This document shows, in pieces, positions 1 through 64,000 of a stretch of DNA of 64,000 nucleotides. Made by a program: the position numbers and the translations under genes. Below the pieces are notes generated by a model, which saw only the letters and a program-made list of their open reading frames with translations, did no database searches and had not been told where the DNA came from. How positions within the stretch are numbered: the stretch's first letter is position 1; the number at the start of each line of letters is the position of its first letter. The stretch spans positions 16,393 to 80,392 of the forward strand of contig CALHKG010000015.1 of assembly GCA_938033875.1 (NCBI GenBank), read 5' to 3'. This stretch comes from an uncultured Candidatus Saccharibacteria bacterium (GTDB lineage: Bacteria; Patescibacteriota; Saccharimonadia; Saccharimonadales; Saccharimonadaceae).

Positions 1-1365
<1,365 letters not shown>

Positions 1366-1412
1366 ATTTTTAATTGCGCAAATTAGCGTGAGCTTGATGA
1401 TATAATATAAAT

Positions 1413-2831
1413 ATGGCGCAAACATTTTTCTTCTACGATCTTGAAACTAGTGGTCTTAATCCCAGGCAAGATCGAATTATGCAATTTGCCGGTCAGCGAA
1501 CCGATATGGATTTGCAGCCGATTGGTGAACCGTATAATATTCTCGTGACGCTAAATGACGATACGCTGCCGAGTCCTGATGCGTTGATGGTGACGGGCAT
1601 AACGCCGCAAAAAACTGTCGAAGAGGGTTATACTGAGGCTCAATTTGCGCGTATGTTAAGTGAGGAAATATTTACGACTGATACGATTGCTGTTGGATTT
1701 AATAATATCCGTTTTGACGACGAGTTTATTCGTCATTTGTTCTGGCGGAATTTTTACGATCCATATGAGTGGACTTGGAAAGATGGTCGATCCAGGTGGG
1801 ATTTGTTGGATGTGGTACGCTTAACCAGGGCGCTTCGACCTGAGGGAATTGAGTGGCCAATTGACGATAAAGGTGAACCGAGCAACCGCCTGGAGCTCAT
1901 CACAAAAGCTAACGGAATAGAACATGAAAACGCCCATGATGCGTTGGCAGACGTGACGGCGTTGATTGCTGTGACTAAATTGATTAAGCAGAATCAGCCG
2001 CAAATGTACGACTATTTGCTGAAAATGCGCGATAAGAAATTGGTTCAGAAACTGGTGAATGTCGATGATAAAAAACCTTTTGTTTATGCGAGCGGTCGTT
2101 ATGATAAAGAATTCGCCAAAACGACTGTGGCTTTTCCGCTAACCACGAGCCGAAATGGTGGCGTGATTGTTTATGATTTGCGTTATGATCCGACGCCGTT
2201 TGTTGATTTGAGTGTTGAGGAATTGTCGGCTAAGATATTTGCAACATGGGAAGAAAGGCAAGCTGAAGATTTCGTTAAATTGCCAGTTAAGGAATTGCAA
2301 TATAATCGCTGCCCGGCAGTTTCGCCACTTGGTGTGTTGACTCAGGGCGATGGTTGGAAGAAGATTTCTCTGGATGCGGAAACTGTACAGAAGCACCAAG
2401 ATATTTTACTTTCTCATCCAGATTTTGCCGAAAGGCTGCGTAGTATATTTGAAAATAAGCCAGAGTTTAAGAAAATGACCGATCCAGAAGCGCAACTGTA
2501 TGACGGGTTTTTGGATAATAGCGATCGAGTTCGCGTTGAAGCTGTGCGTAATGCTGACAATCGCGAATTGGCTGATTTTCATCCGGATTTTCAGGATGAG
2601 CGATTGTCTCCACTATTGTTACATTATAAAGCGCGAAGTTTTTCTAATTTGCTTAGTGAAGATGAGTTGCGACAATGGGAAGAGTGGCGAACTGGGCATT
2701 TACAGGCGCAAATGCCGCAATTTATGAAATCTTTGCAACGATTGGCGCCTAGTGCGACTGACGAACAGCAGTTTATTTTGCAAGAATTGCAATTATGGCT
2801 GGAGTCGGTTTTACCTCCCGTTGACTCCTGA
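1413..2831 (+). CDS. sbcB: Exodeoxyribonuclease I
   Basis: 472 aa. DEDDh exonuclease motifs (FYDLETSG, GFNNIRFDDEF, NAHDALADV) and near-collinear resemblance to E. coli SbcB (RNFYDPYEW, SRWDLLDV, ALRPEGIEWP). Confidence 0.92.
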   Translation: MAQTFFFYDLETSGLNPRQDRIMQFAGQRTDMDLQPIGEPYNILVTLNDDTLPSPDALMVTGITPQKTVEEGYTEAQFARMLSEEIFTTDTIAVGFNNIRFDDEFIRHLFWRNFYDPYEWTWKDGRSRWDLLDVVRLTRALRPEGIEWPIDDKGEPSNRLELITKANGIEHENAHDALADVTALIAVTKLIKQNQPQMYDYLLKMRDKKLVQKLVNVDDKKPFVYASGRYDKEFAKTTVAFPLTTSRNGGVIVYDLRYDPTPFVDLSVEELSAKIFATWEERQAEDFVKLPVKELQYNRCPAVSPLGVLTQGDGWKKISLDAETVQKHQDILLSHPDFAERLRSIFENKPEFKKMTDPEAQLYDGFLDNSDRVRVEAVRNADNRELADFHPDFQDERLSPLLLHYKARSFSNLLSEDELRQWEEWRTGHLQAQMPQFMKSLQRLAPSATDEQQFILQELQLWLESVLPPVDS

Positions 2832-2849
2832 AATGCGGTTATGTTAAAA
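2821..2849 (+). promoter_or_regulatory. Predicted promoter of first BNR surface-protein gene (TTGACT-N17-TTAAAA)
   Basis: TTGACT 2821-2826, 17-nt spacer, TTAAAA 2844-2849. The spacer end and -10 (TTATGTTAA) recur upstream of the paralog at 4218-4246. Confidence 0.45.
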
Positions 2850-2908
2850 TTGAAGCAATTAGATAAAAAGTGGAATATTAATTAGGTAATTTAAGGAGGG
2901 TGGCTCTG

Positions 2909-4174
2909 ATGTCATTTAAGAGTAGGGGTCATAAACTATATGTGGGTGTGATGGTGTTTATTTCCATGTTTGCACTTTCTTTGTCTGCAATATTAGCACC
3001 GTTAGCCAGGGCGGAAAATGCGCCGCTGTATACTTGGAGGGATATAACTATACCTGGACAGGGGGATATTTCGGAGTCGCGCGTTAGTCCTGACGGATCA
3101 AAACTTTTTGTCTTGCGTAGAGATTTGGCTAGCGGTAGTGTTAATCTTCTGGTCTCTGCGAATGATGGTGCAAGCTGGAGCACTTTTGCTGCACCAGAGG
3201 GTGCAAATGGACTACTAGTTAGCTCCGATGGCTCTAAGTTGGTCGTAAAGGGGAAGTATGGTGAAAATGCCATCTATGTTTCTACCGATGGCGGTCGAAC
3301 TTGGGTTAAGCGTAATTCGTCTGTTCCTTATACTGCGCATGTATTGATGAGCCCAGACGGCTCCACGCTGGCCATGTACTTTGAACATAGTCTCTATAAT
3401 GATCCTATGGCAATATCTACTGATGACGGCAATACTTGGGTTCCAAAGGGATATGAATATCCCGACTATGTCTTTAATGGCGGAAAGATGGCTCGCCGGA
3501 GTAATGACGGTACATTACGACAATCTACCGACTATGGCATGACTTGGTCTGCTATTGGGGGTTCTGCTGGTCGTACTAGCTTCAGTTCTGACGGCAAAAG
3601 TGTGTTCGACGGCTTTCATACGTCTATAGATGGCGGCGCTAACTGGGTTCAATTGCCCGAGTATCCTATACACGACATACGCGATGTCGTGTTGAGCGGC
3701 ATTAGTAACGACGGTAAAAAGCTATTTGCTACATTTGATGGCACCCCAACTGTACCGGTTTTTGTATCTTCAGATGGAGGTAAAACTTGGCAGAAATGGG
3801 GTGACGAGGGAGTTTCTTTCTCATCAGTTTCTATGTCTGCTGATGGTTCTAGAGTATTCGCAACAGCACAATTTACAGATCCAGATTTTAAGTCCGTATA
3901 TCGCCTAGCAATTCTACCAAGGCCTCAGCCTGTAACTCCCGGTGGCATCGGTACAGGTACAGGTGGAACTATCATTCCAGCAACTCCTACCGCTCCATCC
4001 ACAGGCTCTGCGTCTTCGAGTGCTTCAGTCACTACATCATCATCCACTTCTAGTAAGAAACCAGGAAAATCATCATCAAACCTTGCTGAAACAGGAGTTT
4101 CTGTTTGGGTAGTTAGTGGGTTAGCTGTTATCGCCGTTGTAGCTGGCGGATTAGCGCTGAGAAAACGGCTGTAA
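2909..4174 (+). CDS. Cell-surface BNR/Asp-box repeat beta-propeller protein with LPXTG-type (LAETG) sortase anchor
   Basis: Signal/TM segment. Six SxDxGxTW-type Asp boxes (STDGGRTW, STDDGNTW, STDYGMTW, SIDGGANW, SSDGGKTW, ANDGASW). S/T/G/P linker, then LAETG + hydrophobic segment + RKRL tail. Start moved to ATG 2909 (AAGGAGG at 2893-2899); the GTG at 2900 abuts the SD. Confidence 0.8.
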   Translation: MSFKSRGHKLYVGVMVFISMFALSLSAILAPLARAENAPLYTWRDITIPGQGDISESRVSPDGSKLFVLRRDLASGSVNLLVSANDGASWSTFAAPEGANGLLVSSDGSKLVVKGKYGENAIYVSTDGGRTWVKRNSSVPYTAHVLMSPDGSTLAMYFEHSLYNDPMAISTDDGNTWVPKGYEYPDYVFNGGKMARRSNDGTLRQSTDYGMTWSAIGGSAGRTSFSSDGKSVFDGFHTSIDGGANWVQLPEYPIHDIRDVVLSGISNDGKKLFATFDGTPTVPVFVSSDGGKTWQKWGDEGVSFSSVSMSADGSRVFATAQFTDPDFKSVYRLAILPRPQPVTPGGIGTGTGGTIIPATPTAPSTGSASSSASVTTSSSTSSKKPGKSSSNLAETGVSVWVVSGLAVIAVVAGGLALRKRL

Positions 4175-4217
4175 GTCGCGCTCTTTTAAAATCGTTGTAT
4201 ATTTTTATAAGAAACTG

Positions 4218-4246
4218 TTGACATAGCGTATGTGCTTATGTTAATT
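4218..4246 (+). promoter_or_regulatory. Predicted promoter of second BNR surface-protein gene (TTGACA-N17-TTAATT)
   Basis: TTGACA 4218-4223, 17-nt spacer, TTAATT 4241-4246. Shares TTATGTTAA with 2821-2849. Confidence 0.45.
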
Positions 4247-4368
4247 AAAAGCAATCATTACTATGTAGTGGAAACAAACAATAAATTGGGTGAGGGACCA
4301 ATGTCATGTAATATGCCAGAATAGGTATAAACTATTCGTATATAACAAAAACAAATTGGTAGGAAAAA

Positions 4369-5586
4369 ATGTTATATAAAAACAAAATAAAAGTACAAAA
4401 CATATTAAAGAGCGCAGTAGCTTTGATGCTTATGCTCACGCTGTCTTTATCTACAGCTCTGTCGCCACTGGCTAAAGCAGAAGAAGCAAGGTACACGTGG
4501 AAAAATTTAACGTCAGTGCCAGGTTATAGAATAGGAAGTATTTATATTAGCCCAGACGGCTCGAAACTTTTTGCCATGGAGCGGGATGCTGCTCATAACA
4601 TAACAGACTTATGGATGTCTGCGGATGATGGGACTACTTGGAGAAAAATATTTTCGAAGCAGATATTAGTAACAACATTCATGGGTGACGTGTTAATTAG
4701 TACGGACGGGTCTAAGATAGTATTGAGATATGGAGATTATTTCGGCATATCAACAGACGGCGGTCAGAGTTGGACGGATAAGGGACCAGAGCCAGAAGGT
4801 GTGAATGTACGTATTAGCCCAGACGGCTCCTTTTTAGTGAAATGTCTTAATGGTGTTGCTCCCTCCTATACAACCTACATTTCTACTGACGACGGTCAGA
4901 CCTGGACTCAGAAAGGTACTAATAATATATCGTGCCCTAGGTATGTGTCTAACAACGGCACGCTGATCGCTCAAGATGGTGGTGATCTGGCGCGATCAAC
5001 TGATTATGGTCAGACTTGGACGGAAACCCCTGATGTTTTAAACGTGTTCGGCAATACAGCATTCAGTAATAACGGAAATAACATATTTGAGGGAGATAGG
5101 ATTTCGTTGGATGGTGGTAATCACTGGACTCCTTCAAACGCTCCAACCCCAGCTGGTTACGAAGTCTTGTATTTGGATATTAGTGATGATGGTAAGAAGT
5201 TATTTGCTGCTGCTACGTCGATTATTCAGCGCAAATCGATACTTCTTACGTCAGTAGACGGAGGCAGGACTTGGCATTCGGAGGATGATGCTATTAGATT
5301 TTTCGATAGAGTGATTATGTCGAGCAATGGATCTAAGCTGCTTTATGTGCGCAACGATGGTGTCTACCGTTTGGGAACTCTGCCGACATCTCAGCCTGTA
5401 ACTCCTGGAGCGGGTGCAGGTGGAGCCGCTACTCCATCCACAGGCTCTACTTCTGCCACTCCTGGGCAAAAGCCAGGAAAAGCGTCAGGACGTTTGGCTG
5501 AAACAGGAACTTCAACTTGGATGGTTGGTGGATTAGCTGTTGTGACTGTCGCGGCTGGCGGATTAGTCCTGAGAAAACGGCTGTAA
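4369..5586 (+). CDS. Paralogous BNR/Asp-box repeat surface protein with LAETG sortase anchor
   Basis: 405 aa with the same architecture as 2909-4174. Asp boxes SADDGTTW, STDGGQSW, STDDGQTW, STDYGQTW, SLDGGNHW, SVDGGRTW. C-terminal LAETG + TM + RKRL. Confidence 0.8.
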   Translation: MLYKNKIKVQNILKSAVALMLMLTLSLSTALSPLAKAEEARYTWKNLTSVPGYRIGSIYISPDGSKLFAMERDAAHNITDLWMSADDGTTWRKIFSKQILVTTFMGDVLISTDGSKIVLRYGDYFGISTDGGQSWTDKGPEPEGVNVRISPDGSFLVKCLNGVAPSYTTYISTDDGQTWTQKGTNNISCPRYVSNNGTLIAQDGGDLARSTDYGQTWTETPDVLNVFGNTAFSNNGNNIFEGDRISLDGGNHWTPSNAPTPAGYEVLYLDISDDGKKLFAAATSIIQRKSILLTSVDGGRTWHSEDDAIRFFDRVIMSSNGSKLLYVRNDGVYRLGTLPTSQPVTPGAGAGGAATPSTGSTSATPGQKPGKASGRLAETGTSTWMVGGLAVVTVAAGGLVLRKRL

Positions 5587-5590
5587 AAAA

Positions 5591-6013
5591 TTAACTCATA
5601 GATGGAGCGAGCTTTTGAGGTTCGACTTCATGATTAGGCTCGCTCTTTTTCATACTGGAAAGTAGATAAATTGATAATAGAATAAGTTCGCTTTTTTGGT
5701 TTGGCGTAAAGTAGCGGATTTTTCTGTTAATTCGTCGTTGCGCGATTTCGCTGGCAATGTCAATGGACTTCCAAAACAGGACAGAAAGTGATTCTCTGAG
5801 GATGATTGCCAACGGTACGATAATTGCCCAGAAAATAACCATTAAAATTGCGGGCAGGCTGATGTTCGTGAATGGGATTTTTCCTAGGAAAAAGAAGAAA
5901 AATAGCTGGTCGATCACAAAAGGCGCGAGTAGTATCGCTCCGATGATCATAATTAAGTAAATGCCCAGCTTTCTCATAGATCTAACTGTAGCAAATAAGA
6001 TATTGACTTGCAA
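5591..6013 (-). CDS. Hypothetical small membrane protein
   Basis: 140-aa ORF with 3-4 hydrophobic helices. Fills the gap between flanking genes. No recognisable motif. Confidence 0.5.
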   Translation of the reverse strand: MQVNILFATVRSMRKLGIYLIMIIGAILLAPFVIDQLFFFFFLGKIPFTNISLPAILMVIFWAIIVPLAIILRESLSVLFWKSIDIASEIAQRRINRKIRYFTPNQKSELILLSIYLLSSMKKSEPNHEVEPQKLAPSMS

Positions 6014-6098
6014 TCATAAGCGTAATGTGTTTTAACTCTGATTTGCGTCGATATTTGGACTGGAAAAAATTGTCAAAAACCTGTATAATATAGCGGTT

Positions 6099-8912
6099 AT
6101 GACAGAGGTAATTCGTGTTAAGGGTGCTCGTGAGCACAATCTGAAAAATGTAGATATTGAGATTCCGCGAGATCAGCTGGTGGTGATTACTGGGCTTAGT
6201 GGGTCTGGAAAATCTAGTTTGGCATTTGACACGATTTACGCCGAAGGTCAGCGTCGCTACATGGAGAGCCTCAATTCCTATGCGCGTCAGTTTTTGGGGA
6301 CGATGGATAAACCTGATGTTGATTCGATTGAAGGACTTAGTCCAGCGATTTCGATTGACCAGAAATCGACTAGTCGCAATCCGCGATCTACCGTGGCTAC
6401 AGTTACCGAAATTTATGATTATCTGAGGCTTTTGTTTGCGCGAATTGGTGTGCCGCATTGTCCGATTTGTGGCAATGAAGTGACGCGTCGCACGACCGAG
6501 GTGATTATTGACGAGATTCTACGACAATTTGTTGATAAGCGAATTCTGCTATTGGCGCCAATTGTTAAGAATAAAAAAGGCGAGTTTGCGCATATTCCGG
6601 AGCAATATCAGCGACTTGGTTACGCCAGGGTTCGCGTGGACGGCGTGGTGTACGCGCTGGACGAATTTCCGGAGCTGCAAAAAAGCTACAAGCATAACAT
6701 CGAGCTGGTGGTTGATAGGTTGGCGTTGACGGCGGAAATGCGATCTCGATTAAGTCAGAGCGTTGAGCAGGCGCTGGATTTGGGTCAGGGAGTTATCGAG
6801 GTTTTAGACGCGGATAATGATGAAATGAAAACATTTTCGCAGAGATACGCTTGTGTTGATCATCCTGATGTCGATATTCCAGAGCTGGAGCCGCGATTGT
6901 TTAGTTTTAACGCGCCTCAGGGAGCTTGTCCTGTATGTACAGGTTTGGGGTCGAGGTTAGAGGTTGATCCAGAATTGGTCTTTAATAACAATTTGACAAT
7001 TTCCGAAGGCGCAATTCGACCGTATAATCGAATGAATTCTGACGCTTGGAATATGAAGCGATTGGCGTCTGTTGCTGAAGCTCACGGATTTAGCTTGACA
7101 GTTCCCGTAGGCAAGCTTTCTGATGATGTTAAACATAAAATATTATACGGAACTGGCGACCAAAAATATCGCGTTGATTTGGGTGGCGGTCGACATTACG
7201 ATACGACTTATGAGGGTGTTATTCCTAATCTGGAGCGACGCTGGAAAGAAACTGATAGCGATTTTATGCGACGAGATATTGAGCGATTTATGCGCGAGAG
7301 GGACTGCTATGCTTGTAAAGGTGCGCGCCTGAAACCTGTGGTTTTGGCGGTGACGGTTCATGAATTGAATATCGTTGACGTGTGCGATTTGAGTGTTGAT
7401 GACGCGTTGGATTTGTTTGACAATAAACTTCAATTGACTGAGCAAGAAATGATGATTGCTCGCTTGATTGTGAAGGAGATTAAATCTCGTTTGGCGTTTA
7501 TGAGTAATGTTGGGTTGAATTATTTGGAACTAAGTCGAGCAGCTAACACGCTTAGTGGCGGTGAGGCGCAGCGAATTCGCTTGGCGACGCAAATTGGCGC
7601 TGGACTTCAGGGTGTGCTTTATGTGCTGGACGAGCCGTCAATTGGACTTCATCAACGTGACAACGACAAGTTGATTGATATGTTGAAGCGTCTTCGTGAT
7701 TTGGGCAATTCTGTGCTGGTGGTTGAGCACGACGAGGACACGATTCGTCAGAGTGATTTTCTGGTTGATATGGGACCGGGAGCTGGTGTGAATGGCGGTC
7801 AAGTAGTGGCAATGGGGACGCCTGAAATTGTTGCGAAAAATGAGAATAGTATAACGGGTCGCTATTTATCTGGGGCGGAAAAAATTGCCGTTCCGAAAAA
7901 GCGTCGCAAAGTCGTGAAAGATAGAAAGTTGATTGTTCGTGGCGCTCGCGAAAATAATCTTAAGAACATTGATATAGAGTTTCCTTTGGGTTTGATGACT
8001 GTAGTGTCTGGTGTTTCTGGTAGCGGAAAGTCGACGCTTGTGAATGATATTGTGGCGCGGGAACTAGCGGCGGAACTTAATCGCGCAACGACAGCGCCAG
8101 GGTTGCACGACGCTATAGAAGGTGTGAACTTGCTTGATAAGACGATTGTCATAGATCAGTCGCCAATTGGTCGAACGCCGCGCTCTAATCCAGCAACATA
8201 TACTGGGATTTTTACGCCGATTCGCGAGCTTTTTGCCAGCACACCCGAGGCTAACGTTCGAGGCTACAAATCTGGACGATTTAGCTTTAATGTTAAGGGC
8301 GGCCGCTGTGAAAATTGTCAGGGTGATGGTGTGATAAAAATTGAAATGCACTTTTTGCCGGACGTTTACGTTCAGTGTGACGAATGTCACGGCAAGCGTT
8401 ACAATCGCGAGGCGCTAGAGATTAAGTACAAAGATAAGACTATTTCCGATGTCCTAGACATGACGATTGATCAAGCGGCGGAATTTTTCGACAGTGTGCC
8501 GAATATTTCACGTAAATTACAGACATTGGTTGAGGTTGGGCTTGGCTACATTAAGCTTGGCCAGCCAGCAACCACTTTTTCGGGCGGTGAGGCGCAGCGA
8601 ATTAAATTGGCAACGGAACTCTCCAAGCGCTCCACTGGAAAAACTATGTACATTCTGGACGAGCCTACGACTGGACTTCATTCTGCCGACGTGAAACGAT
8701 TATTGGGCATTCTACAGCAATTAGTCGAGGGCGGCAATAGTATGATTATCATTGAACATAATTTGGATGTCATAAAGTCGGCTGACTGGATAATTGACAT
8801 GGGGCCTGAAGGTGGAATCGGTGGCGGTACAGTTGTAGCTAGCGGTACGCCTGAAGATATTACCAAGGTTCCAAATTCGTTCACTGGCAAATATCTGAAA
8901 AAGATGCTTTAA
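6099..8912 (+). CDS. uvrA: Excinuclease ABC subunit A
   Basis: 937 aa. Two ABC ATPase modules (GLSGSGKSS, GVSGSGKST; LSGGEAQR twice) and Zn-finger Cys clusters (CPxC, CxxCxGxG). Confidence 0.97.
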   Translation: MTEVIRVKGAREHNLKNVDIEIPRDQLVVITGLSGSGKSSLAFDTIYAEGQRRYMESLNSYARQFLGTMDKPDVDSIEGLSPAISIDQKSTSRNPRSTVATVTEIYDYLRLLFARIGVPHCPICGNEVTRRTTEVIIDEILRQFVDKRILLLAPIVKNKKGEFAHIPEQYQRLGYARVRVDGVVYALDEFPELQKSYKHNIELVVDRLALTAEMRSRLSQSVEQALDLGQGVIEVLDADNDEMKTFSQRYACVDHPDVDIPELEPRLFSFNAPQGACPVCTGLGSRLEVDPELVFNNNLTISEGAIRPYNRMNSDAWNMKRLASVAEAHGFSLTVPVGKLSDDVKHKILYGTGDQKYRVDLGGGRHYDTTYEGVIPNLERRWKETDSDFMRRDIERFMRERDCYACKGARLKPVVLAVTVHELNIVDVCDLSVDDALDLFDNKLQLTEQEMMIARLIVKEIKSRLAFMSNVGLNYLELSRAANTLSGGEAQRIRLATQIGAGLQGVLYVLDEPSIGLHQRDNDKLIDMLKRLRDLGNSVLVVEHDEDTIRQSDFLVDMGPGAGVNGGQVVAMGTPEIVAKNENSITGRYLSGAEKIAVPKKRRKVVKDRKLIVRGARENNLKNIDIEFPLGLMTVVSGVSGSGKSTLVNDIVARELAAELNRATTAPGLHDAIEGVNLLDKTIVIDQSPIGRTPRSNPATYTGIFTPIRELFASTPEANVRGYKSGRFSFNVKGGRCENCQGDGVIKIEMHFLPDVYVQCDECHGKRYNREALEIKYKDKTISDVLDMTIDQAAEFFDSVPNISRKLQTLVEVGLGYIKLGQPATTFSGGEAQRIKLATELSKRSTGKTMYILDEPTTGLHSADVKRLLGILQQLVEGGNSMIIIEHNLDVIKSADWIIDMGPEGGIGGGTVVASGTPEDITKVPNSFTGKYLKKML

Positions 8913-8914
8913 GA

Positions 8915-9565
8915 CTACTTTTTACGCTTGGTTTTCGAGAGGAGAACCGACAATTGTTTTCTTAGCAAAGCGCGAGTATTCGGTTGTTTCAAAGCATGAA
9001 TAACCATTGGTGAGATAGACAGGAAAATAATGAGGATTGCTGCAACTTCAATATTTACGCCTGCTTTGGTCAAAAACTCGCCAGCGTAGAAGCCTAGATA
9101 AACGAATGCTGACGACCAAAGAAATCCACCGATAAGATTGAAAGTTAAGAAAGTTTTATAGTGCATTTCACTGGCGCCGGCAACGATTGGGGCGAAGGTT
9201 CTTACAATTGGTACAAATCGAGCCAGGACGATTGTCGCTGAGCCGTGCTTGTCGTAAAACTTTTCTGTTTGCTCCAAATATTTTTTCTTGAAGAATCGGG
9301 AATTTTCTTTTTCAAACAGCTTGCGTCCAACTTTGTGACCAAAACTATAGCCAACACTGTCGCCCAGCACTGCCGCCGCAAAAACCAAAAGCGCAAAAAT
9401 GTGAATATCAATGTGCTGAGGATTTTGCTGAACCATGTATCCAGCAGTGAAGAGTAGACTGTCGCCGGGTAAGACGAAACCAATCAGTAGACCGGATTCT
9501 GCAAAAACTACCAATAAAATTGCGAATACGCCGAAGCTAGTTATCAAGTTAACAAAAGATTCCAT
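8915..9565 (-). CDS. DedA/SNARE-associated family membrane protein
   Basis: 216 aa. Typical DedA motifs (LPGDSLLFTAG, RFVPIVRTFAPIVAG), multi-TM. Confidence 0.85.
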   Translation of the reverse strand: MESFVNLITSFGVFAILLVVFAESGLLIGFVLPGDSLLFTAGYMVQQNPQHIDIHIFALLVFAAAVLGDSVGYSFGHKVGRKLFEKENSRFFKKKYLEQTEKFYDKHGSATIVLARFVPIVRTFAPIVAGASEMHYKTFLTFNLIGGFLWSSAFVYLGFYAGEFLTKAGVNIEVAAILIIFLSISPMVIHALKQPNTRALLRKQLSVLLSKTKRKK

Positions 9566-9602
9566 AGCTTAATTATAACATAATTAGCGTATGCAGATTG
9601 AG

Positions 9603-11375
9603 CTATTCTTCAATAAATCCGCCAGATTGTCGCGCCCATAATTTGGCATAAACACCGCGTTTTTTATTGATGAGATCGTCATGTGATCCGTCCTCGACGA
9701 TTTTCCCATTTTTCAGGACAATTATACGATCCAGCTTAGCAATTGTAGATAAGCGATGGGCAATGACAATTGAGGTTCGATTCTCCATCAACGTTTCCAG
9801 GGATTTTTGAATCAACGCTTCTGACTCAGAATCTAGCGCTGAAGTCGCCTCGTCAAGGACTAGAATTGGCGCATCTTTCAGGATTGCCCTAGCAATTGCA
9901 ACTCGTTGTCGCTGTCCGCCAGATAATTTAATTCCGCGCTCGCCAACCATTGTGTCAAAACCGTCTTTAAGTCCAACGATAAAATCGTAAGCGCCAGCTT
10001 TTTTGGCGGCTTCTTCAATTTCTGCGTCTGTTGCATCGGGTCGACCGTAAGCGATGTTTTCGCGTACGGAGCGGTGGAATAGCAATGGCTCTTGCGGTAC
10101 GTAAGCGATTTTTGCGCGCAGGCTTGCTTGAGTGACTTCGGAAATATCTTGTCCGTCGATGGTGATTTTTCCCGAGTCAATATCAGCGAAGCGTAATAGC
10201 AATTTAGTGAGCGTCGTTTTTCCAGAACCGCTCGCTCCGACTAAACCTATTTTTTCACCCGGTTTAATCTCCAGAGAAAAGTCGTGGAATAGAGTGTCGC
10301 CTTGACCTTCGTCGTGCGTGAAAGTTATTTTATCCATAGAAATTTCGCCGTTTGTAACTTTTAGTTTTGAATCGCTTTTATCAATCAATGTTGTTGGTGT
10401 TTGTAAGATTTCTACCATGTCATTTGCGTTGCCGATAATTCGGTTGTAATTGCGCATAATTCCGTTCATGTTCCACAACTCACGAGTGACGCTACTGGTA
10501 TATGTAATAATAAGATAAACCGCCGCTACTGATATTAAATTATTTTGAGCTGCATATACTGCGAAAGCGGCTGCACTAACTTTCATAGTCATACTAATAG
10601 AGGAATATACAGTGCTAATCTTCAGGAATCCACGCATTACGTCGAGGCTCGAGTTTCGCCAAGAACTGACGGTTTTTGTGAAAAATTTCTGTTCTGTAGA
10701 TTCGGCACCAGACGACTTGACCGCTAGAATGTTTGAGATTACGTCGGCTAATTGTCCGTTCAATTTATTGCTGGCTTTGGCTTCTTTTTTTGTCAATTTC
10801 GCCATTGGCTTGGATCCGTAATAAACGACAAGGCTGAAAACGATTGAGAAAATAAGCAAGAATAATGCGTATTGCCAAAGGAGAGTTGACAGGACAATTA
10901 TTGAACCTACTAGTGAAATAACTAGCGGCAAGATTGACCAAATTATCGTGTCCCAAAAACGTTCTACCGCGCCGACTAATTTATTTGTTTGGCTAACGAG
11001 CGATCCGCCGAATTTATTTGAATGGAAGAATAATGTTTGGTTGGTCAGTTTACTGAAGCACCGAGCGTATAAATCTCGCTGCATGGCGGTTTCAAATGTC
11101 CATGCTATATATGTAATTAACCTATTACCAATAACAGACGTCCATAATTCACTGACGCCATATAAAGCAATTAGCGTCCATAGGCTTTTCGTGTCGTGTA
11201 GCTGATTGTGCTGGATAATGCTAAGAAGCTGGGCAATTATAAGGGGTCCTGCAAAAAGATTCATTGCTACTGTGAGTATTGTAAAAAATATTGCCAAGTT
11301 TCGGCGATGTTTGTACGGCTCTGATGTTTTCCAGAATAGACGAAATATTTCTTTGCTGTTCGGTTTGTTTTTCAA
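9603..11375 (-). CDS. ABC transporter, fused permease/ATP-binding protein (MsbA/exporter type)
   Basis: 590 aa. Six-TM N-terminal domain, Walker A GASGSGKTT, signature LSGGQRQR, Walker B ILVLDEATS. Confidence 0.9.
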   Translation of the reverse strand: MKNKPNSKEIFRLFWKTSEPYKHRRNLAIFFTILTVAMNLFAGPLIIAQLLSIIQHNQLHDTKSLWTLIALYGVSELWTSVIGNRLITYIAWTFETAMQRDLYARCFSKLTNQTLFFHSNKFGGSLVSQTNKLVGAVERFWDTIIWSILPLVISLVGSIIVLSTLLWQYALFLLIFSIVFSLVVYYGSKPMAKLTKKEAKASNKLNGQLADVISNILAVKSSGAESTEQKFFTKTVSSWRNSSLDVMRGFLKISTVYSSISMTMKVSAAAFAVYAAQNNLISVAAVYLIITYTSSVTRELWNMNGIMRNYNRIIGNANDMVEILQTPTTLIDKSDSKLKVTNGEISMDKITFTHDEGQGDTLFHDFSLEIKPGEKIGLVGASGSGKTTLTKLLLRFADIDSGKITIDGQDISEVTQASLRAKIAYVPQEPLLFHRSVRENIAYGRPDATDAEIEEAAKKAGAYDFIVGLKDGFDTMVGERGIKLSGGQRQRVAIARAILKDAPILVLDEATSALDSESEALIQKSLETLMENRTSIVIAHRLSTIAKLDRIIVLKNGKIVEDGSHDDLINKKRGVYAKLWARQSGGFIEE

Positions 11376-11538
11376 ATCAATTCCTTTCGATAATAAATTA
11401 ATATTTATAAACTGCGCAGAAAACTGAACGTTCTTAATTATTCAAAATGTATATTAGAGGAACTCGCCAGCGGGAGTTCATAGACTTTGATTATTATAGG
11501 GAATATATAGATATAAGTCAATTTGTGGAGCAAAGGCC

Positions 11539-11567
11539 TTGTTTATTTATTGTAAATACTTTACAAT
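11539..11567 (+). promoter_or_regulatory. Promoter of Fur-family gene with embedded 8-3-8 inverted repeat (candidate operator)
   Basis: TTGTTT 11539-11544, 17-nt spacer, TACAAT 11562-11567, ATG 6 nt later. Perfect palindrome ATTGTAAA-tac-TTTACAAT at 11549-11567 overlaps the spacer and -10. Confidence 0.5.
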
Positions 11568-11573
11568 AGGAAC

Positions 11574-11966
11574 ATGACGCAAATTGTTAGGCGATCAACA
11601 AAATACACGAATGATGTGATGGCGATTTTAAAGAGCAAACATCACGCGACGAATGCTGAAATTGCTCAGGAATTGCGGAATATTCATCCTGAAGTTAGTG
11701 ACACGACGGTGCATCGAATAACTCAGCGCCTATGTGGCGACGGGGTGATTGGTTTGGCGCCATCGACCAAAAAGGGTTGCTTGCGATATGATATTCGTAA
11801 GGACGATCACGATCATTTTGTGTGCAGCGATTGTGATGGCCTGATGGATATTAAAATTGCCGATGAGATGAGAAAGCAGATTGCGCATGAAATTAGCGAT
11901 TGCTATATTGACGGCCCGTTGGTTGTGACGGGAGTTTGTAAAAAATGCCAGAAAAGGAGGAAATAA
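11574..11966 (+). CDS. Fur-family transcriptional regulator (PerR/Zur/Fur type undetermined)
   Basis: 130 aa. Winged-helix N-terminus (TVHRITQRL), HDH-HF metal site, two CxxC pairs (CSDC, CKKC). Stop overlaps the trxA start (TAATG). Confidence 0.8.
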   Translation: MTQIVRRSTKYTNDVMAILKSKHHATNAEIAQELRNIHPEVSDTTVHRITQRLCGDGVIGLAPSTKKGCLRYDIRKDDHDHFVCSDCDGLMDIKIADEMRKQIAHEISDCYIDGPLVVTGVCKKCQKRRK

Positions 11967-12295
11967 TGGCTTTATATGAAATTACAACGAAGCAAGAATT
12001 TGAAGATAAGGTGCTAAAAAGCGACGGTCCTGTACTAGTTGATTTTTGGGCGCCGTGGTGTCCGCCATGTCGCGCAATGGCTCCGCTTTTGCATCAAATT
12101 GCTGAAGAAACAGAGTTTGATATTGTTAAGGTTGACACTGAAGCAAGTCAGGAAAATGCGCAATTGGCTATGGAATACCGCGTGCAGGGAATTCCAAACA
12201 TGAAGATTTTTGTTGGCGGCGAGGAAGTTGTCGAAATGATAGGCATGAAGCCAAAGCAGACGTTGATTGACGCTTTGGAAAAAGCTGCGAAATAA
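11966..12295 (+). CDS. trxA: Thioredoxin
   Basis: WCPPC active site, ~109 aa. AGGAGG SD upstream. ATG at 11966 overlaps the Fur-family stop. Confidence 0.92.
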   Translation: MALYEITTKQEFEDKVLKSDGPVLVDFWAPWCPPCRAMAPLLHQIAEETEFDIVKVDTEASQENAQLAMEYRVQGIPNMKIFVGGEEVVEMIGMKPKQTLIDALEKAAK

Positions 12296-12315
12296 AAAAA
12301 ATAGAAGGGGGATTT

Positions 12316-12711
12316 ATGAAGGGTTTTAGTGGAAATATCGAAGAGCTTACGTTAGAAAATGATAATTTTCGTCAGGTTTTATATACTGCGAAGCATTGCC
12401 AATTGGTATTGATGAGCTTGCCTGTTGGTGGGGAAATTGGTTCGGAGGTTCATGAGGAGAATGATCAATTTTTCCGATTTGAGTCTGGCGAAGGTAAGGT
12501 TTTGATTGATGGCAATGAATATGCTGTTTCTAATGGTAGTGCGATTATTGTGCCGGCGGGCGCTGAGCATAATGTGATAAATACTGGCGAGGAGCCGCTT
12601 AAGCTTTATACTATTTATAGCCCAGCGCATCATAAAGATGGAATTGTTCGGGCAACACGTGAAGAAGCAGATGCTAACGAAGAAGATTTTGATGGTGTAA
12701 CTACCGAATAA
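12316..12711 (+). CDS. Cupin domain protein
   Basis: 131 aa. Cupin motifs (G-x5-H-x-H/E: GGEIGSEVHEE; PAGAEHNVIN). Confidence 0.7.
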   Translation: MKGFSGNIEELTLENDNFRQVLYTAKHCQLVLMSLPVGGEIGSEVHEENDQFFRFESGEGKVLIDGNEYAVSNGSAIIVPAGAEHNVINTGEEPLKLYTIYSPAHHKDGIVRATREEADANEEDFDGVTTE

Positions 12712-12743
12712 GCTGCTGCCAAAGGAGAAAGTTTTTACTAATT

Positions 12744-13208
12744 ATGTCTCGCAAAGGATCAATCGTCGGCGAGATGTTTAGCTCATTTGGGCGAGCAATT
12801 TTTCGTGGAATTGCGTGTGTCGTATCGCTAATTTTTAGGATTGCACCGCAGAAGGATCGCGTGCGGGTAATTGTTTATCGTGATGATGGTAAGATTTTAT
12901 TAGTTAGAAGCCGCTTTAGTCGTCAAGAATGGGCTTTGCCAGGAGGCGGGGTGAAATATAATGAGAGTTATGAGCAGGCTGCCGTTAGAGAAGTCTTGGA
13001 AGAAATTGGATTAAAGATACATAATCTGCGATATCTCGGAAAAGCTAATTCTCATGAATCATATGCCAAATTTTCAGTTCGAGTTTTTGCGGCGCACGCG
13101 TCTGATTATGACATAAAATGCAACTTTGAAATAATGGAAGCCCGGTGGTTTAATAGGGATTATCTTCCTAAAGAATATTACGCTTTGTATGCTAATAAGC
13201 GTCAGTAG
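12744..13208 (+). CDS. NUDIX hydrolase
   Basis: Nudix box GGGVKYNESYEQAAVREVLEEIGL. Confidence 0.8.
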   Translation: MSRKGSIVGEMFSSFGRAIFRGIACVVSLIFRIAPQKDRVRVIVYRDDGKILLVRSRFSRQEWALPGGGVKYNESYEQAAVREVLEEIGLKIHNLRYLGKANSHESYAKFSVRVFAAHASDYDIKCNFEIMEARWFNRDYLPKEYYALYANKRQ

Positions 13209-13236
13209 GCGACTCTGCTTTATGTATAATATGAGT

Positions 13237-13983
13237 ATGAATGATCGACAAATTTCCCAGCTTGAAATAGTAAAGACTAAAGTCCGGCAGTTGCTGGGCG
13301 GCGACACTTCGGGGCATGCTGATGATCATGTTGAGCGAGTGGCGTTGCTGGCAGAGCGTTTTGCTAACGAATGCAGCGAATCAGTGAACCTGCAAGAAGT
13401 GCTATTGACGGCTTGGCTGCATGATGTCGATGATTATAAATTAGTCGGTAAAACGCAGGCGGAAAAATTGACGAACGCGGTAAATATTATGGCGCAGGCA
13501 GAGATAGCTGATGATTTAAGTCAGGTTGTGCTGGAAAATATTGCGGCGATTGGTTATAGTAAACGGCTGAACGGCAAGCAGCCGCAGCGGTTGGCGGGGA
13601 AATTGGCGTCTGACGCTGATATGTGTGATGCTATTGGTGCGGTCGGCATTGAGCGAGCGTTGGTTTATGCTTGTCATCATGGTGGGCGGATTTTTGATCC
13701 TAAAGTTTGGCCGAATGTCAATCTGGCGGCGCACGAATATAACGCTGATGGCAATACGCATGATACTGACGGATTTATCAATCACTTCTTTGAGAAACTG
13801 CTGAAATTGAAAGGTTTGATGTTGACTGAGCCGGGGCGAATAGAAGCGGGAAATCGTCATCAAATTATGGTTGATTTTCTTCGCGCTTACTTCCGCGAGA
13901 AGAATGCATCTGACTGGAGTGAATTTTTGGAGGAATATTTACGTAGTATCGATGTCTATGATAGACTAAACTTAGTATATTAA
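13237..13983 (+). CDS. HD-domain phosphohydrolase
   Basis: H...HD motif (HADDHVERV ... WLHDVDD). Start set to ATG 13237 because TATAAT 13225-13230 lies 6 nt upstream. The longer ORF from 13189 overlaps the preceding Nudix gene. Confidence 0.72.
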   Translation: MNDRQISQLEIVKTKVRQLLGGDTSGHADDHVERVALLAERFANECSESVNLQEVLLTAWLHDVDDYKLVGKTQAEKLTNAVNIMAQAEIADDLSQVVLENIAAIGYSKRLNGKQPQRLAGKLASDADMCDAIGAVGIERALVYACHHGGRIFDPKVWPNVNLAAHEYNADGNTHDTDGFINHFFEKLLKLKGLMLTEPGRIEAGNRHQIMVDFLRAYFREKNASDWSEFLEEYLRSIDVYDRLNLVY

Positions 13984-13998
13984 ATATTATAGTCTAGT

Positions 13999-15018
13999 AT
14001 GGAAAAGATCTTGAAGATACTTAATACTCGGTTTTGTAAGTTAGCTAAAAATAGTGCCACCGAGAAGCGCGCACACCGATATTCTCGAAACTCGCTAAGA
14101 CGAGGCAATAAAGCTGAAGGTGATAAATATCAAAGACTATTTGTAAAGAAATCATTACAATATTTACCGCATCATCTATTATTAGCGGTTTCTCATAGAA
14201 TACGATTGCGATGGGCTGAAAAAATATTAGACAAATTTGCCAGAAAATACATAATCAAGCCAAAATCAATACGCCAGTTTAAAGAGTCTGAAATAAAAGA
14301 ATATCAAAAACTGACGAAAGGTACTCAGTTTTGGCATGGTACCGGCCGCTGGCAGCATGGTGAGCACGGTATAACTGATGTCCTGAAAAGTTTTTGTGAT
14401 GCTGCCGGACTTAAGCCAGTACGTGATGTGTATGCAGTATTTGGCGGGAGTAAGCAACGTGTTGTGTATTCGGTTTCACTGTGTCGGAGCAGAATGATCG
14501 CGCGATCATATGCTGATATGCACGGCGTTGGCTGGAAAGAAGAAAATCGTTACGGTGATGCGCTTACATGGGTGTCGTATTATTATGGCATGTTTTACGC
14601 TCGTCTATTTATAACTAGCGGTTTTAAAATGATGCGTCGCTGGAAAGCGTGGCGAGCATTGTCTCATGATAATAATGGTGATAATACTTGGGGTAAAAAA
14701 GTAAATAGCCAAGCGCGAAATGTATGGGACGTTTTTTGCTTAGGTAGTGACATATCTGGAAATTATCCGATATTAATTGGTGTGAAAAATATTGATTCAC
14801 AGATAAAACTAGATAAGCCAATGTCTCAATACGAAGTTCGTGCTAGTAAACTGATAAATATTGCAAATATTTCACATATGGAAGTACCGTATGACAAGCA
14901 AGATGAAGTGCGAAAGTTATTGCGCAAACACGATGTTAAATTGCCAGTAACGAGTATAGAATTAGGCGAATATGTTAGCTCAAAAGAGCGTTTTATTGAC
15001 CTGATTAGCGCTTTGTAG
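13999..15018 (+). CDS. Hypothetical protein (ORFan, basic N-terminus)
   Basis: 339-aa ORF filling the interval. No motif recognised. Confidence 0.5.
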   Translation: MEKILKILNTRFCKLAKNSATEKRAHRYSRNSLRRGNKAEGDKYQRLFVKKSLQYLPHHLLLAVSHRIRLRWAEKILDKFARKYIIKPKSIRQFKESEIKEYQKLTKGTQFWHGTGRWQHGEHGITDVLKSFCDAAGLKPVRDVYAVFGGSKQRVVYSVSLCRSRMIARSYADMHGVGWKEENRYGDALTWVSYYYGMFYARLFITSGFKMMRRWKAWRALSHDNNGDNTWGKKVNSQARNVWDVFCLGSDISGNYPILIGVKNIDSQIKLDKPMSQYEVRASKLINIANISHMEVPYDKQDEVRKLLRKHDVKLPVTSIELGEYVSSKERFIDLISAL

Positions 15019-15030
15019 TTATATGAAATT

Positions 15031-15378
15031 ATGACAAAGTATAAAATTGAACGGATTTATGAGCCGACCGCGTCAGATGATAGTTATCGTGTGCTGATCG
15101 ATCGATTGTGGCCGCGCGGAATTAGCAAAGAACGAGCTGCATTGGATGAGTGGAATAAAGAAATTGCCCCAACTGATGAATTGCGTAAATGGTTTAACCA
15201 CGACCCAGAAAAATTTCCGGAATTTTCTCGCCGTTATATGAAGGAGCTGGATAATAATCCTGCGGCTGCCGAAGCAAAGAATAGTTGGAACAAACAATCT
15301 GCAGTTACACTGCTATATGGCGCCAAAGATGCGGAACATAATCAGGCGATAGTTCTCAAAAAGTGGTTGGAAGATTAG
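15031..15378 (+). CDS. DUF488 family protein (YeaO-like)
   Basis: 115 aa. Characteristic RVLIDRLWPRGISKE ... W.KEIAPT.ELRKWF.H pattern. Confidence 0.72.
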   Translation: MTKYKIERIYEPTASDDSYRVLIDRLWPRGISKERAALDEWNKEIAPTDELRKWFNHDPEKFPEFSRRYMKELDNNPAAAEAKNSWNKQSAVTLLYGAKDAEHNQAIVLKKWLED

Positions 15379-15433
15379 TCAATCGCTAGAATAATGCTTG
15401 CATAATTGTCGTGTTTAGATTGTAATATATTTA

Positions 15434-17011
15434 ATGAATCAAGCATTGCAAGCCAAGCTGAAGACTTTGCCGCGAACGCCCGGTGTTTATTTTCATAAGT
15501 CGGCGAGCGGCGAGGTAATTTATGTTGGCAAGGCGGCGGTTCTTAAAAACCGCGTACGTCAGTATTTTCAAGATTCGCGCGGGCGAGACAATAAAACTAT
15601 GGCGCTGGTGGCGGAGATTTTTGATACTGATTGGATTGAAACTGAGAGTGAGGTTGATGCGCTATTTTTGGAAAGTGAGATGATCAAGCGTTATATGCCG
15701 CGATACAATGTTCTGTTGCGTGATGATAAGTCTCAGATGTATGTTCGGATTGATATGAAAAGCGATTGGCCGACGGTCAGTTTTACGCGGAATCCTGCCG
15801 ATGATGGTGCGGATTATTTTGGTCCATTTTACAATGGTTTTGCGTTAAAAAAGGCATTGCGCTATTTGAGGCGAATTTTTCCATATCTCACTCACCAAAG
15901 ACGCCCTGGGCAATCAAAGTTGGATGAAGATTTGGGCTTAAGTCCAAAAATAAGTGATGGCTCGGACGCGTATAAAGCTGGTTTGCGTAAATTGATAAGT
16001 TATATCAAGGGAAATCGCAAGGCTATTGCCGTGGAGCTAGAGCGTGATATGAAAACGGCTGCGGGACTTCACGATTTTGAGCGGGCGGCAAGTCTGAGGA
16101 ATAAGTTGCGCGCCATGCAAGAGCTTCAGCGACGCGTTATGTTTGGCGATAAGGAATTTTTGGATATTTCAAAAGATAAGGCGCTGGCTGATTTAGCAAA
16201 ACTACTTGGCTTGAAAAATATTCCAGTGCGAATTGAGGGTTATGATATTTCGCATATGAGCGGACGCCAAGTCGTGGCGAGTATGGTGGTCTTTACGAAT
16301 GGTGCGAGCGATCGTGCGGAATATCGCAAATTTAAGGTGGGTGAAAAAAACGACGACACTGGAAATATGTATGAGGTGATTTTTAGGCGGCTTGGCGAGC
16401 GAAATATCAAAAGCTGGGGTCGTCCGGATCTGTTGTTGATTGACGGTGGAAAGGGTCAACTCTCGACGGCGATTAAGGCAAGGGATGAGCGCGGAATAAA
16501 ATTGCCAATTATCAGCATAGCTAAGCGAGAAGAGGAAATTATTATTCATAAAATTGGCTCGCAAATTGACGTATCGTATATTGAAGAATTGCAAAAATCT
16601 ATTCATCGGGATATTGCTATTTATGAGGATGGTGATGTATATGTAGTGAATTTGCATCCTACTCAGCGCAACGCCGGATCTCATTCAAAGAATCTACGAG
16701 GCTCTGCTATCGATGACGATTCCAGCAGGGACAATTTTACAAAAAGTTCTATTGCGACGACAGATATTGTCAAGCTTTTCCAGCGGATTCGTGACGAGTC
16801 GCACCGATTTGCTGTGAGCTATCATACAGCGCTGAAGCGTCAAAATCAGACGAAAAATCAACTGGAGGAAATTCCGGGAATTGGTCCAAAGACGCGTGCG
16901 AAATTGTTGAGGAAATTTGGTAGTGTGAAAAAAATTATCGAGGCGGATTATACGGAATTGCAGGCGGAAGTTGGCTCGAAAAAGGCGAATTTGATTAAGC
17001 ACTTATCTTAA
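15434..17011 (+). CDS. uvrC: Excinuclease ABC subunit C
   Basis: N-terminal GIY-YIG (GVYFH...GEVIYVGKA...LKNRV), UvrB-interaction region, Endo-V-like domain (IEGYDISH), C-terminal HhH (IPGIGPKTRAKLL). Confidence 0.93.
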   Translation: MNQALQAKLKTLPRTPGVYFHKSASGEVIYVGKAAVLKNRVRQYFQDSRGRDNKTMALVAEIFDTDWIETESEVDALFLESEMIKRYMPRYNVLLRDDKSQMYVRIDMKSDWPTVSFTRNPADDGADYFGPFYNGFALKKALRYLRRIFPYLTHQRRPGQSKLDEDLGLSPKISDGSDAYKAGLRKLISYIKGNRKAIAVELERDMKTAAGLHDFERAASLRNKLRAMQELQRRVMFGDKEFLDISKDKALADLAKLLGLKNIPVRIEGYDISHMSGRQVVASMVVFTNGASDRAEYRKFKVGEKNDDTGNMYEVIFRRLGERNIKSWGRPDLLLIDGGKGQLSTAIKARDERGIKLPIISIAKREEEIIIHKIGSQIDVSYIEELQKSIHRDIAIYEDGDVYVVNLHPTQRNAGSHSKNLRGSAIDDDSSRDNFTKSSIATTDIVKLFQRIRDESHRFAVSYHTALKRQNQTKNQLEEIPGIGPKTRAKLLRKFGSVKKIIEADYTELQAEVGSKKANLIKHLS

Positions 17012-17061
17012 AATCAAGCATTCAATCGACAATAAAGCATAAATTATATATAATAAGACTA

Positions 17062-17436
17062 ATGAAAAGACAATTTGCAACGTTTTTGATTCGGCTAATT
17101 CTTAACTCGGTAGGTATTTGGGTTGCAGTGCGGTTGCTTGGAAATGAAACTCCGGGTGCAACTTCTGCGTGGACGTTTATGATGGCGGGGTTGATATTTT
17201 CGGTAGTGAATAGTGTATTGAAACCAATTGTTACAATTCTAGCTCTGCCAGCAATTCTATTGACATTAGGACTGTTTACCTTAATTGTAAATGGCTTTAT
17301 GGTTTATATTTCATTAGCTTTGGCGCCAGGAATTTCTATGACTTTTGCGCATTCAATTATTGCCGGGATTATATTGAGTTTGGTAAACTATATTATAAGT
17401 AGCGCGCTGGTTTTGCAGCGGGAAGAAAAGGAGTAA
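17062..17436 (+). CDS. Phage-holin-4_2/YvlD-like small membrane protein
   Basis: 124 aa, 4 TM. LKPIVTILALPAILLTLGLFTLIVNGFM resembles the YvlD family. Confidence 0.65.
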   Translation: MKRQFATFLIRLILNSVGIWVAVRLLGNETPGATSAWTFMMAGLIFSVVNSVLKPIVTILALPAILLTLGLFTLIVNGFMVYISLALAPGISMTFAHSIIAGIILSLVNYIISSALVLQREEKE

Positions 17437-17437
17437 T

Positions 17438-17674
17438 ATGTCAATTGATACAATTTTACCGTACGTGACGCTTGGATCTGCCGTACTGATGATTATCGCA
17501 ATTTTGTTGCAACAACGAGGCGCAAGTTTGGGTGCAGGATTCGGCTCGTCTGGGGAATTATTCACTACTCGTCGCGGATTTGATAAAAACTTGTTTGATG
17601 TAACTATTGTTTTTGCGGTGATTTTTGTGCTATCGATTTTAGCAAGTATGATTTTGCCAGGATTGCAAAAATAG
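17438..17674 (+). CDS. secG: Preprotein translocase subunit SecG
   Basis: 78 aa, two TM helices, LLQQRGASLGAGFGSSGELF Gly-rich loop typical of SecG. Confidence 0.7.
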   Translation: MSIDTILPYVTLGSAVLMIIAILLQQRGASLGAGFGSSGELFTTRRGFDKNLFDVTIVFAVIFVLSILASMILPGLQK

Positions 17675-17684
17675 GAGAATAGAT

Positions 17685-19475
17685 TTGAGCTCGGATAATT
17701 CGTCATGGAATCGTTTTGCGCGGCTAAAAGTTTCCAGTAAAGATGTCAATAAGCGTCTGCGTAAGATTGAAAAGGGGAGCTTGCGTCATGCGCATAAATT
17801 CGTGACATCCAGGCTGGATCGCTTATCTAATGTGCGACGTCGGGTTTCTGTCTGGATTATTCTAGTATTGGTGATGATTGGTGCCAGCGCGGTGCAGTGG
17901 CATATTTCTCGCAATTCTTTCACAACAATGGCGTACACTTCTGGCGGATCATATTCTGAGGGTGTGCTGGGTCCTTTGGAAAATCTAAATCCGATTTTCG
18001 CAAAAACCAATGCTGAAAAATCTGCCGCGAAGTTGCTATTTTCAAGTTTGTATCGATATGACTCAACGGGCAATATAAAGGCTGACATGGCGGATAGTAT
18101 CAGCGTGAATGATAAAGAAACTGAATATACGGTTAAGCTAAAGAAGGACTTGAAGTGGTCAGACGGACAAGATTTAACGGCGGACGACGTAATTTTTACA
18201 TTGAAACTATTAGCGAATCCAGAAGTTGGGGCTGAGATATCTGGCTGGAAGTCTATAAAATTCGAGAAAGTGTCTGACGATTCGGTGAAGTTTATCTTGC
18301 CGTCGTCATATTCGCCGTTTGTCCACGCTTTGACATTCCCGATTATTCCTAAACATATATTAAAAGATGTTAAACCGTCGAATTTACGTGAACATGATTT
18401 TAATAAGTCGCCTATATCCAGCGGCCCATTCGCCTTTAGGTTGCTGCAGAATGTAACTAGCGATGGCAGTAAAAAAGTGCTATATTTGCAGTCGAACAGC
18501 AATTATTATGGCAGCACGCCTAAGTTAGAGCGATTCCAGTTGTACGCGTATCCGACGCAGGATGATATTGCGAAAAGTTTGCGTACGCGAGAAATTACAG
18601 GAACTCCAGAATTGATTTATAACGATCAATCCGCCGAGGTAAAATCTATGTATGCCGCAGAAGCGCATTCTTTGAATAACGGAGTTTACGCGCTGTTTAA
18701 TAACAACAGTCAGTTCTTGCGATCAAAAGCAGTTCGCCAAGCTTTGTCGCTCAGTGTCGACACATCCAAGCTACGCCAATCTTTGTCATTGTCTACAGAG
18801 GAATTATCTGGTCCAACGCTCAACAAATTCCTAGGAAATAATTCGAATTCGTCTAGTTATGACGTCAAGAAAGCGAAATCTCTACTTGACGCCGAGGGCT
18901 GGAAGAGTGTGAATAATGTTCGTCAGAAGGGAAATGATAAGTTAAAACTCAACGTGGTTGTTTTAAAGAATAGCAATTACGAAAAGGTCGTCAGATACTT
19001 GGCTCAAGTTTGGTATGACGAGCTGAACATAGAATCGGATATTAAGGTTGTCGATCCGAACGACGCCACTCAAAATATTCTTCAGACAGTTTTACAGCCG
19101 CGCAATTTTGATGTGTTGGTTTATGAGCTCTCCTTGGGTGGCGACCCCGATGTTTACGCCTATTGGCATTCTTCACAGGCAACCAACAATGGTTTGAATT
19201 TCTCCAATTACAATAATGCGATAGCGGACGATGCTTTGGAGAGCGGTAGATCTAAGATTTCAGCGAAGCAACGCGCTGATCGTTATGCGAAGTTTACTGC
19301 CACTTGGCAAGCAGACGCCCCAGCGATTGCCTTGTATCAACCGAAGTTTGACTATATTCATATTCGGAACGTTAAAGCTCTCGACGCAAGCACCGAAGTT
19401 GTCAATCCCGTCGATCGCTATGTCGATGTTCAATATTGGGCGACAGAGAAAAAGTCCGTTTACAAAACCCCGTAA
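17685..19475 (+). CDS. ABC-transporter solute-binding protein, family 5 (peptide/nickel type), membrane-anchored
   Basis: 596 aa. TTG start 7 nt after AGGAG. N-terminal TM anchor. SBP_bac_5-like features (KWSDGQDLTADDVIFT, PFVHALTFPIIPKH). Confidence 0.78.
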   Translation: MSSDNSSWNRFARLKVSSKDVNKRLRKIEKGSLRHAHKFVTSRLDRLSNVRRRVSVWIILVLVMIGASAVQWHISRNSFTTMAYTSGGSYSEGVLGPLENLNPIFAKTNAEKSAAKLLFSSLYRYDSTGNIKADMADSISVNDKETEYTVKLKKDLKWSDGQDLTADDVIFTLKLLANPEVGAEISGWKSIKFEKVSDDSVKFILPSSYSPFVHALTFPIIPKHILKDVKPSNLREHDFNKSPISSGPFAFRLLQNVTSDGSKKVLYLQSNSNYYGSTPKLERFQLYAYPTQDDIAKSLRTREITGTPELIYNDQSAEVKSMYAAEAHSLNNGVYALFNNNSQFLRSKAVRQALSLSVDTSKLRQSLSLSTEELSGPTLNKFLGNNSNSSSYDVKKAKSLLDAEGWKSVNNVRQKGNDKLKLNVVVLKNSNYEKVVRYLAQVWYDELNIESDIKVVDPNDATQNILQTVLQPRNFDVLVYELSLGGDPDVYAYWHSSQATNNGLNFSNYNNAIADDALESGRSKISAKQRADRYAKFTATWQADAPAIALYQPKFDYIHIRNVKALDASTEVVNPVDRYVDVQYWATEKKSVYKTP

Positions 19476-19499
19476 TCGGGTATAATGGTAAGTGGCTAT

Positions 19500-19587
19500 G
19501 CGGGCGTGGCGGAATTGGTAGACGCGCTAGCTTGAGGGGCTAGTGAGCATTGCGCTCGTGGAAGTTCAAGTCTTCTCGCTCGCACCA
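19500..19587 (+). tRNA. tRNA-Leu (anticodon GAG), CCA encoded
   Basis: Acceptor GCGGGCG/CGCTCGC, D-arm GCGGAATTGGTAGACGC, anticodon stem CTAGC/GCTAG with loop TTGAGGG, long variable arm, T-loop TTCAAGT. Confidence 0.9.
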
Positions 19588-19655
19588 AACATATTGCAAT
19601 TATTGGATGAATTGTTTGTGATATGTTTTGTAAAATCTGATATAATAAAAGCGGT

Positions 19656-19729
19656 GGCGCGTTGGCGGAGCGGTTACGCAGAGGTCTGCAAAACCTTTTA
19701 GACGAGTTCGACTCTCGTACGTGCCTCCA
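19656..19729 (+). tRNA. tRNA-Cys (anticodon GCA), CCA encoded
   Basis: Acceptor GGCGCGT/ACGTGCC, anticodon loop CTGCAAA, T-loop TTCGACT, 74 nt. Confidence 0.9.
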
Positions 19730-19854
19730 ATTTTTTGATGAATAGTCCTGAGTATTGGGCTATTTTTTATTTTGCGAAATTGTACAATTTACTTAGCGAA
19801 TATAGTATAATATAAACAGTCTGGCGCGTAGGTGTCTGGATTGTATATAAATAA

Positions 19855-19940
19855 GCGCGAGTGGCGGAATTGGTAGACGCGAGGGACTTAAAATCCCTTG
19901 ACCAAAAGTCGTGCGGGTTCGATTCCCGCCTTGCGCACCA
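19855..19940 (+). tRNA. tRNA-Leu (anticodon TAA), CCA encoded
   Basis: Acceptor GCGCGAG/CTTGCGC, anticodon loop CTTAAAA, long variable arm, T-loop TTCGATT. Confidence 0.9.
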
Positions 19941-19988
19941 AAGTTGTAAAGAAAGTAATATTGAATAGGAAAGGGACAAAGGTAAGAA

Positions 19989-20558
19989 ATGAGTCCATTG
20001 GTAATTGTACTTATTGTTACAGTGGTAGTTTTATTAGTACTCGTAGGAGTTGTAATCGGTGCGTACAACAGTTTGGTGGTACTACGCAACCGCGTAGAAG
20101 AAGCGTGGAGTGATATTACTGTTCAGCTAAAGCGCCGAACTGATTTAATTCCAAATTTGGTCAATTCAGTAAAAGGCTACGCTACACACGAAAAAGAAGT
20201 GTTTGAGAAGGTTGCAGAAGCTCGTTCAGCAATTATGAATGCTGGCAGCGTGGCTGAAACCGCTAAGGCTGAAAATGCTTTGGAAGGCGCGTTGAAGAGC
20301 TTGTTTGCCGTATCTGAGGCTTACCCAGAATTGAAAGCAAATCAAAACTTCTTGCAATTACAACAGGAATTGGTTGACACTGAGGACAAAATCCAAGCAG
20401 CTCGCCGATTCTACAATGGTGGCGTTCGCGACTTAAACACGAAGATTCAGACTTTCCCAACAAACATCATCGCGGGAATGTTTGGCTTCCAAGCTAAGGA
20501 ATTCTTCGACGTTGAGGACCGTGCAAGCGTTGAAAATCCAGTTGAAGTAAAGTTCTAA
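19989..20558 (+). CDS. lemA: LemA family protein
   Basis: 189 aa. N-terminal TM then the typical LemA sequence (YNSLV.LRN.VEEAWS.I.VQLKRR.DLIPNLV, ARR.YN). Confidence 0.9.
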
Positions 20559-20573
20559 TTGAACCTTGAAATG

Positions 20574-20607
20574 AAAATCGCTCGTCTATTTTTAGCGGGC
20601 GATTTTT
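20574..20607 (+). terminator. Intrinsic terminator after lemA
   Basis: Stem AATCGCTCG/CGGGCGATT with 11-nt loop, followed by a T-run. Confidence 0.55.
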
Positions 20608-20621
20608 GGTATAATTAACAT

Positions 20622-21497
20622 ATGTACAATGCAGTTTCTCAAAACAAACGCAACACAATATTAATTATGTCTGTGTTTGTAATAATTATTGGAATTATCG
20701 GTCTGTTTATTGGAGCGGCGACGGATAGCTATTCACTAGCGCTCATCATTTTTATATGTGCAATGTTATATGCTTGGCTGCAATATTTTATAGCTGGTAA
20801 GTTGGCTATGATGATGACTGGCGCTCAGGAAATTAGTAAAAATGACGCTCCTGAACTTTGGCGAGTGGTGGAAAATTTGTCTATCGCTTCTGGTATGCCG
20901 ATGCCGAAAGTCTATATTATCGACGATCCAGCTCCAAATGCTTTTGCGACCGGTCGCGACCCAAATCATGCCATTGTCGGTGCAACCACTGGGCTTTTGG
21001 ATATTATGGACAAGCGTGAGCTGGAGGCTGTTATGGCGCATGAAATGAGCCACGTGCGAAATTACGACATCCGCGTGAGTATGATTGCTTTTGGTTTGGT
21101 TAGCGCAATTGGGTTATTTGCAGATTTGGCGCTTAGAATGATGTTTTATAGTGACGATCGTGACAGAGATGTTAATCCTATCGTCTACGCTCTCGGGCTG
21201 ATCGTGGTTATATTGGCGCCGCTTTTGGCAACAATAACTCAATTGGCGGTTAGTAGACAGCGTGAATATCTGGCGGATGCTTCGGGTGTGCTATTGACAC
21301 GAGATACTGAAGGGCTAGCAAGCGCGCTGGAAAAATTGCGCCAATACGGCAGACCAATGCAAAAACAAAGTTCTTCCACTGCCAATTTGTTCATGAATAA
21401 TCCTTTGAAACCCGGATTTTTCTCGAAACTATTTAGTACTCATCCACCACTAGAAGACAGAATTGCAAGGTTGAGAAATAACGCAACAAAGATGTAA
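20622..21497 (+). CDS. htpX: M48 family zinc protease HtpX
   Basis: 291 aa. HEMSHV zinc motif, 4 TM, PNAFATG motif. TATAAT 20610-20615 lies 6 nt before the ATG. Confidence 0.9.
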   Translation: MYNAVSQNKRNTILIMSVFVIIIGIIGLFIGAATDSYSLALIIFICAMLYAWLQYFIAGKLAMMMTGAQEISKNDAPELWRVVENLSIASGMPMPKVYIIDDPAPNAFATGRDPNHAIVGATTGLLDIMDKRELEAVMAHEMSHVRNYDIRVSMIAFGLVSAIGLFADLALRMMFYSDDRDRDVNPIVYALGLIVVILAPLLATITQLAVSRQREYLADASGVLLTRDTEGLASALEKLRQYGRPMQKQSSSTANLFMNNPLKPGFFSKLFSTHPPLEDRIARLRNNATKM

Positions 21498-21499
21498 TT

Positions 21500-24590
<3,091 letters not shown>

Positions 24591-24609
24591 ATTAATGTAT
24601 AATTTACGC

Positions 24610-25308
24610 ATGGATAAGATTAAAAAACCGAGACTCTATTGTTTTTCTCCAGCAGTAATGCTGGCGACGCTGACAATTGAAATCATTCTGGCGATATATA
24701 CTTTTTGGAAATATAAATTGAATGCTGTGACGAAGATTGTGATCATGCTGTTGATTTGTTTGGCGCTGTTTCAATGGGCTGAATATAACGTTTGTGAAGG
24801 TGCGATTCTTCTAGATAATCTCGGCTGGGCTAAACTTGGCTATATTGCAATTACTATGCTTCCGCCCCTGGGCATTCATTTGATATATGAAATTTCTGGT
24901 GATAATAGGCGATGGATTCCTGCGCTTGGTTATACTTTTGCAGCAATGTTTATTAGCTATTTTCTATTGGAGGCTAACGGAATTAAGTCTGGGGCTTGCC
25001 TGGGTAATTATGTGATTTTTGAAAACCAGCCGGGCGTCGGAATGTGGTATGGTTTGTATTATTACGGCCTATTATTTGCGGCAATTGCTTATGCGTATGT
25101 TAGGAATAAAACCTCCAGTAAACACATTCGGCGCTCTCTAGGTTCGTTGATTGTGGGATATGTTCTATTTATGGCGCCTACAACGTTTGTCAATATCATC
25201 GATCCATCGACTATTATCGGAATTCCGTCAATTATGTGTGGATTTGCAGTTTTGATGGCGGTAGTTTTAGCTGGGAAAGTTTTGCCAGAATATGTAAATG
25301 AGAAATGA
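24610..25308 (+). CDS. Hypothetical polytopic membrane protein
   Basis: ~232 aa, 6-7 TM. TATAAT 24598-24603 lies 6 nt before ATG 24610, so the longer start at 24595 would sit inside the promoter. Confidence 0.5.
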   Translation: MDKIKKPRLYCFSPAVMLATLTIEIILAIYTFWKYKLNAVTKIVIMLLICLALFQWAEYNVCEGAILLDNLGWAKLGYIAITMLPPLGIHLIYEISGDNRRWIPALGYTFAAMFISYFLLEANGIKSGACLGNYVIFENQPGVGMWYGLYYYGLLFAAIAYAYVRNKTSSKHIRRSLGSLIVGYVLFMAPTTFVNIIDPSTIIGIPSIMCGFAVLMAVVLAGKVLPEYVNEK

Positions 25309-25347
25309 TGCTTGTGTTTTTTTGGACGATAATGCATAATTAAACAT

Positions 25348-25438
25348 GAGCTGGTACGCATAGGGGCATTCTCCTATGCTTGCCAATTGAAAGACAAACA
25401 CACATTCAAATATGCCCCGGGTGGGCGCGTAGCAGCTC
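25348..25438 (+). ncRNA. Candidate structured RNA / cis-regulatory leader (unclassified)
   Basis: GC-rich island in an AT-rich spacer. Closing helix 25348-25359 / 25427-25438 (11 of 12 pairs). Hairpin GCATAGG/CCTATGC (25358-25379) whose loop GGCAT can pair with ATGCC at 25412-25416. CATAAT at 25335-25340 would place a TSS at ~25347. Confidence 0.25.
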
Positions 25439-25467
25439 TTCTATAATGCTTATGGTATGATATAGTT

Positions 25468-26757
25468 ATGGTTACTGTTTCAAAAAAAAGGGAAGAAAAA
25501 CTAGCAAAATTAGTGCGAGAATTTTTTGCTGTTCATCCAGATGTGAAGCTTGTGGCGATAACTGGTAGCGCTGGAAAGGCTAGCGCGAAAATAGCTATCG
25601 GTACGGTTTTGGCGCAACAATTTGATATTCAACTTCGCAATGAAGAGCCGAAGACGAAAGCTGATGTTTTCCTTCAGATGATGGGTGTGAAAATGCCTGA
25701 AAAAGGCTTATTCAAATGGTGGAAAGTGATGCGCGCCGTAAAGAAGAGGATTAAGGCTGAAAAACCGGAAGTTCAAGTGATTGTTCAGGAATTTAATCCA
25801 AAGGAACTTGGCTATAACGATTGGTTTAAGGCTTATGTTGTGCCAGATATTACGGTTGTAACTTCTGTGACGAATGGTCGAATGCAGGTTGAATATTCCT
25901 TGGAGGAAGTGGCGAATGAGATGATTTCGCTGGCGAATTTCTCGCGAATGGCGATGATAAATCGTGATGACATTGACGGGCGTTTTGCTAGTTTTTTGAC
26001 AAATCCGAATATCACTACGTACGGAAGTGATCCAGTGGCGGAGTATAATTTTGACGATCGTAATTTTTCTCTGAAAGACGGGCATCACGGCTTTATTGTG
26101 TCGCCAGAAAATCCTAACGGATTAGAGGTCAATGTTAAGCTAATTGGCGAGCATAATATTCGTCCAGCAATTGTGGCGGCGGCTATTGGGTATGCGTTTA
26201 GTGAAACTGAGGAGAATATAAAAAAAGGTGTAGAGAATTTGCGTCCACTGCCTGGCAGGATGAATTTGCTGAAGGGTGCGGACAATACTTGGTTGATTGA
26301 CGATAGTTATAGTTCGACGCCGTTGACTGCTTTGGCGGCTTTACAGTCTTTATATCGAATTGAGACTCCGCAGCGAATTGCTGTACTTGGCAATATGAAT
26401 GGCTTAAAGGGGATTTTCGAGCAAGCTCACGCTGAACTTGGTTCTCATTGTAGTCCGGATTTGTTGGATTGGGTTGTGACGGTTGGTGAGAAAGCTAATC
26501 AATATTTGGCGCCGGCCGCTCGTCAAAAAGGTTGCCAGGTGAAGGAATGTAAGAATGCCATCGAGGCTGGGTCTTTCGTGCGCGATAAATTGAAATCTGA
26601 AGGCGTTGCTCTGTTTAAGGGCTCGAGCGGCGGTGTATGGCTAGAGGAATCTATAAAAATCAACCTTCATAGCACTGAGGACGATAAATACTTAGTCAGG
26701 CAAACGCCGGAGTGGATTGCAAGGAAAAACCAATTTTTCTCACAATTTAAAGATTAA
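25468..26757 (+). CDS. Mur ligase family protein (MurF-like)
   Basis: 429 aa. P-loop ITGSAGKAS, Mur ligase C-terminal motif DDSYSSTP. Family assignment only. Confidence 0.62.
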   Translation: MVTVSKKREEKLAKLVREFFAVHPDVKLVAITGSAGKASAKIAIGTVLAQQFDIQLRNEEPKTKADVFLQMMGVKMPEKGLFKWWKVMRAVKKRIKAEKPEVQVIVQEFNPKELGYNDWFKAYVVPDITVVTSVTNGRMQVEYSLEEVANEMISLANFSRMAMINRDDIDGRFASFLTNPNITTYGSDPVAEYNFDDRNFSLKDGHHGFIVSPENPNGLEVNVKLIGEHNIRPAIVAAAIGYAFSETEENIKKGVENLRPLPGRMNLLKGADNTWLIDDSYSSTPLTALAALQSLYRIETPQRIAVLGNMNGLKGIFEQAHAELGSHCSPDLLDWVVTVGEKANQYLAPAARQKGCQVKECKNAIEAGSFVRDKLKSEGVALFKGSSGGVWLEESIKINLHSTEDDKYLVRQTPEWIARKNQFFSQFKD

Positions 26758-26798
26758 TGTGATATATTAAATTCAAGGTATATAAAACAAGGGGGAAT

Positions 26799-27884
26799 AT
26801 GGATCAAGGTAATCAACCTGCACCGCAGCCGCAATATAACGGCGTACCGATGCAACCAAAAAAGAAGAAAACGGGATTGATAATTGGTGTAGTGCTGGGA
26901 GTTATAGCTCTTATTGCTATTATTTCTGCTGTGTTAGTTTATTTCTTGTGGTGGCAGAATCCAGAAAAGATGGTTACGGACGCTGTGTCTAATGCTATTA
27001 TGGCAAAGAAGATGACTGCCGACGGTAAGGTAGTTATTGACATGCGCGACCAAGGAAAAATAGAGCTAAACGTAAAGACTGCTACTGAGTCGGGAAAATC
27101 AAAGGCGAATATTGACGCTAAGCTTAATATCAAAGGGGTCGAAAAGAGTATTCCACTAGATGGTGATATGGTTCTTGGTGATGACGGGACGATATACGTG
27201 AAGATAAATAATTTTAAGGATTTGTATGGCACTTTGCTTGAAATAGTTATGGAGTCTTCTTCTGGCGGCAAGGCATCAAGGGCTCAAATAGAAACTTACC
27301 GTGATCAGACTTTGAGAAAGATGAGCTCTGAGATAGATAAAATGAGCGACACGTGGATGAAGGTTTCTCCAGATGAAATTGGTAGTGAATATAAGTGCGG
27401 AATTAACGCCCTGAAGAAAATTCAAAGTGATGAAAGTGTCCGCAAGGAAGTAGCTCAACTTTATCAAAAGAATAGCTTCTTCACTATAAAAGACTCAAAG
27501 ATCAGCGACCGTAATGGTGGACGTGGTTTTGAGCTGCAGGGTGATAACGGTAAATTGTCGAAATTTAATGATGAGTTTAAAAATTCATCAGCAGGCAAGG
27601 CGCTCGGTAAGTGCGGAAAATCTAATAGCTACAAGAGTAGTGAATCATCATCTATTGACACAGCTTCATTGAAAGTGTGGGTTGATAGGTCGTCTCATGA
27701 ACTGAAAGCCTTAGAGTTGAAAGGTGATGGCAAGAAGGCTTCTGTAGAGATTTCATTTGACATTAACATGAACAAGTCTGAGGAGATAAAGGCGCCGTCG
27801 GACGCTGAAAGCTTGAAAGAGTTTGTAGAAGGTTTTATGAGCGGATATTCGAGCGGATTGTCATCAACCTCGACCAGACGATAG
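26799..27884 (+). CDS. Hypothetical membrane-anchored extracytoplasmic protein
   Basis: 361 aa. P/Q-rich N-terminus, single TM, Lys/Ser-rich ectodomain. GGGGGA SD upstream. Confidence 0.55.
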   Translation: MDQGNQPAPQPQYNGVPMQPKKKKTGLIIGVVLGVIALIAIISAVLVYFLWWQNPEKMVTDAVSNAIMAKKMTADGKVVIDMRDQGKIELNVKTATESGKSKANIDAKLNIKGVEKSIPLDGDMVLGDDGTIYVKINNFKDLYGTLLEIVMESSSGGKASRAQIETYRDQTLRKMSSEIDKMSDTWMKVSPDEIGSEYKCGINALKKIQSDESVRKEVAQLYQKNSFFTIKDSKISDRNGGRGFELQGDNGKLSKFNDEFKNSSAGKALGKCGKSNSYKSSESSSIDTASLKVWVDRSSHELKALELKGDGKKASVEISFDINMNKSEEIKAPSDAESLKEFVEGFMSGYSSGLSSTSTRR

Positions 27885-27898
27885 CTTAATTGCCTAAT

Positions 27899-27929
27899 AA
27901 TAATCCCGTTCGTAATGAGCGGGATTATT
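27899..27929 (+). terminator. Hairpin terminator candidate
   Basis: 10-bp stem AATAATCCCG/CGGGATTATT with 11-nt loop. Weak T tail. Confidence 0.4.
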
Positions 27930-27945
27930 TGCTATAATTACAGAT

Positions 27946-30453
27946 ATGAGACGCTATAATCCGACAGAAATTGAACAAAAATGGCAAAACAAATGGGAAG
28001 CTGACGGTACTTACGCGGTTGATTTTAATGACACGACCCGACCGAAATATTACAGTTTGAGCATGCTTCCGGGGATTACAGGGGCGGGAATTCACATTGG
28101 TCACGGTCGTACTTTTCAATTTGCCGACATCAAGGCACGATTCAAGCGTCAGCAGGGCTATAATGTCTATCATCCAATCGGTTGGGACAGTTTTGGTCTG
28201 CCGGTTGAAAATTACGCTATTAAAGTCGGTAAAACGCCGCGTGTAGCGCACGATGAAGCGAAGGTTCATTTTAAGGAGCAATTGAAGCGTCTTGGCTTTA
28301 GCTATGATTGGACAAAAGAAATTTCTACAGCCGATCCAGAATATTATAAATGGACTCAGTGGATTTTTACGCAATTATATAAGCACGATTTGGCATATCA
28401 AAAAGAGCAGCCGCAGTGGTGGTGTGAGACTGATAATACAGTGCTTGCTAACGAACAGGTTGAAGGCGGCAAATGTTGGCGCTGCGGTAACTCTGTAACC
28501 AAGCGAAATCTCAAACAGTGGTTTTTCCGAATTACGGCGTATGCAGATGAAATTTTAGAGGCAACCGATGCGCTTGATTGGACGGAAATGGTTAAAACCA
28601 TGCAGAAGAATTGGATTGGTCGATCAGTTGGTGCGGAAGTTGAGTTTGCGGTTAGTGGTCAAGATTCCAAGATTACAATTTTCACGACTCGTCCTGACAC
28701 GTTATTTGGCGCGACGTATGTAGCTTTGGCGCCGGAGCATCCTCTGATTCCTCAGTTGGTCAATTCTGATACGCGCGAAAAGGTTGAAGCGTATGTTCAA
28801 GCTTCGCAACAAAAATCTGATGTTGAACGTCAAGAGAATAAAGAGAAAACAGGTGTATTTACTGGCAGTTATGTCATAAATCCAGTTAATGGTCAAAAAT
28901 TGCCGATTTGGGTGGCGGATTATGTTTTGGGTGGCTATGGAACCGGCGCAGTCATGGCGGTGCCAGCGCACGACGAGCGCGATTTTGCGTTTGCCGAGAA
29001 GTTTGACTTGCCGATTGTCCAGGTTATTGATAAGCCTGAACATTCAGCCGATGCTGGCTGTTATTCTAGTGAAGGTGAACTGATAAATTCCGGACAGTTC
29101 AACGGGACCAGGAGTGAGGATGCTCGCGAGCAAATTGTTGCGTGGCTGGAGCAGCAGAATTCCGGACGAAGCAAAACCACGTATAAAATGCGCGATTGGT
29201 TGATTTCTCGTCAGCGCTATTGGGGTGCTCCGATTCCAATTGTCCATGTTGATGGTCGTGTGCCAATTGCCGTGGCTGATGAATGCTTGCCGGTGATTTT
29301 GCCAGAGGTGGAGAATTTTAAGCCAACGGGCGGGAATACTTCTGTTTTGGCCCAAGTTGATGATTGGGTGCGAGTTTGGGTGGATGTTGAAACTGGAAAA
29401 ACTGTGCCGATTGCGGAAAATAAACCTGACGGCGACAATTGGGTAGAAGGTCGACGCGAGACCGATACTTTGGATGGCTATGCTTGTTCTAGCTGGTATT
29501 TCTTGCGATATCTCGACCCGCACAATGATAATGAAGCGTGGAATCCTGAGAGAATTAACCATTGGATGCCGGTTGATTATTACAACGGTGCCGACCACGC
29601 CGTAGCTCACTTGCTATACAGTCGTTTTTGGATGCGATTTTTCTATAAGCTCGGTCTCGTTCCGACTCCAGAACCTTTCAAGCGAATGATGTACAATGCA
29701 TACATTATGGCCCCAGACGGTCAGAAAATGTCCAAGTCTAAGGGCAATGTTATTGATCCAATGGAAATTATGGATAGTGGATACGGCGCTGATGCGCTGC
29801 GAGTTTACGAAATGTTCATCGCGCCCTATGACATGGACGCGCCATGGGATCCTCGTGGCGTTCCGGGAACTTATCGATTCTTAAACCGAGCATGGAATTT
29901 GGTTCAGGAGTTCGTTGATAAGAATAATGACCCAAGCAATTCTCCTGAGATGGATGAAAAAATAACTCAAGAACTATTGCGATTAACTCACTCGACAATT
30001 AAAAAAGTTACTCGCGACATTGAAGATGAGAAGTTTAATACAGCCGTGGCTTCGATGATGGAAATGATCAATGGTCTGTATAAGATAAAAGAATCGCATG
30101 GAATTGACATGTCGGACGAGTGGCGATTTGCATTAGAAAGTTTGATTCAAATTTTGGCGCCTTTTGCTCCGCATATCACAGAGGAATTGTGGCATGAAAT
30201 GGGTCATGATGATACGGTTCACGTTGGTCACTGGCCGAAGTGGGACGAAAAATATCTAAAGAGCGATACGATGACTATTATAGTTCAAGTGAACGGCAAG
30301 CTTCGTGCGAAACTTGAACTGCCGAGTGATATGGACAAGCAGGGTGTTGAAGAGGCTGCTCTGGCTGATGAAAATGTCCAGAAATTCACAAACAATAAAC
30401 CACCTAAAAAGATGGTTTACGTTCCGGGCAAGCTGGTGAATATTGTGGTTTAG
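27946..30453 (+). CDS. leuS: Leucine--tRNA ligase
   Basis: 835 aa. Class I HIGH (HIGH as GIHIGH) and KMSKS motifs, CP1 editing domain. Confidence 0.97.
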   Translation: MRRYNPTEIEQKWQNKWEADGTYAVDFNDTTRPKYYSLSMLPGITGAGIHIGHGRTFQFADIKARFKRQQGYNVYHPIGWDSFGLPVENYAIKVGKTPRVAHDEAKVHFKEQLKRLGFSYDWTKEISTADPEYYKWTQWIFTQLYKHDLAYQKEQPQWWCETDNTVLANEQVEGGKCWRCGNSVTKRNLKQWFFRITAYADEILEATDALDWTEMVKTMQKNWIGRSVGAEVEFAVSGQDSKITIFTTRPDTLFGATYVALAPEHPLIPQLVNSDTREKVEAYVQASQQKSDVERQENKEKTGVFTGSYVINPVNGQKLPIWVADYVLGGYGTGAVMAVPAHDERDFAFAEKFDLPIVQVIDKPEHSADAGCYSSEGELINSGQFNGTRSEDAREQIVAWLEQQNSGRSKTTYKMRDWLISRQRYWGAPIPIVHVDGRVPIAVADECLPVILPEVENFKPTGGNTSVLAQVDDWVRVWVDVETGKTVPIAENKPDGDNWVEGRRETDTLDGYACSSWYFLRYLDPHNDNEAWNPERINHWMPVDYYNGADHAVAHLLYSRFWMRFFYKLGLVPTPEPFKRMMYNAYIMAPDGQKMSKSKGNVIDPMEIMDSGYGADALRVYEMFIAPYDMDAPWDPRGVPGTYRFLNRAWNLVQEFVDKNNDPSNSPEMDEKITQELLRLTHSTIKKVTRDIEDEKFNTAVASMMEMINGLYKIKESHGIDMSDEWRFALESLIQILAPFAPHITEELWHEMGHDDTVHVGHWPKWDEKYLKSDTMTIIVQVNGKLRAKLELPSDMDKQGVEEAALADENVQKFTNNKPPKKMVYVPGKLVNIVV

Positions 30454-30597
30454 AAAATAATCTATCTCGATTTGTCTTTTATTATTGTAAAAAGTTAGTA
30501 TCATTATCTAATTTACGTACAAGCTCTTGAGATTGTCTAATAAAAAAGGTATAATGGTACGTAAGTTTTATGACAACCTAAAAGAGGAGAATAAATT

Positions 30598-30744
30598 ATG
30601 GCACAACCTAAGAAACAGAGTAGCCCACGTAAAACTGGTCTTCGTCGCAGTCACTTGGTATTAAAATTGGCACGTCGCGTTAACGCAACTTCACCAGTTA
30701 AGGTGAAGACAACCAAGCGTGAAACCGGTAAAACAACAAAATAA
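30598..30744 (+). CDS. rpmF: 50S ribosomal protein L32 (short ORF absent from the supplied track)
   Basis: 48-aa ORF MAQPKKQSSPRKTGLRRSHLVLK... preceded by AAGAGGAG. Matches the L32 N-terminal pattern (A-x-PK-(K/R)-x-S-x-x-(R/K) ... R-(R/T)-(S/T)-H). No Cys pairs (Zn-free form). Confidence 0.75.
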   Translation: MAQPKKQSSPRKTGLRRSHLVLKLARRVNATSPVKVKTTKRETGKTTK

Positions 30745-30768
30745 TAATTACGAACAGGACGCTTAATA

Positions 30769-31227
30769 ATGGCATCAAACCGTCATTTGGGACGAATTGT
30801 CGCACTGCAAACACTTTATGAACATGAATTTCGCAAAGAGGTTGGTGATAGCGATGTTGATTATAAGACTATTTTAAAGCGTAATTTGGCTGAATATAAA
30901 TCATCGGTTGATGACATTGAATTTATTGATAATTTGATCAGTGGCGTACTTTCGACGCAGAGTCAATTGGACGAGAAATTGCAGCCATTGGCGCCAGAAT
31001 GGCCTATTAGTCAGTTGCCGCGAATTGATCGGGCGGTACTTAGAATTGGTTTATATGAATTGCTATATTGTGCAGATACCGTTCCACCAAAAGTGGTGAT
31101 TAACGAAGCGGTAGAATTAGCAAAAGCGTTCGGTTCGGATAACTCGGGTAAGTTTGTGAATGGCGTGCTTGGCACGGCACTCCGTACTCTCGTGGAGGAG
31201 TCCGACAGTGAGAACAAGCAACTTTGA
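30769..31227 (+). CDS. nusB: Transcription antitermination factor NusB
   Basis: 152 aa. Typical NusB (RIVALQTLY, INEAVELAK.FG, KFVNGVL). Confidence 0.9.
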   Translation: MASNRHLGRIVALQTLYEHEFRKEVGDSDVDYKTILKRNLAEYKSSVDDIEFIDNLISGVLSTQSQLDEKLQPLAPEWPISQLPRIDRAVLRIGLYELLYCADTVPPKVVINEAVELAKAFGSDNSGKFVNGVLGTALRTLVEESDSENKQL

Positions 31228-31705
31228 TAAGATAAAAAAATATTTTGGTGGCAGCAAGAAGCCATTGATTCAGGAAATTGTACGCGAGCCAACTGCTGGT
31301 GGCGTGATTTTTCGTCGTAATAAAAAGGGCGAGGCGGAATTTTTGCTATATCAGGACGCTCGCGACCGCTGGACAATTCCGAAAGGGCACATTGAGCCAG
31401 GTGAAACAGCTCAAGTGACGGCTCGTAGGGAAATCGGCGAGGAAACTGGACTGAAGAAAATTGAACTGCACGGCTGGCTAGGCAAGGTGAATTTTCGTTA
31501 TCGTCGAATCGATAAATTGGTATTGATGACAACGCAAGTTTATCTAGTTAAGGCGCTGGATCCTAATGAGAAACTCCAAAAGGAAGAGTGGATGAATGGT
31601 CTTAAATGGTTTAGTTTTCATGAGGCGCTGGATGAAGTTGAATATGAAGATATTGGCAAGCTGATTCTTTTGGCGATGAAACGAATTAGACAGGAGAATT
31701 TATAA
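31208..31705 (+). CDS. NUDIX hydrolase
   Basis: Nudix box GHIEPGETAQVTARREIGEETGL. GTG 31208 start overlaps the nusB end by 20 nt. The ATG at 31160 would overlap by 68 nt. Confidence 0.72.
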   Translation: MRTSNFDKIKKYFGGSKKPLIQEIVREPTAGGVIFRRNKKGEAEFLLYQDARDRWTIPKGHIEPGETAQVTARREIGEETGLKKIELHGWLGKVNFRYRRIDKLVLMTTQVYLVKALDPNEKLQKEEWMNGLKWFSFHEALDEVEYEDIGKLILLAMKRIRQENL

Positions 31706-32422
31706 ATGAACGGAATGAACACTGCGCCATATCAAGATTTTGCGCGCGAAAAATTAGGTTTTGAATTTACGAATTTGGATTTGCTGATTACAGCTTTGAC
31801 TCACCGTAGCTATGTGAATGAGCATCGAAAATCCGTTCATCACCACAATGAGCGCTTGGAATTCTTAGGTGATGCGGTTTTGGAATTGGCAGTAACGGAA
31901 TATTTGTTTACGCATTTTTCTGAGCCAGAGGGAATTTTGACTGCTTGGCGGGCGGCTTTGGTGCGAACGGAAAGTATTGGCGATGCTGGTGATAAGTTGG
32001 GTTACGGCCCGCTGATTCGTATGTCAAAGGGTGAGAAGAACGGCTCAGAGCGAGCGCATTTACAGATTTTAGCTAATGCATTTGAGGCGGTAATCGGCGC
32101 GATTTATCTGGAGCGTGGCTTTGATGATGCTCGAGATTTTATTTACAAGCATATAATTGTTAAGTTGGATGGAATTTTAGAGTCGGGCAGTTGGCGCGAT
32201 CCGAAGTCATATTTGCAGGAGATTTCTCAACGAGTTGACAATCAAACGCCGGTATATAAAGTCCTGAGCGAAGAAGGTCCAGATCACGATAAAGTCTTTA
32301 CTCTTGGGGTTTTTGTTGGTGATAATATGATGGGGCGAGGCATTGGTCCGTCTAAGCAAGTTGCCCAACAGCAAGCTGCTCGTGCTGCAATTGCTAAATA
32401 TAAAGAATCTGGCGAGAAATAA
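31706..32422 (+). CDS. rnc: Ribonuclease III
   Basis: Signature NERLEFLGDAVLEL, C-terminal dsRBD (GPDHDKVFT ... AARAAI). Confidence 0.93.
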   Translation: MNGMNTAPYQDFAREKLGFEFTNLDLLITALTHRSYVNEHRKSVHHHNERLEFLGDAVLELAVTEYLFTHFSEPEGILTAWRAALVRTESIGDAGDKLGYGPLIRMSKGEKNGSERAHLQILANAFEAVIGAIYLERGFDDARDFIYKHIIVKLDGILESGSWRDPKSYLQEISQRVDNQTPVYKVLSEEGPDHDKVFTLGVFVGDNMMGRGIGPSKQVAQQQAARAAIAKYKESGEK

Positions 32423-32492
32423 TTAAAGTTTGCACGGCGTAAACTGCTCGTGTATAATGAAAATACAGTTTAATTCCAGGAGGAGGGGCAGA

Positions 32493-32882
32493 ATGTCAAC
32501 AATAGATCAGCAGTTTGTAGAATATACTGTAAAGGCGTTGGTTGGACATCCAGAAGACGTCATAGTAGACCGAACGATTGATGAAAAGGGCGTTTTACTA
32601 ACATTGACAGTTAATCCAGCAGATTTGGGTCGGGTTATTGGTAAGCGCGGCAGTACGGCACAGAGTTTGCGTACACTTCTGCGAGCTTTGGGTGCAAAGA
32701 ATGACGCTCGATATAACTTGAAGATTGTTAACAATGATGGTTTTTCTGGTGAGCGTGAGAGTAATAGCTATAACGATCATGCTTCTGTGGACAACTCAAC
32801 AGATGAAGCTGTGGAAAATGAATCATCTTACGCAGAAAACACCAGAAAAGAGCTTGCAGAACTCGACGATCTTGATATATAA
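32493..32882 (+). CDS. KH-domain RNA-binding protein (YlqC-like) with acidic C-terminal tail
   Basis: GKRG motif (VIGKRGSTAQSLR). AGGAGGAGG SD before ATG 32493. The upstream part of the ORF (32430-) lacks an SD. Confidence 0.8.
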   Translation: MSTIDQQFVEYTVKALVGHPEDVIVDRTIDEKGVLLTLTVNPADLGRVIGKRGSTAQSLRTLLRALGAKNDARYNLKIVNNDGFSGERESNSYNDHASVDNSTDEAVENESSYAENTRKELAELDDLDI

Positions 32883-32965
32883 TTAAAACCAGTTCAAGCA
32901 CAGACATTATGCGAGAACAGCTCTATGCGAGACAATGGGAAACCATTGAGAGCCTTATTTGTGCT

Positions 32966-32995
32966 AAAAAACCGTCCTTACTGGGACGGTTTTTT
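32966..32995 (+). terminator. Intrinsic (potentially bidirectional) terminator
   Basis: AAAAA-ACCGTCC-ttactg-GGACGGT-TTTTT. Confidence 0.75.
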
Positions 32996-33031
32996 GGTGG
33001 GGAATAATTTCTGTAAAAAGACATGAAAATA

Positions 33032-33091
33032 GCCCGCCGAAAACGTACTCAAGTCGAGACTTGATGTCTCAACGAGCTATTTTCGGCGGGC
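33032..33091 (-). terminator. Long-loop hairpin terminator of ORF 33093-33542
   Basis: 12-bp stem GCCCGCCGAAAA/TTTTCGGCGGGC starting 1 nt after the stop. The 36-nt loop holds an inner palindrome TCAAGTC-ga-GACTTGA. T-rich tail on the minus strand. Confidence 0.55.
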
Positions 33092-33092
33092 G

Positions 33093-33542
33093 TTAGAAAA
33101 CCCTTTTAATCGACCAATGTCCTCCGTCCCAGAACAGGACGTAGGGTTCGTCTAGCTTGGCGATTATCTCGAAAGCGCTTGCAAGTCGCTTAGATTCGGT
33201 TACCTGTTCTACAACAGGCCAGATCTCGACTCCTATTCCGGTTTTGGCGGGTTTCCCCTTACTCCATGACCGTGGTACTACCTTGAGTACCATGGTGTCT
33301 CCGGCGTAGACTGCGAAGCCGGTAACTTCATCGAAATCAGACTTCAGAGTTTCAATTCGGTTAATATCTCCGGAGTCGGAGTAGGGGGTGAGATGTTCCC
33401 GTACTAAGTCCTCGATGTGATTTTTGTAACCACGACGAGGTATGGTGCACGCGTTTATTTCCAGAGTGTGCTCCTCCATTTTGATGGAGAGATTAGAACC
33501 TTCCGCGGACCAGTTAGTGTTTTTCTCGGTGATACAAGACAT
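33093..33542 (-). CDS. Hypothetical soluble protein (ORFan cassette A, atypical codon usage)
   Basis: 149-aa ORF with own promoter, SD (AGAGGAAGAG) and terminator, antisense between the KH gene and trmD. C-ending codons are enriched relative to neighbours. Confidence 0.55.
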   Translation of the reverse strand: MSCITEKNTNWSAEGSNLSIKMEEHTLEINACTIPRRGYKNHIEDLVREHLTPYSDSGDINRIETLKSDFDEVTGFAVYAGDTMVLKVVPRSWSKGKPAKTGIGVEIWPVVEQVTESKRLASAFEIIAKLDEPYVLFWDGGHWSIKRVF

Positions 33543-33599
33543 GACGTCTCTCTCTTCCTCTAAGGGCTACTTCTACTCGGTTGAGTAGAAGTTAATATA

Positions 33600-33628
33600 T
33601 ACATATCATACCTGGACAAAAAAGTCAA
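33600..33628 (-). promoter_or_regulatory. Promoter of cassette A (TTGACT-N17-TATGTA)
   Basis: Reverse complement reads TTGACT (33628-33623), 17-nt spacer, TATGTA (33605-33600). Followed by 5'-proximal hairpin CTTCTACTC-aacc-GAGTAGAAG (33570-33591). Confidence 0.55.
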
Positions 33629-33641
33629 CACTTGCTACACT
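33613..33641 (+). promoter_or_regulatory. Promoter of trmD (TGGACA-N17-TACACT), overlapping the divergent cassette A promoter
   Basis: TGGACA 33613-33618, TACACT 33636-33641, ATG 7 nt downstream. Confidence 0.45.
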
Positions 33642-33648
33642 GTAACAG

Positions 33649-34317
33649 ATGAGAAAGTTTCAAGTAATTACGCTTTTCCCAGAAATGACAACGGGAGTTT
33701 TTAATAATTCCATGATGTGGAAGGCGCAGAAAGACGGTATCGTGGAGCTCACTACGGTGAATTTGCGGGAGTTTGGTTTGGGGCCGCGGCGTCAGGTGGA
33801 TGATACGCCGTATGGTGGTGGTGACGGAATGCTTCTTATGGTTGAGCCGTTATGGAAAGCGGTAGAATTTGCGAAATCTCAGGATGAAACAGCGAAGGTG
33901 GTGTTAATGAGTCCGCGCGGGCAGCGCTGGAAGCAGGCTAAAGCCCAGGAAGAAGCCGATGATAACAGAGGTGTGATATTTATTTGCGGGCGATACGAGG
34001 GTGTTGATGAGCGAATTTTAGAGCTAGTTGATGAGCAATGGAGTATTGGCGATTTTGTGCTGACGGGCGGAGAGCTGGCGGCAATGATGATGATTGATTC
34101 TATTGTTAGGTTGATTCCTGGAGTTTTGGGCGGCGAAAAATCTGCGGAAATTGAAAGTTTTTCAGATGGAGAAACGTTGGAATTCCCACAATATACACGA
34201 CCTGAGGAGTTTAAAGGTTTACGTGTGCCGGATGTTTTATTGAGCGGACACCACGGAAAAATTGCCGAGTGGCGCGCTGAACAATCGCGGATATTGACCA
34301 ATAAAAATACCCCATAG
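33649..34317 (+). CDS. trmD: tRNA (guanine37-N1)-methyltransferase
   Basis: 222 aa. TrmD motifs (DDTPYGGGDGML, ICGRYEGVDERI, SIGDFVLTGGELAAM). Confidence 0.93.
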   Translation: MRKFQVITLFPEMTTGVFNNSMMWKAQKDGIVELTTVNLREFGLGPRRQVDDTPYGGGDGMLLMVEPLWKAVEFAKSQDETAKVVLMSPRGQRWKQAKAQEEADDNRGVIFICGRYEGVDERILELVDEQWSIGDFVLTGGELAAMMMIDSIVRLIPGVLGGEKSAEIESFSDGETLEFPQYTRPEEFKGLRVPDVLLSGHHGKIAEWRAEQSRILTNKNTP

Positions 34318-34331
34318 AGACGGGGTATTTT
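34307..34331 (+). terminator. Hairpin terminator overlapping the trmD stop
   Basis: ATACCCC-atagagac-GGGGTAT followed by TTT. Confidence 0.5.
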
Positions 34332-34484
34332 AAGTTGTGGTGGATTTGTCGTAGAGCGAATATTGTGTTTATTTTTGTAACGTTCGCTGATTTAACTTTA
34401 TGACGTTTTTATAAAAAGTGCAAGTGCTTTCGTAAAAAATACAACAAGCTTGAGCTTTTTTGACGCGCAAGCTATACTGAAATT

Positions 34485-34904
34485 ATGTCTAGAAAAGTGA
34501 ATAAAATTGTTAAATCGATTATAGGACTATTGATAATGGTGCCATTATTATGTCAATTATTTACGTTTGAGAAGTTTTCTGCGGTCCTTATTTCTGCAGG
34601 GATTATGCCATATTTAAGTCTTCCGATTGCGATAACATTGGTGATTGTTGAGCTAGTGTCGTTGCCGTTTTTGATTGATATGAATATGACAAAAAGAATT
34701 ACTCTGACGAGCAGAGTGGCTGGTTTTTTGAGTTTGGGGATTATGACGGTAATTAGTTTTTTGGCGTTTGCGAACGGACATGCGGCGGTGATATTTGGTG
34801 CAACGATAAAGAATGTGAATAATGTGGCTGCGATTTTTCTGGTATTCATGATGTGGATTTTGTTGATTTGCGCAAATTTATCGACGAAAAAAACAGCCAA
34901 ATAA
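34485..34904 (+). CDS. Hypothetical small membrane protein
   Basis: 139 aa, 4 TM. TATACT 34473-34478 lies 6 nt before the ATG. Confidence 0.45.
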   Translation: MSRKVNKIVKSIIGLLIMVPLLCQLFTFEKFSAVLISAGIMPYLSLPIAITLVIVELVSLPFLIDMNMTKRITLTSRVAGFLSLGIMTVISFLAFANGHAAVIFGATIKNVNNVAAIFLVFMMWILLICANLSTKKTAK

Positions 34905-34925
34905 TTGGCTGCTAAATCTCAAACT

Positions 34926-35000
34926 TGGCTGGGATGGAGGGATTCGAACCCCCGAATGGCGGGACCAGAACCCGCTGCCTTACCACTTGGCGACATCCCA
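34926..35000 (-). tRNA. tRNA-Gln (anticodon CTG), CCA encoded
   Basis: Reverse complement TGGGATGTCGCCAAGTGGTAAGGCAGCGGGTTCTGGTCCCGCCATTCGGGGGTTCGAATCCCTCCATCCCAGCCA. Acceptor TGGGATG/CATCCCA, anticodon loop TTCTGGT. Confidence 0.9.
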
Positions 35001-35079
35001 ACGGCAAACATAATTGTACTATAGAAAAATGATTTTCGCAAGCGTTTACGAGCCAGCGTTGACGCGATATACTGGTAGT

Positions 35080-35556
35080 ATGGATTTGCAATGGATTGTA
35101 AAGTTAATTGCTGACGGACTAGTGGTGCCGGTCGTGCTAATTGGTGCGTACGCGCTGATAAAATTGGTTCCAAATAAAGAGAAGTATCAAGTTTATAGCC
35201 AAGTTTTGATGGCTGGGTTGACTGCTTACGTGGCGGCAAAAATTATCGGGTCAATTTATCAACCAGATCAGATGCGCCCGTTCGAGATTCTGGGCGTATC
35301 TGCCGGCGCGTCATTCCTTAATAATCCGGGTTTTCCGTCTGATCACGCTCTATTTACAATGGCAATTACTTTGGCTGTATTTTTCGGAGCAAAGAGTTGG
35401 CGGCTGGCTGTTGTTTGTTTGGTTATGACGATCTTAATATGTGTAGGTCGGGTTATTGCTCTGGTGCATACGCCACTTGACGTTATTGGCGGATTATTGA
35501 TTGCCTGCGTAGGGATTGTTTGGTATAAACCGATGAATCTCCTGAAAAAAGCATAA
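35080..35556 (+). CDS. PAP2-superfamily phosphatase (membrane)
   Basis: Motifs K-x6-RP (KIIGSIYQPDQMRP), PSDH (FPSDHA), GRV-x4-H-x3-D (GRVIALVHTPLD). TATACT 35068-35073 lies 6 nt before ATG 35080. Confidence 0.7.
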   Translation: MDLQWIVKLIADGLVVPVVLIGAYALIKLVPNKEKYQVYSQVLMAGLTAYVAAKIIGSIYQPDQMRPFEILGVSAGASFLNNPGFPSDHALFTMAITLAVFFGAKSWRLAVVCLVMTILICVGRVIALVHTPLDVIGGLLIACVGIVWYKPMNLLKKA

Positions 35557-35573
35557 TATTTAAGCATATACAT

Positions 35574-35602
35574 TTGCAATATTGACAAGTTTACGTTACA
35601 AT
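35574..35602 (+). promoter_or_regulatory. Promoter TTGCAA-N17-TACAAT, ATG 6 nt downstream
   Basis: TTGCAA 35574-35579, TACAAT 35597-35602, ATG 35609. Confidence 0.5.
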
Positions 35603-35608
35603 TTACGT

Positions 35609-36103
35609 ATGAAATTATTGTCAGCTATTTTCCGTGAAGAAATATCAGATTACACATATCCATTTTCAAGGCGAGTTTTCTTGAGGATTTTGGCGATTTT
35701 AGTTGCTAGCGGTGTAGCTATCTGGCTGCTGGCGCTTGCGTTTGATAAATTTATGATCACGCCTGTATTTTGCGCAAACGCTGAGCATATTTCTATTTGC
35801 GCAAACAGCACAATCATTGCATCTTACGTTGCGTTGGTTTTGGCGGGAATTATGTTGGTGCCAGTGTTGGCGGTATTTGGCATTAAGCGACCTCTGTTGG
35901 TAGTGGTCGCGGCAACTGTGTCATTGTGGGGTGTTACATTATGGGCTGGTGGATCTTGGATTTTGTCATTACTATGGGTAGTTTTGGCGACAGTTTTGGT
36001 ATATTTGTCGTTAATCTGGTTGAATAGAATTCGTGGCAATGGCGCAGCAATTTTATTTATGATTTTATTCGCAATCTTAGCACGAGTTGTCTTGGCGCTA
36101 TAA
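35609..36103 (+). CDS. Hypothetical membrane protein
   Basis: ~164 aa, 4 TM. Start chosen by the promoter geometry above. Confidence 0.45.
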   Translation: MKLLSAIFREEISDYTYPFSRRVFLRILAILVASGVAIWLLALAFDKFMITPVFCANAEHISICANSTIIASYVALVLAGIMLVPVLAVFGIKRPLLVVVAATVSLWGVTLWAGGSWILSLLWVVLATVLVYLSLIWLNRIRGNGAAILFMILFAILARVVLAL

Positions 36104-36121
36104 TCACTGTACACTAAGTGT

Positions 36122-37192
36122 ATGGAAGTCATTATCATTATTCTCTTAATCGTTATTACTATTGGTTTGGGCGCGACTTTATTTGTCTTGCAATCAAAAA
36201 TCAGCGAGCTAAAAAATCAATCATCCGTCGAGTTGATTAAAACCGATGTCGTGGAGTTGGGGCGGACTATTGCGAAGTTGAATGAATCCGTTAGTGATAA
36301 GTTGGAGCGAAGCAACGCGCAAGTTCAGACTTCCGTGCAGAAACAATTGTCAGAAAGCGCAAAGTTGGTGGCTGACGTGACGCAGCGATTGGCGAAATTG
36401 GATGAGACCAATAAGCGTGTGGTCGATGTGGCGACCGATCTGAAGACCTTGCAAAACGTGTTGCAAAATCCAAAGCAACGCGGGGTCTTTGGTGAGTTTT
36501 ATCTGGAGAGTGTGTTGGATAACGTTTTGCCAGCCAAGCAATATCAAATGCAATATCGTTTCAAGGACGGTGAAATTGTTGACGCGGTTATTTTTCTGGA
36601 CAAGGGGCAGATATTGCCGGTGGACAGTAAGTTTTCTTTGGAGAATTACAATCGGATGATTAATGCCGAGACAAAATCTGAGCGTGAAATGTGGCTGAAT
36701 AAGGTGAAGGCTGATCTTAAGGGGCGAATTGACGAAACTAGTAAATACATTCGTCCGCGCGAAAACACCATGGATTTTGCTTTTATGTTTATCCCTAGCG
36801 AATCTTTGTATTACGATCTTCTGATTAACAATGTTGGTCAGGGCGGTTCGAGTCGCGATTTGATTGAATATGCGTTCCGAGATAAGCGAGTGATTATTGT
36901 TAGTCCGACTAGTTTTTTGGCATACCTGCAGACCGTTCTTCAGGGGCTTCGTAGTTTGCAAATTGAAGAGCAAGCCAAAGACATTCAAGTTCGAGTTGGG
37001 CAATTGGGCGTTCATATTAAAAAGTTTGACGAGTTGATGACGAAAATGGGCAAGAGTTTAAGTACGACTGTTGGTCATTATAACAATACGTATAAGGAAC
37101 TAGGGAAGATTGATAAGGATGTTGTGCGAATTTCTGGTGGCGATAACCAAGCTCAGCCGGAGCTGATTGATCGGCCGACTCAGGAAGATTGA
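36122..37192 (+). CDS. rmuC: DNA recombination protein RmuC
   Basis: 356 aa. N-terminal TM + coiled coil. RmuC core (RGVFGE, PDAVI-like VDAVIFL, VDSKF, FMFIPSE). Confidence 0.87.
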   Translation: MEVIIIILLIVITIGLGATLFVLQSKISELKNQSSVELIKTDVVELGRTIAKLNESVSDKLERSNAQVQTSVQKQLSESAKLVADVTQRLAKLDETNKRVVDVATDLKTLQNVLQNPKQRGVFGEFYLESVLDNVLPAKQYQMQYRFKDGEIVDAVIFLDKGQILPVDSKFSLENYNRMINAETKSEREMWLNKVKADLKGRIDETSKYIRPRENTMDFAFMFIPSESLYYDLLINNVGQGGSSRDLIEYAFRDKRVIIVSPTSFLAYLQTVLQGLRSLQIEEQAKDIQVRVGQLGVHIKKFDELMTKMGKSLSTTVGHYNNTYKELGKIDKDVVRISGGDNQAQPELIDRPTQED

Positions 37193-37195
37193 CAT

Positions 37196-37228
37196 AAAAA
37201 ATACCCCGCCGATTAAGCGGGATATTTT
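37196..37228. terminator. Bidirectional terminator between convergent rmuC and the MIP channel gene
   Basis: AAAAA-TACCCCGC-cgattaa-GCGGGATA-TTTT. Confidence 0.6.
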
Positions 37229-37244
37229 ATTGTGAAGTTATAAT

Positions 37245-38180
37245 CTATTCTTCGTCTTTGTTTCGGTAATTGACGAGTAGAAATAGGTTGCCGCCTAATG
37301 CTGCGCCGATTAGGGTAGCGGCAATTACTTCCAAGCTAAAGCGTGAATAGCTCTTTTCACCTTCAGCTGGCAATACTCCGTTGCTGCGTAGTTGAGAGTC
37401 GGTTTTCTCTGTAACAGCCAAAGAAACTGCTGGGTTCAAAGTTGCGCCTGAGATGTAGATCTCGCGTGGGTAAGTGCGGCCGTTTTTCTCAGTTTGAGTA
37501 GTGCTTTGATCTTTTTGGATTTTTGCAATGGCAGTACTTTTAATGTATGAAGAGATTGAGCCAGATACGACAAGACCAATCATCAACGCCAAGCCAATTC
37601 CAAAAGCTTGACCAGCTGCTTTGATTTCTTTGCGCTGCAAAACTGCGGCAATACCAAATACAAATACAGCGGTACCGACTAACTCCATCGCGAAGATGTT
37701 CCAAGAGAACGCGGTGAATTGGTCAAAGCTTAGAGCGAATCCGCCGTTTGTTAATGAGCCGACAAGCACGATAGCTGCCATTGCACCGAGGAATTGTGCG
37801 CCCCAGTAAAATGGAACAAGTACAGTCTTTAGCTTACGCATTGTCCATAGACCAAATGTGACAGCTGGGTTTACGTGTGCGCCAGAAATGTTGCCGATAA
37901 TTGCAACGATAAACATCAATGCAAAACCGACATACATCGATGACAAAATATCTGATGCGAATAATGCGGCAAGTGTCAAAATGAATGTGCCGATAACTTC
38001 CGCAATAACGATGTTAATTAAGTTGTTTGGTAATTTAGAATCTAGTTCGACACGCTTGCTTTTAGCGGTAGATTCAGTAACGACGTACTTGACGGTCGTT
38101 TTGGTTTCAGTCTTAGCGGCAGTAGTTTTCTTTCCTGCGGCTTTAACTGGGGCTTTCTTTGAAGTTTTCTTCGTAGCCAT
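37245..38180 (-). CDS. MIP/aquaporin-family channel, atypical (NPAV/NPAV, long inserts, basic N-terminal tail)
   Basis: 311 aa. Two NPA boxes (SGAHVNPAVTFG; GATLNPAVSL), six TM. GGAGGG SD. Confidence 0.85.
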   Translation of the reverse strand: MATKKTSKKAPVKAAGKKTTAAKTETKTTVKYVVTESTAKSKRVELDSKLPNNLINIVIAEVIGTFILTLAALFASDILSSMYVGFALMFIVAIIGNISGAHVNPAVTFGLWTMRKLKTVLVPFYWGAQFLGAMAAIVLVGSLTNGGFALSFDQFTAFSWNIFAMELVGTAVFVFGIAAVLQRKEIKAAGQAFGIGLALMIGLVVSGSISSYIKSTAIAKIQKDQSTTQTEKNGRTYPREIYISGATLNPAVSLAVTEKTDSQLRSNGVLPAEGEKSYSRFSLEVIAATLIGAALGGNLFLLVNYRNKDEE

Positions 38181-38237
38181 ATTCCCTCCTTAAAGTAATA
38201 TCACGACTATTATAACATAATTTGCTATACTGTAGTT

Positions 38238-38474
38238 ATGGGATTATTTGTAAATCAACAAGATCAGCGTAGTGAATTGCAAGAGCGAATTGCAGCGGAA
38301 TTAAGAGAGAAGGCAAAGGCTTCGAGTTTGCAAGAAAAGGCAACTATGGACGGCGTCGACGACATAAGATATTTGGAAGGCACGAAACAGACGACGACTT
38401 TGGCGTGGGCGTGGATTTTAATTGCTATTATGGCCGGTGCGGTGATTGTAATGTTTTTAATGCAAGGACGATAA
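38238..38474 (+). CDS. Hypothetical small protein with C-terminal TM
   Basis: 78 aa. TATACT 38226-38231 lies 6 nt before the ATG. Its stop is 1 nt before the pheS start. Confidence 0.4.
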   Translation: MGLFVNQQDQRSELQERIAAELREKAKASSLQEKATMDGVDDIRYLEGTKQTTTLAWAWILIAIMAGAVIVMFLMQGR

Positions 38475-38475
38475 A

Positions 38476-39519
38476 ATGGTTGACTTAGACGAATTGAAAA
38501 GAGAAATAGTTTTGGCGGTTTCGCAATCCAAATCTCCGCGTGAGTTTTTACGCGATCGACGACTTAGGGAATTGTATGATCAAATCAAGTCATTGCCGCC
38601 AGTTGAGCGTGGTCCGTTTGGCAAGCAGATTAACGAGCTGAAGCAAGCGATTGAACAGGCTATTGCTGCGCGACTGGAAGAGCTGGAAAAAGTTGACTTG
38701 AAACCGATTGACGTTACGGCGCCGATGGACGTGAATTCGTCCAAGCCTGAACTTTTGCCGAGCGAACAAGGCACGATTCATCCGCTGAGCGCTGAAATTG
38801 AGCACATTTCTGAGATCTTTAATCGCATGGGGTTTGTCACGGAAGAGTCCAGAGAGATTGACGATCAATTCCATATGTTCGAGAGCCTGAATTTTCCAAA
38901 AGGTCATCCAGCGCGCGATGATTACGATACGTTTATGACCGAGGAAACTGATTCTAATGGCGATCGTTTGATTGCACCGGCGCATACGTCTACTATGCAA
39001 AATCGCGTGCTAATGAAATATCGCGACAATTTGGAGAAAGGCGAGGCTATTGCCGCTATCGTTCCTGATCGCGTTTTCCGCAACGAAGATTTGGATGCGC
39101 GCCACGAGCATACGTTTTATCAAGTTGAAGGTGTGTACGTTTCACGCCGGGTTAATGTTGGCAATTTGATTGCCACGCTGCAAGAATTTTTGCAGGAATA
39201 TTATGGCAAGAAACTTGACGTTCGCGTTAATCCATTCTACTTTCCGTTCACTGAGCCTAGCTTCGAGTTTGCGTTAAGTTGTCCGTTTTGTGAAGGAAAA
39301 AATCCTGATTGTAAAGTCTGCTCTGGTGAAGGTTGGATTGAGCTACTGGGCTGCGGAATGATTCATCCGAATGTCCTTCGGGCGGCACAAATTGACCCGA
39401 ATGAATATACGGGATTTGCTTTTGGTTGCGGAATCGACCGCTTGGTTATGATGAAGTATGGAATCGAAGATGTCCGTCATTTTGAAAGTGGCAAATTGGA
39501 TTTTTTGGAACAATTTTAA
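38476..39519 (+). CDS. pheS: Phenylalanine--tRNA ligase alpha subunit
   Basis: 347 aa. Class II motifs (HPARD, FRNE, GFAFGCGIDRL). Confidence 0.95.
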   Translation: MVDLDELKREIVLAVSQSKSPREFLRDRRLRELYDQIKSLPPVERGPFGKQINELKQAIEQAIAARLEELEKVDLKPIDVTAPMDVNSSKPELLPSEQGTIHPLSAEIEHISEIFNRMGFVTEESREIDDQFHMFESLNFPKGHPARDDYDTFMTEETDSNGDRLIAPAHTSTMQNRVLMKYRDNLEKGEAIAAIVPDRVFRNEDLDARHEHTFYQVEGVYVSRRVNVGNLIATLQEFLQEYYGKKLDVRVNPFYFPFTEPSFEFALSCPFCEGKNPDCKVCSGEGWIELLGCGMIHPNVLRAAQIDPNEYTGFAFGCGIDRLVMMKYGIEDVRHFESGKLDFLEQF

Positions 39520-39524
39520 GCAAT

Positions 39525-40157
39525 ATGAAACTTCGACAGATTAAGGATTTTTTGTGTAAGAATCGCCTTCAGGCGCTCTGCATTCTTAATGGTGTCGTTT
39601 TGGCTGTGGGCTTGATCGTGGCGATGCTGCTTTCTGATGATACTCGGTGGACGAACTGGAGCTTGAGTAGATTGGGCGAAACCACCTCGAACCGTTTGTC
39701 TGCATTTTCGTTCAATTCGGGAGTATTTTTATCTGGTTTGATTATGGGGATGATTGGATTTTTTATGAATCGTGGTTATCTTAAACTTGGTCAAATTCGC
39801 TCTGCTCGGATATCTGGCTGGATACTTTCATTGTTTGCGATTTGTATGATAGGAGTGGCGCTTTGTCCGAACGATACGATGCACGCGGCGCATTTTGTTT
39901 TCTCGCGCGGCATCGTGATATTGATGGTACTTTTGATGTTTATTTTGCCATCGAGTTTGAGCTATTTAACTCATCGTGAGCGAATCTCATCTTTCAGTTT
40001 TCCGATTTTTGCGGCAATTATAGCGGCGCAAGGTTACGCGATGGGCAAGTTTTGGTTTGTGATAGTAGAAGTTTTATTGGGAATTTTTGCGACGATGTGG
40101 CTAGTCCTGGTTTGCCGTCGAATGGAACTTAAATTGTCCGACCTGAAAACTTCGTAA
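39525..40157 (+). CDS. Hypothetical polytopic membrane protein
   Basis: 210 aa, ~6 TM. Starts 5 nt after the pheS stop. Confidence 0.5.
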   Translation: MKLRQIKDFLCKNRLQALCILNGVVLAVGLIVAMLLSDDTRWTNWSLSRLGETTSNRLSAFSFNSGVFLSGLIMGMIGFFMNRGYLKLGQIRSARISGWILSLFAICMIGVALCPNDTMHAAHFVFSRGIVILMVLLMFILPSSLSYLTHRERISSFSFPIFAAIIAAQGYAMGKFWFVIVEVLLGIFATMWLVLVCRRMELKLSDLKTS

Positions 40158-40175
40158 AATGCTATAATTACTTCA

Positions 40176-40390
40176 AAAGGAGTAATTATGAATCACACAA
40201 TTTTTGACGACATCGTATCTGGAAAAATGAAATCTTGGAAGATTTGGGAAGATGAGAAATTCCTAGCATTTTTAACACCGTTTCCAAATACGCCGGGCTT
40301 TACCGTGGTGATTCCGAAGCAGAATCCGGGCGATTACGTATTTTCTTTGGACGATAATTTATATTCCGAAATGATGCAGGCAGTGAAAAA
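40176..40390 (+). repeat. Direct repeat copy 1 (215 nt, identical to 41885-42099)
   Basis: Base-by-base comparison gives 215/215 identity at offset 1709. Covers the SD plus the first 203 nt of the HIT ORF. Weaker similarity continues to ~40410. Confidence 0.95.
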
Positions 40391-40562
40391 AGTTGCTGGT
40401 ATTTTGGAAGCGGTAAGTTGGACTTTTTGGAACAGTTTTAAGGAGCTATCGCACACGATAATAGTAGTAGCTCAAAAACTCGTAATAAAAGAGGCAGTTC
40501 TGTGTGCCGATAGAGAATTTGTTGCAGCGAGAGAGATCGCTAAAAAAGATAGGAGGAGGTAA
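40188..40562 (+). pseudogene. Truncated/chimeric HIT gene (5' duplicate lacking the histidine triad)
   Basis: The first 68 codons are identical to the intact HIT gene at 41897. Then an unrelated 56-codon tail with no HxHxH-type motif. Confidence 0.8.
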
Positions 40563-40563
40563 A

Positions 40564-41886
40564 ATGGATACACAACAATTTGACGCACTCATCATTGGTT
40601 TTGGCAAAGCTGGCAAAACATTGGCGGTAGCGCTGGCAAATGCGAAAAAAAAGGTAGCGCTAGTGGAGCGGTCGCCAAAGATGTATGGCGGCACCTGTAT
40701 TAATATTGCTTGTATTCCTACTAAGGTGCTAGTCAATGCAGCCGAACATCATCAAAGTTTTGATGAGGCGATGGCGCATAAGACAACAGTGGTAGCGCGG
40801 TTGAATGAGAAGAACTATCATATGCTTGCGGATCGTGAAACAGTGAGCGTCATTGAGGGTGAGGCATCGTTCGTAGATGATCGTACTGTGAAGGTTGTGG
40901 CGGGTAGCGACGAGCTAGTAGTTAGTGCACCGCAGATTTTTATTAACACCGGTGCGGAATCAATCATCCCAGATATTCCAGGTGTTGATAAGCCGTTTGT
41001 GTATACTAGTACTGAATTGCTGGATAGAATGACGCAGCCAAAACAGCTAGCTATCATTGGTGGCGGTTATATTGGGTTAGAATTTGCCTCAACTTATGCC
41101 AAACTTGGTACAAAAGTAACAGTATTTGAGAGGGGCGATGCTCTGCTTGCACGTGAAGATCCAGCAATTGCTCGGGCTGCTACTGAAGCATTGCAGGCAC
41201 AGGGTATTGAGATTGTGTTTAGTGTGGATGTGACAGCGATTGAGGGTGAGTCTACTGCGACGATTCGCACAGTAAATCATGATGATTACGCTGGTTATGA
41301 TGCGGTTTTGATGGCTACGGGCCGTCGCCCGGCAACGATGAGCTTGAATTTACCAGCTGCTGGTGTAGCGACGGATGAGCGCGGGGCAATTGTGGTTGAT
41401 GAAACACTTCGCACTAGTCGGTCGCATATTTGGGCAATGGGCGATGTAACGGGCGGGCCACAATTTACCTATGCGTCGCTGGACGATTTTCGGATTGTGA
41501 GAAGCCAGTTGCTGGGTGACGGTCTGTACACTCGCGCCAAACAAAAAACCTTGCCGTACGCGGTCTTTATGCAAACGCCGCTAGGTCGGGTGGGTATGAC
41601 AGAGGCTGAGGCGCGTGCGACGGGGTGCGAAATTATCGTAAAAGAGCTGCCTGCTATGGCGATTCCACGCCTGCATGTTGATAATGCTACAACAGGATTG
41701 CTGCGTGCGGTGATTGATGCAAACACTGAACAAATTTTGGGTGCTAGTTTATTGTGTCGTAACTCACCAGAAGTCATTAATATTATCAAAACTGTAATGG
41801 ATAATGGCCTGCCATATACTGTGCTGCGTGACCAAATATTCACTCATCCAACGGTGAGTGAGGCATTAAACGATTTATTTACATAA
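40564..41886 (+). CDS. rclA: Class I pyridine nucleotide-disulfide oxidoreductase, RclA/YkgC-like
   Basis: 440 aa. IIGFGKAGKTLA dinucleotide motif, redox CxxxxC in YGGTCINIACIPTK, second GGGYIGLEF motif, C-terminal FTHPTVSEALNDLF. AGGAGGAGG SD before ATG 40564. RclA subfamily assigned from memory of E. coli RclA, not verified. Confidence 0.75.
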   Translation: MDTQQFDALIIGFGKAGKTLAVALANAKKKVALVERSPKMYGGTCINIACIPTKVLVNAAEHHQSFDEAMAHKTTVVARLNEKNYHMLADRETVSVIEGEASFVDDRTVKVVAGSDELVVSAPQIFINTGAESIIPDIPGVDKPFVYTSTELLDRMTQPKQLAIIGGGYIGLEFASTYAKLGTKVTVFERGDALLAREDPAIARAATEALQAQGIEIVFSVDVTAIEGESTATIRTVNHDDYAGYDAVLMATGRRPATMSLNLPAAGVATDERGAIVVDETLRTSRSHIWAMGDVTGGPQFTYASLDDFRIVRSQLLGDGLYTRAKQKTLPYAVFMQTPLGRVGMTEAEARATGCEIIVKELPAMAIPRLHVDNATTGLLRAVIDANTEQILGASLLCRNSPEVINIIKTVMDNGLPYTVLRDQIFTHPTVSEALNDLFT

Positions 41887-42099
41887 AGGAGTAATTATGA
41901 ATCACACAATTTTTGACGACATCGTATCTGGAAAAATGAAATCTTGGAAGATTTGGGAAGATGAGAAATTCCTAGCATTTTTAACACCGTTTCCAAATAC
42001 GCCGGGCTTTACCGTGGTGATTCCGAAGCAGAATCCGGGCGATTACGTATTTTCTTTGGACGATAATTTATATTCCGAAATGATGCAGGCAGTGAAAAA
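41885..42099 (+). repeat. Direct repeat copy 2 (215 nt)
   Basis: Identical to 40176-40390. Confidence 0.95.
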
Positions 42100-42355
42100 G
42101 GTTGCAAATATCTTGGAAAAAGCCTTTGATACGCCGCGAGTGGCATTGATTTTTGAAGGGACGGGTGTGGCGCACGTTCATGCCAAGTTGGTGCCGCTGC
42201 ATGGCGATCTGGCTAGCCAAACTGATGTGTGGAGTAAAGAGACTGAGTTTAGTGAAGTGTATCGTGGCTGGCTAACGACTGCAGAAGGTCCAAAAATGGA
42301 TGACGCTCAATTGGATGAAATTCAGGCACGAATTTTAGCCGTGCAAGGTAAATAG
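41897..42355 (+). CDS. HIT family protein (variant triad H-V-H-A-K)
   Basis: 152 aa. HIT-like N-terminus (IFDDIVSGK...FLAFL.PFPNTPG..VVIPK) and AHVHAKLVP in place of HxHxHxx. Confidence 0.78.
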   Translation: MNHTIFDDIVSGKMKSWKIWEDEKFLAFLTPFPNTPGFTVVIPKQNPGDYVFSLDDNLYSEMMQAVKKVANILEKAFDTPRVALIFEGTGVAHVHAKLVPLHGDLASQTDVWSKETEFSEVYRGWLTTAEGPKMDDAQLDEIQARILAVQGK

Positions 42356-42362
42356 TAATTTT

Positions 42363-43358
42363 CTATTTTGATCCTAATTTTACGTCTTTTCCTTCGTACA
42401 TATTCAAATAGAACGGATATAATTTGTCGGCGTGCTTTTTAACCTCGTCTTGGTTTAAGGCTACAATGTCGTGACCGATACCAAATGAGGCCGGAATTGA
42501 ATAATATTGGAATTTGGCGCCAGAAACTGCAGCCATTTGCTTAGGTATGTTGACTGCGAGATTTTTATCAATTGCGGTGTCGTTTTCGCTCGTTACAACC
42601 CCGACGTATTTTAATCCTGGAGCTTTGAGGTCGGATTTATAGTTCTTTGCGATTATTATATATTTTCCGAGGGCGCGGTATGACAAATTGCTACCTGTGA
42701 ACGAATCTGGGAGAATATTTCGTCCGTAAAGATTTCGTAAAAGCGGAATTTTCCAGGAAGGAGTTTCTGACGCTGAAGGCTGATAAAAAGGTGATAGAAA
42801 TAGCGCTCGTGATATCGTCTGGCTATTGTACTGAGTAATCCAGGTTGCCATATTGGCGCCACCAGAAAGCCCTACAACGCCCACTTCATCGCCCAGGCCG
42901 CTGATAATACTGGTATTGGAATTCATAAACTGCGCCATTGCTGGAATGGTAATTTCTCCGTGTCGTTTGTTGTCTGTCAGACCGTGACTGGGGACGCGGG
43001 GAATATAGACGTTATAGCCGGCATTGAAAAAGGTGTCGCCCAAGTCTGCGAATTGCTGTGGGCATGCGCTTACGCCATGAATCATCATGACGGCTTTGGT
43101 GGTTTTTTTGCCATGGGTTTTAATAATCGATCGGCATTCTGGTCTAACGTCGGTATTTGAAGTGTCTTCACTAACAGTACGATTTGCAGCGGCGATGGCG
43201 TCGTCATAGCTCAATTTTTCAGAGCTCGAAGATTGCAATTGCTTGGATGTTGCTGGCCAAAAGAAAGCTGCGGCGACTAGTAAGGCGGCTATAATGACAA
43301 TTGAGCAGACTGCCCAAATAGTAATTTTTACGATGCGATTTTTTCGTGAAGTATTCAT
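42363..43358 (-). CDS. Alpha/beta hydrolase, membrane-anchored
   Basis: Nucleophile elbow GLSGG, N-terminal TM. Start set to ATG 43358 (MNTSRKN) because the longer ORF would overlap the upstream CYTH gene by 80 nt. Confidence 0.62.
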   Translation of the reverse strand: MNTSRKNRIVKITIWAVCSIVIIAALLVAAAFFWPATSKQLQSSSSEKLSYDDAIAAANRTVSEDTSNTDVRPECRSIIKTHGKKTTKAVMMIHGVSACPQQFADLGDTFFNAGYNVYIPRVPSHGLTDNKRHGEITIPAMAQFMNSNTSIISGLGDEVGVVGLSGGANMATWITQYNSQTISRALFLSPFYQPSASETPSWKIPLLRNLYGRNILPDSFTGSNLSYRALGKYIIIAKNYKSDLKAPGLKYVGVVTSENDTAIDKNLAVNIPKQMAAVSGAKFQYYSIPASFGIGHDIVALNQDEVKKHADKLYPFYLNMYEGKDVKLGSK

Positions 43359-43410
43359 GGGTATATTATATTGGTTGCGAGTGGAGTTGTGAAGTTTTGT
43401 AGCGGTTTTC

Positions 43411-43977
43411 TTAATAACCCATGCAAATATCCCGATAAGGTCGCGTTGCAATTTCCATTGAATCCAGGCCGAGTTTGGTTTCAACTTCACTAATCGTCAT
43501 CAGCGCACTAGCCTCATCATCTGACAAAACTTCAACTTCTACGAAAGTCCCGGCGTCTTTGATTGCGTCGATAGCTACCGTTGCCTGCGGAAAATCAGAG
43601 GACTGAAACGAGCGACGGTATTTGTTGACCTCGACCAGTTGCATCATACCGAGGTTTGCCAGTAGCTGCTTGGCGGTTGCCGCATCTTCAGGCTGAATTG
43701 GTAGGTTTGTCTCGGGCTTGATGATTACATTATTCTCCGCATGCGTCGCAGCGGTCGTTGCTGGCTTATATGTTACCTCAGCAAAACTATCACGCTGGCG
43801 AATCCGCAAGCATTCAATCGTTTGCATAAAATCGACATCAGGACGAGAATAATACGTATCAATTTCGCGGAGACTACTCTTTAGCTCAAAACCGATGTTT
43901 TGCAACCGCCCGATTAGCTCTTCAATATTGCCCGTTAGTTGGCGCTTGCGTTCGATTTCTAGTAGTTTTTTGGTCAT
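43411..43977 (-). CDS. CYTH-domain protein (class IV adenylate cyclase / triphosphatase family)
   Basis: 188 aa. N-terminal ExExK (LEIERKRQL). Size and pattern of CyaB/ThTPase tunnel enzymes. Confidence 0.78.
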   Translation of the reverse strand: MTKKLLEIERKRQLTGNIEELIGRLQNIGFELKSSLREIDTYYSRPDVDFMQTIECLRIRQRDSFAEVTYKPATTAATHAENNVIIKPETNLPIQPEDAATAKQLLANLGMMQLVEVNKYRRSFQSSDFPQATVAIDAIKDAGTFVEVEVLSDDEASALMTISEVETKLGLDSMEIATRPYRDICMGY

Positions 43978-44062
43978 TTGATAGCCTTTCTTATGGAAGT
44001 GTAGATATTTGAATATTTATTTATATGATGGTTTAATTATAGCAAGAAAGGCGAATAATTTT

Positions 44063-44401
44063 ATGACTACACACCAATTAAAATTGGCGACCGAGCCGTT
44101 TAATGCTATTATTTCTGGCAATAAGACTATCGAGTCGCGATTATATGACGCCAAACGACAGAAAATCCAGATTGGGGATCGGATTATTTTTACAAATAGA
44201 GATAATTCCGAGCAAACTGTTACCGCTGAGGTTGTTGGTTTGCTGAGATACGCGACATTTCGTGACTTATTTTTCCACAATAATCTGCGAAAGTTCGGCG
44301 GTGATAATGTCGAATGGTTAGAAAATCAAATTTCTGAATTTTATTCTCTCAGCGACCAGCTGGAAAATGGCGTGATAGGTATCGAATTTGAAATATTTTA
44401 A
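44063..44401 (+). CDS. ASCH-domain protein (native composition)
   Basis: 112 aa. ASCH pattern (L..EPF.AI.SG.KT.E.RLYD.KRQ.I..GD.I.F). Start at ATG 44063 after AGAAAGG. Confidence 0.72.
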   Translation: MTTHQLKLATEPFNAIISGNKTIESRLYDAKRQKIQIGDRIIFTNRDNSEQTVTAEVVGLLRYATFRDLFFHNNLRKFGGDNVEWLENQISEFYSLSDQLENGVIGIEFEIF

Positions 44402-44466
44402 TGATATAATAATGACCATCCTATCAGGCTACACTAAAAATCGTAGTCATCACAGGAAGGTGTACT

Positions 44467-45804
44467 ATGACTGAAGCGCTAGTCAATGATATCATTGTAC
44501 GTCCGGCAAGGGCGGACGATTTCGATTTCGTCGCGGATCTTATGATCCGGGCGCTCACACCGTTTTATGACGGTGACCACTACGCACACGCACGGCGTAT
44601 CTTTGATACGCACATGGCAGGCGGTGTTGACCGCGTCGGCCAGTTCTCGGCCGGACAGCACATGTTCATCGCCGAGAGTGATGGGCAACCCGTGGGTGTC
44701 ATTCATGTTGTCAACAAGAAACAGGGGACTGTCAAGATCAGCCCTCTCATTGTTGACACGGCATACCGAGGAAAGATGGGCGTCGGAAGCGTGTTGCTCA
44801 AGCACGCTGAAGATTTCGCCCGCAGCCTCGATGCTCGACAACTGTACTGCACTGTCGCGTCGCCGAACCAGAAGGCGCTTCAGTTCTTCCTCCGGAAGGG
44901 TTTCCTCGTCACTGGCACGGCTCGCAACCACTACAAGATGGGGGTCGATGAGCACATGCTGTACAAGCAGCTCGTTGACGAGGCGGGGTTCGACTCGCCG
45001 AATATCTCTGTGGTTCCGTTTAACGAGAGTCAGCACGCCGACAGCGCGCGAGCTCTCATCCTGTCGCAGACGAGTGACGACTTCGAAGGAGTGGACGACA
45101 GTTGGGTTGACGCCCTTTTCGCTGGCTACCGTCGTATGGAATCTGGCGACGTCAACAACAAGTTCAAGATCATCTTTGTAGCTGAGTGCAACGGTCAGGT
45201 TGTTGGTGTCGCTGGTGTGACCCCGAAGAAGGGGCAGCCTATCAAGCTGATGCCTCTCGTGGCGAAGTCGGAAGCAGCTTTTGAGGCGCTCATTATCGAC
45301 CTTCAAGGGCTGTTGGAGGATTACGGTCGCAAGCTGTACATCCACCTCGTCCCTGAGCCATGGCAGGTCGTCTGTCTCCAGCGTCACGGCTGGAGCCTGG
45401 AGGGCGTGTTCCCGGGAGGGTATGCGCCTGCCAGCGTCGTTCAGCAGTGGGGAATCAGTCTCAACAAGAAAGGAGTGTCTATGCGTAAGATGCGCATCAA
45501 GCGTCCATACTACGACGCAATCATGTCCGGCAAGAAGACTCTCGAGGTGAGAGTCGGCTATAACAGCATCAAGCGGCTGAAGGCTGGTGAGCTGCTACAG
45601 CTCGAGACCGGTCACACATCGGGCGTGGTACGGATCAAGTCGATACGTATTTACCGTAGCTTCGCCGACATGCTGGCGGCTGAGCCGTGGCAGCAGATCG
45701 TGCCGCAGGCAGAGAGCGAGAGGGAGGCTCTCCGTCTCCTTCGTAAGATCTACCCTGGCCACAAGGAGAATCTTGGTGTTCACGTCATCGAGGTTCAAAA
45801 GTAG
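44467..45804 (+). CDS. GNAT-GNAT-ASCH fusion protein, compositionally foreign (high GC)
   Basis: 445 aa. First GNAT has the acetyl-CoA motif YRGKMGVGSVLL. A second GNAT-like domain spans ~190-330. The C-terminal ~105 aa form an ASCH domain (MRIKRPYYDAIMSGKKTLEVRVGY...GELL). Hand counts of 37/60 and 33/60 G+C versus 28/60 in a uvrA line. Long spurious ORFs in other frames are typical of GC-rich DNA. Confidence 0.75.
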   Translation: MTEALVNDIIVRPARADDFDFVADLMIRALTPFYDGDHYAHARRIFDTHMAGGVDRVGQFSAGQHMFIAESDGQPVGVIHVVNKKQGTVKISPLIVDTAYRGKMGVGSVLLKHAEDFARSLDARQLYCTVASPNQKALQFFLRKGFLVTGTARNHYKMGVDEHMLYKQLVDEAGFDSPNISVVPFNESQHADSARALILSQTSDDFEGVDDSWVDALFAGYRRMESGDVNNKFKIIFVAECNGQVVGVAGVTPKKGQPIKLMPLVAKSEAAFEALIIDLQGLLEDYGRKLYIHLVPEPWQVVCLQRHGWSLEGVFPGGYAPASVVQQWGISLNKKGVSMRKMRIKRPYYDAIMSGKKTLEVRVGYNSIKRLKAGELLQLETGHTSGVVRIKSIRIYRSFADMLAAEPWQQIVPQAESEREALRLLRKIYPGHKENLGVHVIEVQK

Positions 45805-46149
45805 GACAACGAGGGAGGTGCGCATCCTCTAGGCTGGAGAAATCCACCTGAACAAATGCGAGTGACTTGGGCTAGTGTAACTGTTATCTGACTTAAGATA
45901 CAGAACAGACTATACTGTCTTTAATGAAAACACTAAAGATGAATTATTTGAAGAAATCGGTCAAGTTTGGGTTGATATTGTTGAGAATAATACACAGGAT
46001 GTCGCGTAATAAATCAAATAATACAATCGTCCTAGTGTTATCGGCATATCACATGTCTAGACCCGCATCTATTGTGTATGCTAAAATAAAACCACAAATA
46101 ACATCCGCGCGCCGTTTCGCAGCAAGAGGATGTTTATAATCTGAAAGAG

Positions 46150-46650
46150 GTGACTTTTATTAAATCCATCATCTGTAAAGACGTCTTCGGCAATCAATAT
46201 ACCGTTCCTGTTGACGAACTAAATATTCGCGTCGGCGTGTACGCGGTGATTATTGAGGATAATAAGATTCTTTTAACTCGGCAATGGGACGGATATAGCT
46301 TGATTGGCGGCGGTGTCGAGAAAGGCGAAACGATCGAGGAATCAATTGTCCGTGAAGTCAAGGAGGAAACTGGACTGACTATCACGCCAGATAAAATCAT
46401 TCACCAAGCAACCACTTTCTTCAAGCGCAACACTGAGTCGCAAGCCAATCAGTCAATCCAACTGTACTTTACCCACAGTCAGCTGCACGGGCAAATCAAT
46501 AACGACAACATAACCGACGGTGAGAAGACTTATACTAACGGCACGCCAGAATGGGTTGATCTGGATAAGATTGACGATATAAACTTTCGCCACAGCGTGG
46601 ATCTAAAAACAATTTTACAGGCGTATATTTCGCAATCTCGTACCCGCTAA
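46150..46650 (+). CDS. NUDIX hydrolase
   Basis: Nudix box GGGVEKGETIEESIVREVKEETGL. GTG start after AAAGAGG. Confidence 0.75.
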   Translation: MTFIKSIICKDVFGNQYTVPVDELNIRVGVYAVIIEDNKILLTRQWDGYSLIGGGVEKGETIEESIVREVKEETGLTITPDKIIHQATTFFKRNTESQANQSIQLYFTHSQLHGQINNDNITDGEKTYTNGTPEWVDLDKIDDINFRHSVDLKTILQAYISQSRTR

Positions 46651-46879
46651 TAGTCGAATAATAATGAAACTATCCAAACCCGTAATTATCACCGGCGAAT
46701 AATTATGTTCGAGGAGTCTACTATGGCGAGGGTAATTATGCTATAGCCCATATATATCCAGAAATTAGAGGAGATCATAAGGCTTGCTATAGGGGCAGTA
46801 AGAATGTTGGGAAGATTTATTTTAATAAAAAAAGAGCGCGCAAAGTCTGCTCGTAGTATGGGAAAATATGTCGGACAGA

Positions 46880-47293
46880 TCAAGCCTCGGATAAATGTTT
46901 TAAATAATCAATAGCATCTATATAATAAGGATCTGCGCCCTCTGGAATATTAGTATCTAATAATTCCGATAACGTCATCCAGCGGTATTTTTTATGCTCC
47001 CAGCTCAATTTAACAGGAATGTCGGCTTTATCTATAATTATCTCAAAAAGTACATGTCTTGTGTTTTTGTGCTGTCTAACAAATAGCTTTTTTAAGTCAT
47101 TTGGATATATACATATGCCAGTCTCTTCTTGCACTTCTCGCGCAGTCGCCGTCTTAGAGGTCTCTTCCGATTCTACTTCTCCTCCAGGAAAATCAAGATG
47201 CCCAGGGAAATTAGGGTGCGTGTCTCCCCTATAAAGCAGCAAATATTTACCATTTTTATTCTTAATAAGCGCTTTTGATACTGCTTTAACCAT
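46880..47293 (-). CDS. NUDIX hydrolase
   Basis: Nudix box FPGGEVESEETSKTATAREVQEETGI. 137 aa. Confidence 0.8.
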   Translation of the reverse strand: MVKAVSKALIKNKNGKYLLLYRGDTHPNFPGHLDFPGGEVESEETSKTATAREVQEETGICIYPNDLKKLFVRQHKNTRHVLFEIIIDKADIPVKLSWEHKKYRWMTLSELLDTNIPEGADPYYIDAIDYLKHLSEA

Positions 47294-47333
47294 ATTTCAA
47301 TTGTAATGAAGAAGCAATATTTGATCAATGTGA

Positions 47334-47538
47334 TGTACTGTGAACAATGAAAAGCGCCAAAAAATCCAACTTGGAGACGAAGCCACTTTTACGAATCGAG
47401 AAAACACCAGTAAGGCAGTCACTGTAAGAGTGGTTGGTTTATTGCGTTGCCAAACCCTTCAATAACCTTTTCATTCATAATAATCCTGCAAAATTTGGCG
47501 GCGTTAATATTTCATCTTCAGAATCTTTTCTCTACTAG
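47334..47538 (+). pseudogene. Decayed ASCH gene remnant (5'-truncated, frameshifted)
   Basis: Translation NEKRQKIQLGDEATFTNRENTSKAVTVRVVGLLR then, after a +1 shift, VAKPFNNLFIHNNPAKFGGVN. Collinear with residues ~30-90 of the ASCH protein at 44063 (KRQKIQIGDRIIFTNRDNSEQTVTAEVVGLLRYATFRDLFFHNNLRKFGGDN). In-frame stop at 47461-47463. Confidence 0.6.
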
Positions 47539-47552
47539 AAAATCGGCTAGAG

Positions 47553-48452
47553 CTAATAATCCAGGACTATCGTCGCCTTTACTTGTTTTAGAATTGCGTT
47601 CATGTTTGCGACGTTTATAGTTTTCGCTAGGTCATTTCTGGATAGTGGCGTAGCGGTTTGTTGATAAAAATATATGGGCACTGAAATGTAAAATGGGTCA
47701 GACGTGAAAGATTCGGCAAGGTTTTTTAGGTCGGTTGCGTGCGAGGATATGTTAAAGTTTTGTAAATATGTCTGTATAGTTTCACTTGAGCTCAGTTGAG
47801 CAAGGTCTGTATTTTTTACGGTGTAGGTTTGGCTGGTGTAATTGCCATCATAGTACGCTATAAACTTTCCTGGGCTGGACGGATAGGATGAGATTTTATC
47901 AAAACAAATGTCACGCACTAGATCTAAAAGTATTGGGTATGTGCAGAAAAATGCGGCAGTCAATTCATCGCTGGCGTCAGCAATTTCTATATCAATCTTA
48001 ACGTCTGTAAAATCCTTCGGACTATGACTGATTTTAAGAGGAGAAATCTTAGATTTTGGGTGTGAATTGCTGGGAGTGGTTTTTTGACTATCGATAAAAT
48101 ATTTTTGACAAAGAGCGAGCTGCTCTTGTAATAGCGTCATGTCTGCTATATCAATGTTGGATTGCATCTCGGCTTCTATGTGTGAGATGGACTGTTGAAT
48201 AAGAGACGCCTCAAAAGGCGTAATATCGTTGATGGTTTTTTCAAATAATGCATTAGACTCGCTTGTGAATAGTGCGGACGTAAAAAATACGCTTGATTCG
48301 CTAGTCGTGCCATCCAATTCCCCAGTGAAAGCTCGGTTGCTGCCAGCTTTTTCCGTTTCCTTTAAGAATCGCCTAATAATCAGATGCTCAAACAAGTGGC
48401 ACGTGTCGTGGTCTGCTGGTAAAGAATATGCTGAATGCAAGTTGTGGATCAT
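47553..48452 (-). CDS. Hypothetical protein with N-terminal HxxEH motif
   Basis: 299-aa ORF. HLFEH near the N-terminus resembles the inverted zincin motif of M16 peptidases, but the protein is far shorter than M16 enzymes. Assignment is tentative. Confidence 0.45.
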   Translation of the reverse strand: MIHNLHSAYSLPADHDTCHLFEHLIIRRFLKETEKAGSNRAFTGELDGTTSESSVFFTSALFTSESNALFEKTINDITPFEASLIQQSISHIEAEMQSNIDIADMTLLQEQLALCQKYFIDSQKTTPSNSHPKSKISPLKISHSPKDFTDVKIDIEIADASDELTAAFFCTYPILLDLVRDICFDKISSYPSSPGKFIAYYDGNYTSQTYTVKNTDLAQLSSSETIQTYLQNFNISSHATDLKNLAESFTSDPFYISVPIYFYQQTATPLSRNDLAKTINVANMNAILKQVKATIVLDY

Positions 48453-48493
48453 GAGTTTATTATATCAGTATGAAAGTTAGCCTAAATCTTATA
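48451..48493 (+). repeat. Orphan duplicate of the pheT promoter-proximal region and first 8 codons
   Basis: 48461-48493 matches 48971-49003 at 32/33 positions (TATATCAGTATGAAAGTTAGC[C/T]TAAATCTTATA). Weaker similarity extends back to 48451/48961. Offset 510 nt. Confidence 0.85.
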
Positions 48494-48525
48494 GGCTCGG
48501 TGGCGTGTTTGTACGAAGAAAAGCT

Positions 48526-48837
48526 TTATTTATCATAACCAAACAAACTTCCAGCTCCCGCCGCTTTATATAAAGCATTTACCGCTAAGAGTATATCGTT
48601 CTGAAGTGTTGGCTGATTGTCAATATTCTTATCATAAAAATCCCGCAATGACGCCGGATAGATTTCATCGGGCATATCGTACAGGAATGTATTCTGTAGC
48701 AGTTTCTTCTGTTCGGGTGAAATATTATTAAAAAACTCTGGATGAAAATCGTAAAACCATTCTAGGCGAGTTTGTAATTCTAGATATTTATCGTAATCCA
48801 TAGCTATATTATAATTCAGGGGATGACCCTTCTCCAA
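48526..48837 (-). CDS. Hypothetical protein
   Basis: 103-aa ORF with no recognised motif. Lies inside the 510-nt unit bounded by the pheT 5' duplication. Confidence 0.4.
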   Translation of the reverse strand: MEKGHPLNYNIAMDYDKYLELQTRLEWFYDFHPEFFNNISPEQKKLLQNTFLYDMPDEIYPASLRDFYDKNIDNQPTLQNDILLAVNALYKAAGAGSLFGYDK

Positions 48838-48979
48838 GTCTGAAGAGAGGAGTGCCTTTGAGGATTATCTCCCGCTTGTTCAAGGATGGCTGTATTTTGC
48901 CCTAGAGCAGTTTTACCTTGGTTATTTATAGTTTTCTAAGGTCGATTACCTGCCGGTAAAATGATATAATTATATCAGT

Positions 48980-51493
48980 ATGAAAGTTAGCTTAAATCTT
49001 ATAAAACAATTGATTAATTTTGAGTTGCCGTCAGTTGACGAGTTGGTGTCGCGGGTAAATCAGCAACTTGGTGGTGTCGAGGAAGTGATTGATCTGAAGG
49101 CCAAATATGGTGGCGCGCGCATTGTGCGGGTTGTTGAATGCGAAAAACATCCGAATGCGGATCGTTTGAGCGTGACTAAAATTGACGATGGTGGCGTAGC
49201 GGACGCTCCAAGGGATGGCAATGGTTACGTGCAAGTAGTTTGCGGTGCGCCGAATGTTCATGCTGATATGTGGGCAATTTGGTTGCCGCCAAAAAGCACC
49301 GTCCCAGCAAGTTTTGATGACGCCGAGCCGTTCGTGCTGGATGCGCGACCGCTGCGTGGAATTCTAAGCCAGGGCATGCTGGCGGCGGCTGACGAGCTGG
49401 CGATTGGTACGGATCACGAGGGAATTATTGAGATCAATGAGCGTGATATTCCGGCTGGCGTTACACTTCAGGCTGGTGCGAGCTTTGCGGAAGTGTTTGG
49501 GCTGGATGATTACGTGCTGGAAATTGAAAATAAGATGTTTACGCACAGGCCGGATTGTTTTGGGCAACTCGGTGTGGCGCGCGAAATTGCTGGCATTTTT
49601 CATCAGCAGTTTAATAGTCCTGACTGGTATAATGCTATTCAAGAATTCGCAGATAGCGATGGCTTAGAGCTTGAAGTGTTTAATGAAGCCAATGAGCTTG
49701 CACCCGCATTCTCTGCGATTGCTATAAAAAATGTAGATATTCATCCAAGCCCGTTGTGGTTGCGATGTCAATTAGTTGCAATGGGCGGAAAGCCAATTAA
49801 CAATATTGTTGACGCAACGAATTATGTGATGTTTATGACGGCGCAGCCGACTCATGCTTATGATTATGACAAGTTGCGCGGGCATAAACTCGGCGTGCGA
49901 ATGGCGCATGATGGCGAAAAAGTTGGTTTGCTTAACGGCAAGGAATATGAATTGACGGCTGACGATATTGTGATCGCTGACGGCGAAGGTGTGATTGGGC
50001 TAGCGGGAATTATGGGCGGCGTTGATACGGAAGTTTCGGCTGAAACGAAGAATATTGTCCTTGAATGTGCCAATTTTGATATGTACGCGCTACGTCGTAC
50101 GGCTATGCGTCACGGAATTTTTACAGATGCGCTGACCCGTTTCAATAAGGGACAGTCGCCAGCACAAATTGACCCTGTCTTAAAATGGTTAATTGGTATG
50201 GTTGGTGGTGAGCAAGCTAGTCCTACGCTATTTAAGAATCATTCTTCATTGCGACAAGTGTTGGTCGATGGTAAGCACTGGTACGGTGGATTGTTGATTC
50301 CTAAAAGGTTTGTCGAAGAACGTCTGGGTGTTGACTTTGCCGAGAATGAGATTGAGACACTACTAAAGAATGTTGAATTTATCGTTGACGATGGTAATAA
50401 ATATGACGAAGCTGGCGTGATGGTTTACAGTCCATTTTGGCGAACAGATATTGAGCTTCCTGAGGATATTGTTGAGGAAGTTGGGCGATTATACGGCTTT
50501 GATAGACTGCCGCGCCATTTGCCAGAGCGAAGCATTAAGCCTGCGCCGAAGAATGAGTGTCGTGAATTGAAACAGAGAATTCGCCAAAGTTTGTCGCGAG
50601 CTGGAGCGAACGAAGTTTTGACGTATAGTTTCGTTCATGAGCGAGTTTTGAAAAATTCCGAGCAAGATCCGAGCCGTGCGTATCGCTTGAGCAATGCGCT
50701 TAGTCCAGACTTGCAATATTACCGAATTAGCATTTTGCCGAGTTTGCTGGATAAAGTTCACGCCAATATAAAATCTGGACATGACGAATTTATGCTGTTT
50801 GAAATTGGTAAAATTCACGATAAAAAATTAGGATTTAACGATGAGAATTTGCCGATTGAAAAGACTTTCATTGACGGAGTTTATGCGAATAAAAAACCTC
50901 AAGTTGGCGCGCCGTTTTACAAGGTGAGAAAAATTGCTGAAAGGCTGATGAAGGATTTGAGTGTTGAGGTTGATTTTGTGAAGATTACGGAATCTGACAG
51001 CGACGTTCCAGCGCCATTTGATGCGAAACGCAGCGCTTGGATTGTGGCGAATAACGGCGACAATTTGGGGATTGTTGGCGAGCTGGTTTCATCTGCTCGA
51101 CGCAACTTCAAATTGCCAGATTACACGGCAGCGTTTTCTATTGATATTGAAAAATTGCAGAAAAATCTGAGTAAAAATCAGGGCTATAATTACCAGCCGT
51201 TAAGTCGTTTTCCGTCGACTGCCAGAGACATTTCATTGAAAATGGATTCGAATGTTGATTATGCGAAGGTTTATGCTTGCGCTGAAGAAGTTGCGAAAAA
51301 ACACGGTGAGTTACAAATTAGTATAACGCCGATTGCGATATATCAGCCAAAAAATGACGATTCGACAAAAACTGTAACTTTGAATGTAAAATTTACGAGC
51401 ACTGAGCGGACGCTGGAAGATAAAGATATTGCGCCGATTATTGAGGAGATTGCCGCGATGGCTGCGGAAGAATTCGACGCCGCTCAGGTTTAA
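48980..51493 (+). CDS. pheT: Phenylalanine--tRNA ligase beta subunit
   Basis: 837 aa. N-terminal tRNA-binding OB domain (CEKHPNADRLSVTKID), B3/4, B5 and C-terminal FDX-ACB domains. Confidence 0.95.
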   Translation: MKVSLNLIKQLINFELPSVDELVSRVNQQLGGVEEVIDLKAKYGGARIVRVVECEKHPNADRLSVTKIDDGGVADAPRDGNGYVQVVCGAPNVHADMWAIWLPPKSTVPASFDDAEPFVLDARPLRGILSQGMLAAADELAIGTDHEGIIEINERDIPAGVTLQAGASFAEVFGLDDYVLEIENKMFTHRPDCFGQLGVAREIAGIFHQQFNSPDWYNAIQEFADSDGLELEVFNEANELAPAFSAIAIKNVDIHPSPLWLRCQLVAMGGKPINNIVDATNYVMFMTAQPTHAYDYDKLRGHKLGVRMAHDGEKVGLLNGKEYELTADDIVIADGEGVIGLAGIMGGVDTEVSAETKNIVLECANFDMYALRRTAMRHGIFTDALTRFNKGQSPAQIDPVLKWLIGMVGGEQASPTLFKNHSSLRQVLVDGKHWYGGLLIPKRFVEERLGVDFAENEIETLLKNVEFIVDDGNKYDEAGVMVYSPFWRTDIELPEDIVEEVGRLYGFDRLPRHLPERSIKPAPKNECRELKQRIRQSLSRAGANEVLTYSFVHERVLKNSEQDPSRAYRLSNALSPDLQYYRISILPSLLDKVHANIKSGHDEFMLFEIGKIHDKKLGFNDENLPIEKTFIDGVYANKKPQVGAPFYKVRKIAERLMKDLSVEVDFVKITESDSDVPAPFDAKRSAWIVANNGDNLGIVGELVSSARRNFKLPDYTAAFSIDIEKLQKNLSKNQGYNYQPLSRFPSTARDISLKMDSNVDYAKVYACAEEVAKKHGELQISITPIAIYQPKNDDSTKTVTLNVKFTSTERTLEDKDIAPIIEEIAAMAAEEFDAAQV

Positions 51494-51551
51494 TGCGATT
51501 TGTTGCGCTTGATAAAAATTGCTATAATTGAAAGGTAAATAAAGGAGGAAT

Positions 51552-52229
51552 ATGGCAACTACAAAAGGCCAGAGAATAGGTATTTGGGTTATTGCCGGCA
51601 TGATGTTTTTGGGGACCGTTGGCGGATTTGTCGCTATGATGGTAGCTCCTGGAAATGAGGCCAAGGACCAAGCCGCGCTTAAGAAAGCTCAGGATGAATA
51701 CACCAAGGCTACTAACGAGCGAAAAAAGAAAGTAGAGGCTCAGGCTAATGAATTGAGCCAAAAATATTACGGCAAGTTTTCTGAGTTTAGCTCACGAGTT
51801 GGTGCGTTTGAAGCCGGTGACGTGAAAGAGCTTGTTAAGGAAGATTTGGTTGAGGGCGAAGGCGCTGAGGTTAAGGATGACACCAAATTGGCTGTTTATT
51901 ACATTGGCTGGAACGCTAAGGGTGAGATTTTCGATCAATCAATTGCTGACGGCAAATTGAAAGCTCCGCTCAATATGGATGGTCCGGCAAATACTGCAGT
52001 CATTCAGGGTTGGAAAGAGGGCTTGATTGGTATGAAAATTGGCGGCGTGCGCGAACTAACAATTCCAGCCAACAAGGCTTATGGCGACAAATCTCAGGGC
52101 GATAAAATTCCTGCAAATTCTCCACTTAAGTTCGTGGTGATGGCTATTGAAAAGCCAGCCGATATTCCAGAACCGGAAATGCCAGAAGTGATGAAGCAAT
52201 ATTATCGATCGCGAGGTTTCAATGTCTAA
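51552..52229 (+). CDS. FKBP-type peptidyl-prolyl cis-trans isomerase, membrane-anchored
   Basis: N-terminal TM. FKBP core (YIGW...G..FD.S, GWKEGLIGMKIGGVRELTIPANKAYG). Confidence 0.85.
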   Translation: MATTKGQRIGIWVIAGMMFLGTVGGFVAMMVAPGNEAKDQAALKKAQDEYTKATNERKKKVEAQANELSQKYYGKFSEFSSRVGAFEAGDVKELVKEDLVEGEGAEVKDDTKLAVYYIGWNAKGEIFDQSIADGKLKAPLNMDGPANTAVIQGWKEGLIGMKIGGVRELTIPANKAYGDKSQGDKIPANSPLKFVVMAIEKPADIPEPEMPEVMKQYYRSRGFNV

Positions 52230-53154
52230 AGATGTTATTATTGTTGGCGCTGGTCCAAGCGCGTTAACGGCGGCAATTTACTTGTCGCGCGAAGATGTCG
52301 ACACGACATTATATGAACGCGGCGTGGTCGGCGGAATGGCGGCGATTACTGATCAAATTGACAATTATCCTGGATTTGCCGAGGGCGTTACGGGAATGAA
52401 ATTGGCGTCTGAATTGCAACAACAAGCGGAGCGGTTTGGCGCGAAGATTGAGTATGGCGACGTGACGGAATTGAAGCAAGTTGATGGCGAGTTGGAATTG
52501 ACTGTTGACGGTCAAGCTGTTCGCGCGAAGTCGGTTTTATTGGCGACTGGCTCGAATTATCGCAAATTAGGCGTTCCGGGCGAAGATGAATTATATGGTC
52601 GAGGCGTGCATTACTGTGCGACTTGCGACGGTGCGTTTTATCGTGATAAAAATCTAATCGTTGTTGGTGGCGGAAACTCAGCGGTGCAAGAGGCGATATT
52701 TTTGACGCGATACGCTAGTCATATTGATCTGTTGGTTCGCAGTAAATTGCGCGCCAGTGACATCTTGCAAAAAGATTTGCAGAAGTATGTCGATGATGGA
52801 AAAATTACCGTTCACATCGGTGCAACGACTGATGAAATTATTGTCAAGGACGATAAGTTTTACGGCGTTAAATCGACCCAAAACGGCGAGCAGAAAGAAT
52901 TTACCGCTGACGGATTGTTTGTGTTTATTGGGCTAATTCCGAACACGCAATTCCTGATAAACTCGGATGTTGAGTTGGATTTAGGCGGACACATCATTAC
53001 TGACGAACATCTGCACACTAATATTCCTGGCGTTTTTGCTTCTGGCGATGTGCGCTCGGGGGCAACTATGCAAATCGCTTCGGCGGTTGGTGAAGGCGCA
53101 GTAGCTGCGGTGCAGATTCGTGAATATTTACAAGAAAAAGCCAGAGAGGAGTAA
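52222..53154 (+). CDS. trxB: Thioredoxin-disulfide reductase
   Basis: 310 aa. GAGPSALTAA FAD motif, redox CATCDG, GGGNSAVQEA NADPH motif. Confidence 0.92.
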   Translation: MSKDVIIVGAGPSALTAAIYLSREDVDTTLYERGVVGGMAAITDQIDNYPGFAEGVTGMKLASELQQQAERFGAKIEYGDVTELKQVDGELELTVDGQAVRAKSVLLATGSNYRKLGVPGEDELYGRGVHYCATCDGAFYRDKNLIVVGGGNSAVQEAIFLTRYASHIDLLVRSKLRASDILQKDLQKYVDDGKITVHIGATTDEIIVKDDKFYGVKSTQNGEQKEFTADGLFVFIGLIPNTQFLINSDVELDLGGHIITDEHLHTNIPGVFASGDVRSGATMQIASAVGEGAVAAVQIREYLQEKAREE

Positions 53155-53157
53155 AAA

Positions 53158-53688
53158 ATGGCAGATTTTAATCAAATTTTAACACCTGGTGATGTCGAAA
53201 ATGGCATCATAAATGTAGTTGTTGAGACTCCACAGGGATCAAGTCATAAGATTGAGTGGAATCGTGAGCTTGCAGTGATGCAGTTGGACCGTGTTGAGCC
53301 AGCTATTTTTGCAAAGCCAACAAACTACGGTTTCATTCCACAAACTTTGGACGAGGACGGCGATGAATTGGATGCGCTAATTATTACCGACGAACCATTG
53401 ACGACTGGTATTTTTATGGAAGCAAAAGTTATCGGCGTGTTGGAATTTGTTGATGATAATGAAGTTGACGACAAGGTTATCGTTGTGCCAGCCGACGACC
53501 GAAACACTGGCAACGCAATCAACTCACTAGAAGATCTACCTTCACAATTGTTGAAGCAAATTGAACACCATTTCAATCACTACAAGGACTTGAAGAAGCC
53601 TGGCTCAACTGTAGTTAAGGGCTTCGGCGACGTAGAAAGGGCAAAGCAAATCATCCGCGAGTCAATTACTCGTTGGAACGAAAAATAA
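53158..53688 (+). CDS. ppa: Inorganic pyrophosphatase (family I)
   Basis: 176 aa. DGDELDALI and YGFIPQT motifs. Confidence 0.92.
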   Translation: MADFNQILTPGDVENGIINVVVETPQGSSHKIEWNRELAVMQLDRVEPAIFAKPTNYGFIPQTLDEDGDELDALIITDEPLTTGIFMEAKVIGVLEFVDDNEVDDKVIVVPADDRNTGNAINSLEDLPSQLLKQIEHHFNHYKDLKKPGSTVVKGFGDVERAKQIIRESITRWNEK

Positions 53689-53730
53689 ATCACGTTTGAT
53701 TATTGATTAAAACCGAGAGACTGGCGAGCG

Positions 53731-55248
53731 TTACTTGTGTCGAAAGAACGAGGAAACGCCGCCAGTTAATTGTTGTAAGATGCCGTTTGAGCGGGACAAT
53801 TGTAGGCGTAATTTATCTTTGGCGTGTGGTGTGATTATGACGTCCCGCCAATCTGGTTTCGGGCGAGCGGATTTGCTTGTTAAGACTTCAATTGTGTCGC
53901 CGTGCTGTAATTTGTAATTGAACGGCTTCATTACGCCATTGATCTTAAATCCGCTTGCGCGCGCCGCGATGTCGGAGTGAATTCGGTAGGCATAATCCAA
54001 AGGAAACGCTCCGCGAGGCAAATCATAAATGTCGCCCTTTGGTGAATATACGAAAATCCTATCAGAAAACAGCTTCATTCGGAATTTGTTGGAGTCGAAT
54101 CGCTTTCCTTCGCTAATTAAAGCAGCGGCTTCTTGAAGTTCGCGAATCCATGACAAATCGGCTGGCATAGTTCCGATTTTTCCTTTTTTATAGGCGTCGG
54201 TCAATTTTTGCTCATTATAATGGAAGCTGGCCGCTAATCCGCGCTCGGCATATTCGTGCATTTCTTTGGTGCGAATCTGGAATTCAACAATTTGTCCGCT
54301 CGGAGTTTGTACGGTTGTGTGAAGACTTTGATATCCATTTGGTTTTGGATTGGCAACGTAATCTTTAATCCTCTCATACATCGGCTGATACATCTCGTGT
54401 AGAATTCCCAAAACCAGATAGCCGGTCGATAAATCATCAACAATTATTCTTAGGGCAATCAAATCATAAATCTTATCGATATCGCCAACTTTGTCCAATT
54501 TCTTAAACAGACTATAAACGCTCTTAACACGCCCGTCCATCTGAAAAACTAGCTTTTCCGCCTTCAGTCGCGCTTCAACTTCGCGGCGAACGTGATCCAA
54601 TTTTCGTTGCGATTTTTTCAGTCGACTGTCCATCAAATTTTTGGTTTCTTGAAAAGCTTTCGGCATCAAATATCTAAAACTCAGCTCCTCCAATTGAACG
54701 CGAACTCGTCCCATGTTTAAGCGGTCGGCCAGCGGCGCAAAAACTTCAATTGTCTCTCTGGCAATTTTTTTCTGCTTTTCTGGCGTCATAAATTGCAGCG
54801 TTCGCATATTGTGCAGGCGGTCGGCTAGCTTGATAATTATCACGCGCACATCTTCGCCCACGGCAATCATCAACTTGGTCAAATTGTCCTTGGTGTGTGA
54901 TAAATAACTATCCAAATTTCGCATTCCGGCGCGAGCTTGTGAAACTTTAGTTACGCCATCCACCAGAAACGCCACATCGCGTCCAAACAAACTCTCCAAA
55001 TCGTCCAAAGTTGCGTCGGTATCTTCAACGGTGTCGTGTAAAACTCCCGCCACAACCGTATCGATGTCCATGCCCCATTCAATCAGAATTCCCGCCACCG
55101 CCAATGGGTGATTAATGTAGGGTTCGCCACTTTTGCGCTTTTGTCCAGCGTGCTTTTCCGTGGCGTAATCGATTGCGCTCGCTAAAACTAATACTGGCAC
55201 TTCGTCGTATTTTTGTTCAGCAATTGACAATAACTCTTCGCGCGTCAT
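53731..55248 (-). CDS. rel: Bifunctional (p)ppGpp synthetase/hydrolase, short form (HD-Synth-TGS, no ACT/RRM)
   Basis: HD (HPLAVAGIL...LHDTVEDT), synthetase (YQSLHTTV, EFQIRT), TGS (VYSPKGDIYDLPRGAFPLDYAYRIH). Start ATG 55248 lies 6 nt after TATAAT on the minus strand. The longer ORF to 55470 overlaps gap and is rejected. Confidence 0.9.
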   Translation of the reverse strand: MTREELLSIAEQKYDEVPVLVLASAIDYATEKHAGQKRKSGEPYINHPLAVAGILIEWGMDIDTVVAGVLHDTVEDTDATLDDLESLFGRDVAFLVDGVTKVSQARAGMRNLDSYLSHTKDNLTKLMIAVGEDVRVIIIKLADRLHNMRTLQFMTPEKQKKIARETIEVFAPLADRLNMGRVRVQLEELSFRYLMPKAFQETKNLMDSRLKKSQRKLDHVRREVEARLKAEKLVFQMDGRVKSVYSLFKKLDKVGDIDKIYDLIALRIIVDDLSTGYLVLGILHEMYQPMYERIKDYVANPKPNGYQSLHTTVQTPSGQIVEFQIRTKEMHEYAERGLAASFHYNEQKLTDAYKKGKIGTMPADLSWIRELQEAAALISEGKRFDSNKFRMKLFSDRIFVYSPKGDIYDLPRGAFPLDYAYRIHSDIAARASGFKINGVMKPFNYKLQHGDTIEVLTSKSARPKPDWRDVIITPHAKDKLRLQLSRSNGILQQLTGGVSSFFRHK

Positions 55249-55318
55249 ATTTATATTATACAACTTTGTAGTATAATTAAGAAAAGCTAAAGCGAAAATA
55301 TCTAACAGGGAGGGCGAT

Positions 55319-56341
55319 ATGGCTGTAACGAGAATAGCAATTAACGGCTTCGGGCGAATCGGACGCAATGCGTTTAAGATTGCTAACGAGCGAAGCGACT
55401 TGGAGATTGTCGCGATCAATGATTTGACTGACACGAAAACTTTGGCGTATTTGTTGAAGCATGATAGCAATTACGGTGAGTACGGACGTCAAGTTGATTT
55501 TACGGAAAACGAGCTGATTATTGAGGGTAAGTCGGTTAAGGTGCTGGCTGAGAAAGATCCAGAAAATCTGCCGTGGCGAGATTTGAATATTGATGTGGTG
55601 ATTGAATCGACAGGATTTTTCACTGATAAAGATGGCGCGGGCAAGCACTTAACGGCTGGCGCAAAGCGTGTAGTTATCAGTGGTCCGACGAAGTCTGAGG
55701 GAGTCGATACGATTGTTCTGGGAACTAACGATGACAAGGTAAAAAATGCGACGCCAATCGTATCTAACGCTAGTTGTACGACCAATTCTTTGGGTGCGGT
55801 TATGGCGATTTTGGACGCGGAGTTTGGCGTTGAAAAGTCAATGCTAACGACGGTACATAGTTATACGGCTAGCCAAAAGCTTCAGGATGCGCCATCCAAG
55901 GATCTTAGAGAAGGTCGTAACGCCGCCGAAAACATTGTCCCGACTACGACTGGCGCCGCAATTGCTGTAACTAAAACCTTGCCGCAGCTAACTGGAAAAT
56001 TTGACGGACTTAGTGTGCGCGTACCGACTCCAGTTGTGTCGCTTAGCGACGTGACGGCGCTTCTCAGGGAAGATGTGACTGTCGAGCAGGTAAATGACGC
56101 GTTCAAAAAAGCCGCTCAGAGTAATTTCTATCAAGGCATTTTGGGTGTTTCTGAAGAACCTTTGGTGAGTCGCGACTTCATTGGCAATTCATATTCTGGA
56201 ATTGTCGACCTTCCATTAACGAAGGTAGTTGGCGGTAATTTGATCAAGGTTATGGTCTGGTATGACAATGAATGGGGCTATTCGAACCGGCTGGTTGAAC
56301 TGGTGGCGGATGTGGCGTATTATCTGAAAAAGAGTGAATAA
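55319..56341 (+). CDS. gap: Glyceraldehyde-3-phosphate dehydrogenase
   Basis: 340 aa. INGFGRIGR, active site SNASCTTN, WYDNEWGYS. Confidence 0.96.
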   Translation: MAVTRIAINGFGRIGRNAFKIANERSDLEIVAINDLTDTKTLAYLLKHDSNYGEYGRQVDFTENELIIEGKSVKVLAEKDPENLPWRDLNIDVVIESTGFFTDKDGAGKHLTAGAKRVVISGPTKSEGVDTIVLGTNDDKVKNATPIVSNASCTTNSLGAVMAILDAEFGVEKSMLTTVHSYTASQKLQDAPSKDLREGRNAAENIVPTTTGAAIAVTKTLPQLTGKFDGLSVRVPTPVVSLSDVTALLREDVTVEQVNDAFKKAAQSNFYQGILGVSEEPLVSRDFIGNSYSGIVDLPLTKVVGGNLIKVMVWYDNEWGYSNRLVELVADVAYYLKKSE

Positions 56342-56365
56342 GGACATCTTCCAAAAAGGAAATAA

Positions 56366-56388
56366 CCCCGCACCGTGACAGTGCGGGG
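56366..56388 (-). terminator. Intrinsic terminator of cassette B
   Basis: CCCCGCAC-7 nt-GTGCGGGG. On the minus strand it is followed by TTATTTCCTTTTT. Confidence 0.7.
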
Positions 56389-56451
56389 ACGCCAGATCTT
56401 GACGATTTTACAGACATTTATTGTCTCGCGCCTCTGCTGGCGCGGAGCATC

Positions 56452-56784
56452 TCAGCCGCGGCGTCGACGAATCTTGTCGACGATCACCATCGCGATGGCG
56501 ATTACGAGGAAGACGATCGCCATATAGGCGGGAGCGTCATACACTATCGTCGATAGTGATGATAATCCGGGGTAATACGGGTAATACGGTACCCCCGATG
56601 CCCTCATCTCTTCCAGTTCCATCCACGCACTCAGGATAAGTGCGAGGTGGATTGCGGCGAAGTCGGCTGCCGCGAACATGCTTGCTGCGACCAGTCGGTG
56701 ACGGTACAGCGCTGTGACTGAGGTCACAAACATACCGGCGATCAGAGTGATAGCTACGACTACAGCCAAAGCAGTGGTGGGCAT
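56452..56784 (-). CDS. Hypothetical small membrane protein (cassette B, high GC)
   Basis: 110 aa, 3 TM, YYPYYP loop, RRRRG tail. 34/60 G+C in line 56461-56520. Own promoter, ~100-nt structured leader, AGGAGG SD and terminator. Confidence 0.5.
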   Translation of the reverse strand: MPTTALAVVVAITLIAGMFVTSVTALYRHRLVAASMFAAADFAAIHLALILSAWMELEEMRASGVPYYPYYPGLSSLSTIVYDAPAYMAIVFLVIAIAMVIVDKIRRRRG

Positions 56785-56891
56785 GATTTATCCTCCTAGG
56801 GAAGATCTTGAGGTGCGGCCTTTCAAAACCGCGACCTCAACCGGGGTGAACTCCCCGGGAGTTGCTTTTCACGGTTTGAAAAGCTAATATA

Positions 56892-56920
56892 TATATATCA
56901 TACAAGCCACGAAATGTCAA
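56892..56920 (-). promoter_or_regulatory. Promoter of cassette B (TTGACA-N17-TATATA)
   Basis: Reverse complement reads TTGACA (56920-56915), 17-nt spacer, TATATA (56897-56892). Followed by 5' hairpin GCTTTTC-aaaccgt-GAAAAGC (56864-56884). Confidence 0.55.
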
Positions 56921-56973
56921 TACTTTTTGTCAAATAGCTACATCCTACCTCTGATAAAATACCTAACTTTCCC

Positions 56974-57002
56974 TTGCAAAAAACATCGAAAACGCTTATA
57001 CT
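56974..57002 (+). promoter_or_regulatory. Promoter of the rpiB operon (TTGCAA-N17-TATACT), ATG 6 nt downstream
   Basis: TTGCAA 56974-56979, TATACT 56997-57002, ATG 57009. Confidence 0.55.
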
Positions 57003-57008
57003 AAAATT

Positions 57009-57461
57009 ATGAAAATCTACCTCGGATCTGACCATCGTGGCTTTATGTTGAAGGAAAAAGTTTTTGCCTATTTGGTTAAGAATGGCTATGACGTGCAAGA
57101 CGTTGGCGGTGTAGAATTAAATCCTGATGACGATTTTCCGCAATTTGCGCAGGCGGCGGCGTTGAAGGTCATTGGTGATGATAGCAAGGATCCGCGCGCG
57201 ATATTAATTTGCGGCGGCGGTCAAGGAATGTGTATGGCGGCTAACCGATTCAAAGGAATTCGTGCCAGCGTGATTTGGGATGCGTTTGAGGCAAAAATGA
57301 CGCGCCAAGATAACGACTCGAATGTTCTATGTTTGCCAGCGCGAGTTTTGGAAGACAATGAATCAGCGTGGAAAGGAATTGTGGAAACGTGGCTGAACAC
57401 TCCTTATGCGAATGCTCCGCGATTTAATAGGCGTAATGCGCAGTTGGATGAATTGTCATGA
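57009..57461 (+). CDS. rpiB: Ribose-5-phosphate isomerase B
   Basis: 150 aa. RpiB/LacAB motifs (GSDHRGF, ICGGGQGMCMAANR). Confidence 0.92.
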   Translation: MKIYLGSDHRGFMLKEKVFAYLVKNGYDVQDVGGVELNPDDDFPQFAQAAALKVIGDDSKDPRAILICGGGQGMCMAANRFKGIRASVIWDAFEAKMTRQDNDSNVLCLPARVLEDNESAWKGIVETWLNTPYANAPRFNRRNAQLDELS

Positions 57462-58108
57462 GCAGTTCTGTAATTGCACCAGCAATTTTGGCAGAAAATG
57501 CCGAACAATACAAAGAGCAGGTTGATAAAATAACGGGTTTTGCTGAGCGTGTGCATATTGACATTTCTGATGGCGAATTTGCTCCGACATTGACAGTTGG
57601 CATTCCTGAATTATGGGCACCGGAAGGTTGGACGATTGATATCCATGCGATGGTTAATGATGTTGCTGAGTATGTTCCGAAGTTGATTGCCTTAAGACCG
57701 CACATGATTATTATTCACGCGGAGGCGACGGGAGATGTGAAGACCGCGCTTATGCAGATTCGTCAAGCTGGAATTATGGCGGGATTAGCACTACTAAAGC
57801 CAACGGTTCCGCGAACGGTTGAGGAATTGATAAAAATAGCAGATCATGTGATGATTTTTAGCGGTGAGCTGGGGCGATTTGGCGGAACTGCTAGTCTTAT
57901 GCAGCTGGAAAAAATACGACTTATTAAAGCTATTAATCCTAGTGTTGAAATCGGTTGGGACGGTGGAGTGGCGGTAGATAATGCGTACAGTTTGGTTCAG
58001 GGCGGCGTTAACGTTCTGAACGTTGGCGGTGTTATTCAGAAATCGTCAGATCCGCGCACCATTTTCTCCAGATTGCAACAGGAGATTAATAAAACGAGCG
58101 TGCTTTAA
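57458..58108 (+). CDS. rpe: Ribulose-phosphate 3-epimerase family protein
   Basis: 216 aa. APAILA...HIDISDGEFAP, TIM-barrel pattern, 4-nt overlap with rpiB. Confidence 0.78.
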   Translation: MSSSVIAPAILAENAEQYKEQVDKITGFAERVHIDISDGEFAPTLTVGIPELWAPEGWTIDIHAMVNDVAEYVPKLIALRPHMIIIHAEATGDVKTALMQIRQAGIMAGLALLKPTVPRTVEELIKIADHVMIFSGELGRFGGTASLMQLEKIRLIKAINPSVEIGWDGGVAVDNAYSLVQGGVNVLNVGGVIQKSSDPRTIFSRLQQEINKTSVL

Positions 58109-58944
58109 TGGATATCGACCAAATAGTGAAATTGAAGAGAATATCACAACAATTGCGAAAGTCTGTTATTAGCAAATTATCGGCGGCTGGCTCGGGTCAT
58201 TCGGCTGGCTGTTTGGGGTTTGCTGATGTTATGGCGGTTTTGTATTTTCATGCCATGCAACTAGACCCTGAGAATCCTGATTGGGAAGACCGGGATATTT
58301 TCGTGATGAGCAATGGTCATTATGCGCCACTTTTATATGCCACACTGGCGGAGCGGGGATTTTTCGATAAAAAAGAGTTGGCTAATTTGCGAAAATTTAG
58401 CTCCAAGCTTCAAGGTCATCCGGAACGCGGCAGCTTACCAGGAATTGAAACGACTAGCGGTCCTCTGGGCTGCGGCCTGAGTCAAGCGGCTGGTATGGCA
58501 TACTCATTGCAATATTTGGGTGGCAATTCTGAGCGATTCGTTTACTGCAGTTTGGGTGATGGCGAACTGGATGAAGGGAATATTTGGGAAGCGGCGATGT
58601 TTGCGAAAAAATATAATCTGTCGAATTTGATTGCGATTGTTGATAGAAATAATATTCAGATTGGTGGTGATACGGAAAAGGTGATGCCGCTAGGTGATTT
58701 GGCAGATAAATGGCGAAGTTTTGGCTGGAATGCGCAGGAGATTGACGGGCATGATCATTTGGCGATAATTCAGGCGATTGATAAGGCTAAGAATTCTCGG
58801 CAGTCGAGCGTGATAATCGCGCATACAATTCCTGGTCGTGGCGTTGATTTTATGGAATATGATTACCGTTGGCATGGAAAATCTCCAAACGCCGAGGAGG
58901 CGGAGCGGGCGCTTGCTCAATTGAGTGAAGGAGGTGGCGAATGA
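58108..58944 (+). CDS. tkt: Transketolase, N-terminal (TPP-binding) subunit
   Basis: 278 aa. GSGHSAG, GDGELDEGNIWEA TPP motif. Split-gene form. Confidence 0.9.
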   Translation: MDIDQIVKLKRISQQLRKSVISKLSAAGSGHSAGCLGFADVMAVLYFHAMQLDPENPDWEDRDIFVMSNGHYAPLLYATLAERGFFDKKELANLRKFSSKLQGHPERGSLPGIETTSGPLGCGLSQAAGMAYSLQYLGGNSERFVYCSLGDGELDEGNIWEAAMFAKKYNLSNLIAIVDRNNIQIGGDTEKVMPLGDLADKWRSFGWNAQEIDGHDHLAIIQAIDKAKNSRQSSVIIAHTIPGRGVDFMEYDYRWHGKSPNAEEAERALAQLSEGGGE

Positions 58945-59903
58945 GTTTCTTAATGGAGAATTGGCAGAATTTGGAGCTTGCGGCAATTCGGATGGGTTTC
59001 GGCGAAGGCTTGGTGGATATTGCGAAGAAAAATAATTTGGTGGTGGCGCTGAGTGCGGATTTAATGGAGAGCGTTGGCTTTGGTAAGTTTTATGAGGAAA
59101 TCGGGAAGCCGCGGGCAATTGAAGTTGGCGTGGCGGAACAGAATTTGGTTACTGTGGCGTCTGGGCTGGCGGCTATGGGAAATATTCCGTTTGCAGCTAG
59201 TTATGCGGCGTTTAGTCCGGGTCGCAACTGGGAGCAGATTCGCACGACTATTTGCCTGAACAATCAGCCGGTTAAGTTAGTGGGTTCTCATGCTGGGTTA
59301 AATGTTGGTCCAGATGGTGCGACGCATCAAATGCTGGAAGATATTGCGCTGATGCGAAGTTTACCTAATATGGTGGTTTTGGCGCCCGGTGATGCTAATG
59401 AAGCCAAGCTGATCGCGGCGGCAATGACTGGAGATAAACGCCCGAATTACGTAAGATTGCCAAGAGAAAAAACGGCGTTATTCCTAAATCAATCTACTTT
59501 TGAGATTGGAAAAAGTTATACGTTGAGGCACGGTAAAGATGTTGCCTTGTTTGGAACTGGCGTGATGACTTATCAATTGTTGTTGGCGGCGGAAAAGCTC
59601 GCGAATGAATATGACATTCAGGCGGAAGTAATTCATTTTCCGACGATCAAGCCGCTGGACGAGGACACTGTGCTTGATGCGGCTCAAAAATGCCAAGCCG
59701 TCATTACGGCGGAAGAAGGGCAGATTGCTGGTGGATTTGGCTCAAGCGTGGCGGAAGTTCTTAGTGATAATTTGCCGGTAAAGATGAAGCGAATCGGTGT
59801 TAATGACGCGTTTGGCGAGTCTGGCAAAATGTCTGAATTGTGGCAAAAGCACGGTTTGGATGTCGATTCAATTGTTCGTAGTGTTGTCAATTTTCTCCAG
59901 TGA
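58941..59903 (+). CDS. tkt: Transketolase, C-terminal (pyrimidine-binding) subunit
   Basis: 320 aa. GVAEQNLVTVASGLA, THQMLEDIALMR. 4-nt overlap with the N-terminal subunit. Confidence 0.9.
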   Translation: MSFLMENWQNLELAAIRMGFGEGLVDIAKKNNLVVALSADLMESVGFGKFYEEIGKPRAIEVGVAEQNLVTVASGLAAMGNIPFAASYAAFSPGRNWEQIRTTICLNNQPVKLVGSHAGLNVGPDGATHQMLEDIALMRSLPNMVVLAPGDANEAKLIAAAMTGDKRPNYVRLPREKTALFLNQSTFEIGKSYTLRHGKDVALFGTGVMTYQLLLAAEKLANEYDIQAEVIHFPTIKPLDEDTVLDAAQKCQAVITAEEGQIAGGFGSSVAEVLSDNLPVKMKRIGVNDAFGESGKMSELWQKHGLDVDSIVRSVVNFLQ

Positions 59904-59907
59904 AAAA

Positions 59908-59967
59908 CCCGCCAGGAGCTACTGCCAAGATCCAATTAAAGACCTCAAAGCAAGTAGTCCTGACGGG
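59908..59967 (-). terminator. Long imperfect hairpin terminator of cassette C
   Basis: Arms 59908-59924 / 59951-59967 (CCCG/CGGG, CAGGA/TCCTG, CTACT/AGTAG with bulges). On the minus strand it is followed by TTTTTC. Abuts the tkt stop. Confidence 0.5.
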
Positions 59968-59979
59968 TGCGTGCTGCAT

Positions 59980-60165
59980 CTACTGGTCTGGTGCGCGGAC
60001 CATGCTGTAGATGATAGCGGGCGCCATGACGTTAACCATGAAGACGGCAATCGCGCCGTCTGTCCCGTAGACTGTAATGATGGTCACCATAGCGGCGCAC
60101 CAGATCAGGCAGAGTACCGCCATGATGATCGCGGCAAATTCTACTGTTCTTACGACAGGACTCAT
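59980..60165 (-). CDS. Hypothetical small hydrophobic protein (cassette C, high GC)
   Basis: 61 aa, 2 TM. 34/60 G+C in line 59981-60040. Own promoter, ~77-nt leader, GGAGGAAAG SD and terminator. Possible distant paralog of 56452-56784. Confidence 0.4.
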   Translation of the reverse strand: MSPVVRTVEFAAIIMAVLCLIWCAAMVTIITVYGTDGAIAVFMVNVMAPAIIYSMVRAPDQ

Positions 60166-60248
60166 CTCTCTTTCCTCCAGAAAAGAAAACGCTCAGGACC
60201 AAAGGACTCTTCCGCCCTTAGGGGTAAGCCTTGAGCAAAAGTCATTTT

Positions 60249-60277
60249 ATATTATCACCAAAACAACATGATGTCAA
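60249..60277 (-). promoter_or_regulatory. Promoter of cassette C (TTGACA-N17-TAATAT)
   Basis: Reverse complement reads TTGACA (60277-60272), 17-nt spacer, TAATAT (60254-60249). Confidence 0.55.
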
Positions 60278-60338
60278 TTCTCTTGGCATAGCGGGCGGTA
60301 ATTGATATAATTACCATAAGTATTTTAGGGGGGGCAGT

Positions 60339-61250
60339 ATGGGATTATCGATTTCAGAGATTCGGAAAAACACGACGCGGGCGCGTCATTTAATGCAGCG
60401 GACACGGGCGCAGCGTTTTGCGGTTGGGGCGTTTAATATTGACAATCAAGAGACGCTGATTGCGGTGGCGCGGGCGGCACAAAAGCTTCAATCGCCAGTG
60501 TTGGTTGAGGTTTCTGACGCCGAAGTGAAGGCTATGGGTCTAGAGAACGTCCGTGATTTGGTGGACAATTATAAGACTGAGTACGGAATTGAAATGTATT
60601 TGAATTTGGACCACGGTCCGACGGTTGAGGGTTGTAAGCGAGCGATTGACGCTGGATATGAGTTTGTCCATATTGATATTTCTCAGGCGAATCACGACGC
60701 TTCAGACGAGGAAATTATTGCCAAAACTCGTGAGGTTGTTGAATATGCCAAGTTTACTGGCGCGCTAGTGGAGTCTGAGCCGCATTATTTTGGCGGCAGC
60801 TCAAATGTTCATACGGAAGATATAAATTATAAGGAAATAAAAAAGACTTTCTCTACGCCAGAGGGTGCGCGTGCGTTTGTTGAGGCGACTGGAATTGATA
60901 CTTTTGCGGCGGCGATTGGCAATTTGCATGGCAAATATCCAGTTCCGAAAGTGTTGGATTTGGATTTGTTGACTGACATTCGTGAGGCGATTCATTGTCA
61001 GATTTCGTTGCATGGCGGATCTGGGACGCCGCTACATTATTTCGAGGATGCTGCGAAAATTGGCGTTTCTAAAATCAATATCAATTCTGATATGCGCTAC
61101 GCTTTCCGAACGACTTTGGAGAAAACCTTGCGAGAAAATCCAAATGAGTACGCTATTGTTAAATTAATGCCGCCAGTTTATGCTGCCGTACAGGAAGTGG
61201 TGGAGTCAAAGATTAAGGCGTTTAATTCCGTCAGAAAGGCGGTGGTTTAA
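60339..61250 (+). CDS. fba: Class II fructose-bisphosphate aldolase
   Basis: 303 aa. LNLDHG, HIDIS, SLHGGSG metal/substrate motifs. Confidence 0.88.
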   Translation: MGLSISEIRKNTTRARHLMQRTRAQRFAVGAFNIDNQETLIAVARAAQKLQSPVLVEVSDAEVKAMGLENVRDLVDNYKTEYGIEMYLNLDHGPTVEGCKRAIDAGYEFVHIDISQANHDASDEEIIAKTREVVEYAKFTGALVESEPHYFGGSSNVHTEDINYKEIKKTFSTPEGARAFVEATGIDTFAAAIGNLHGKYPVPKVLDLDLLTDIREAIHCQISLHGGSGTPLHYFEDAAKIGVSKININSDMRYAFRTTLEKTLRENPNEYAIVKLMPPVYAAVQEVVESKIKAFNSVRKAVV

Positions 61251-62212
61251 TGGCAAAAATCATCACCGTTGGTGCGGCGATTCAAGACGTATTTTTAAGT
61301 CAATCGGACGCACTGACGCCAGTTTGTGAAAGTCCAGAACACTGTTTTGCGCGACTGGATTTGGGTGCGAAAGCCGACGTAAACCAGATTCATTTTTCGA
61401 CTGGCGGTGGCGCTACAAACGCTGCGGTAACGTTTTCCAGGCAAGGGCATTATGCTAGCTTTATGGGCGCAATCGGTCATGATCCAGCTGGGCAAGCGGT
61501 AATTGCGGATTTGGACAAGGAAAATATTGACACGCATTTGGTGCGATATTCGCCAAAATACAGTACGGGATATTCGGTGTTATTATTAGCCTCAAATGGC
61601 GAGCGGACAATTTTAACATACCGCGGTGCTTCAACGCATTATCATGAGGCGGATTTTGATTTGTCTGAAGAGGACGCGGATTGGCTATACGTTTCAACTT
61701 TGGCGGGAAATATGTCAATGCTTCATAAATTATTCCAGCAAGCCAAGCGTCGCGATATGAAAATCTGTTTTAATCCCGGGAAGAAAGAATTAGCGCAAAA
61801 GGATAAATTGCTGGGATTGTTGTCTGATGTTGATGTTTTAACTCTGAACAAAGAAGAAATGCAGCAATTGGTGTCTGGTGAGGATTTGGAAGCCTTGGTT
61901 AGAAGAGGTTTGAGATTAGTTCCGGTCGTTTTAGTGACGGACGGCGTAAATGGCTCAATCGCAAGCGATGGAAAAACCATCGTGCGAGCGCTAATGTACG
62001 ACGACAGACCGTCAATTGACAGAACTGGCGCTGGAGATGCGTTTGCGTCGGGATTTTTGAGCGAATGGGCGCGAAGCGGCAATTTGAAAAACTCTGTGAT
62101 TATGGGCAGTGCGAACGCTAGTTCGGTGGTTATGAAAATTGGAGCAAAGGCTGGAATTTTATATGCTGGCACAGTACTTCATGCTATGCCAATTCAAGAA
62201 AGGGAATTATAA
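61250..62212 (+). CDS. PfkB-family carbohydrate kinase
   Basis: 320 aa. GGGATNAA N-terminal motif and DRTGAGDAFASGF C-terminal motif. Start overlaps the fba stop. Confidence 0.8.
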   Translation: MAKIITVGAAIQDVFLSQSDALTPVCESPEHCFARLDLGAKADVNQIHFSTGGGATNAAVTFSRQGHYASFMGAIGHDPAGQAVIADLDKENIDTHLVRYSPKYSTGYSVLLLASNGERTILTYRGASTHYHEADFDLSEEDADWLYVSTLAGNMSMLHKLFQQAKRRDMKICFNPGKKELAQKDKLLGLLSDVDVLTLNKEEMQQLVSGEDLEALVRRGLRLVPVVLVTDGVNGSIASDGKTIVRALMYDDRPSIDRTGAGDAFASGFLSEWARSGNLKNSVIMGSANASSVVMKIGAKAGILYAGTVLHAMPIQEREL

Positions 62213-62691
62213 TGGCGCAAAATTTGGGAAAATTGTTGGGTGGTGACGTGAAAAAGCGTCGAGCATTAACCGAGCTCAGGCAGATGACTAGGGATGATAG
62301 CGATGTGCGATTGATTGCGGAAATATTGGCTAGAGCGCACTCAATTATTCGATCTCTAGGTCTGGATCCGTCAAACGCTACGGCAGAAGAAATTTATCAA
62401 TCACTAATGGCTATTGCACCGAAAGTGGATAAATGGGCGCCGTTTAAGGCTTCTGAATGGGTGCTTTTGGACGTTGATGGTCAGGTGATTTCGTTTAATC
62501 CAATTGATATTATAAATAACTATCACTGCCAGTTACCTCTGGGAAAGCAGCAAACAACGTATGGCAAGCGAGGTTTGGGATTTGAGATTACGCGCCGATA
62601 TAAAAACCACCCGCGCACGTACAATCCAGCCGTAGAGCGAGTGGTCTGCCAGGGTGGAATTTGTTGGATTGAGCCGAAACCTAAGAAATAA
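62212..62691 (+). CDS. Hypothetical protein, translationally coupled to the PfkB kinase
   Basis: 159-aa ORF. ATG overlaps the kinase stop (TAATG). No motif recognised. Confidence 0.5.
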   Translation: MAQNLGKLLGGDVKKRRALTELRQMTRDDSDVRLIAEILARAHSIIRSLGLDPSNATAEEIYQSLMAIAPKVDKWAPFKASEWVLLDVDGQVISFNPIDIINNYHCQLPLGKQQTTYGKRGLGFEITRRYKNHPRTYNPAVERVVCQGGICWIEPKPKK

Positions 62692-63363
62692 TTATCGGTC
62701 GCAACAAGTTCGCTGATTTTTGATCAAATTAACCACCTCTGGAATATCTTCGGTAATTGTGTAGGTTTTTTCATCGCCGTCAGATATTAGCTTGTTTGGT
62801 AGCATGTTGTCGCGAACAAAATCATCCCATTTACCCCAGAATTTTTTATCAAACAGGATAATTGGTACTGGCGCCATTTTCTTAGTTTGTGTCAATGTGA
62901 TAATCTCACAAATTTCGTCCATTGTGCCGAATCCGCCAGGGAAACAAACGTACGCATCAGCCAGAAGTGTCATAACGATTTTTCGTGGTGCGAAGTGGGT
63001 GAATGCGAATGAATCTGTCGTATAGTTGTTTAGAGATTGTTCGTGTGGCAAGCGAATGTTGAACCCGACTGATTTTCCGCCAGCTTCCATAGCGCCGCGG
63101 TTTGCCGCTTCCATAATTCCGCCACCACCGCCGGTGATAATTGTGTAACCTTCTTTAGCTAATTGGAATGCTAAGTCTTTGGCTTTTTGGTAATATTCAT
63201 TATCTTCAGTTATCCTGGCTGATCCAAAAAAAGTCACGGTTTTATGATATTTTTGGAGAATTTCATAGCCGGCATGAATTTCGTCATCGACTTTTCCTAA
63301 TCTGAACATCGCAGCCTGAAGTTGCAATTCGCGCGGAATACAAACATTTTTCGGTGTCATCAT
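62692..63363 (-). CDS. LOG-family / TIGR00730 Rossmann-fold nucleotide-binding protein
   Basis: 223 aa. GGGGGIMEA and PGGFGTMDE motifs. Confidence 0.85.
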   Translation of the reverse strand: MMTPKNVCIPRELQLQAAMFRLGKVDDEIHAGYEILQKYHKTVTFFGSARITEDNEYYQKAKDLAFQLAKEGYTIITGGGGGIMEAANRGAMEAGGKSVGFNIRLPHEQSLNNYTTDSFAFTHFAPRKIVMTLLADAYVCFPGGFGTMDEICEIITLTQTKKMAPVPIILFDKKFWGKWDDFVRDNMLPNKLISDGDEKTYTITEDIPEVVNLIKNQRTCCDR

Positions 63364-63428
63364 TATCCTTTTTATTTTATGATTTTAACTTTATTACTAT
63401 ATCATAAAATGCCTATGGTTACAATACA

Positions 63429-63457
63429 TTGACGGCAAATAATCCATCATATACAAT
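63429..63457 (+). promoter_or_regulatory. Promoter TTGACG-N17-TACAAT for the terminal partial gene
   Basis: TTGACG 63429-63434, TACAAT 63452-63457, then a leader with GGAGG SD. Confidence 0.5.
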
Positions 63458-63483
63458 CAAAGCACAATCTAAATGGAGGTTTT

Positions 63484-64000
63484 ATGGAAAATAAATCAAC
63501 GGCTAACAAATGGCTGATCGCGGCAGTGATTGTTATGGGTATAATCATTGTTGCTATGGCTACTTGGATAATTGCTGGTGCTGTGTATAAAGATAAGGAT
63601 TCTAGCGCTTCGGTAAAAGGTAGCCAGACAAAGAAGGATTCATCTGATTCACTGGAAAAAACTCGCGGTGAAGGCGAGGAGCCGTCAAATGAGGCAAAGA
63701 AAGAGTATAAAGATTTCCGAACCAAAGGCGACGGTACGGGCATTCGTTTAACTTCAGCAAGTGATGTTGATAAATTGGATATTGATAGCTCTTTGAAGAA
63801 GTTTTTGAAGTCTAAAGTTGGTCAGCCAATTCCAGAGCGTGAAGGTTCTACGTATGAGCCAATCATCGACCGTGCATACGGAAAATATGCGGCAGTATAT
63901 GGCTTAACGAACGCTTATACTATTATCGGACCAAAGAACGGTACTGGCGAAACTGCAATTGTTGCGGGCACGCAGCAAGGTGGCATGCCGTGCTCAGACT
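63484..64000 (+). CDS. Membrane-anchored hypothetical protein (3' end beyond the window)
   Basis: ATG 63484 after GGAGG. MENKSTANKWLIAAVIVMGIIIVAMATWIIAG TM anchor. Open to the window end. Replaces the antisense track ORF 63447-63743. Confidence 0.5.
   Translation, partial: MENKSTANKWLIAAVIVMGIIIVAMATWIIAGAVYKDKDSSASVKGSQTKKDSSDSLEKTRGEGEEPSNEAKKEYKDFRTKGDGTGIRLTSASDVDKLDIDSSLKKFLKSKVGQPIPEREGSTYEPIIDRAYGKYAAVYGLTNAYTIIGPKNGTGETAIVAGTQQGGMPCSD

Follow-up and report, generated by a model that had tools for sequence, protein, structure and literature searches.

Hotspots of horizontal gene transfer and flexible genomic islands, set between conserved core genes, have been described in many bacteria, and chromosomal hotspots of this sort were reportedly the subject of work by Oliveira et al. 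in 2017. The pneumococcal capsule (cps) locus sits between dexB and aliA. Natural transformation in Acinetobacter baylyi and Streptococcus pneumoniae can proceed by homology-facilitated illegitimate recombination. The genes pheS and pheT, which encode the alpha and beta subunits of PheRS, are organised as an operon in the majority of bacteria. The term homology-facilitated illegitimate recombination is used in PMC6382021 and PMC8116780.

Our subject is the interval between pheS and pheT in a 64,000-nucleotide stretch of DNA (the window), from a contig of a human oral Candidatus Nanosynbacter (TM7). We regard it as likely that this interval has long been variable throughout the genus, with cassettes gained, lost and exchanged between strains and species by host recombination and no self-mobile element involved. 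Its anchors, and the sequences that match parts of them, are these:

38476-39519, + strand: pheS (PheRS alpha subunit), conserved left anchor (Pfam tRNA-synt_2d, 2.3e-78)
39479-39520, + strand: 3' end of the resident pheS, the original member of repeat pair D4 (repeat search and alignment)
48451-48493, + strand: copy of the pheT 5' end, comprising 19 nt upstream and the first 8 codons (91% identical to 48961-49003)
48980-51493, + strand: pheT (PheRS beta subunit), conserved right anchor (Pfam B3_4, B5, tRNA_synthFbeta, FDX-ACB)

Both genes lie on the plus strand, 9,460 bp apart, and the separation of about 9.5 kb and the genes within it are as first listed in the preliminary description of this DNA. 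That description misleads, however, in picturing an accessory island that splits an operon. While pheS and its upstream neighbours are kept in 80 of 80 related loci, pheS directly adjoins pheT in none of the 80 related species, and the separation is therefore old and lineage-wide, with no recent insertion. General unlinkage of the two genes in this lineage had been named beforehand as an observation that would count against an acquired island, and the synteny comparison found it in part. Gap sizes across related species start at 3.0 kb and exceed 10 kb at the upper end (3.0-9.9 kb in the 32 complete gaps), and the region is rearranged in some related lineages. The pheT 5' repeat, put at about 33-43 nt originally, measures 43 nt, and the joint at its copy is common to 11 sister loci.

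Judged by their distribution and divergence, about half of the genes in the interval are long-term residents: DUF998, HIT, hydrolase, CYTH, ASCH, orf299 and orf103. They diverge at about the rate of the flanks and amount to about 4.7 kb, against about 4.8 kb in two cassettes that behave as recently exchanged cargo. The residents outside the cassette borders are:

39525-40157, + strand: DUF998 membrane protein, tightly behind pheS (Pfam DUF998)
42363-43490, - strand: alpha/beta hydrolase (Pfam Hydrolase_4, weak; found in 44 loci)
43411-43977, - strand: CYTH protein of the class IV adenylate cyclase / triphosphate tunnel family (Pfam CYTH, 9e-25; 35 loci)
47553-48452, - strand: orf299, a conserved TM7 protein (438 relatives)
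48526-48837, - strand: orf103, between the two pheT 5' copies (no Pfam match; found in 20 loci)

DUF998 starts 5 nt past the pheS stop and is present in all loci of the close clade, with 63-68% amino acid identity in L043, L044 and L076 (L numbers denote related loci). The hydrolase, given 375 aa in the preliminary description, has 331 aa (42363-43358) in the public gene call. CYTH scores 83.6 bits against TIGR00318, over the cut-off of 57.95. Neither of the two supposed ORFans is one, given the relatives listed above. The product of orf299 probably contains a divergent M16-like metallopeptidase domain, a prediction consistent with an HxxEH motif and Glu93/Glu95 that are invariant among relatives, and with M16-fold proteins making up 49 of the 50 Foldseek matches listed, every one of them weak. 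In another clade, orf103 stands directly behind pheS.

Gene content between the anchors differs greatly among relatives. The closest clade has 13 gene orders in 14 complete gaps, and complete gaps overall contain 57 ORF clusters; variation in the 10 kb upstream of the interval is limited to indels no larger than about 500 bp. The term hotspot holds only by comparison with about 20 kb of surrounding sequence. Cargo that shares the site includes a two-component system, an FtsX/ABC transporter, an OLD nuclease and RclA, and an adenosine deaminase lies between RclA and HIT in L028, L054 and L060. Gains and losses of RclA, counted by parsimony, came to at least six changes, equal to random, on a flank tree so nearly star-shaped that the test is a weak one.

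The first of the two cassettes, about 1.5-1.7 kb long, carries an RclA-like reductase and is flanked by two copies of part of the HIT gene:

40176-40409, + strand: left copy of the HIT direct repeat, with the HIT ribosome-binding site and a 5' fragment (98% identical to the right copy)
40188-40562, + strand: chimeric truncated HIT ORF of 124 aa, continuing the left repeat copy (Pfam HIT at residues 14-76 only)
40401-40409, + strand: putative illegitimate joint of about 9 nt (ATTTTGGAA), where the HIT homology, as it ends, overlaps the beginning of the pheS-end homology (9-nt overlap of repeats D1 and D4)
40401-40445, + strand: foreign pheS 3' end copy, with the RclA leader behind it up to about 40563
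40504-41886, + strand: RclA-like flavoprotein disulfide reductase, cargo of cassette 1 (NF040477; similarity to 6KGY)
41885-42118, + strand: right copy of the HIT direct repeat, homologous side of cassette 1 (repeat search and alignment)
41897-42355, + strand: intact HIT gene (Pfam HIT)

The reductase likely starts at the ATG at 40564, giving 440 aa and matching other species. Both duplication scars named previously exist, the HIT repeat being 234 nt at 98% identity and not 215 nt, and to them we add a third: a 42-nt copy of the pheS 3' end at 40401-40442. This copy is 86% identical to the window's own pheS end, as against 95.6% (over 40401-40445) to the genuine pheS 3' ends of L039, L030 and L029, where pheS continues straight into the RclA leader. 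RclA itself has 94.6-96.3% nucleotide identity to species in which pheS and RmuC stand at 77-81%. Four-fold sites of RclA are 0.87-0.91 identical in distant species against 0.37-0.39 (saturated) in the flanks, and 0.98 in the close clade against 0.80-0.89. The identity step falls at the cassette borders: across 41885-42118, identity to relatives drops from 98-100% to 76-90%, and the 3' half of the intact HIT gene (42119-42355) is a divergent allele, 91.6% identical to L014 and 75-79% to other close relatives. Both parental arrangements, pheS-DUF998-HIT and pheS-RclA-HIT, survive separately. By these comparisons of sequence, cassette 1 is of foreign origin and has spread recently between species.

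The second cassette and the ASCH genes at its borders comprise:

44009-44401, + strand: ASCH gene, chimeric (Pfam ASCH; five-way alignment)
44402-47494, no strand: cassette 2, about 3.1 kb (absent from L012, L013, L014 and L016; present in L006, L007 and L023)
44467-45804, + strand: GNAT-GNAT-ASCH fusion protein, compositional outlier (Pfam GNAT and ASCH)
46150-46650, + strand: Nudix hydrolase 1 (Pfam NUDIX, 1.3e-17)
46880-47293, - strand: MutT-like Nudix hydrolase 2, converging on Nudix 1 (Pfam NUDIX, 1.7e-15)
47344-47503, + strand: ASCH pseudogene remnant, L018-type allele (92% identical to L018 ASCH; stop in frame)

The 5' two-thirds of the ASCH gene are the resident allele and the 3' third is the cassette-linked (L018-type) one; the remnant, rightly recognised at the outset, is cut off at the microhomology TTGGCGGCG, a joint seen in the five-way alignment. 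The fusion gene is, as the preliminary description had it, the one gene of foreign composition, with GC 56.5% and GC3 0.69 against a window mean of 0.444 (sd 0.062), and this GC3 recurs in all its orthologues. Its first GNAT and its ASCH domain are found by Pfam. The second GNAT, missed by Pfam and by PDB sequence search, is supported by predicted topology and by Foldseek matches to tandem-GNAT proteins; the predicted ASCH fold finds matches too. Nudix 2 is placed differently in L015, L017 and L018.

A history can be proposed from these joints. A backbone of DUF998-HIT-hydrolase-CYTH-ASCH-orf299-orf103 would have received both cassettes by homologous and illegitimate recombination, probably after natural transformation. 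The donor of cassette 1 was a species with the RclA-like reductase directly behind pheS, whose last 42 nt of pheS the cassette still carries. Its right end would have entered by homologous recombination in HIT and its left end by illegitimate joining inside HIT at the microhomology of about 9 nt, leaving 234 nt of HIT duplicated. Cassette 2, with its fusion gene and two Nudix genes, would have come in through a crossover inside ASCH and left a second ASCH copy, afterwards truncated at microhomology. Such joints could result from homology-facilitated illegitimate recombination or from single-crossover integration of a circularised fragment. Patescibacteria have conjugation-like type IV systems and phages, and DNA could also have entered by transduction. 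We infer natural transformation by analogy with N. lyticus TM7x and ML1, in which natural competence and insertion by homologous recombination have been demonstrated, and with Southlakia, where these depend on comEC (PMC10633639).

Could the interval be, or contain, a classical mobile element (an integrative island, transposon or prophage remnant) that lacks its mobility genes? This we think very improbable. Pfam assigned none of the ORFs in the interval a domain of an integrase, transposase or recombinase, no tRNA adjoins it (the nearest, at 34926-35000, lies beyond RmuC and MIP), and the repeat search gave no convincing terminal inverted repeats; nor were there phage or plasmid DNA matches to the interval, or relatives of its genes on viral contigs. 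The foreign base composition of the GNAT gene would suit such an element, as would an OLD-family nuclease, often borne on mobile elements, at the site in L009 and L022. So would the direct repeats around the inserted segments, but these are pieces of the resident HIT, pheS, pheT and ASCH genes, not att sites. The lack of integrase, transposase and flanking tRNA had been noticed from the start, and repeated gain by recombination at one site without a classical element is well supported: closely related genomes differ in the genes they have here, the divergence of one cassette is far below that of its flanks, and the cassettes are bordered within resident genes, where homology is duplicated and joints show microhomology. 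The scars are common to several sister species and not private to the window genome, and the repeated acquisition that had been proposed therefore does not follow for this particular genome; each shared scar could go back to one old event, after which lineages sorted or the allele spread. The chance that metagenome assembly wrongly fused co-occurring strains at the 234-nt repeat into a chimeric arrangement is close to negligible, even though the window is almost identical to L085, a k127 metagenome contig whose k-mer the repeat exceeds, and a second assembly has 23 SNPs clustered at 39318-40407 that stop at the joint. The order HIT fragment, pheS end, RclA, HIT recurs with its joints in seven other genomes, and the independent assemblies include the complete chromosome L015 (NZ_CP157587.1) and L009 and L017, whose names mark them as TM7 strains (both whole-genome shotgun).

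We give scant credence to purely vertical inheritance, by which a large ancestral interval would have undergone differential gene loss with no horizontal exchange. HIT, CYTH, hydrolase and DUF998 do occur across clades and diverge about as the flanks do, and recombination between the 234-nt repeats could delete RclA, but the four-fold sites refute this reading for cassette 1. The pheS-end copy belongs to the foreign allele type; Nudix 1 has 91% amino acid identity in an unrelated TM7 contig where its neighbours have 57% and 28%; and cargo composition departs in both directions, from the GC3 of the GNAT gene to the 34% GC of the OLD-family nuclease. Both aminoacyl-adenylates and Ap4A, products of aminoacyl-tRNA synthetases, are hydrolysed by HIT and Nudix enzymes, and one might imagine that the HIT, CYTH, ASCH, GNAT-ASCH and two Nudix genes are a nucleotide-housecleaning or salvage cluster kept by PheRS. 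Nucleotide-acting domains recur at the site in many species (the adenosine deaminase, a His_Phos_1 protein and a SLOG/DprA-like fragment among them), Saccharibacteria lack nucleotide synthesis (PMC10633639), and another TM7 lineage has a Ham1-Nudix-Nudix-orf299-CYTH neighbourhood. In that lineage (L088), however, the neighbourhood lies away from pheS and pheT, and this argues against a specific tie to PheRS; the genes stand on both strands, each is present or absent individually, and unrelated cargo shares the site. We consider a functional unit doubtful, and it would be compatible with a hotspot rather than an alternative to it.

How does this locus compare with what is known? It shares with the canonical bacterial pheST operon an intact pheS and pheT on one strand and in that order, but here they are 9.5 kb apart, opposite-strand genes intervene and an extended -10-like element lies directly upstream of pheT; no T-box or other known leader RNA was found. 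RclA, Har and MerA are hypothiocyanite-reactive chlorine reductases (PMC9335216, PMC9483559). The window protein resembles E. coli RclA (6KGY) over its full length (472 bits), keeps the CxxxxC redox motif and comes from the human mouth, where HOSCN is made; unlike those enzymes, it falls under NCBIfam equivalog cut-offs (601 bits against 740 for NF040477; 536 against 650), its function being predicted by homology, and has no rclB or rclC partner gene. The gene may have spread by protecting against salivary and neutrophil oxidants (HOSCN, HOCl).

Homology-facilitated illegitimate recombination is matched by one homologous anchor (HIT or ASCH), one joint of about 9 nt of microhomology and a naturally competent host genus (PMC10633639). 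The window event differs in being read from scars, and in duplicating the anchor region with no recipient DNA deleted, an outcome for which single-crossover integration of a circularised fragment would account just as well. Like the cps locus, the interval holds alternative gene sets at one chromosomal site, exchanged between strains by transformation (here probably so) with crossovers in conserved flanking genes; cps alleles, in contrast, encode one pathway under diversifying selection, whereas the cargo here consists of small independent genes exchanged cassette by cassette at internal backbone genes. A further likeness is to hotspots of horizontal gene transfer: core genes flank content that differs among close relatives and is mixed in function and composition, self-mobility genes are absent, and turnover there is ascribed to homologous recombination in the flanks. 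What sets the window apart is that its flanks are two subunit genes of one essential enzyme, that its host, a CPR bacterium, is ultra-small and epibiotic and has a genome of about 0.7 Mb, and that an old resident backbone is retained. The interval is plainly a recombination hotspot, though a conventional one, of a kind already known.

In this stretch pheS ends at 39519 and pheT does not start until 48980. The 9,460 bp between them carry 12 ORFs and one ASCH remnant on both strands, five of the genes on the minus strand, and the two genes do not adjoin as they would in a pheST operon. An ORF map and domain searches bear out the gene list of the preliminary description. The features needed below are these:

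38476-39519 (+), pheS
40504-41886, RclA-like flavoprotein gene; with a foreign pheS 3' end before it, cassette 1
44402-47494, GNAT-GNAT-ASCH/Nudix/Nudix block, cassette 2
46150-46650 (+), Nudix1
46880-47293 (-), Nudix2
47344-47503, ASCH remnant
47553-48452 (-), orf299
48526-48837 (-), orf103
48980-51493 (+), pheT

A scan with one genome per species assigns the window to Candidatus Nanosynbacter (Saccharibacteria/TM7), and an exact-protein look-up found a near-identical contig, L085, from a human oral metagenome. We mapped the window's proteins on loci of 80 species-level relatives, all with pheS at least 80% identical (range 99-80%), and pheS adjoins pheT in none of them. Where both genes lie on the fetched DNA (32 loci) the gap is 3.0-9.9 kb, with a median of 6.1 kb. 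Ten further loci have no pheT within 10 kb downstream of pheS, and in five of these rplF-rplO-secY soon follows pheS. The most distant clade, of seven loci, has pheT upstream and inverted in six; in the seventh, L080, pheT falls outside the fetched DNA. The surroundings are steadier. RmuC-MIP-s78-pheS (s78 being a small ORF) is kept upstream in 73 of the 80 loci, with RmuC found downstream of pheS and inverted in L062, L065, L072, L074, L075, L079 and L080, and pheT-FKBP-TrxB is kept downstream in every locus where the fetched DNA reached that far. Since no relative has the genes side by side, there was no recent insertion into an intact pheST operon in this genome. The preliminary description had seen an operon split by an accessory island; its variable region, driven by recombination and free of a mobile element, stands, but the separation of pheS from pheT, like half of the interval's genes, is ancestral to the genus.

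The edges of the interval offer some observations of their own. The small ORF before pheS (78 aa, 38238-38474) has a C-terminal hydrophobic segment, lacks a Pfam match and leaves a single nucleotide between its end and the pheS start. Of the 80 loci, 74 conserve it (47-100% aa identity), while the remaining six lack the region or are cut off there by a contig end; it is possibly co-translated with pheS. We rejected control of pheS or pheT by a T-box or other leader RNA, Rfam giving nothing at gathering thresholds and, in the island, nothing at E up to 1. Scans for sigma-70 promoters and terminators did not rise above shuffled expectation. The pheT start region (48962-48982) has no Shine-Dalgarno sequence and contains an extended -10-like element, TGATATAAT, ending 9 nt before the pheT ATG; its hexamer has decayed to GTTTATTAT in a 43-nt copy of the pheT 5' end further upstream. 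From these signals pheT may be transcribed separately, as a nearly leaderless mRNA.

Between these fixed flanks the gene content is anything but fixed. The closest clade (flanks 92-97% identical) has 13 gene orders in 14 complete gaps, and only L007 matches the order in the window. Its smallest interval, 4,664 bp in L014, reads DUF998-HIT-hydrolase-CYTH-ASCH-orf299-orf103. These backbone genes reappear across clades with a divergence about equal to that of the flanks, and onto them are set exchangeable segments, among them:

RclA-like gene, between DUF998 and HIT
GNAT-GNAT-ASCH/Nudix/Nudix block, between ASCH and orf299
OLD-family nuclease, GC 34%, in place of CYTH (L009, L022)

Further inserts sit on the backbone in the closest clade, and more distant species carry an adenosine deaminase, a two-component system, an FtsX/ABC transporter and others at the same site. 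Upstream of pheS, by local comparison, 10 kb are collinear among close relatives, with indels of about 500 bp or less; two such small sites lie at about 30000-30500 and 33000-33500. In a more distant clade the adenosine deaminase gene falls exactly between RclA and HIT (L060 12547-13629, also L028 and L054), which marks a further insertion point within the interval. Seven loci of other clades (L037, L045, L059, L064, L066, L068, L073) have a protein of ~170 aa adjoining pheT upstream, with partial similarity to DprA (PF02481) and SLOG (YAcAr). The OLD-family nuclease (621 aa, AAA_15 plus TOPRIM; L009 14954-16819, L022 14764-16629) is likely a defence cassette using the same site; on L088, a contig of another TM7 lineage, a protein of 622 aa that shares the AAA_15 and OLD-like TOPRIM domains is encoded near the orf299 homologue (15409-17277). 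As for the island in the window, PADLOC found no defence system there, merely generic Nudix and HIT similarity, and we rejected the idea of an anti-phage defence island.

How did these segments arrive? In cassette 1, the RclA gene is 94.6-96.3% identical at the nucleotide level to that of species whose pheS and RmuC are 77-81% identical, and 98.3-99.5% identical within the close clade, where the flanks are mostly at 92-96%. The contrast between RclA and flanks at four-fold degenerate sites is decisive.

Identity at four-fold degenerate sites between the window and other loci
Compared loci; RclA; flanks (RmuC, pheS)
Distant L039, L027, L058; 0.87-0.91; 0.37-0.39
Close clade L016, L012; 0.98; 0.80-0.89

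A sliding-window profile steps in identity at about 40400 and about 41900-42000, and at these places the repeats lie. The HIT repeat of the preliminary description is, by repeat search, 234 nt at 98% (40176-40409 and 41885-42118), and its pheT 5' repeat is 43 nt at 91% (48451-48493 and 48961-49003). A third scar had been overlooked: a second copy of the final 42 nt of pheS (39479-39520) lies at 40401-40442, 86% identical. Taken over 40401-40445, the pheS-end copy matches the genuine 3' end of pheS in L039, L030 and L029 at 95.6% and the window's own at 86%, and in those three diverged loci the genuine pheS end continues straight into the RclA leader; copy and leader alike are of their type. 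Both parental arrangements, pheS-DUF998-HIT and pheS-RclA-HIT, are extant separately. The window combines them as pheS-DUF998-HIT(5' 234 nt)-[foreign pheS end-leader-RclA]-HIT, with homology (HIT 5') on the right and, on the left, a microhomology joint of ~9 nt at 40401-40409 where the HIT and pheS-end homologies overlap. Seven other loci have this joint (L003, L006, L007, L009, L012, L015, L016); one, L015, is a complete chromosome, and the genome of another, L009, bears the name of a TM7 strain. The joint is therefore real and older than this genome. Cassette 1 was imported from another species.

Some further observations belong to this end of the interval. More distant TM7 carry RclA homologues (55-62%) at other loci, with neither pheS nor pheT nearby. 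Parsimony of RclA gain and loss on the flank tree did no better than random, the star-like tree making it a weak test. Over 21 kb, 27 positions separate L085 from the window; 23 of them crowd into 39318-40407, a stretch that begins in the pheS 3' end, takes in DUF998 and the HIT fragment and goes no further than the 40401-40409 joint. Such a cluster points to a recent recombination tract or else to an assembly consensus built from mixed strains, with no clear donor among the compared loci. The HIT 3' half (42119-42355) is itself a divergent allele, whose nucleotide identity is 91.6% with L014 and 75-79% with most of the close relatives, although the DNA on either side is about 95% identical; a mosaic breakpoint lies inside HIT.

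Cassette 2 was resolved by a five-way alignment. The window's ASCH gene is chimeric: its 5' part matches the resident allele and its 3' part the L018 allele that goes with the GNAT gene. The ASCH remnant is the 5' part of an L018-type ASCH; it breaks off at TTGGCGGCG, a sequence shared by ASCH and the spacer that follows the resident ASCH. The cassette thus has an ASCH crossover at one end and a TTGGCGGCG joint at the other. At the far edge, the slot between the pheT 5' copy and pheT holds orf103 in most relatives and Nudix2 in L015. The repeats in the interval are fragments of resident genes. Nudix1 appears to have travelled alone. It is 91% identical (aa) in a GC-41% TM7 contig (L088/L089, 8934-9428) whose adjacent orf299 homologue is 57% and CYTH 28% identical, which suggests a recent single-gene transfer between divergent lineages. 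In the L088 neighbourhood (Ham1, Nudix, Nudix, orf299, CYTH, OLD, FtsX), neither pheS nor pheT lies within 10 kb.

The high-GC gene of cassette 2 (44467-45804) is the compositional outlier it had been described as, with a GC of 56.5% and a GC3 of 0.69 against a mean of 0.444 (sd 0.062) for long ORFs in the window. By predicted fold the protein is a tandem GNAT plus ASCH; sequence profiles detect one GNAT only. Every Nanosynbacter orthologue (L006, L007, L018, L023, L028) keeps to these values, GC near 56.5% and GC3 near 0.69, even at 87% nucleotide identity. Beyond the genus, the nearest relatives reach only 36-52% identity and are taxonomically mixed, the few named ones being Uhrbacteria, Saccharibacteria and Actinophytocola, and no close donor lineage was found among them. 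An origin in an Actinomyces or Schaalia host was rejected on those same identities, which give no sign of recent host-to-epibiont transfer.

Horizontal acquisition is thus evident from the RclA four-fold sites, from Nudix1 in an unrelated contig and from GC outliers in both directions. What carried the DNA is another matter. No interval ORF has an integrase, recombinase or transposase Pfam domain; the nearest tRNA is 3.5 kb upstream of pheS; and the repeat search gave no att or terminal inverted repeats, inverted repeats being at chance level. Carriage by phage or plasmid was rejected, as no phage or plasmid DNA match to the island and no relatives of RclA or Nudix1 on viral contigs were found. 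The interval lacks an integrative mobile element, and its joints are not an assembly artefact. Both cassettes have in common a duplicated homology around a permuted insert, and two histories fit: each could have entered by one homologous crossover plus one illegitimate joint, or by single-crossover integration of a circularised fragment. Nanosynbacter lyticus strains TM7x and ML1 have been shown experimentally to be naturally competent and to insert DNA by homologous recombination, and comEC is needed for transformation in a sister genus (PMC10633639); this would make natural transformation the most likely route of entry. Measured against the 10 kb upstream, the locus is a hotspot of horizontal transfer between core genes, and it bears scars that fit homology-facilitated illegitimate recombination.

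What does the site carry? The RclA-like protein is a full-length class I flavoprotein disulfide reductase with its CxxxxC motif. A 437-aa query (40573-41886, from residue 24 of the 460-aa ORF) aligns over residues 2-437 to E. coli RclA (6KGY) with 472 bits, full length, CINIAC opposite CINIGC. It scores below curated cut-offs (NF040477, 601 vs 740 bits; NF041853, 536 vs 650; PRK07251, 530 vs 537). Hypothiocyanite, which RclA and Har reduce, is an oxidant found in saliva and the airways (PMC9335216, PMC9483559), so a protective role in the mouth is plausible. The literature searched held no paper tying RclA to Saccharibacteria. The CYTH protein, a putative class IV adenylate cyclase, scores above curated cut-offs (TIGR00318, 83.6 vs 57.95 bits; Pfam CYTH, 87.9 vs 23.2). 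orf299 has no Pfam match and belongs to a widespread TM7 family; across 30 sequences, reaching down to 55% identity, H19-x-x-E22-H23 and E93/E95 never vary. Of the 50 Foldseek matches listed for its model (pLDDT 67.5), 49 are to M16-fold proteins such as bc1 core subunits, insulin-degrading enzyme and MPP, all of them weak (E at least 0.008, TM about 0.3). The protein is probably a divergent M16-like peptidase of one domain, widespread in oral TM7. Many of the cargo genes act on nucleotides (HIT, Nudix, CYTH, ASCH, adenosine deaminase; Ham1 in L088), which suits an organism incapable of nucleotide synthesis; L088 carries this set too, in a place with neither pheS nor pheT nearby.

Saccharibacteria genomes are tiny and highly syntenic, and how they acquire adaptive genes is little known. 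The fullest reading of our data is of a genus-wide site of competence-driven cassette exchange with travelling homology arms, an RclA sweep and a concentration of nucleotide enzymes; we offer it tentatively and would sooner bet against the whole than for it. On this reading, cassettes would move with short pieces of neighbouring genes (pheS 3' end, HIT 5' end, ASCH, pheT 5' end) serving as built-in homology arms, an RclA-like hypothiocyanite/chlorine reductase could sweep through the Nanosynbacter species of human mouths, and the site would gather nucleotide-salvage and housecleaning enzymes needed by an epibiont that cannot synthesise nucleotides. One oxidant-defence-like gene has recently passed species boundaries among human oral Nanosynbacter. 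The locus also offers a naturally permissive insertion site, with natural homology arms, for the genetics of these organisms. We found no earlier description of it in the searchable literature. The preliminary observation is confirmed and its interpretation partly supported. Recombination hotspots between core genes are already well known, and this site is a well-resolved case of that type: not a new principle, then, but a clean case study, an example, at base-pair resolution, of genes gained with no mobile element involved, in a genus whose competence has been demonstrated by experiment.

Follow-up and report, generated by a model that had tools for sequence, protein, structure and literature searches.

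An RclA-type reductase gene next to a duplicated HIT gene fragment: a probable old insertion that has spread through a fixed pheS–HIT slot of oral Nanosynbacter

The window (the whole 64,000-nt stretch of Candidatus Saccharibacteria DNA analysed here) comes from an oral Candidatus Nanosynbacter (TM7) and contains a flavoprotein disulfide reductase gene, termed RED, that lies between two identical direct repeats, each of which carries the start of a HIT-family gene. Saccharibacteria live as epibionts with reduced genomes in saliva and plaque, and the source samples are human oral metagenomes. The locus raises two questions: how RED came to lie between two copies of the same HIT segment, and whether the perfect identity of those copies means that it arrived recently, as the original prediction had proposed when it attributed the structure to a Campbell-type integration.

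The geometry itself is not in doubt. Base-by-base comparison bore out the claim of 215 identical positions out of 215 for the maximal exact repeat, and a repeat search extended the match to 234 nt at 98% identity (40176–40409 versus 41885–42118). This pair is by far the longest and most identical in the 64-kb window, which excludes chance as its origin. The features of the locus are as follows.

38476–39519, + strand: resident pheS (347 aa; TIGR00468, 245 bits, above cutoff), the left border of the variable pheS–HIT slot.
39525–40157, + strand: gene for a DUF998 membrane protein (Pfam PF06197), the resident slot cargo in the type I arrangement.
40176–40390, + strand: upstream repeat copy, comprising the Shine-Dalgarno sequence and HIT codons 1–68.
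40188–40562, + strand: HIT′, a truncated HIT pseudogene ORF of 124 aa, with a Pfam HIT match over residues 14–76 only.
40401–40409, + strand: illegitimate junction at the microhomology ATTTTGRAA, located by aligning type II junctions to the M allele of HIT and to the pheS ends of type IV genomes.
40401–40441, + strand: foreign pheS 3′ remnant, the last ~13 codons and the stop (TAA, 40439–40441), recognised by identity to pheS ends.
40442–40563, + strand: donor-derived pheS–RED spacer of ~121 nt, which carries the RED Shine-Dalgarno sequence AGGAGGAGG and is colinear with the 127-nt spacer of pheS–RED–HIT genomes.
40564–41886, + strand: RED, a 440-aa class I flavoprotein disulfide reductase of the RclA/Har family, from Pfam, NCBIfam and PDB matches.
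41885–42099, + strand: downstream repeat copy, which starts inside the RED stop codon.
41897–42355, + strand: intact HIT-family gene of 152 aa (Pfam PF01230, 3.1e-10, residues 14–100), with HVH at residues 93–95 (42173–42181).

The extent of the repeat, the presence of a separate Shine-Dalgarno sequence before RED, and the contrast between a truncated upstream HIT copy without catalytic motif and an intact downstream copy were all described correctly in the original prediction; the Pfam spans and the HVH positions place only the downstream copy, with both domain and motif, as a complete member of the HIT superfamily. True HIT homology of the upstream copy reaches 40409, in an allele designated M. 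The 3′ part of the downstream gene (42100–42355) belongs to a divergent allele, W, and this is why the exact repeat ends after 215 nt. The HIT′ reading frame consists of HIT residues 1–74 followed by translation that continues through the pheS remnant and the spacer, and one nucleotide separates its stop from the start of RED. The neighbours of RED are thus pheS, DUF998, HIT′, HIT and an alpha/beta hydrolase gene.

Synteny around pheS is conserved across 80 Saccharibacteria loci, and in relatives the slot between pheS and HIT holds DUF998, RED or other cargo. Four arrangements were distinguished. Type I is pheS–DUF998–HIT, and type II, that of the window, is pheS, DUF998, HIT′, pheS remnant, spacer, RED and HIT. 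In type III a 190-nt deletion has removed most of HIT′, leaving 10 codons, and type IV consists of pheS, a 127-nt spacer, RED and HIT. DUF998 therefore sits between pheS and HIT in genomes of types I, II and III. The spacer contains group-specific indels that are common to types II and III and absent from type IV; an independent insertion as the origin of type III was ruled out on this basis. The endpoints of the type III deletion show no clear microhomology.

Sequence following the upstream copy had been described in the original prediction as unrelated; it is in fact a foreign pheS 3′ end followed by a spacer, colinear with relatives, and with this remnant the arrangement of the donor had been missed. 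Positions 40401–40442 are 86% identical to the resident pheS end (39479–39520), and 40398–40563 is colinear with the pheS end and spacer of 13 type IV genomes at 90–93% identity. At the join, HIT at about codon 74 (position 222) meets the pheS tail, and the motif ATTTTGRAA is common to HIT (ATTTTGGAAAAAGC) and to the donor pheS end (CATTTTGAAAGCGG). At its tail (GCTGGTATTTTG) the upstream copy has the allele of the recipient group and not that of type IV. Because the pheS tail and spacer are colinear with pheS–RED–HIT relatives, RED derives from a related Nanosynbacter chromosome. As judged from these alignments, the donor DNA was a chromosomal pheS–RED–HIT segment of a related lineage, and the left junction is an illegitimate join. 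The nearest type IV RED among the sampled genomes is 96.4% identical, which places the actual donor outside the sample.

An identical junction is present in the window and in loci L001, L006, L009, L010, L012, L015, L018 (NZ_CP157587, complete) and L019. Since the GTDB loci each stand for a separate species, the junction occurs in at least eight species-level Nanosynbacter genomes, the flanks of which differ by ~5%. Independent assemblies show the same structure: it recurs in L001, which comes from a different oral metagenome, and in two complete genomes, NZ_CP157587 and OX335598; the junction was also found in a 689-kb contig. Together, these occurrences indicate that the insertion is neither recent nor an assembly artefact.

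The two HIT 5′ copies within one genome range from 215/215 to 205/215 identical positions (0–10 differences), and repeat identity between genomes is 94–98%. In L001, a sister strain that is 99.8% identical to the window, the copies differ at seven positions; a sister contig from the same strain cluster, L003, has three differences, and in the complete genome L018 the copies match at 214 of 215 positions. In several genomes the two copies share variants private to that genome: the window has A at repeat position 203, L018 has A40, T146 and T163, and L015 has G102. This is indicative of gene conversion, and conversion in turn explains the zero divergence of the window copies. The 215-nt identity is thus maintained by gene conversion and does not signal a recent event. 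The argument that zero divergence means recency does not stand, given the spread of the junction and the differences between copies elsewhere, and the locus serves as a warning against dating an insertion by the perfection of its repeats. Consensus collapse could inflate the identity of the copies if the window is a short-read assembly. The downstream HIT 5′ copy retains no variant of donor type, and the candidate donor-type sites there, at repeat positions 111–129, are polymorphic in the donor group too. Since conversion has erased the donor variants, neither the right-hand crossover point nor the polarity of the event can be read directly from the sequence.

The HIT′ ORF is intact in six of nine type II genomes and disrupted in L006, L015 and L018, and an exact look-up of its 124-aa product returned no record. 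It is a decaying pseudogene. The single nucleotide between its stop and the RED start was the reason for considering HIT′ as a selected gene or as a translational-coupling leader for RED; this was rejected because three of the nine type II genomes have a broken frame and type III retains only 10 codons of it.

Comparison of RED with its neighbours points to a history separate from theirs. Between group 1 and group 2 genomes, DNA identity is 95.5% for RED, 74.5% for pheS and 77% for the flanking aqp gene, and dS is 0.14 for RED, 1.2 for aqp and >2, hence saturated, for pheS. Within group 1 the dS of RED is 0.037, against 0.15 and 0.25 for the flanking aqp and pheS. RED synonymous divergence is thus 4–15 times below that of flanking core genes, and types I, II and III lie intermixed in a neighbour-joining tree of the flanking sequences. 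The low dS and the interspersed presence and absence indicate that RED is an accessory cassette that spreads horizontally, moving between related species by recombination into one fixed slot. The GC content of RED (47.6%, versus 44% for the window) was judged too weak to serve as evidence of foreign origin.

Excision of RED through recombination between the repeats is plausible. The original prediction had proposed a search for strains with an uninterrupted junction between the membrane-protein gene and HIT; RED-less relatives do exist, but none was found in the window's strain cluster. An exact-protein look-up of the window HIT gave only RED-containing contigs, and a metagenome-wide pattern scan for the DUF998 end, the 215 nt and a W-type HIT returned one contig, L085, which is a ~95%-identical relative and a different strain.

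The arrangement may be explained as follows, and the account as a whole, including the role of RED discussed below, is considered probable. The anatomy of the locus, the arrangement of the donor, the common junction, concerted evolution of the copies, horizontal spread of RED and its family membership are demonstrated by the comparisons; the route through HFIR and transformation, the polarity of the event and HOSCN as substrate are inferred. A donor fragment from the chromosome of a type IV-like Nanosynbacter, running from ~40 nt before the end of pheS through the spacer and RED into the beginning of HIT, would have been taken into a type I chromosome, the most likely route being natural transformation with linear DNA; Saccharibacteria are described as naturally competent (PMC10187176). 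Its right end would have been anchored through homology in HIT, and its left end joined illegitimately within the recipient HIT, at about codon 74, at ATTTTGRAA. This would be an instance of homology-facilitated illegitimate recombination (HFIR), the definition of which was taken from PMC3240628: the right end lies in homologous HIT 5′ sequence with its Shine-Dalgarno sequence, and the left end is a HIT/pheS-tail join at shared microhomology. The event would have occurred once, long ago, after which the module would have spread among Nanosynbacter species via ordinary homologous recombination. Some lineages would then have been trimmed by the 190-nt HIT′ deletion to give type III, and exchange of sequence between the two HIT 5′ copies by gene conversion would have rendered them identical over 215 nt in the window strain.

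Three other histories were weighed against this account. The structure could be an artefact, produced by a chimeric join of pheS–DUF998–HIT with pheS–RED–HIT or by consensus collapse of a near-repeat. Both parental arrangements exist naturally, and short-read contigs from other samples (L002, L003 and L084) break exactly at the repeat. Against this, the junction is present in two complete genomes and in the 689-kb contig, the overlap between HIT position 222 and the pheS tail amounts to only 9 nt of microhomology, too short for an overlap of k-mer length that might mis-join the assembly graph, and the 214/215 identity of the copies in the complete L018 genome shows that near-identity is real biology; an artefact is therefore highly improbable. 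A recent Campbell-type single crossover in HIT, by a circle carrying a HIT 5′ fragment and rclA, with the repeats as a mark of recency, would account well for an insert between direct repeats (215–234 nt) that equal the segment of homology, and re-integration of a circle released by recombination between the repeats could give just this product. The part of that proposal concerning an insert with a duplicated HIT 5′ fragment is correct. Its recency is contradicted by the number of species that carry the junction and their ~5% flank divergence, and sister strains as well as other species have copies that differ. Moreover, the insert consists of the pheS tail, spacer and RED only, with no plasmid, phage or integrase genes. 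A donor circle also predicts a donor-type upstream copy at the junction, whereas the allele found there is of recipient type; later conversion could mask the difference, but this allele makes one-sided homology, as in HFIR, the better fit. A Campbell origin is accordingly regarded as quite unlikely.

The polarity of the event could also be the reverse, with a pheS–RED–HIT ancestor into which a type I fragment (pheS, DUF998 and HIT positions 1–222) was inserted by HFIR in pheS. The illegitimate end would then lie 45 nt before the resident pheS stop, and the remnant would be the recipient's own. A single classical HFIR step gives the observed order, and the adjacency of RED and HIT is the same as in type IV. 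The mosaicism of the pheS 3′–DUF998–HIT′ segment also agrees with such an import, with 23 of the 26 positions at which the window and L001 differ falling in 39318–40407. On the other side, pheS–RED–HIT without DUF998 occurs in none of the ~20 group 1 genomes examined. The remnant, spacer and RED are group 2-like (90–96%) in a background of 75%, which would require RED to have been imported first and hence a two-step history, and the DUF998 genes of type I genomes in the same group are orthologous at 95–97%. Reverse polarity consequently seems unlikely, and entry of a type IV-like fragment into a type I chromosome is the preferred reading.

A more speculative extension, considered unlikely, is that the type II module is a recombinase-free, self-targeting mobile cassette that carries its own HIT 5′ arm, and that a sweep of RED is ongoing. 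Recombination between the repeats would release a circle, with RED and one arm, or a linear fragment, which could re-integrate at any HIT gene in a competent Nanosynbacter and so regenerate the structure. If this is true, the marked scarcity of synonymous differences in RED among species whose flanking genes diverge by ~25% would reflect an ongoing gene-specific selective sweep of resistance to hypothiocyanous acid (HOSCN) in human oral Saccharibacteria.

As to what RED encodes, its assignment as an RclA-like reductase was upheld. The protein matches Pyr_redox_2 (PF07992, 7.5e-63), Pyr_redox (PF00070, 1.8e-25) and Pyr_redox_dim (PF02852, 1e-23), and is 52% identical to E. coli RclA (6KGY) over 437 positions. 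Bit scores against PDB entries are 472 for RclA, 391 for Har (8AJJ), 388 for S. aureus MerA (8AJK), 228 for true MerA and at most 190 for Lpd. The redox motif CINIAC (residues 45–50; 40696–40713) aligns through Cys45 and Cys50 with the RclA motif GGTCINIGCIPTK, and HPTVSE, with the His-Glu dyad, occupies residues 428–433 (41845–41862). Among NCBIfam models RclA ranks first, followed by HOSCN reductase MerA and PRK07251, with the rest far below. The scores lie under the cutoffs in each case (601.5 versus 740, 536.6 versus 650 and 530.5 versus 537, respectively), and RED is thus a member of the family rather than a curated equivalog. True MerA is a poorer description: TIGR02053 gives 307 against a cutoff of 454, Pfam gave no match to an HMA domain, and there is no C-terminal cysteine pair, since the protein ends in ALNDLFT and has cysteines only at 45, 50, 355 and 398. 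The genes for RclR, RclB and RclC are absent beside RED; the full rcl operon is confined to Enterobacteriaceae (PMC9335216). A promoter and terminator scan of 38000–43600 gave no more sites than shuffled controls, and none of them in the spacer. The folding z-score of the spacer (−1.6) is not significant, and Rfam matched only tRNAs in the window and nothing in the spacer; no RNA element is proposed on the basis of these results.

HOSCN is a major host oxidant produced by the lactoperoxidase/thiocyanate system in saliva and plaque, and a role in its reduction fits life in saliva. Judged by homology and habitat, RED is probably a HOSCN reductase: a putative NAD(P)H/FAD enzyme that would use the Cys45/Cys50 dithiol to reduce HOSCN, the salivary peroxidase product, to thiocyanate, which would give the epibiont tolerance to an oral oxidant. 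The corresponding cysteines of E. coli RclA (C43/C48) are both needed for activity (PMC9335216). RED might instead reduce Cu(II), chloramines or reactive chlorine species, or serve a genome-reduced cell as a general disulfide reductase of the Lpd type. Its scores under the equivalog cutoffs would allow this, and Cu(II) reduction was the first activity described for RclA, which also turns over N-chlorotaurine weakly (PMC9335216). RclA turnover of HOSCN is, however, near diffusion-limited and its Cu(II) activity very slow, and all four tested homologues, 47–49% identical, protect against HOSCN (PMC9335216), whereas RED is closer to RclA at 52%. Since the scores of RED against Lpd, GR and MerA are also less than half of its RclA score, and the habitat is oral, such a different role appears doubtful.

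A horizontally spreading, polymorphic RclA-type reductase would be a testable host-adaptation trait for a poorly understood phylum. The literature searched yielded no paper tying Saccharibacteria to RclA or to a HOSCN reductase. Cultured strains with RED (e.g. TM7-008) and RED-less relatives appear to exist.

The individual mechanisms at this locus are all known already; the locus offers a natural example of HFIR, of cassette exchange at a fixed slot and of concerted evolution of a short repeat in a competent CPR bacterium. The closest enzymes are the HOSCN reductases E. coli RclA, S. pneumoniae Har and S. aureus MerA (6KGY, 8AJJ and 8AJK), with which RED shares three domains, ~440 aa, the lysine-containing N-terminus GFGKAGKTLA, the CxxxxC pair and the C-terminal HPxxSE dyad. 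The host-associated (epithelial and oral) habitat of this family (PMC9335216) also agrees with that of RED. RED differs in its scores under the equivalog cutoffs, in the lack of rcl context, in its genome-reduced epibiont host and in being part of a recombination-driven cassette. The insertion resembles HFIR in Acinetobacter, S. pneumoniae and P. stutzeri (PMC3240628) in its one homologous anchor (HIT), its one microhomology end, the absence of a recombinase gene and the natural competence of the phylum. It is unlike those cases in that the mechanism here is read from a natural scar, the illegitimate join lies inside the anchor gene and so yields a 222-nt direct duplication, and the DNA came from a sister lineage, not from a wholly foreign source. 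In V. cholerae, the sequential displacement seen at T6SS effector-immunity and Rhs loci, for which HFIR has been proposed as the mechanism (PMC5361080), likewise involves a fixed slot with conserved border genes, a module that joins the old cargo without replacing it, and remnants of gene ends, although in the present locus a redox defence enzyme and a membrane protein take the place of toxin-immunity pairs, there is one displacement step, and the duplicated arm is in concerted evolution. In contrast to the tuf and rRNA duplicates, the repeat is only 215–234 nt long, a fragment of a pseudogene makes up one copy, and L001 and L009 are incompletely homogenised; yet as in those duplicates, identity is greater within genomes than between them, and private variants are found in both copies.

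The direct repeat in the original prediction was borne out by base-by-base comparison: the maximal exact repeat is 215 nt, with 40176-40390 identical to 41885-42099, and it grows to 234 nt at 98% identity if mismatches are allowed. A repeat search showed that this is the sole long high-identity repeat within the 64-kb window. The gene order around it is as follows, where RED denotes an RclA-family reductase and HIT' the truncated upstream HIT ORF.

Genes at the repeat locus (window positions).
38476-39519, +, pheS
39525-40157, +, DUF998 membrane protein
40188-40562, +, HIT', 124-aa truncated ORF; HIT-domain match to residues 14-76 only
40564-41886, +, RED, 440-aa flavoprotein disulfide reductase; Shine-Dalgarno AGGAGGAGG
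41897-42355, +, HIT, intact, 152 aa; HVH at residues 93-95

The domain match and the HVH motif agree with the predicted pairing of a truncated with an intact HIT gene. Elsewhere in the window, a 43-nt direct repeat (91% identity; 48451-48493 and 48961-49003, spacing 510 nt) lies downstream of NUDIX genes. A tRNA cluster, Leu(GAG), Cys(GCA) and Leu(TAA), is located at 19500-19940, with a separate tRNA-Gln(CTG) at 34926-35000, and an Rfam search of the window returned no family besides tRNAs. The gene at 44467-45804 (+), encoding a 445-aa GNAT acetyltransferase with a C-terminal ASCH domain, is a sharp GC outlier (56.5% versus 44% for the window), which suggests horizontal acquisition.

RED displays the Pfam architecture Pyr_redox_2, Pyr_redox, Pyr_redox_dim. 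Among NCBIfam models RclA ranks first (601.5 bits), ahead of HOSCN reductase MerA (536.6) and PRK07251 (530.5), and each of these scores is under its equivalog cutoff; the Lpd, GR and true MerA models scored much lower. Among solved structures, RED matched Escherichia coli RclA (6KGY) with 472 bits and 52% identity over 437 positions, S. pneumoniae Har (8AJJ) with 391 bits, S. aureus MerA (8AJK) with 388 and true MerA with 228. The RclA-like assignment made initially is thus supported at the family level. RED carries Cys45 and Cys50 (CINIAC), the N-terminal GFGKAGK lysines and the HPTVSE dyad, and a MerA-type C-terminal Cys pair was not found in its sequence. RclA turns over HOSCN at close to the diffusion limit and depends on both cysteines, homologues of 47-49% identity are protective against HOSCN, and oral streptococci with HOSCN activity carry RclA homologues (PMC9335216). 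The contigs with the RED locus come from human oral metagenomes. Together, the family scores, motifs, RclA literature and oral source make HOSCN reduction the most likely function of RED; a search of the accessible literature returned no paper tying Saccharibacteria to RclA or HOSCN reductase. The longest RED ORF, used by public gene calls, begins at GTG 40504 (40504-41886, +, 460 aa). However, RclA homology starts at residue 5 of the form beginning at ATG 40564, and this ATG has a strong Shine-Dalgarno sequence in front of it, so it is probably the true start and the 460-aa annotation is probably 20 codons too long.

The pheS protein was scanned against one genome per GTDB species, giving 80 loci, all from Candidatus Saccharibacteria and mostly Nanosynbacter. 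Mapping of neighbouring genes across these loci reveals a slot of variable content between pheS and HIT. Group 1, the window's own clade (pheS 97-99% amino acid identity), has three arrangements, types I to III; type IV occurs in the more distant group 2 (pheS 83-85%).

Arrangements in the pheS-HIT slot, with numbered loci of relatives.
Type I: pheS-DUF998-HIT; L005, L011, L014, L017, L020, L021, L022
Type II: the window's arrangement; also L001, L006, L009, L010, L012, L015, L018 (complete genome, strain TM7-008, NZ_CP157587), L019; L006 is a 702-kb chromosome
Type III: pheS-DUF998-RED-HIT, upstream repeat down to 43 nt; L004, L016, L025, L026
Type IV: pheS, 127-nt spacer, RED, HIT, without DUF998; 13 group 2 genomes

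The seven type I loci have the uninterrupted junction of membrane gene and HIT that had been proposed as a check. Slot cargo in L031, L057 and L063 consists of RED plus adenosine deaminase, in L057 a 360-aa protein (PF00962, 1.2e-86; 8547-9629) encoded between RED and HIT and likewise in the other two; these insertions add to the evidence for a cargo hotspot between pheS and HIT. In the close relative L023 (5077-6814) the slot lacks DUF998 and RED and holds two divergently oriented paralogous ORFs of ~285 aa, for which no Pfam match was found.

The sequence beyond the upstream HIT copy, originally called unrelated, proved to be related to pheS: 40401-40442 is 86% identical to the resident pheS 3' end, stop codon included. 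Moreover, 40398-40563 aligns colinearly with the pheS end and spacer of type IV genomes (90-93% identity), and RED therefore appears to have arrived within a chromosomal pheS-RED-HIT segment of a related Nanosynbacter. True HIT homology of the upstream copy runs on to 40409, and the junction couples HIT at ~codon 74 to the final ~13 codons of pheS. Comparison of the common group 1 HIT allele (...GTTGCTGGTATTTTGGAAAAAGC...), type IV pheS ends (...CATTTTGA(A/G)AGCGGTAAGTTGGAC...) and the type II junction (...GTTGCTGGTATTTTG(G/A)AAGCGGTAAGTTGGAC...) shows that the left join is illegitimate, at the 6-9-nt microhomology ATTTTGRAA. This junction is identical in all nine type II sequences, and types II and III have in common spacer features absent from type IV (2 nt deleted, one more A ahead of the RED ATG and a number of substitutions), which argues for a single founding event from which type III would derive by a 190-nt deletion. 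Six of the nine type II genomes have the 124-aa HIT' ORF intact; in the other three, L006, L015 and L018, it is broken, leaving 45, 77 and 109 aa, respectively, and type III keeps just 10 codons of it. HIT' is a pseudogene. By inference, the 43-nt repeat of type III should stabilise RED against loss by repeat recombination.

The exact repeat ends at 215 nt because the downstream HIT changes at CDS position ~203-204 to a divergent allele, 'W' (3' part, 42100-42355), whereas the upstream tail is the common 'M' allele. W is only 75-79% identical to other group 1 HIT 3' parts, although the flanks of those relatives are ~95% identical; the window's W allele is 92% identical to that of L017 and 94% to that of L085. 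HIT is dimorphic in this Nanosynbacter clade, with W in the window, L001, L002, L017 and L085 and M in all other close relatives.

The insertion had been judged recent from the zero divergence of the repeats, but the junction is common to type II genomes of different GTDB species, in whose flanking genes DNA identity to the window is only 92-97%. Within genomes, the two HIT 5' copies match at 215 of 215 sites in the window and L019, 214 in L015 and L018, 211 in L010, 208 in L001 and 205 in L009; between genomes the copies are 94-98% identical. In several genomes the two copies share private substitutions: repeat position 203 is A in the window (T in every other sequence), L018 has A40, T146 and T163, and L015 has G102. 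This pattern is the signature of intragenomic gene conversion. The sister contig L001 (85 kb), which comes from a different human oral metagenome, shares 99.79% identity with the window across 12.5 kb, yet its two copies differ at seven sites, mostly synonymous, and L003 is an intermediate mosaic with three of these seven differences. Together, the within-genome copies, private variants and strain-cluster contigs show that zero divergence in the window reflects homogenisation, not age. The window and L001 show 26 differences, 23 of which lie in 39318-40407 (1.1 kb; pheS 3' end, DUF998 and HIT'); this clustering indicates that a tract was recently imported by recombination at the strain level, its right edge coinciding with the insertion junction. 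Contigs L003 and L084 both end where a repeat of this kind would interrupt a k=119 graph. Consensus collapse could add to the 215/215 if the window is a short-read assembly; near-identity is nonetheless real, given 214/215 in a complete genome.

The divergence of RED was compared with that of pheS and aqp (mean DNA identity; dS by Nei-Gojobori).

Divergence of RED, pheS and aqp, in that order.
DNA identity, group 1 versus group 2: 95.5%, 74.5%, 77.2%
DNA identity within group 1: 98.7%, 94.9%, 95.9%
DNA identity within group 2: 96.9%, 89.2%, 88.7%
dS, group 1 versus group 2: 0.14, >2 (saturated), 1.2
dS within group 1: 0.037, 0.25, 0.15

Protein constraint is ruled out as the cause of low RED divergence, since synonymous sites show the same pattern. 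The common ancestor of RED is much younger than the genomes carrying it. On a neighbour-joining tree of the 7-kb upstream flank, types I, II and III are interspersed, so RED must often be gained through recombination, lost, or both. Public data contain 3,510 sequences in the protein cluster to which RED belongs at 99% identity.

RED-less relatives exist (type I), and excision by repeat recombination is plausible. An exact HIT protein look-up for the excised form in the window's strain cluster returned RED-bearing contigs only, and a metagenome search for the excised pattern gave one match, L085, a ~95%-identical type I relative, and not the same-strain form.

The scar fits homology-facilitated illegitimate recombination (HFIR), in which one end would be anchored in HIT homology and the other joined at microhomology. 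The Campbell-type integration that was originally proposed is retained as a minority alternative. The junction-proximal tail of the upstream copy carries the recipient-group allele GCTGGT, not the type IV allele GCNAAT, and this favours a join of recipient HIT to donor pheS tail over a donor-only circle, as the Campbell model would have it. A reversed polarity, with DUF998-HIT' placed into an ancestral pheS-RED-HIT locus, is likewise a minority reading and less parsimonious, since pheS-RED-HIT lacking DUF998 occurs in none of the group 1 genomes. Gene conversion may have overwritten the allele evidence, so both are kept as minority alternatives.

Overall, in place of a recent Campbell event, the locus is best read as an old and widely shared scar of HFIR type, located in a variable slot and surrounding a horizontally spreading accessory HOSCN-reductase-like gene; gene conversion has kept its copies identical in this strain. 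It is of interest chiefly for the adaptation of Saccharibacteria to their host, and as a recombination scar of textbook quality. HFIR has been described for naturally transformable bacteria (PMC3240628), and natural competence of Saccharibacteria is reported (PMC10187176, PMC10633639). HFIR has also been proposed for the displacement of T6SS/Rhs modules, with orphan remnants left behind (PMC5361080).

Follow-up and report, generated by a model that had tools for sequence, protein, structure and literature searches.

Vertical descent and context-dependent third codon positions in a GC-rich GNAT-GNAT-ASCH fusion gene of Saccharibacteria

A gene for a GNAT-GNAT-ASCH fusion protein (44467..45804, + strand, 445 aa plus stop, ATG start) differs in base composition from the rest of the window, i.e. 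the whole stretch of 64,000 nucleotides of Saccharibacteria DNA that was analysed. Where does this composition come from, and what does the gene do? A preliminary description of the DNA had taken the composition to imply horizontal acquisition from a high-GC donor, with an actinobacterial host as a speculative candidate. Our own explanation, to which we assign as a whole a probability of roughly 0.55, is that the three-domain fusion and a small ASCH protein form a module, probably for cytidine N4-acetylation chemistry, which descended vertically under selection for a paired mRNA.

The elevated G+C content was confirmed. The fusion ORF had a GC of 0.565 and a GC3 of 0.693, compared with 0.438 (sd 0.037) and 0.430 (sd 0.062) for the 62 window ORFs of at least 100 aa (z ~3.5 for GC and ~4.3 for GC3). 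It thus deviates from the host composition, and its third codon positions are dominated by G/C, as had been described. The boundaries were sharp: the shift begins and ends with the reading frame, since the intergenic DNA on either side had a GC of only 0.37 and 0.39. The high GC is a property of the third codon positions only.

The order of two GNAT domains and one ASCH domain also held up. GNAT domain 1 (residues ~8–170, 44488..44976, + strand) matched Pfam Acetyltransf_1 (PF00583) at residues ~9–159 (E=1e-16, 61.5 bits vs a cutoff of 20.7). It contains a hairpin K84-K-Q-G-T-V-K90-I-S-P93 and the acetyl-CoA motif R101-G-K-M-G105-V-G107 (44767–44787), which fits the consensus (Q/R)-x-x-G-x-(G/A) for pyrophosphate binding that follows strand beta-4. 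Across the 36 family members in which motif conservation was assessed, the acetyl-CoA motif was conserved family-wide, and G105 was kept in at least 85% of the aligned rows.

GNAT domain 2 (residues ~178–335, 44998..45471, + strand) had no Pfam match at E<=0.01, and residues ~165–340 of the fusion were left without any Pfam domain. The AlphaFold2 model of the fusion (pLDDT 91, pTM 0.83) had GNAT topology at residues 180–331, and the fold (beta-alpha-alpha-beta-beta-beta-alpha-beta-alpha-beta-beta) was present in both domains. The best Foldseek matches were tandem-GNAT proteins over both domains (~340–380 columns), and single GNATs matched with a TM of up to 0.88. Moreover, BLASTP aligned domain 1 with domain 2 at E=7e-7. 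The glycine-rich CoA loop was absent from domain 2, where the equivalent position reads K-S-E-A. The two domains were shown to be paralogues, the product of an internal duplication after which domain 2 lost the CoA loop. Its most conserved residues in the family were P253-K-K-G256, K260, P263, Y291, H293, Y319 and Q327-W328; W309 was invariant.

The ASCH domain (residues ~340–445, 45484..45801, + strand) matched Pfam PF04266 at residues 343–444 (E=1e-11, 45.6 bits vs a cutoff of 21.2), and its sequence matches included PH0355, PF0455 and PF0469. Its octapeptide G355-K-K357-T-L-E360-V-R362 (45529–45552, within SGKKTLEVR) is of the GKER type, and GxKxLExR was kept in every aligned ASCH-bearing family member. 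The fusion was thus shown to consist of an acetyl-CoA-type GNAT, a degenerate GNAT and an ASCH domain with an intact octapeptide of the catalytic GKER type. The architecture had been called unusual; the arrangement itself is real, but it is not rare, being widespread in Patescibacteria.

A standalone ASCH gene (44063..44401, + strand, 112 aa, MTTHQLKL...) lies 65 bp upstream of the fusion. Its start was set at the internal ATG 44063 on the basis of CPR partners that begin with MT(x)HQMKL. The partner matched Pfam PF04266 (E=4e-8, 34.3 bits vs a cutoff of 21.2), with PH0355 (2z0t) as its nearest solved relative, and has the GKER-type octapeptide G19-N-K21-T-I-E24-S-R26 (44117–44140). Its composition was native or low (GC 0.36–0.39, GC3 0.36–0.38). 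The partner is orthologous across phyla and adjoined the fusion in nearly all full-length Saccharibacteria loci and in five of eight distant loci (L051, L052, L054, L056 and L057). The fusion and its GKER-type ASCH partner were thus shown to be a conserved two-gene module across Saccharibacteria. The module recurred in distant Patescibacteria (Moraniibacteria, Paceibacterota and further lineages).

Variants were found as well. In P0141, a MazG domain (a nucleotide pyrophosphatase domain) replaces the C-terminal ASCH domain, and the C-terminal segment of P0153 resembles that of P0141 by alignment. Some relatives have extra N-terminal regulator-like domains, and in 12 Saccharibacteria genomes a deletion derivative retained the ASCH part alone. 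The neighbourhood of the pair in Saccharibacteria was of a housekeeping type with conserved synteny (CYTH, two NUDIX), and in several CPR genomes the pair had ribosomal and cell-division genes around it. Taken as a whole, the family is mobile, because members in other phyla had transposase, relaxase, recombinase or restriction-type neighbours: an IS transposase and a relaxase-like gene (L055), recombinases (L051 and L052), resolvase, methylase and HNH genes (L052), and genes for an MmeI-type methylase, a helicase, MZB and PLD (L053). In L057, the two-gene cassette was inserted between scpB and scpA and moves as a unit.

Within Saccharibacteria, full-length orthologs of the fusion were found at 68–97% identity. 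The best 120 protein matches were 79–96% identical, the named ones among them being Candidatus Nanosynbacter, and 50 of 50 genome loci were from Saccharibacteria. Best matches in close relatives are the outcome that the preliminary description had itself set down in advance as speaking for vertical inheritance. The neighbours and their synteny were common to all sampled Saccharibacteria lineages. The pS of the fusion was like that of its neighbours among close relatives and reached 0.5–0.7 in distant ones. The fusion is vertically inherited in conserved synteny within Saccharibacteria.

The compositional anomaly was shared along with the gene. In each of the lineages down to 72% identity, the gene had a GC of 0.53–0.59 vs 0.38–0.50 in the flanks, and GC3 was 0.64–0.74 although the synonymous sites had largely turned over. 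In orthologs of 68–69% identity, the composition matched that of their own genome, and one lineage (L032–L034) kept the gene without the GC3 excess. The best proteins outside the Saccharibacteria clade were at most 52% identical. In the tree, the high-GC members were not adjacent to Saccharibacteria, and no high-GC sister group was present. Neither a high-GC donor nor the actinobacterial host as its source is supported by these data. The composition is not evidence of a recent theft from the host, because it is old, common to the relatives and accompanied by an unusually folded mRNA.

The GC3 excess was context-dependent. It was strong in codons with A/T at the second position: GC3 was 0.80 after A and 0.74 after T, compared with 0.54 after C and 0.52 after G. 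The Ala/Gly/Thr/Pro codons were near-native in this respect, with a GC3 of 0.51 at their four-fold sites vs 0.46 native. The excess amounted to +0.28 to +0.42 for two-fold sites and to between 0 and +0.19 for these four-fold sites. Moreover, A/T-A/T steps at codon junctions were depleted in all ten GC3-rich orthologs (z -1.0 to -3.3; the controls averaged +1.4). The per-site ratio of GC-to-AT over AT-to-GC transitions was 0.87–0.94 in the fusion vs 1.35–1.75 in its neighbours, i.e. the substitution regime of the fusion is shifted towards G/C. Within the fusion, the transition rates per GC site differed little between two-fold (1.29) and four-fold sites (1.43), so the two-fold sites are not specially protected. 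Substitutions were polarised by parsimony on NJ trees of a recombining population.

An older transfer would fit parts of these data. An ancestor of these Saccharibacteria could have acquired the gene from a GC-rich donor, with the GC3 excess as the fading history of an incomplete amelioration. The net flux at two-fold sites ran from GC to AT (57:22; 278:139 in a wider set); therefore, part of the excess may be slowly decaying history. The family is mobile elsewhere (L055, L051, L052 and L057), its identity across phyla is roughly 50–58% and GC-rich members exist (Streptoalloteichus, P0147; a 64%-GC contig, P0124/L053). However, a donor signature should peak at four-fold sites, and exactly the Ala/Gly/Thr/Pro sites are native. 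A model of neutral amelioration from the measured rates did not fit: it predicted a four-fold GC3 of 0.70–0.78, compared with 0.51–0.65 observed. The observed flux of 2.6:1 was also well under the ~6.6:1 expected from the background at a GC3 of 0.78, and a parsimony bias would raise the observed ratio. Finally, the A/T-A/T avoidance at junctions and the excess folding exceed what composition gives, no relative outside the clade is more than 52% identical, and the tree has no high-GC sister group. We consider an ancient acquisition unlikely.

GC-biased gene conversion at a recombination hotspot is another process by which GC3 could rise locally. Intragenic mosaicism was seen among close relatives (in L002, the GNAT1 part was 90% identical and the rest 98–99%), and the AT-to-GC rate per site was elevated. 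Against this, the shift coincides exactly with the ORF, leaving both the partner 65 bp upstream and the flanks low, and the excess depends on codon context. The neighbouring genes were equally mosaic and had no rise in GC3. Gene conversion is thus a very improbable cause.

As stated in the preliminary description, the fusion gene contains long stop-free frames: an antisense ORF of 302 aa (371 stop-free codons) and, in addition, a +1-frame ORF of 204 aa. An overlapping gene in either frame might constrain the synonymous sites and so cause the composition. Both lengths were inside the range of synonymous-codon shuffles (antisense frame, P=0.07; +1 frame, P=0.015 without correction for the five frames), and the synonymous divergence of the fusion was no lower than in its neighbours. 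The two ORFs are a chance outcome of the codon composition, and we attach next to no weight to an overlapping gene.

The mRNA was predicted to be far more paired than synonymous rearrangements of its codons would be. The fusion mRNA had z=-5.3 against a codon shuffle and z=-6.7 against a null preserving protein, codon usage and dinucleotides (DicodonShuffle-type). With the latter null, five Saccharibacteria orthologs had z-scores of -6.7, -5.8, -4.6, -3.5 and -2.4, and eight members from other lineages were all negative (-5.9 to -0.8). No excess folding was found in 18 control tests (z between -1.3 and +1.9), which comprised 15 distinct genes, three window genes being run under both nulls. All z-scores refer to predicted MFEs in 222-nt windows with 10–24 shuffles each. 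The signal was stronger on the sense than on the antisense strand and strongest in the segment of GNAT domain 1 (z=-4.65). The partner ASCH gene showed no excess of mRNA structure (z=-0.7), and RNAalifold found no strong conserved global structure (covariation term -5.1, double changes at 10 of 66 pairs). Composition and codon arrangement are not simply one signal, because GC3 was lowest (0.57–0.67) in the 5' part of the fusion, where the structure z-score was strongest.

The best-supported reading is that selection has acted over a long time to keep the mRNA stable and highly paired, and that this explains the composition of the fusion. Low or controlled translation and resistance to RNases are candidate reasons for such pairing. 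Shielding of the transcript from an activity directed at single strands might be a further one.

Several short elements upstream and at the start of the gene were conserved. A -10-like box, TATAAT (44405..44410, + strand), is conserved in most of the 26 aligned orthologs, either unchanged or as TAGAAT, and suggests a putative promoter of the fusion's own. A consensus promoter scan made no call at this box because there is no good -35. In the 5' leader, the element GCTAC(N8-10)GTAG(C/T) (44428..44447, + strand), which includes the invariant string AAAAATCGTAG at 44436–44446, had invariant columns across the 26 Saccharibacteria orthologs, and the surrounding leader diverges. RNAalifold paired leader columns 42–46 with 61–65, the only changes being from G-C to G-U. 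Judged by its sequence, the element can form a hairpin and is a candidate operator or RNA hairpin. The ribosome-binding site GGAAGGTG (44455..44462, + strand) was nearly invariant and located 5–8 nt before the start codon in all orthologs.

Within the coding region, the terminator-like scan picked up a local hairpin at codons 12–18 (CGTCCG-GCAAGGG-CGGACG, 44500..44518, + strand), which is followed by a T-rich stretch. An overlapping RNAalifold helix had compensatory changes at two pairs (118/144 AU:13 GC:8; 127/135 CG:16 GC:6), together with some broken cells and a register that was shifted in some clades. The Rfam 15 covariance models had no match at E<=1 in 43900–46200.

The earlier proposal of a role in acetylated nucleoside or RNA metabolism appears plausible, as the fused ASCH domain carries the octapeptide G-x-K-x-x-E-x-R. 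GNAT1 would transfer an acetyl group from acetyl-CoA to an acceptor. This acceptor would be held by GNAT2, with its paired Lys-rich hairpins and the invariant Trp309, together with the ASCH pocket, and most likely contains cytidine (tRNA, other RNA, or a cytidine nucleoside or nucleotide). The ASCH domains may bind or deacylate N4-acyl-cytidine; in that case, the pair would be writer and eraser (or toxin and antidote) for cytidine N4-acetylation. It would seem pointless to couple a writer to a catalytically intact ASCH domain, unless that domain has a binding role or its target is another acyl group.

More specifically, the pair could be writer and eraser (or toxin and antidote) for N4-acetylation on cytidines of single-stranded RNA, and the pairing of the mRNA could have evolved to escape or throttle this activity. 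We regard this as improbable. If true, the module would give Patescibacteria, in which it is widespread, a compact alternative to TmcA/NAT10 that needs no helicase. The 'foreign' GC would then be the footprint of self-protection or expression control in codon choice, and the shaping of the synonymous sites in the mRNA of this gene would have gone on over long evolutionary time in several phyla.

A detoxification of small molecules was considered as well, in which the GNAT acetylates and the ASCH deacylates an antibiotic or a nucleoside analogue (e.g. streptothricin-type compounds or N4-acyl-cytosine nucleoside antibiotics of actinobacteria). The organism presumably lives as an epibiont on Actinobacteria, nucleotide house-cleaning genes are nearby (two NUDIX, CYTH) and relatives carry MazG. 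Weak NCBIfam matches to the streptothricin acetyltransferases STAT and Sat3 (E=1e-7) and PDB profile matches to nourseothricin and streptothricin acetyltransferases were also found. However, the STAT match reached 31 bits against a cutoff of 420. The STAT and Sat3 matches are generic GNAT similarity because their scores equal those to RimI and SpeG, all of them far under the family cutoffs. YqfB, an ASCH protein, hydrolyses diverse N4-acyl-cytosines (PMC6972931). Nothing ties the ASCH copies here to antibiotic substrates, and detoxification leaves the conserved pairing with a second ASCH and the mRNA-structure signal unexplained. We give it little credence.

These results have a bearing on genome scans. 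Here, a GC island with sharp edges in a reduced genome had been taken for a transfer from host to epibiont, and it is actually old, vertical and codon-context-specific; composition alone is misleading at this gene. The analysis also defines a two-gene module (GNAT-GNAT-ASCH plus ASCH), conserved but uncharacterised, that is common in Patescibacteria, which have few spare genes. As ASCH proteins were only recently reported as erasers of tRNA ac4C, the module is a concrete candidate for cytidine-acetylation chemistry or a toxin-antidote pair in this group. A single non-ribosomal gene with synonymous sites tuned for mRNA pairing across lineages would be an unusual and measurable example of selection acting on the structure of a coding sequence in bacteria whose genomes are very small.

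Among known systems, the GNAT toxins TacT, AtaT and KacT of type II toxin-antitoxin systems are single-domain proteins of ~170 aa with RHH-type DNA-binding antitoxins. A GNAT acting on the translation apparatus within a two-gene module is a possible working analogy, but the module described here combines a three-domain protein with an ASCH partner. A closer layout is found in operons of the (PIN)-GNAT-EVE plus ASCH kind (Bell et al. 2020, BMC Biol, PMC7641849, which also cites Iyer et al. 2013). In these operons, a small separate ASCH gene is almost always adjacent and some lie near restriction or defence genes (PMC7641849). Both systems are experimentally uncharacterised, and the likeness is analogous in layout only (a GNAT with a C-terminal PUA-like domain that binds modified bases or RNA, and an adjacent ASCH gene). 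The (PIN)-GNAT-EVE operons occur in Proteobacteria, Firmicutes and archaea, whereas the fusion module is mainly found in Patescibacteria, with a tandem GNAT-GNAT and, in Saccharibacteria, a housekeeping-like context.

The pair might accordingly be a toxin-antitoxin or conflict module of this kind, in which the PUA-like domain guides the GNAT to (aminoacyl-)tRNA or a nucleic-acid base for acetylation and the standalone ASCH reverses or regulates this step. This is possible, if on the unlikely side. Besides the layout, the cassette that moves as a unit (L057), the defence or mobile neighbours of some members (L053 and L052) and the derivative with the ASCH part alone would agree with it, and a structured 5' coding region would suit the tight control of a harmful product. 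However, the C-terminal Pfam match is ASCH and no EVE was found there, and PIN and AAA_17 were absent from the window and the fetched loci. [quoted passage not shown] In PADLOC-DB v2, the only match of the fusion was PDC-M11A (E=6e-4, a generic GNAT stretch) and the partner had none. Stable housekeeping-type neighbourhoods in Saccharibacteria, positions among ribosomal and cell-division genes in CPR genomes and the single-domain build of the known GNAT toxins also count against it. The conflict-module proposal is solely about what the pair does and can hold together with the composition findings.

The cytidine-acetylation reading can be set beside three groups of enzymes. Tandem-GNAT enzymes share two GNAT folds per chain with a canonical CoA site in one domain only. 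The best Foldseek matches over both domains were the clavulanate-pathway tandem GNAT 2wpw, Legionella VipF (6wqb/7wx5), the C. acetobutylicum glucosamine N-acetyltransferase 5kf1 and the Eis-like 4my0. None of them has an ASCH domain, and the inter-domain arrangement differs, since identity was 12–16%, TM-scores were ~0.35 and the RMSD was high. To our knowledge, the K-K-x-G...K..P hairpins and the W309/QQW motif do not occur in 2wpw, VipF, 5kf1 or the Eis-like enzymes. TmcA/NAT10 are known RNA cytidine N4-acetyltransferases that combine a GNAT domain and acetyl-CoA with an RNA-binding module presenting the cytidine (PMC2500205). The fusion shares the GNAT domain and, as predicted, the use of acetyl-CoA; it has no helicase/ATPase module, DUF1726 or tRNA-binding tail, and the searches revealed no sequence relation beyond the GNAT superfamily.

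The third group is the ASCH fold family, which the fusion and its partner share with TthASCH, EOLA1, the Pyrococcus Pku proteins and YqfB. The octapeptide is defined as G-x-K-x-x-(E/T/S)-x-R, and in GKER-type proteins its Lys and Glu are reported to be essential for tRNA ac4C deacetylation (bioRxiv 10.64898/2026.02.27.708502). Several GKER proteins are reported as active; ZmASCH and TRIP4 are not active on the nucleoside, and ZmASCH is among the GKER members that are ssRNA nucleases rather than deacetylases (bioRxiv 10.64898/2026.02.27.708502). YqfB is of the GKTR type, with Thr24 at the sixth octapeptide position (PMC6972931). Read from their sequences, both ASCH copies here fit the octapeptide, and both have Glu, not Thr, at the sixth position. 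A tandem-GNAT fusion, as present in one copy here, is undescribed for the characterised enzymes of this group. The partner, at ~110 aa, is of their size. The nearest solved relatives of the two copies are the Pyrococcus ASCH proteins PH0355, PF0455 and PF0469. Both copies share the Lys/Glu octapeptide of the GKER-type enzymes and are putative binders or deacylases of N4-acyl-cytidine.

The 445-aa ORF at window positions 44467-45804 (+), which the preliminary description had singled out as GC-rich, was confirmed as the window's outlier in composition. It had a GC content of 0.565 and a GC3 of 0.693, with means of 0.438 (sd 0.037) and 0.430 (sd 0.062) in the reference set of 62 window ORFs of at least 100 aa. 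GC2 was unremarkable (0.37), so the anomaly sits at third and, to a lesser extent, first codon positions. The intergenic DNA flanking the gene had a GC content of 0.37 on one side and 0.39 on the other, meaning that the compositional shift coincides with the reading frame.

The GAPDH-like gene at 55319-56341 (+) was absent from the greedy ORF set because of an overlong RelA/SpoT-like mechanical ORF (53731-55470, minus strand), which runs ~150 nt into it. The true start of the RelA/SpoT-like gene is probably further downstream. In the gap after the GAPDH-like gene lies a second GC-rich candidate ORF (56452-56784, minus strand; 110 aa, GC 0.56, GC3 0.64), which is hydrophobic and membrane-protein-like.

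Long alternative-frame ORFs within the 445-aa gene, pointed out earlier, were present. Synonymous-codon shuffles reached similar ORF lengths (antisense: P=0.07; +1 frame: P=0.015, before five-frame correction), and these ORFs are a by-product of the composition of the gene. An overlapping antisense or +1 gene was rejected, as the lengths were inside the synonymous-shuffle range and pS was not reduced.

The proposed GNAT-GNAT-ASCH architecture was correct, and the gene is called the fusion here. Pfam identified a GNAT acetyltransferase domain at residues ~9-159 (GNAT1) and an ASCH domain at 343-444, with no match in the stretch between them. The second GNAT domain (GNAT2) was found in three ways. 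The AlphaFold2 model, built from a 36-sequence alignment (pLDDT 91, pTM 0.83), showed a second GNAT-type topology at residues 180-331. The best PDB matches in Foldseek were tandem-GNAT proteins aligned across both domains (2wpw, VipF, C. acetobutylicum glucosamine N-acetyltransferase and Eis-like proteins). Finally, GNAT1 and GNAT2 were detectably paralogous in BLASTP (E=7e-7). A specific NCBIfam identity was dropped because every match was far under its cutoff.

In the 36-member family alignment, GNAT1 retains the acetyl-CoA motif R-G-K-M-G-V-G; GNAT2 has no glycine-rich loop. The most conserved residues of the family fall in GNAT2 (PKKGxPIKLMP, invariant W309 and QQW), and a similar Lys-rich hairpin (K-K-x-G...K..P) occurs in both domains. 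The ASCH octapeptide G355-K-K357-T-L-E360-V-R362 has the GKER form, in which Lys and Glu were reported to be essential for tRNA ac4C deacetylation by TthASCH, EOLA1 and TRIP4-ASCH (bioRxiv 10.64898/2026.02.27.708502). YqfB has Thr at the octapeptide position where GKER forms carry Glu (PMC6972931). YqfB had been named earlier as the characterised ASCH member; the domain of the fusion is an ASCH domain, but with Glu at this position it is not YqfB-type.

Horizontal acquisition from a high-GC donor had been suggested as the source of the composition, with an actinobacterial host as a possible donor. The acquisition was not supported. The best 120 matches to the fusion were full-length and 79-96% identical, and the named ones were Candidatus Nanosynbacter. 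All 50 loci from one-genome-per-species GTDB contigs were Saccharibacteria, including Microsaccharimonas at 72% identity, and the window and its relatives shared the neighbour order hydrolase, CYTH, ASCH, fusion, NUDIX, NUDIX. The nearest proteins outside the clade were at most 52% identical.

Orthologs down to 72% identity had a gene GC of 0.53-0.59 and a GC3 of 0.64-0.74 with flanks of 0.38-0.50, and this held in every lineage. The exception was a group at 68-69% identity (loci L032-L034), where the gene composition was that of its 50%-GC genomes. The pS of the fusion between the window and close relatives was 0.09-0.26, similar to neighbouring genes, and rose to 0.5-0.7 in distant orthologs. 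Synonymous sites were therefore turned over while GC3 stayed high.

In the NJ tree, in which deep nodes had no resolution, no GC-rich member was placed beside Saccharibacteria and an actinobacterial sister group was not recovered; nothing pointed to the host as donor. GC-rich proteins with N-terminal extensions nested inside a large CPR clade. Strict monophyly of Saccharibacteria had low bootstrap values, with two long-branch sequences intruding. Judged from these sequence comparisons, a recent transfer into the window genome is not supported.

Over long time scales, the family is mobile, as outside Saccharibacteria the gene GC relative to the genome ranged from z=-3.3 to +2.2 and some copies adjoin transposase, relaxase or recombinase genes. 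The fusion on an Acidobacteria MAG contig (L055, 6153-10172; GC 0.43 vs 0.52 in the surroundings, z=-3.3) is clearly on a mobile element, since its neighbours are a Replic_Relax-like gene and an uncalled IS-type transposase ORF of 388 aa with an integrase core.

Adjacent genes at window 40504-42355 and in the matching loci L002-L011 diverged very differently among close relatives. The gene at 40504-41886 had a pS of 0.01-0.05 (99-100% identity), and the next gene (41897-42355) had a pS of 0.33-0.52 (86-97% identity). This population appears to recombine in a mosaic fashion.

The GC3 excess of the fusion over window genes was not uniform over codons. ATC stood at 0.77 vs 0.16 in window genes, CAC at 0.93 vs 0.39, AAG at 0.93 vs 0.40 and CTC at 0.46 vs 0.04; TTA and TCA were not used at all. 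The four-fold sites of Ala, Gly, Thr and Pro were native (0.51 vs 0.46 in window genes). Clade-wide, two-fold sites had an excess of +0.28 to +0.42, and Ala/Gly/Thr/Pro sites one of 0 to +0.19. No other window gene with this codon signature was found.

The effect followed the neighbouring bases, namely position 2 and the first base of the next codon. GC3 was 0.80 after A and 0.74 after T at position 2, and 0.54 and 0.52 after C and G. It was 0.77 before a codon starting with A/T vs 0.62 otherwise, with the reverse in the reference genes. A/T-A/T steps across codon junctions were rarer than in synonymous shuffles in all 10 of 10 GC3-rich orthologs (z -1.0 to -3.3), and control genes had a mean z of +1.4. 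Avoidance of long A/T runs was rejected, since run-length statistics were not significant and only the junction steps were. tRNA-based codon selection on split boxes was set aside because the effect follows neighbouring bases, also in the Val, Leu, Ser and Arg boxes.

The pooled polarised substitutions of the fusion (133 GC-to-AT vs 95 AT-to-GC) would suggest a GC3 simply at equilibrium. This was tempered by an internal ts/tv control and by the split between classes, with a ratio of 57:22 at two-fold and Ile sites and 29:41 at Ala/Gly/Thr/Pro sites. The per-site transition ratio was 0.87-0.94 for the fusion and 1.35-1.75 for its neighbours, which implies an equilibrium GC3 of ~0.52-0.57 vs 0.36-0.43. 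A neutral amelioration model, run with the neighbours' measured rates and any plausible GC-rich donor, predicted a present four-fold GC3 of 0.70-0.78 vs 0.51-0.65 observed. A donor composition that simply fades does not account for the fusion. We read the data as a regime shifted to G/C at synonymous sites, in which two-fold sites may still be drifting slowly down.

The predicted mRNA of the fusion was unusually base-paired. Folding was measured as the summed minimum free energy over six 222-nt windows; negative z-scores mean more predicted folding than in shuffled synonymous versions. The sum was -507 kcal/mol vs -450±11 for codon-shuffled versions (z=-5.3). Our strict null permuted third bases among codons sharing the amino acid, the first two bases and the following base, and thus preserved the protein, the codon usage and every dinucleotide count. 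Shuffled versions then reached -452±8, and the z-score of the fusion was -6.7. Under this null, four diverged Saccharibacteria orthologs had z-scores of -5.8, -4.6, -3.5 and -2.4, and eight members from other lineages had -5.9, -5.6, -3.6, -2.4, -1.8, -1.6, -1.1 and -0.8. The 18 control tests on 15 distinct genes stayed between -1.3 and +1.9; they comprised window genes (three under both nulls), immediate neighbours, the small ASCH gene next to the fusion in four lineages and genes from distant loci. Compared with the antisense strand, the sense strand folded at lower energies and with stronger z-scores, which is the pattern that selection on RNA would produce.

In the window fusion, the structure excess peaked over the GNAT1-coding third (z=-4.65). 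RNAalifold on 26 orthologs found a weak consensus only (covariation term -5.1; double changes in 10/66 pairs), and Rfam had no match, so that a single RNA structure conserved across the 5' region was rejected. The mRNA therefore looks like generic pairing that each lineage re-creates, together with some local hairpins. A terminator-like scan flagged a G+C-rich hairpin at 44500-44518, in codons 12-18, which overlaps an RNAalifold helix with two covarying pairs. We infer that the same selection also shows in composition, as enrichment of G/C at third positions flanked by A/T. The GC3 excess of the fusion is old and context-specific and is linked to an unusually base-paired predicted mRNA.

Upstream of the fusion, the alignment of 26 orthologs contained a TATAAT box (44405-44410), a hairpin-capable leader element (44428-44447) and a ribosome-binding site, GGAAGGTG (44455-44462). 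The core of the leader element, AAAAATCGTAG, did not vary among the 26 orthologs and sits within an inverted repeat, GCTAC...GTAG(C/T). No Rfam family matched the element, which may act as an operator or as an RNA hairpin. Judging from these motifs, the fusion is probably transcribed from a promoter of its own and has a conserved element in its leader.

The gene immediately upstream encodes a small ASCH protein (Pfam E=4e-8), called the partner here. Ortholog comparison placed its start at the internal ATG 44063, giving 112 aa (44063-44401, plus strand), and its octapeptide G19-N-K21-T-I-E24-S-R26 also has the GKER form. Partner and fusion occurred together in nearly all Saccharibacteria loci with a full-length gene, even where the wider neighbourhood differed. 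Eight members were fetched from other lineages, and in five of them (Moraniibacteria L051, Paceibacterota-related L054 and the CPR contigs L052, L056 and L057) an orthologous ASCH gene of 107-113 aa was directly downstream and convergent. In L057 (7212-10563), scpB and scpA, normally neighbours, are separated by the pair, which looks like an inserted two-gene cassette. The two ASCH copies share remote similarity only; the closest solved relatives of both are the small Pyrococcus proteins PH0355, PF0469 and PF0455.

The partner had two allele classes (92-98% vs 69-77%) that did not track fusion divergence. A frameshifted remnant of a second gene of this upstream ASCH type was found at window 47352-47526 (+), in the interval that separates the second NUDIX gene from the gene at 47553-48452. 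Its two tblastn pieces are in different frames and match partner residues 31-88 at 52-59% identity, and the same fragment occurred in relatives (e.g. L002, 12769-12942). Twelve Saccharibacteria genomes with ~50% GC (L039-L050) had a deletion derivative of the module (e.g. L041, 9798-10399), in which a partner fragment (residues 16-56) is followed by a 146-aa ORF. This ORF is the fusion's ASCH domain only (84-85% identical); the entire tandem GNAT was lost.

When 1.84 billion representatives were searched exhaustively, 1205 relatives of the fusion were found. Named members belonged to Uhrbacteria, Moraniibacteria, Paceibacterota, 'Patescibacteria group' and one Acidobacteria MAG. Source annotations were generic only ('GNAT family N-acetyltransferase' or 'ASC-1-like (ASCH) protein/RimI-like enzyme'). 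Besides GNAT-GNAT-ASCH (~445 aa), there were forms with an additional N-terminal extension of ~165 aa (SARP/OmpR-type domains in one relative), GNAT-GNAT alone (~330 aa, including Streptoalloteichus) and GNAT-GNAT-MazG (P0141, with a C-terminal MazG-like domain by Pfam). In the alignment, P0153 had a C-terminal segment similar to that of P0141. Pfam had no match on P0207, but its N-terminal GxKxxExR segment (FSGHKKFELRV), as read from the sequence, suggests a putative ASCH in the opposite order.

A known defence system was rejected, as PADLOC had no match to the fusion. The NUDIX genes beside it (46150-46650, plus strand; 46880-47293, minus strand) match the PADLOC candidate PDC-S07 (E=4e-10 and 3e-16), and the module also has two NUDIX genes nearby in L056, a distant CPR locus. 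In L053 (1-8578), the GC-rich P0124, which has the N-terminal extension, lies beside genes for an MmeI-type methylase/restriction protein, a large helicase, a PLD nuclease and an MZB (DUF1998-type) protein; this neighbourhood is a DISARM-like defence cluster.

Fusion and partner are a conserved, uncharacterised Patescibacteria module. Its domains, motifs, pairing and distribution were observed; the substrate and the direction of the chemistry we infer. GNAT1 would transfer an acetyl group to a cytidine-containing acceptor held by GNAT2 and ASCH, and the ASCH domains would bind or deacylate N4-acyl-cytidine. Fusion and partner may then form a writer/eraser or toxin/antidote couple.

The closest described layout is that of the (PIN)-GNAT-EVE operon, in which an ASCH gene is nearly always adjacent and which is predicted to be a toxin-antitoxin or base-acetylation system (PMC7641849). 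Common to both are a GNAT domain, a C-terminal PUA-like domain and a standalone ASCH. However, the fusion module has ASCH instead of EVE, a tandem GNAT, no PIN or AAA_17 and another phyletic range. These differences set it apart as a variant rather than a member of (PIN)-GNAT-EVE.
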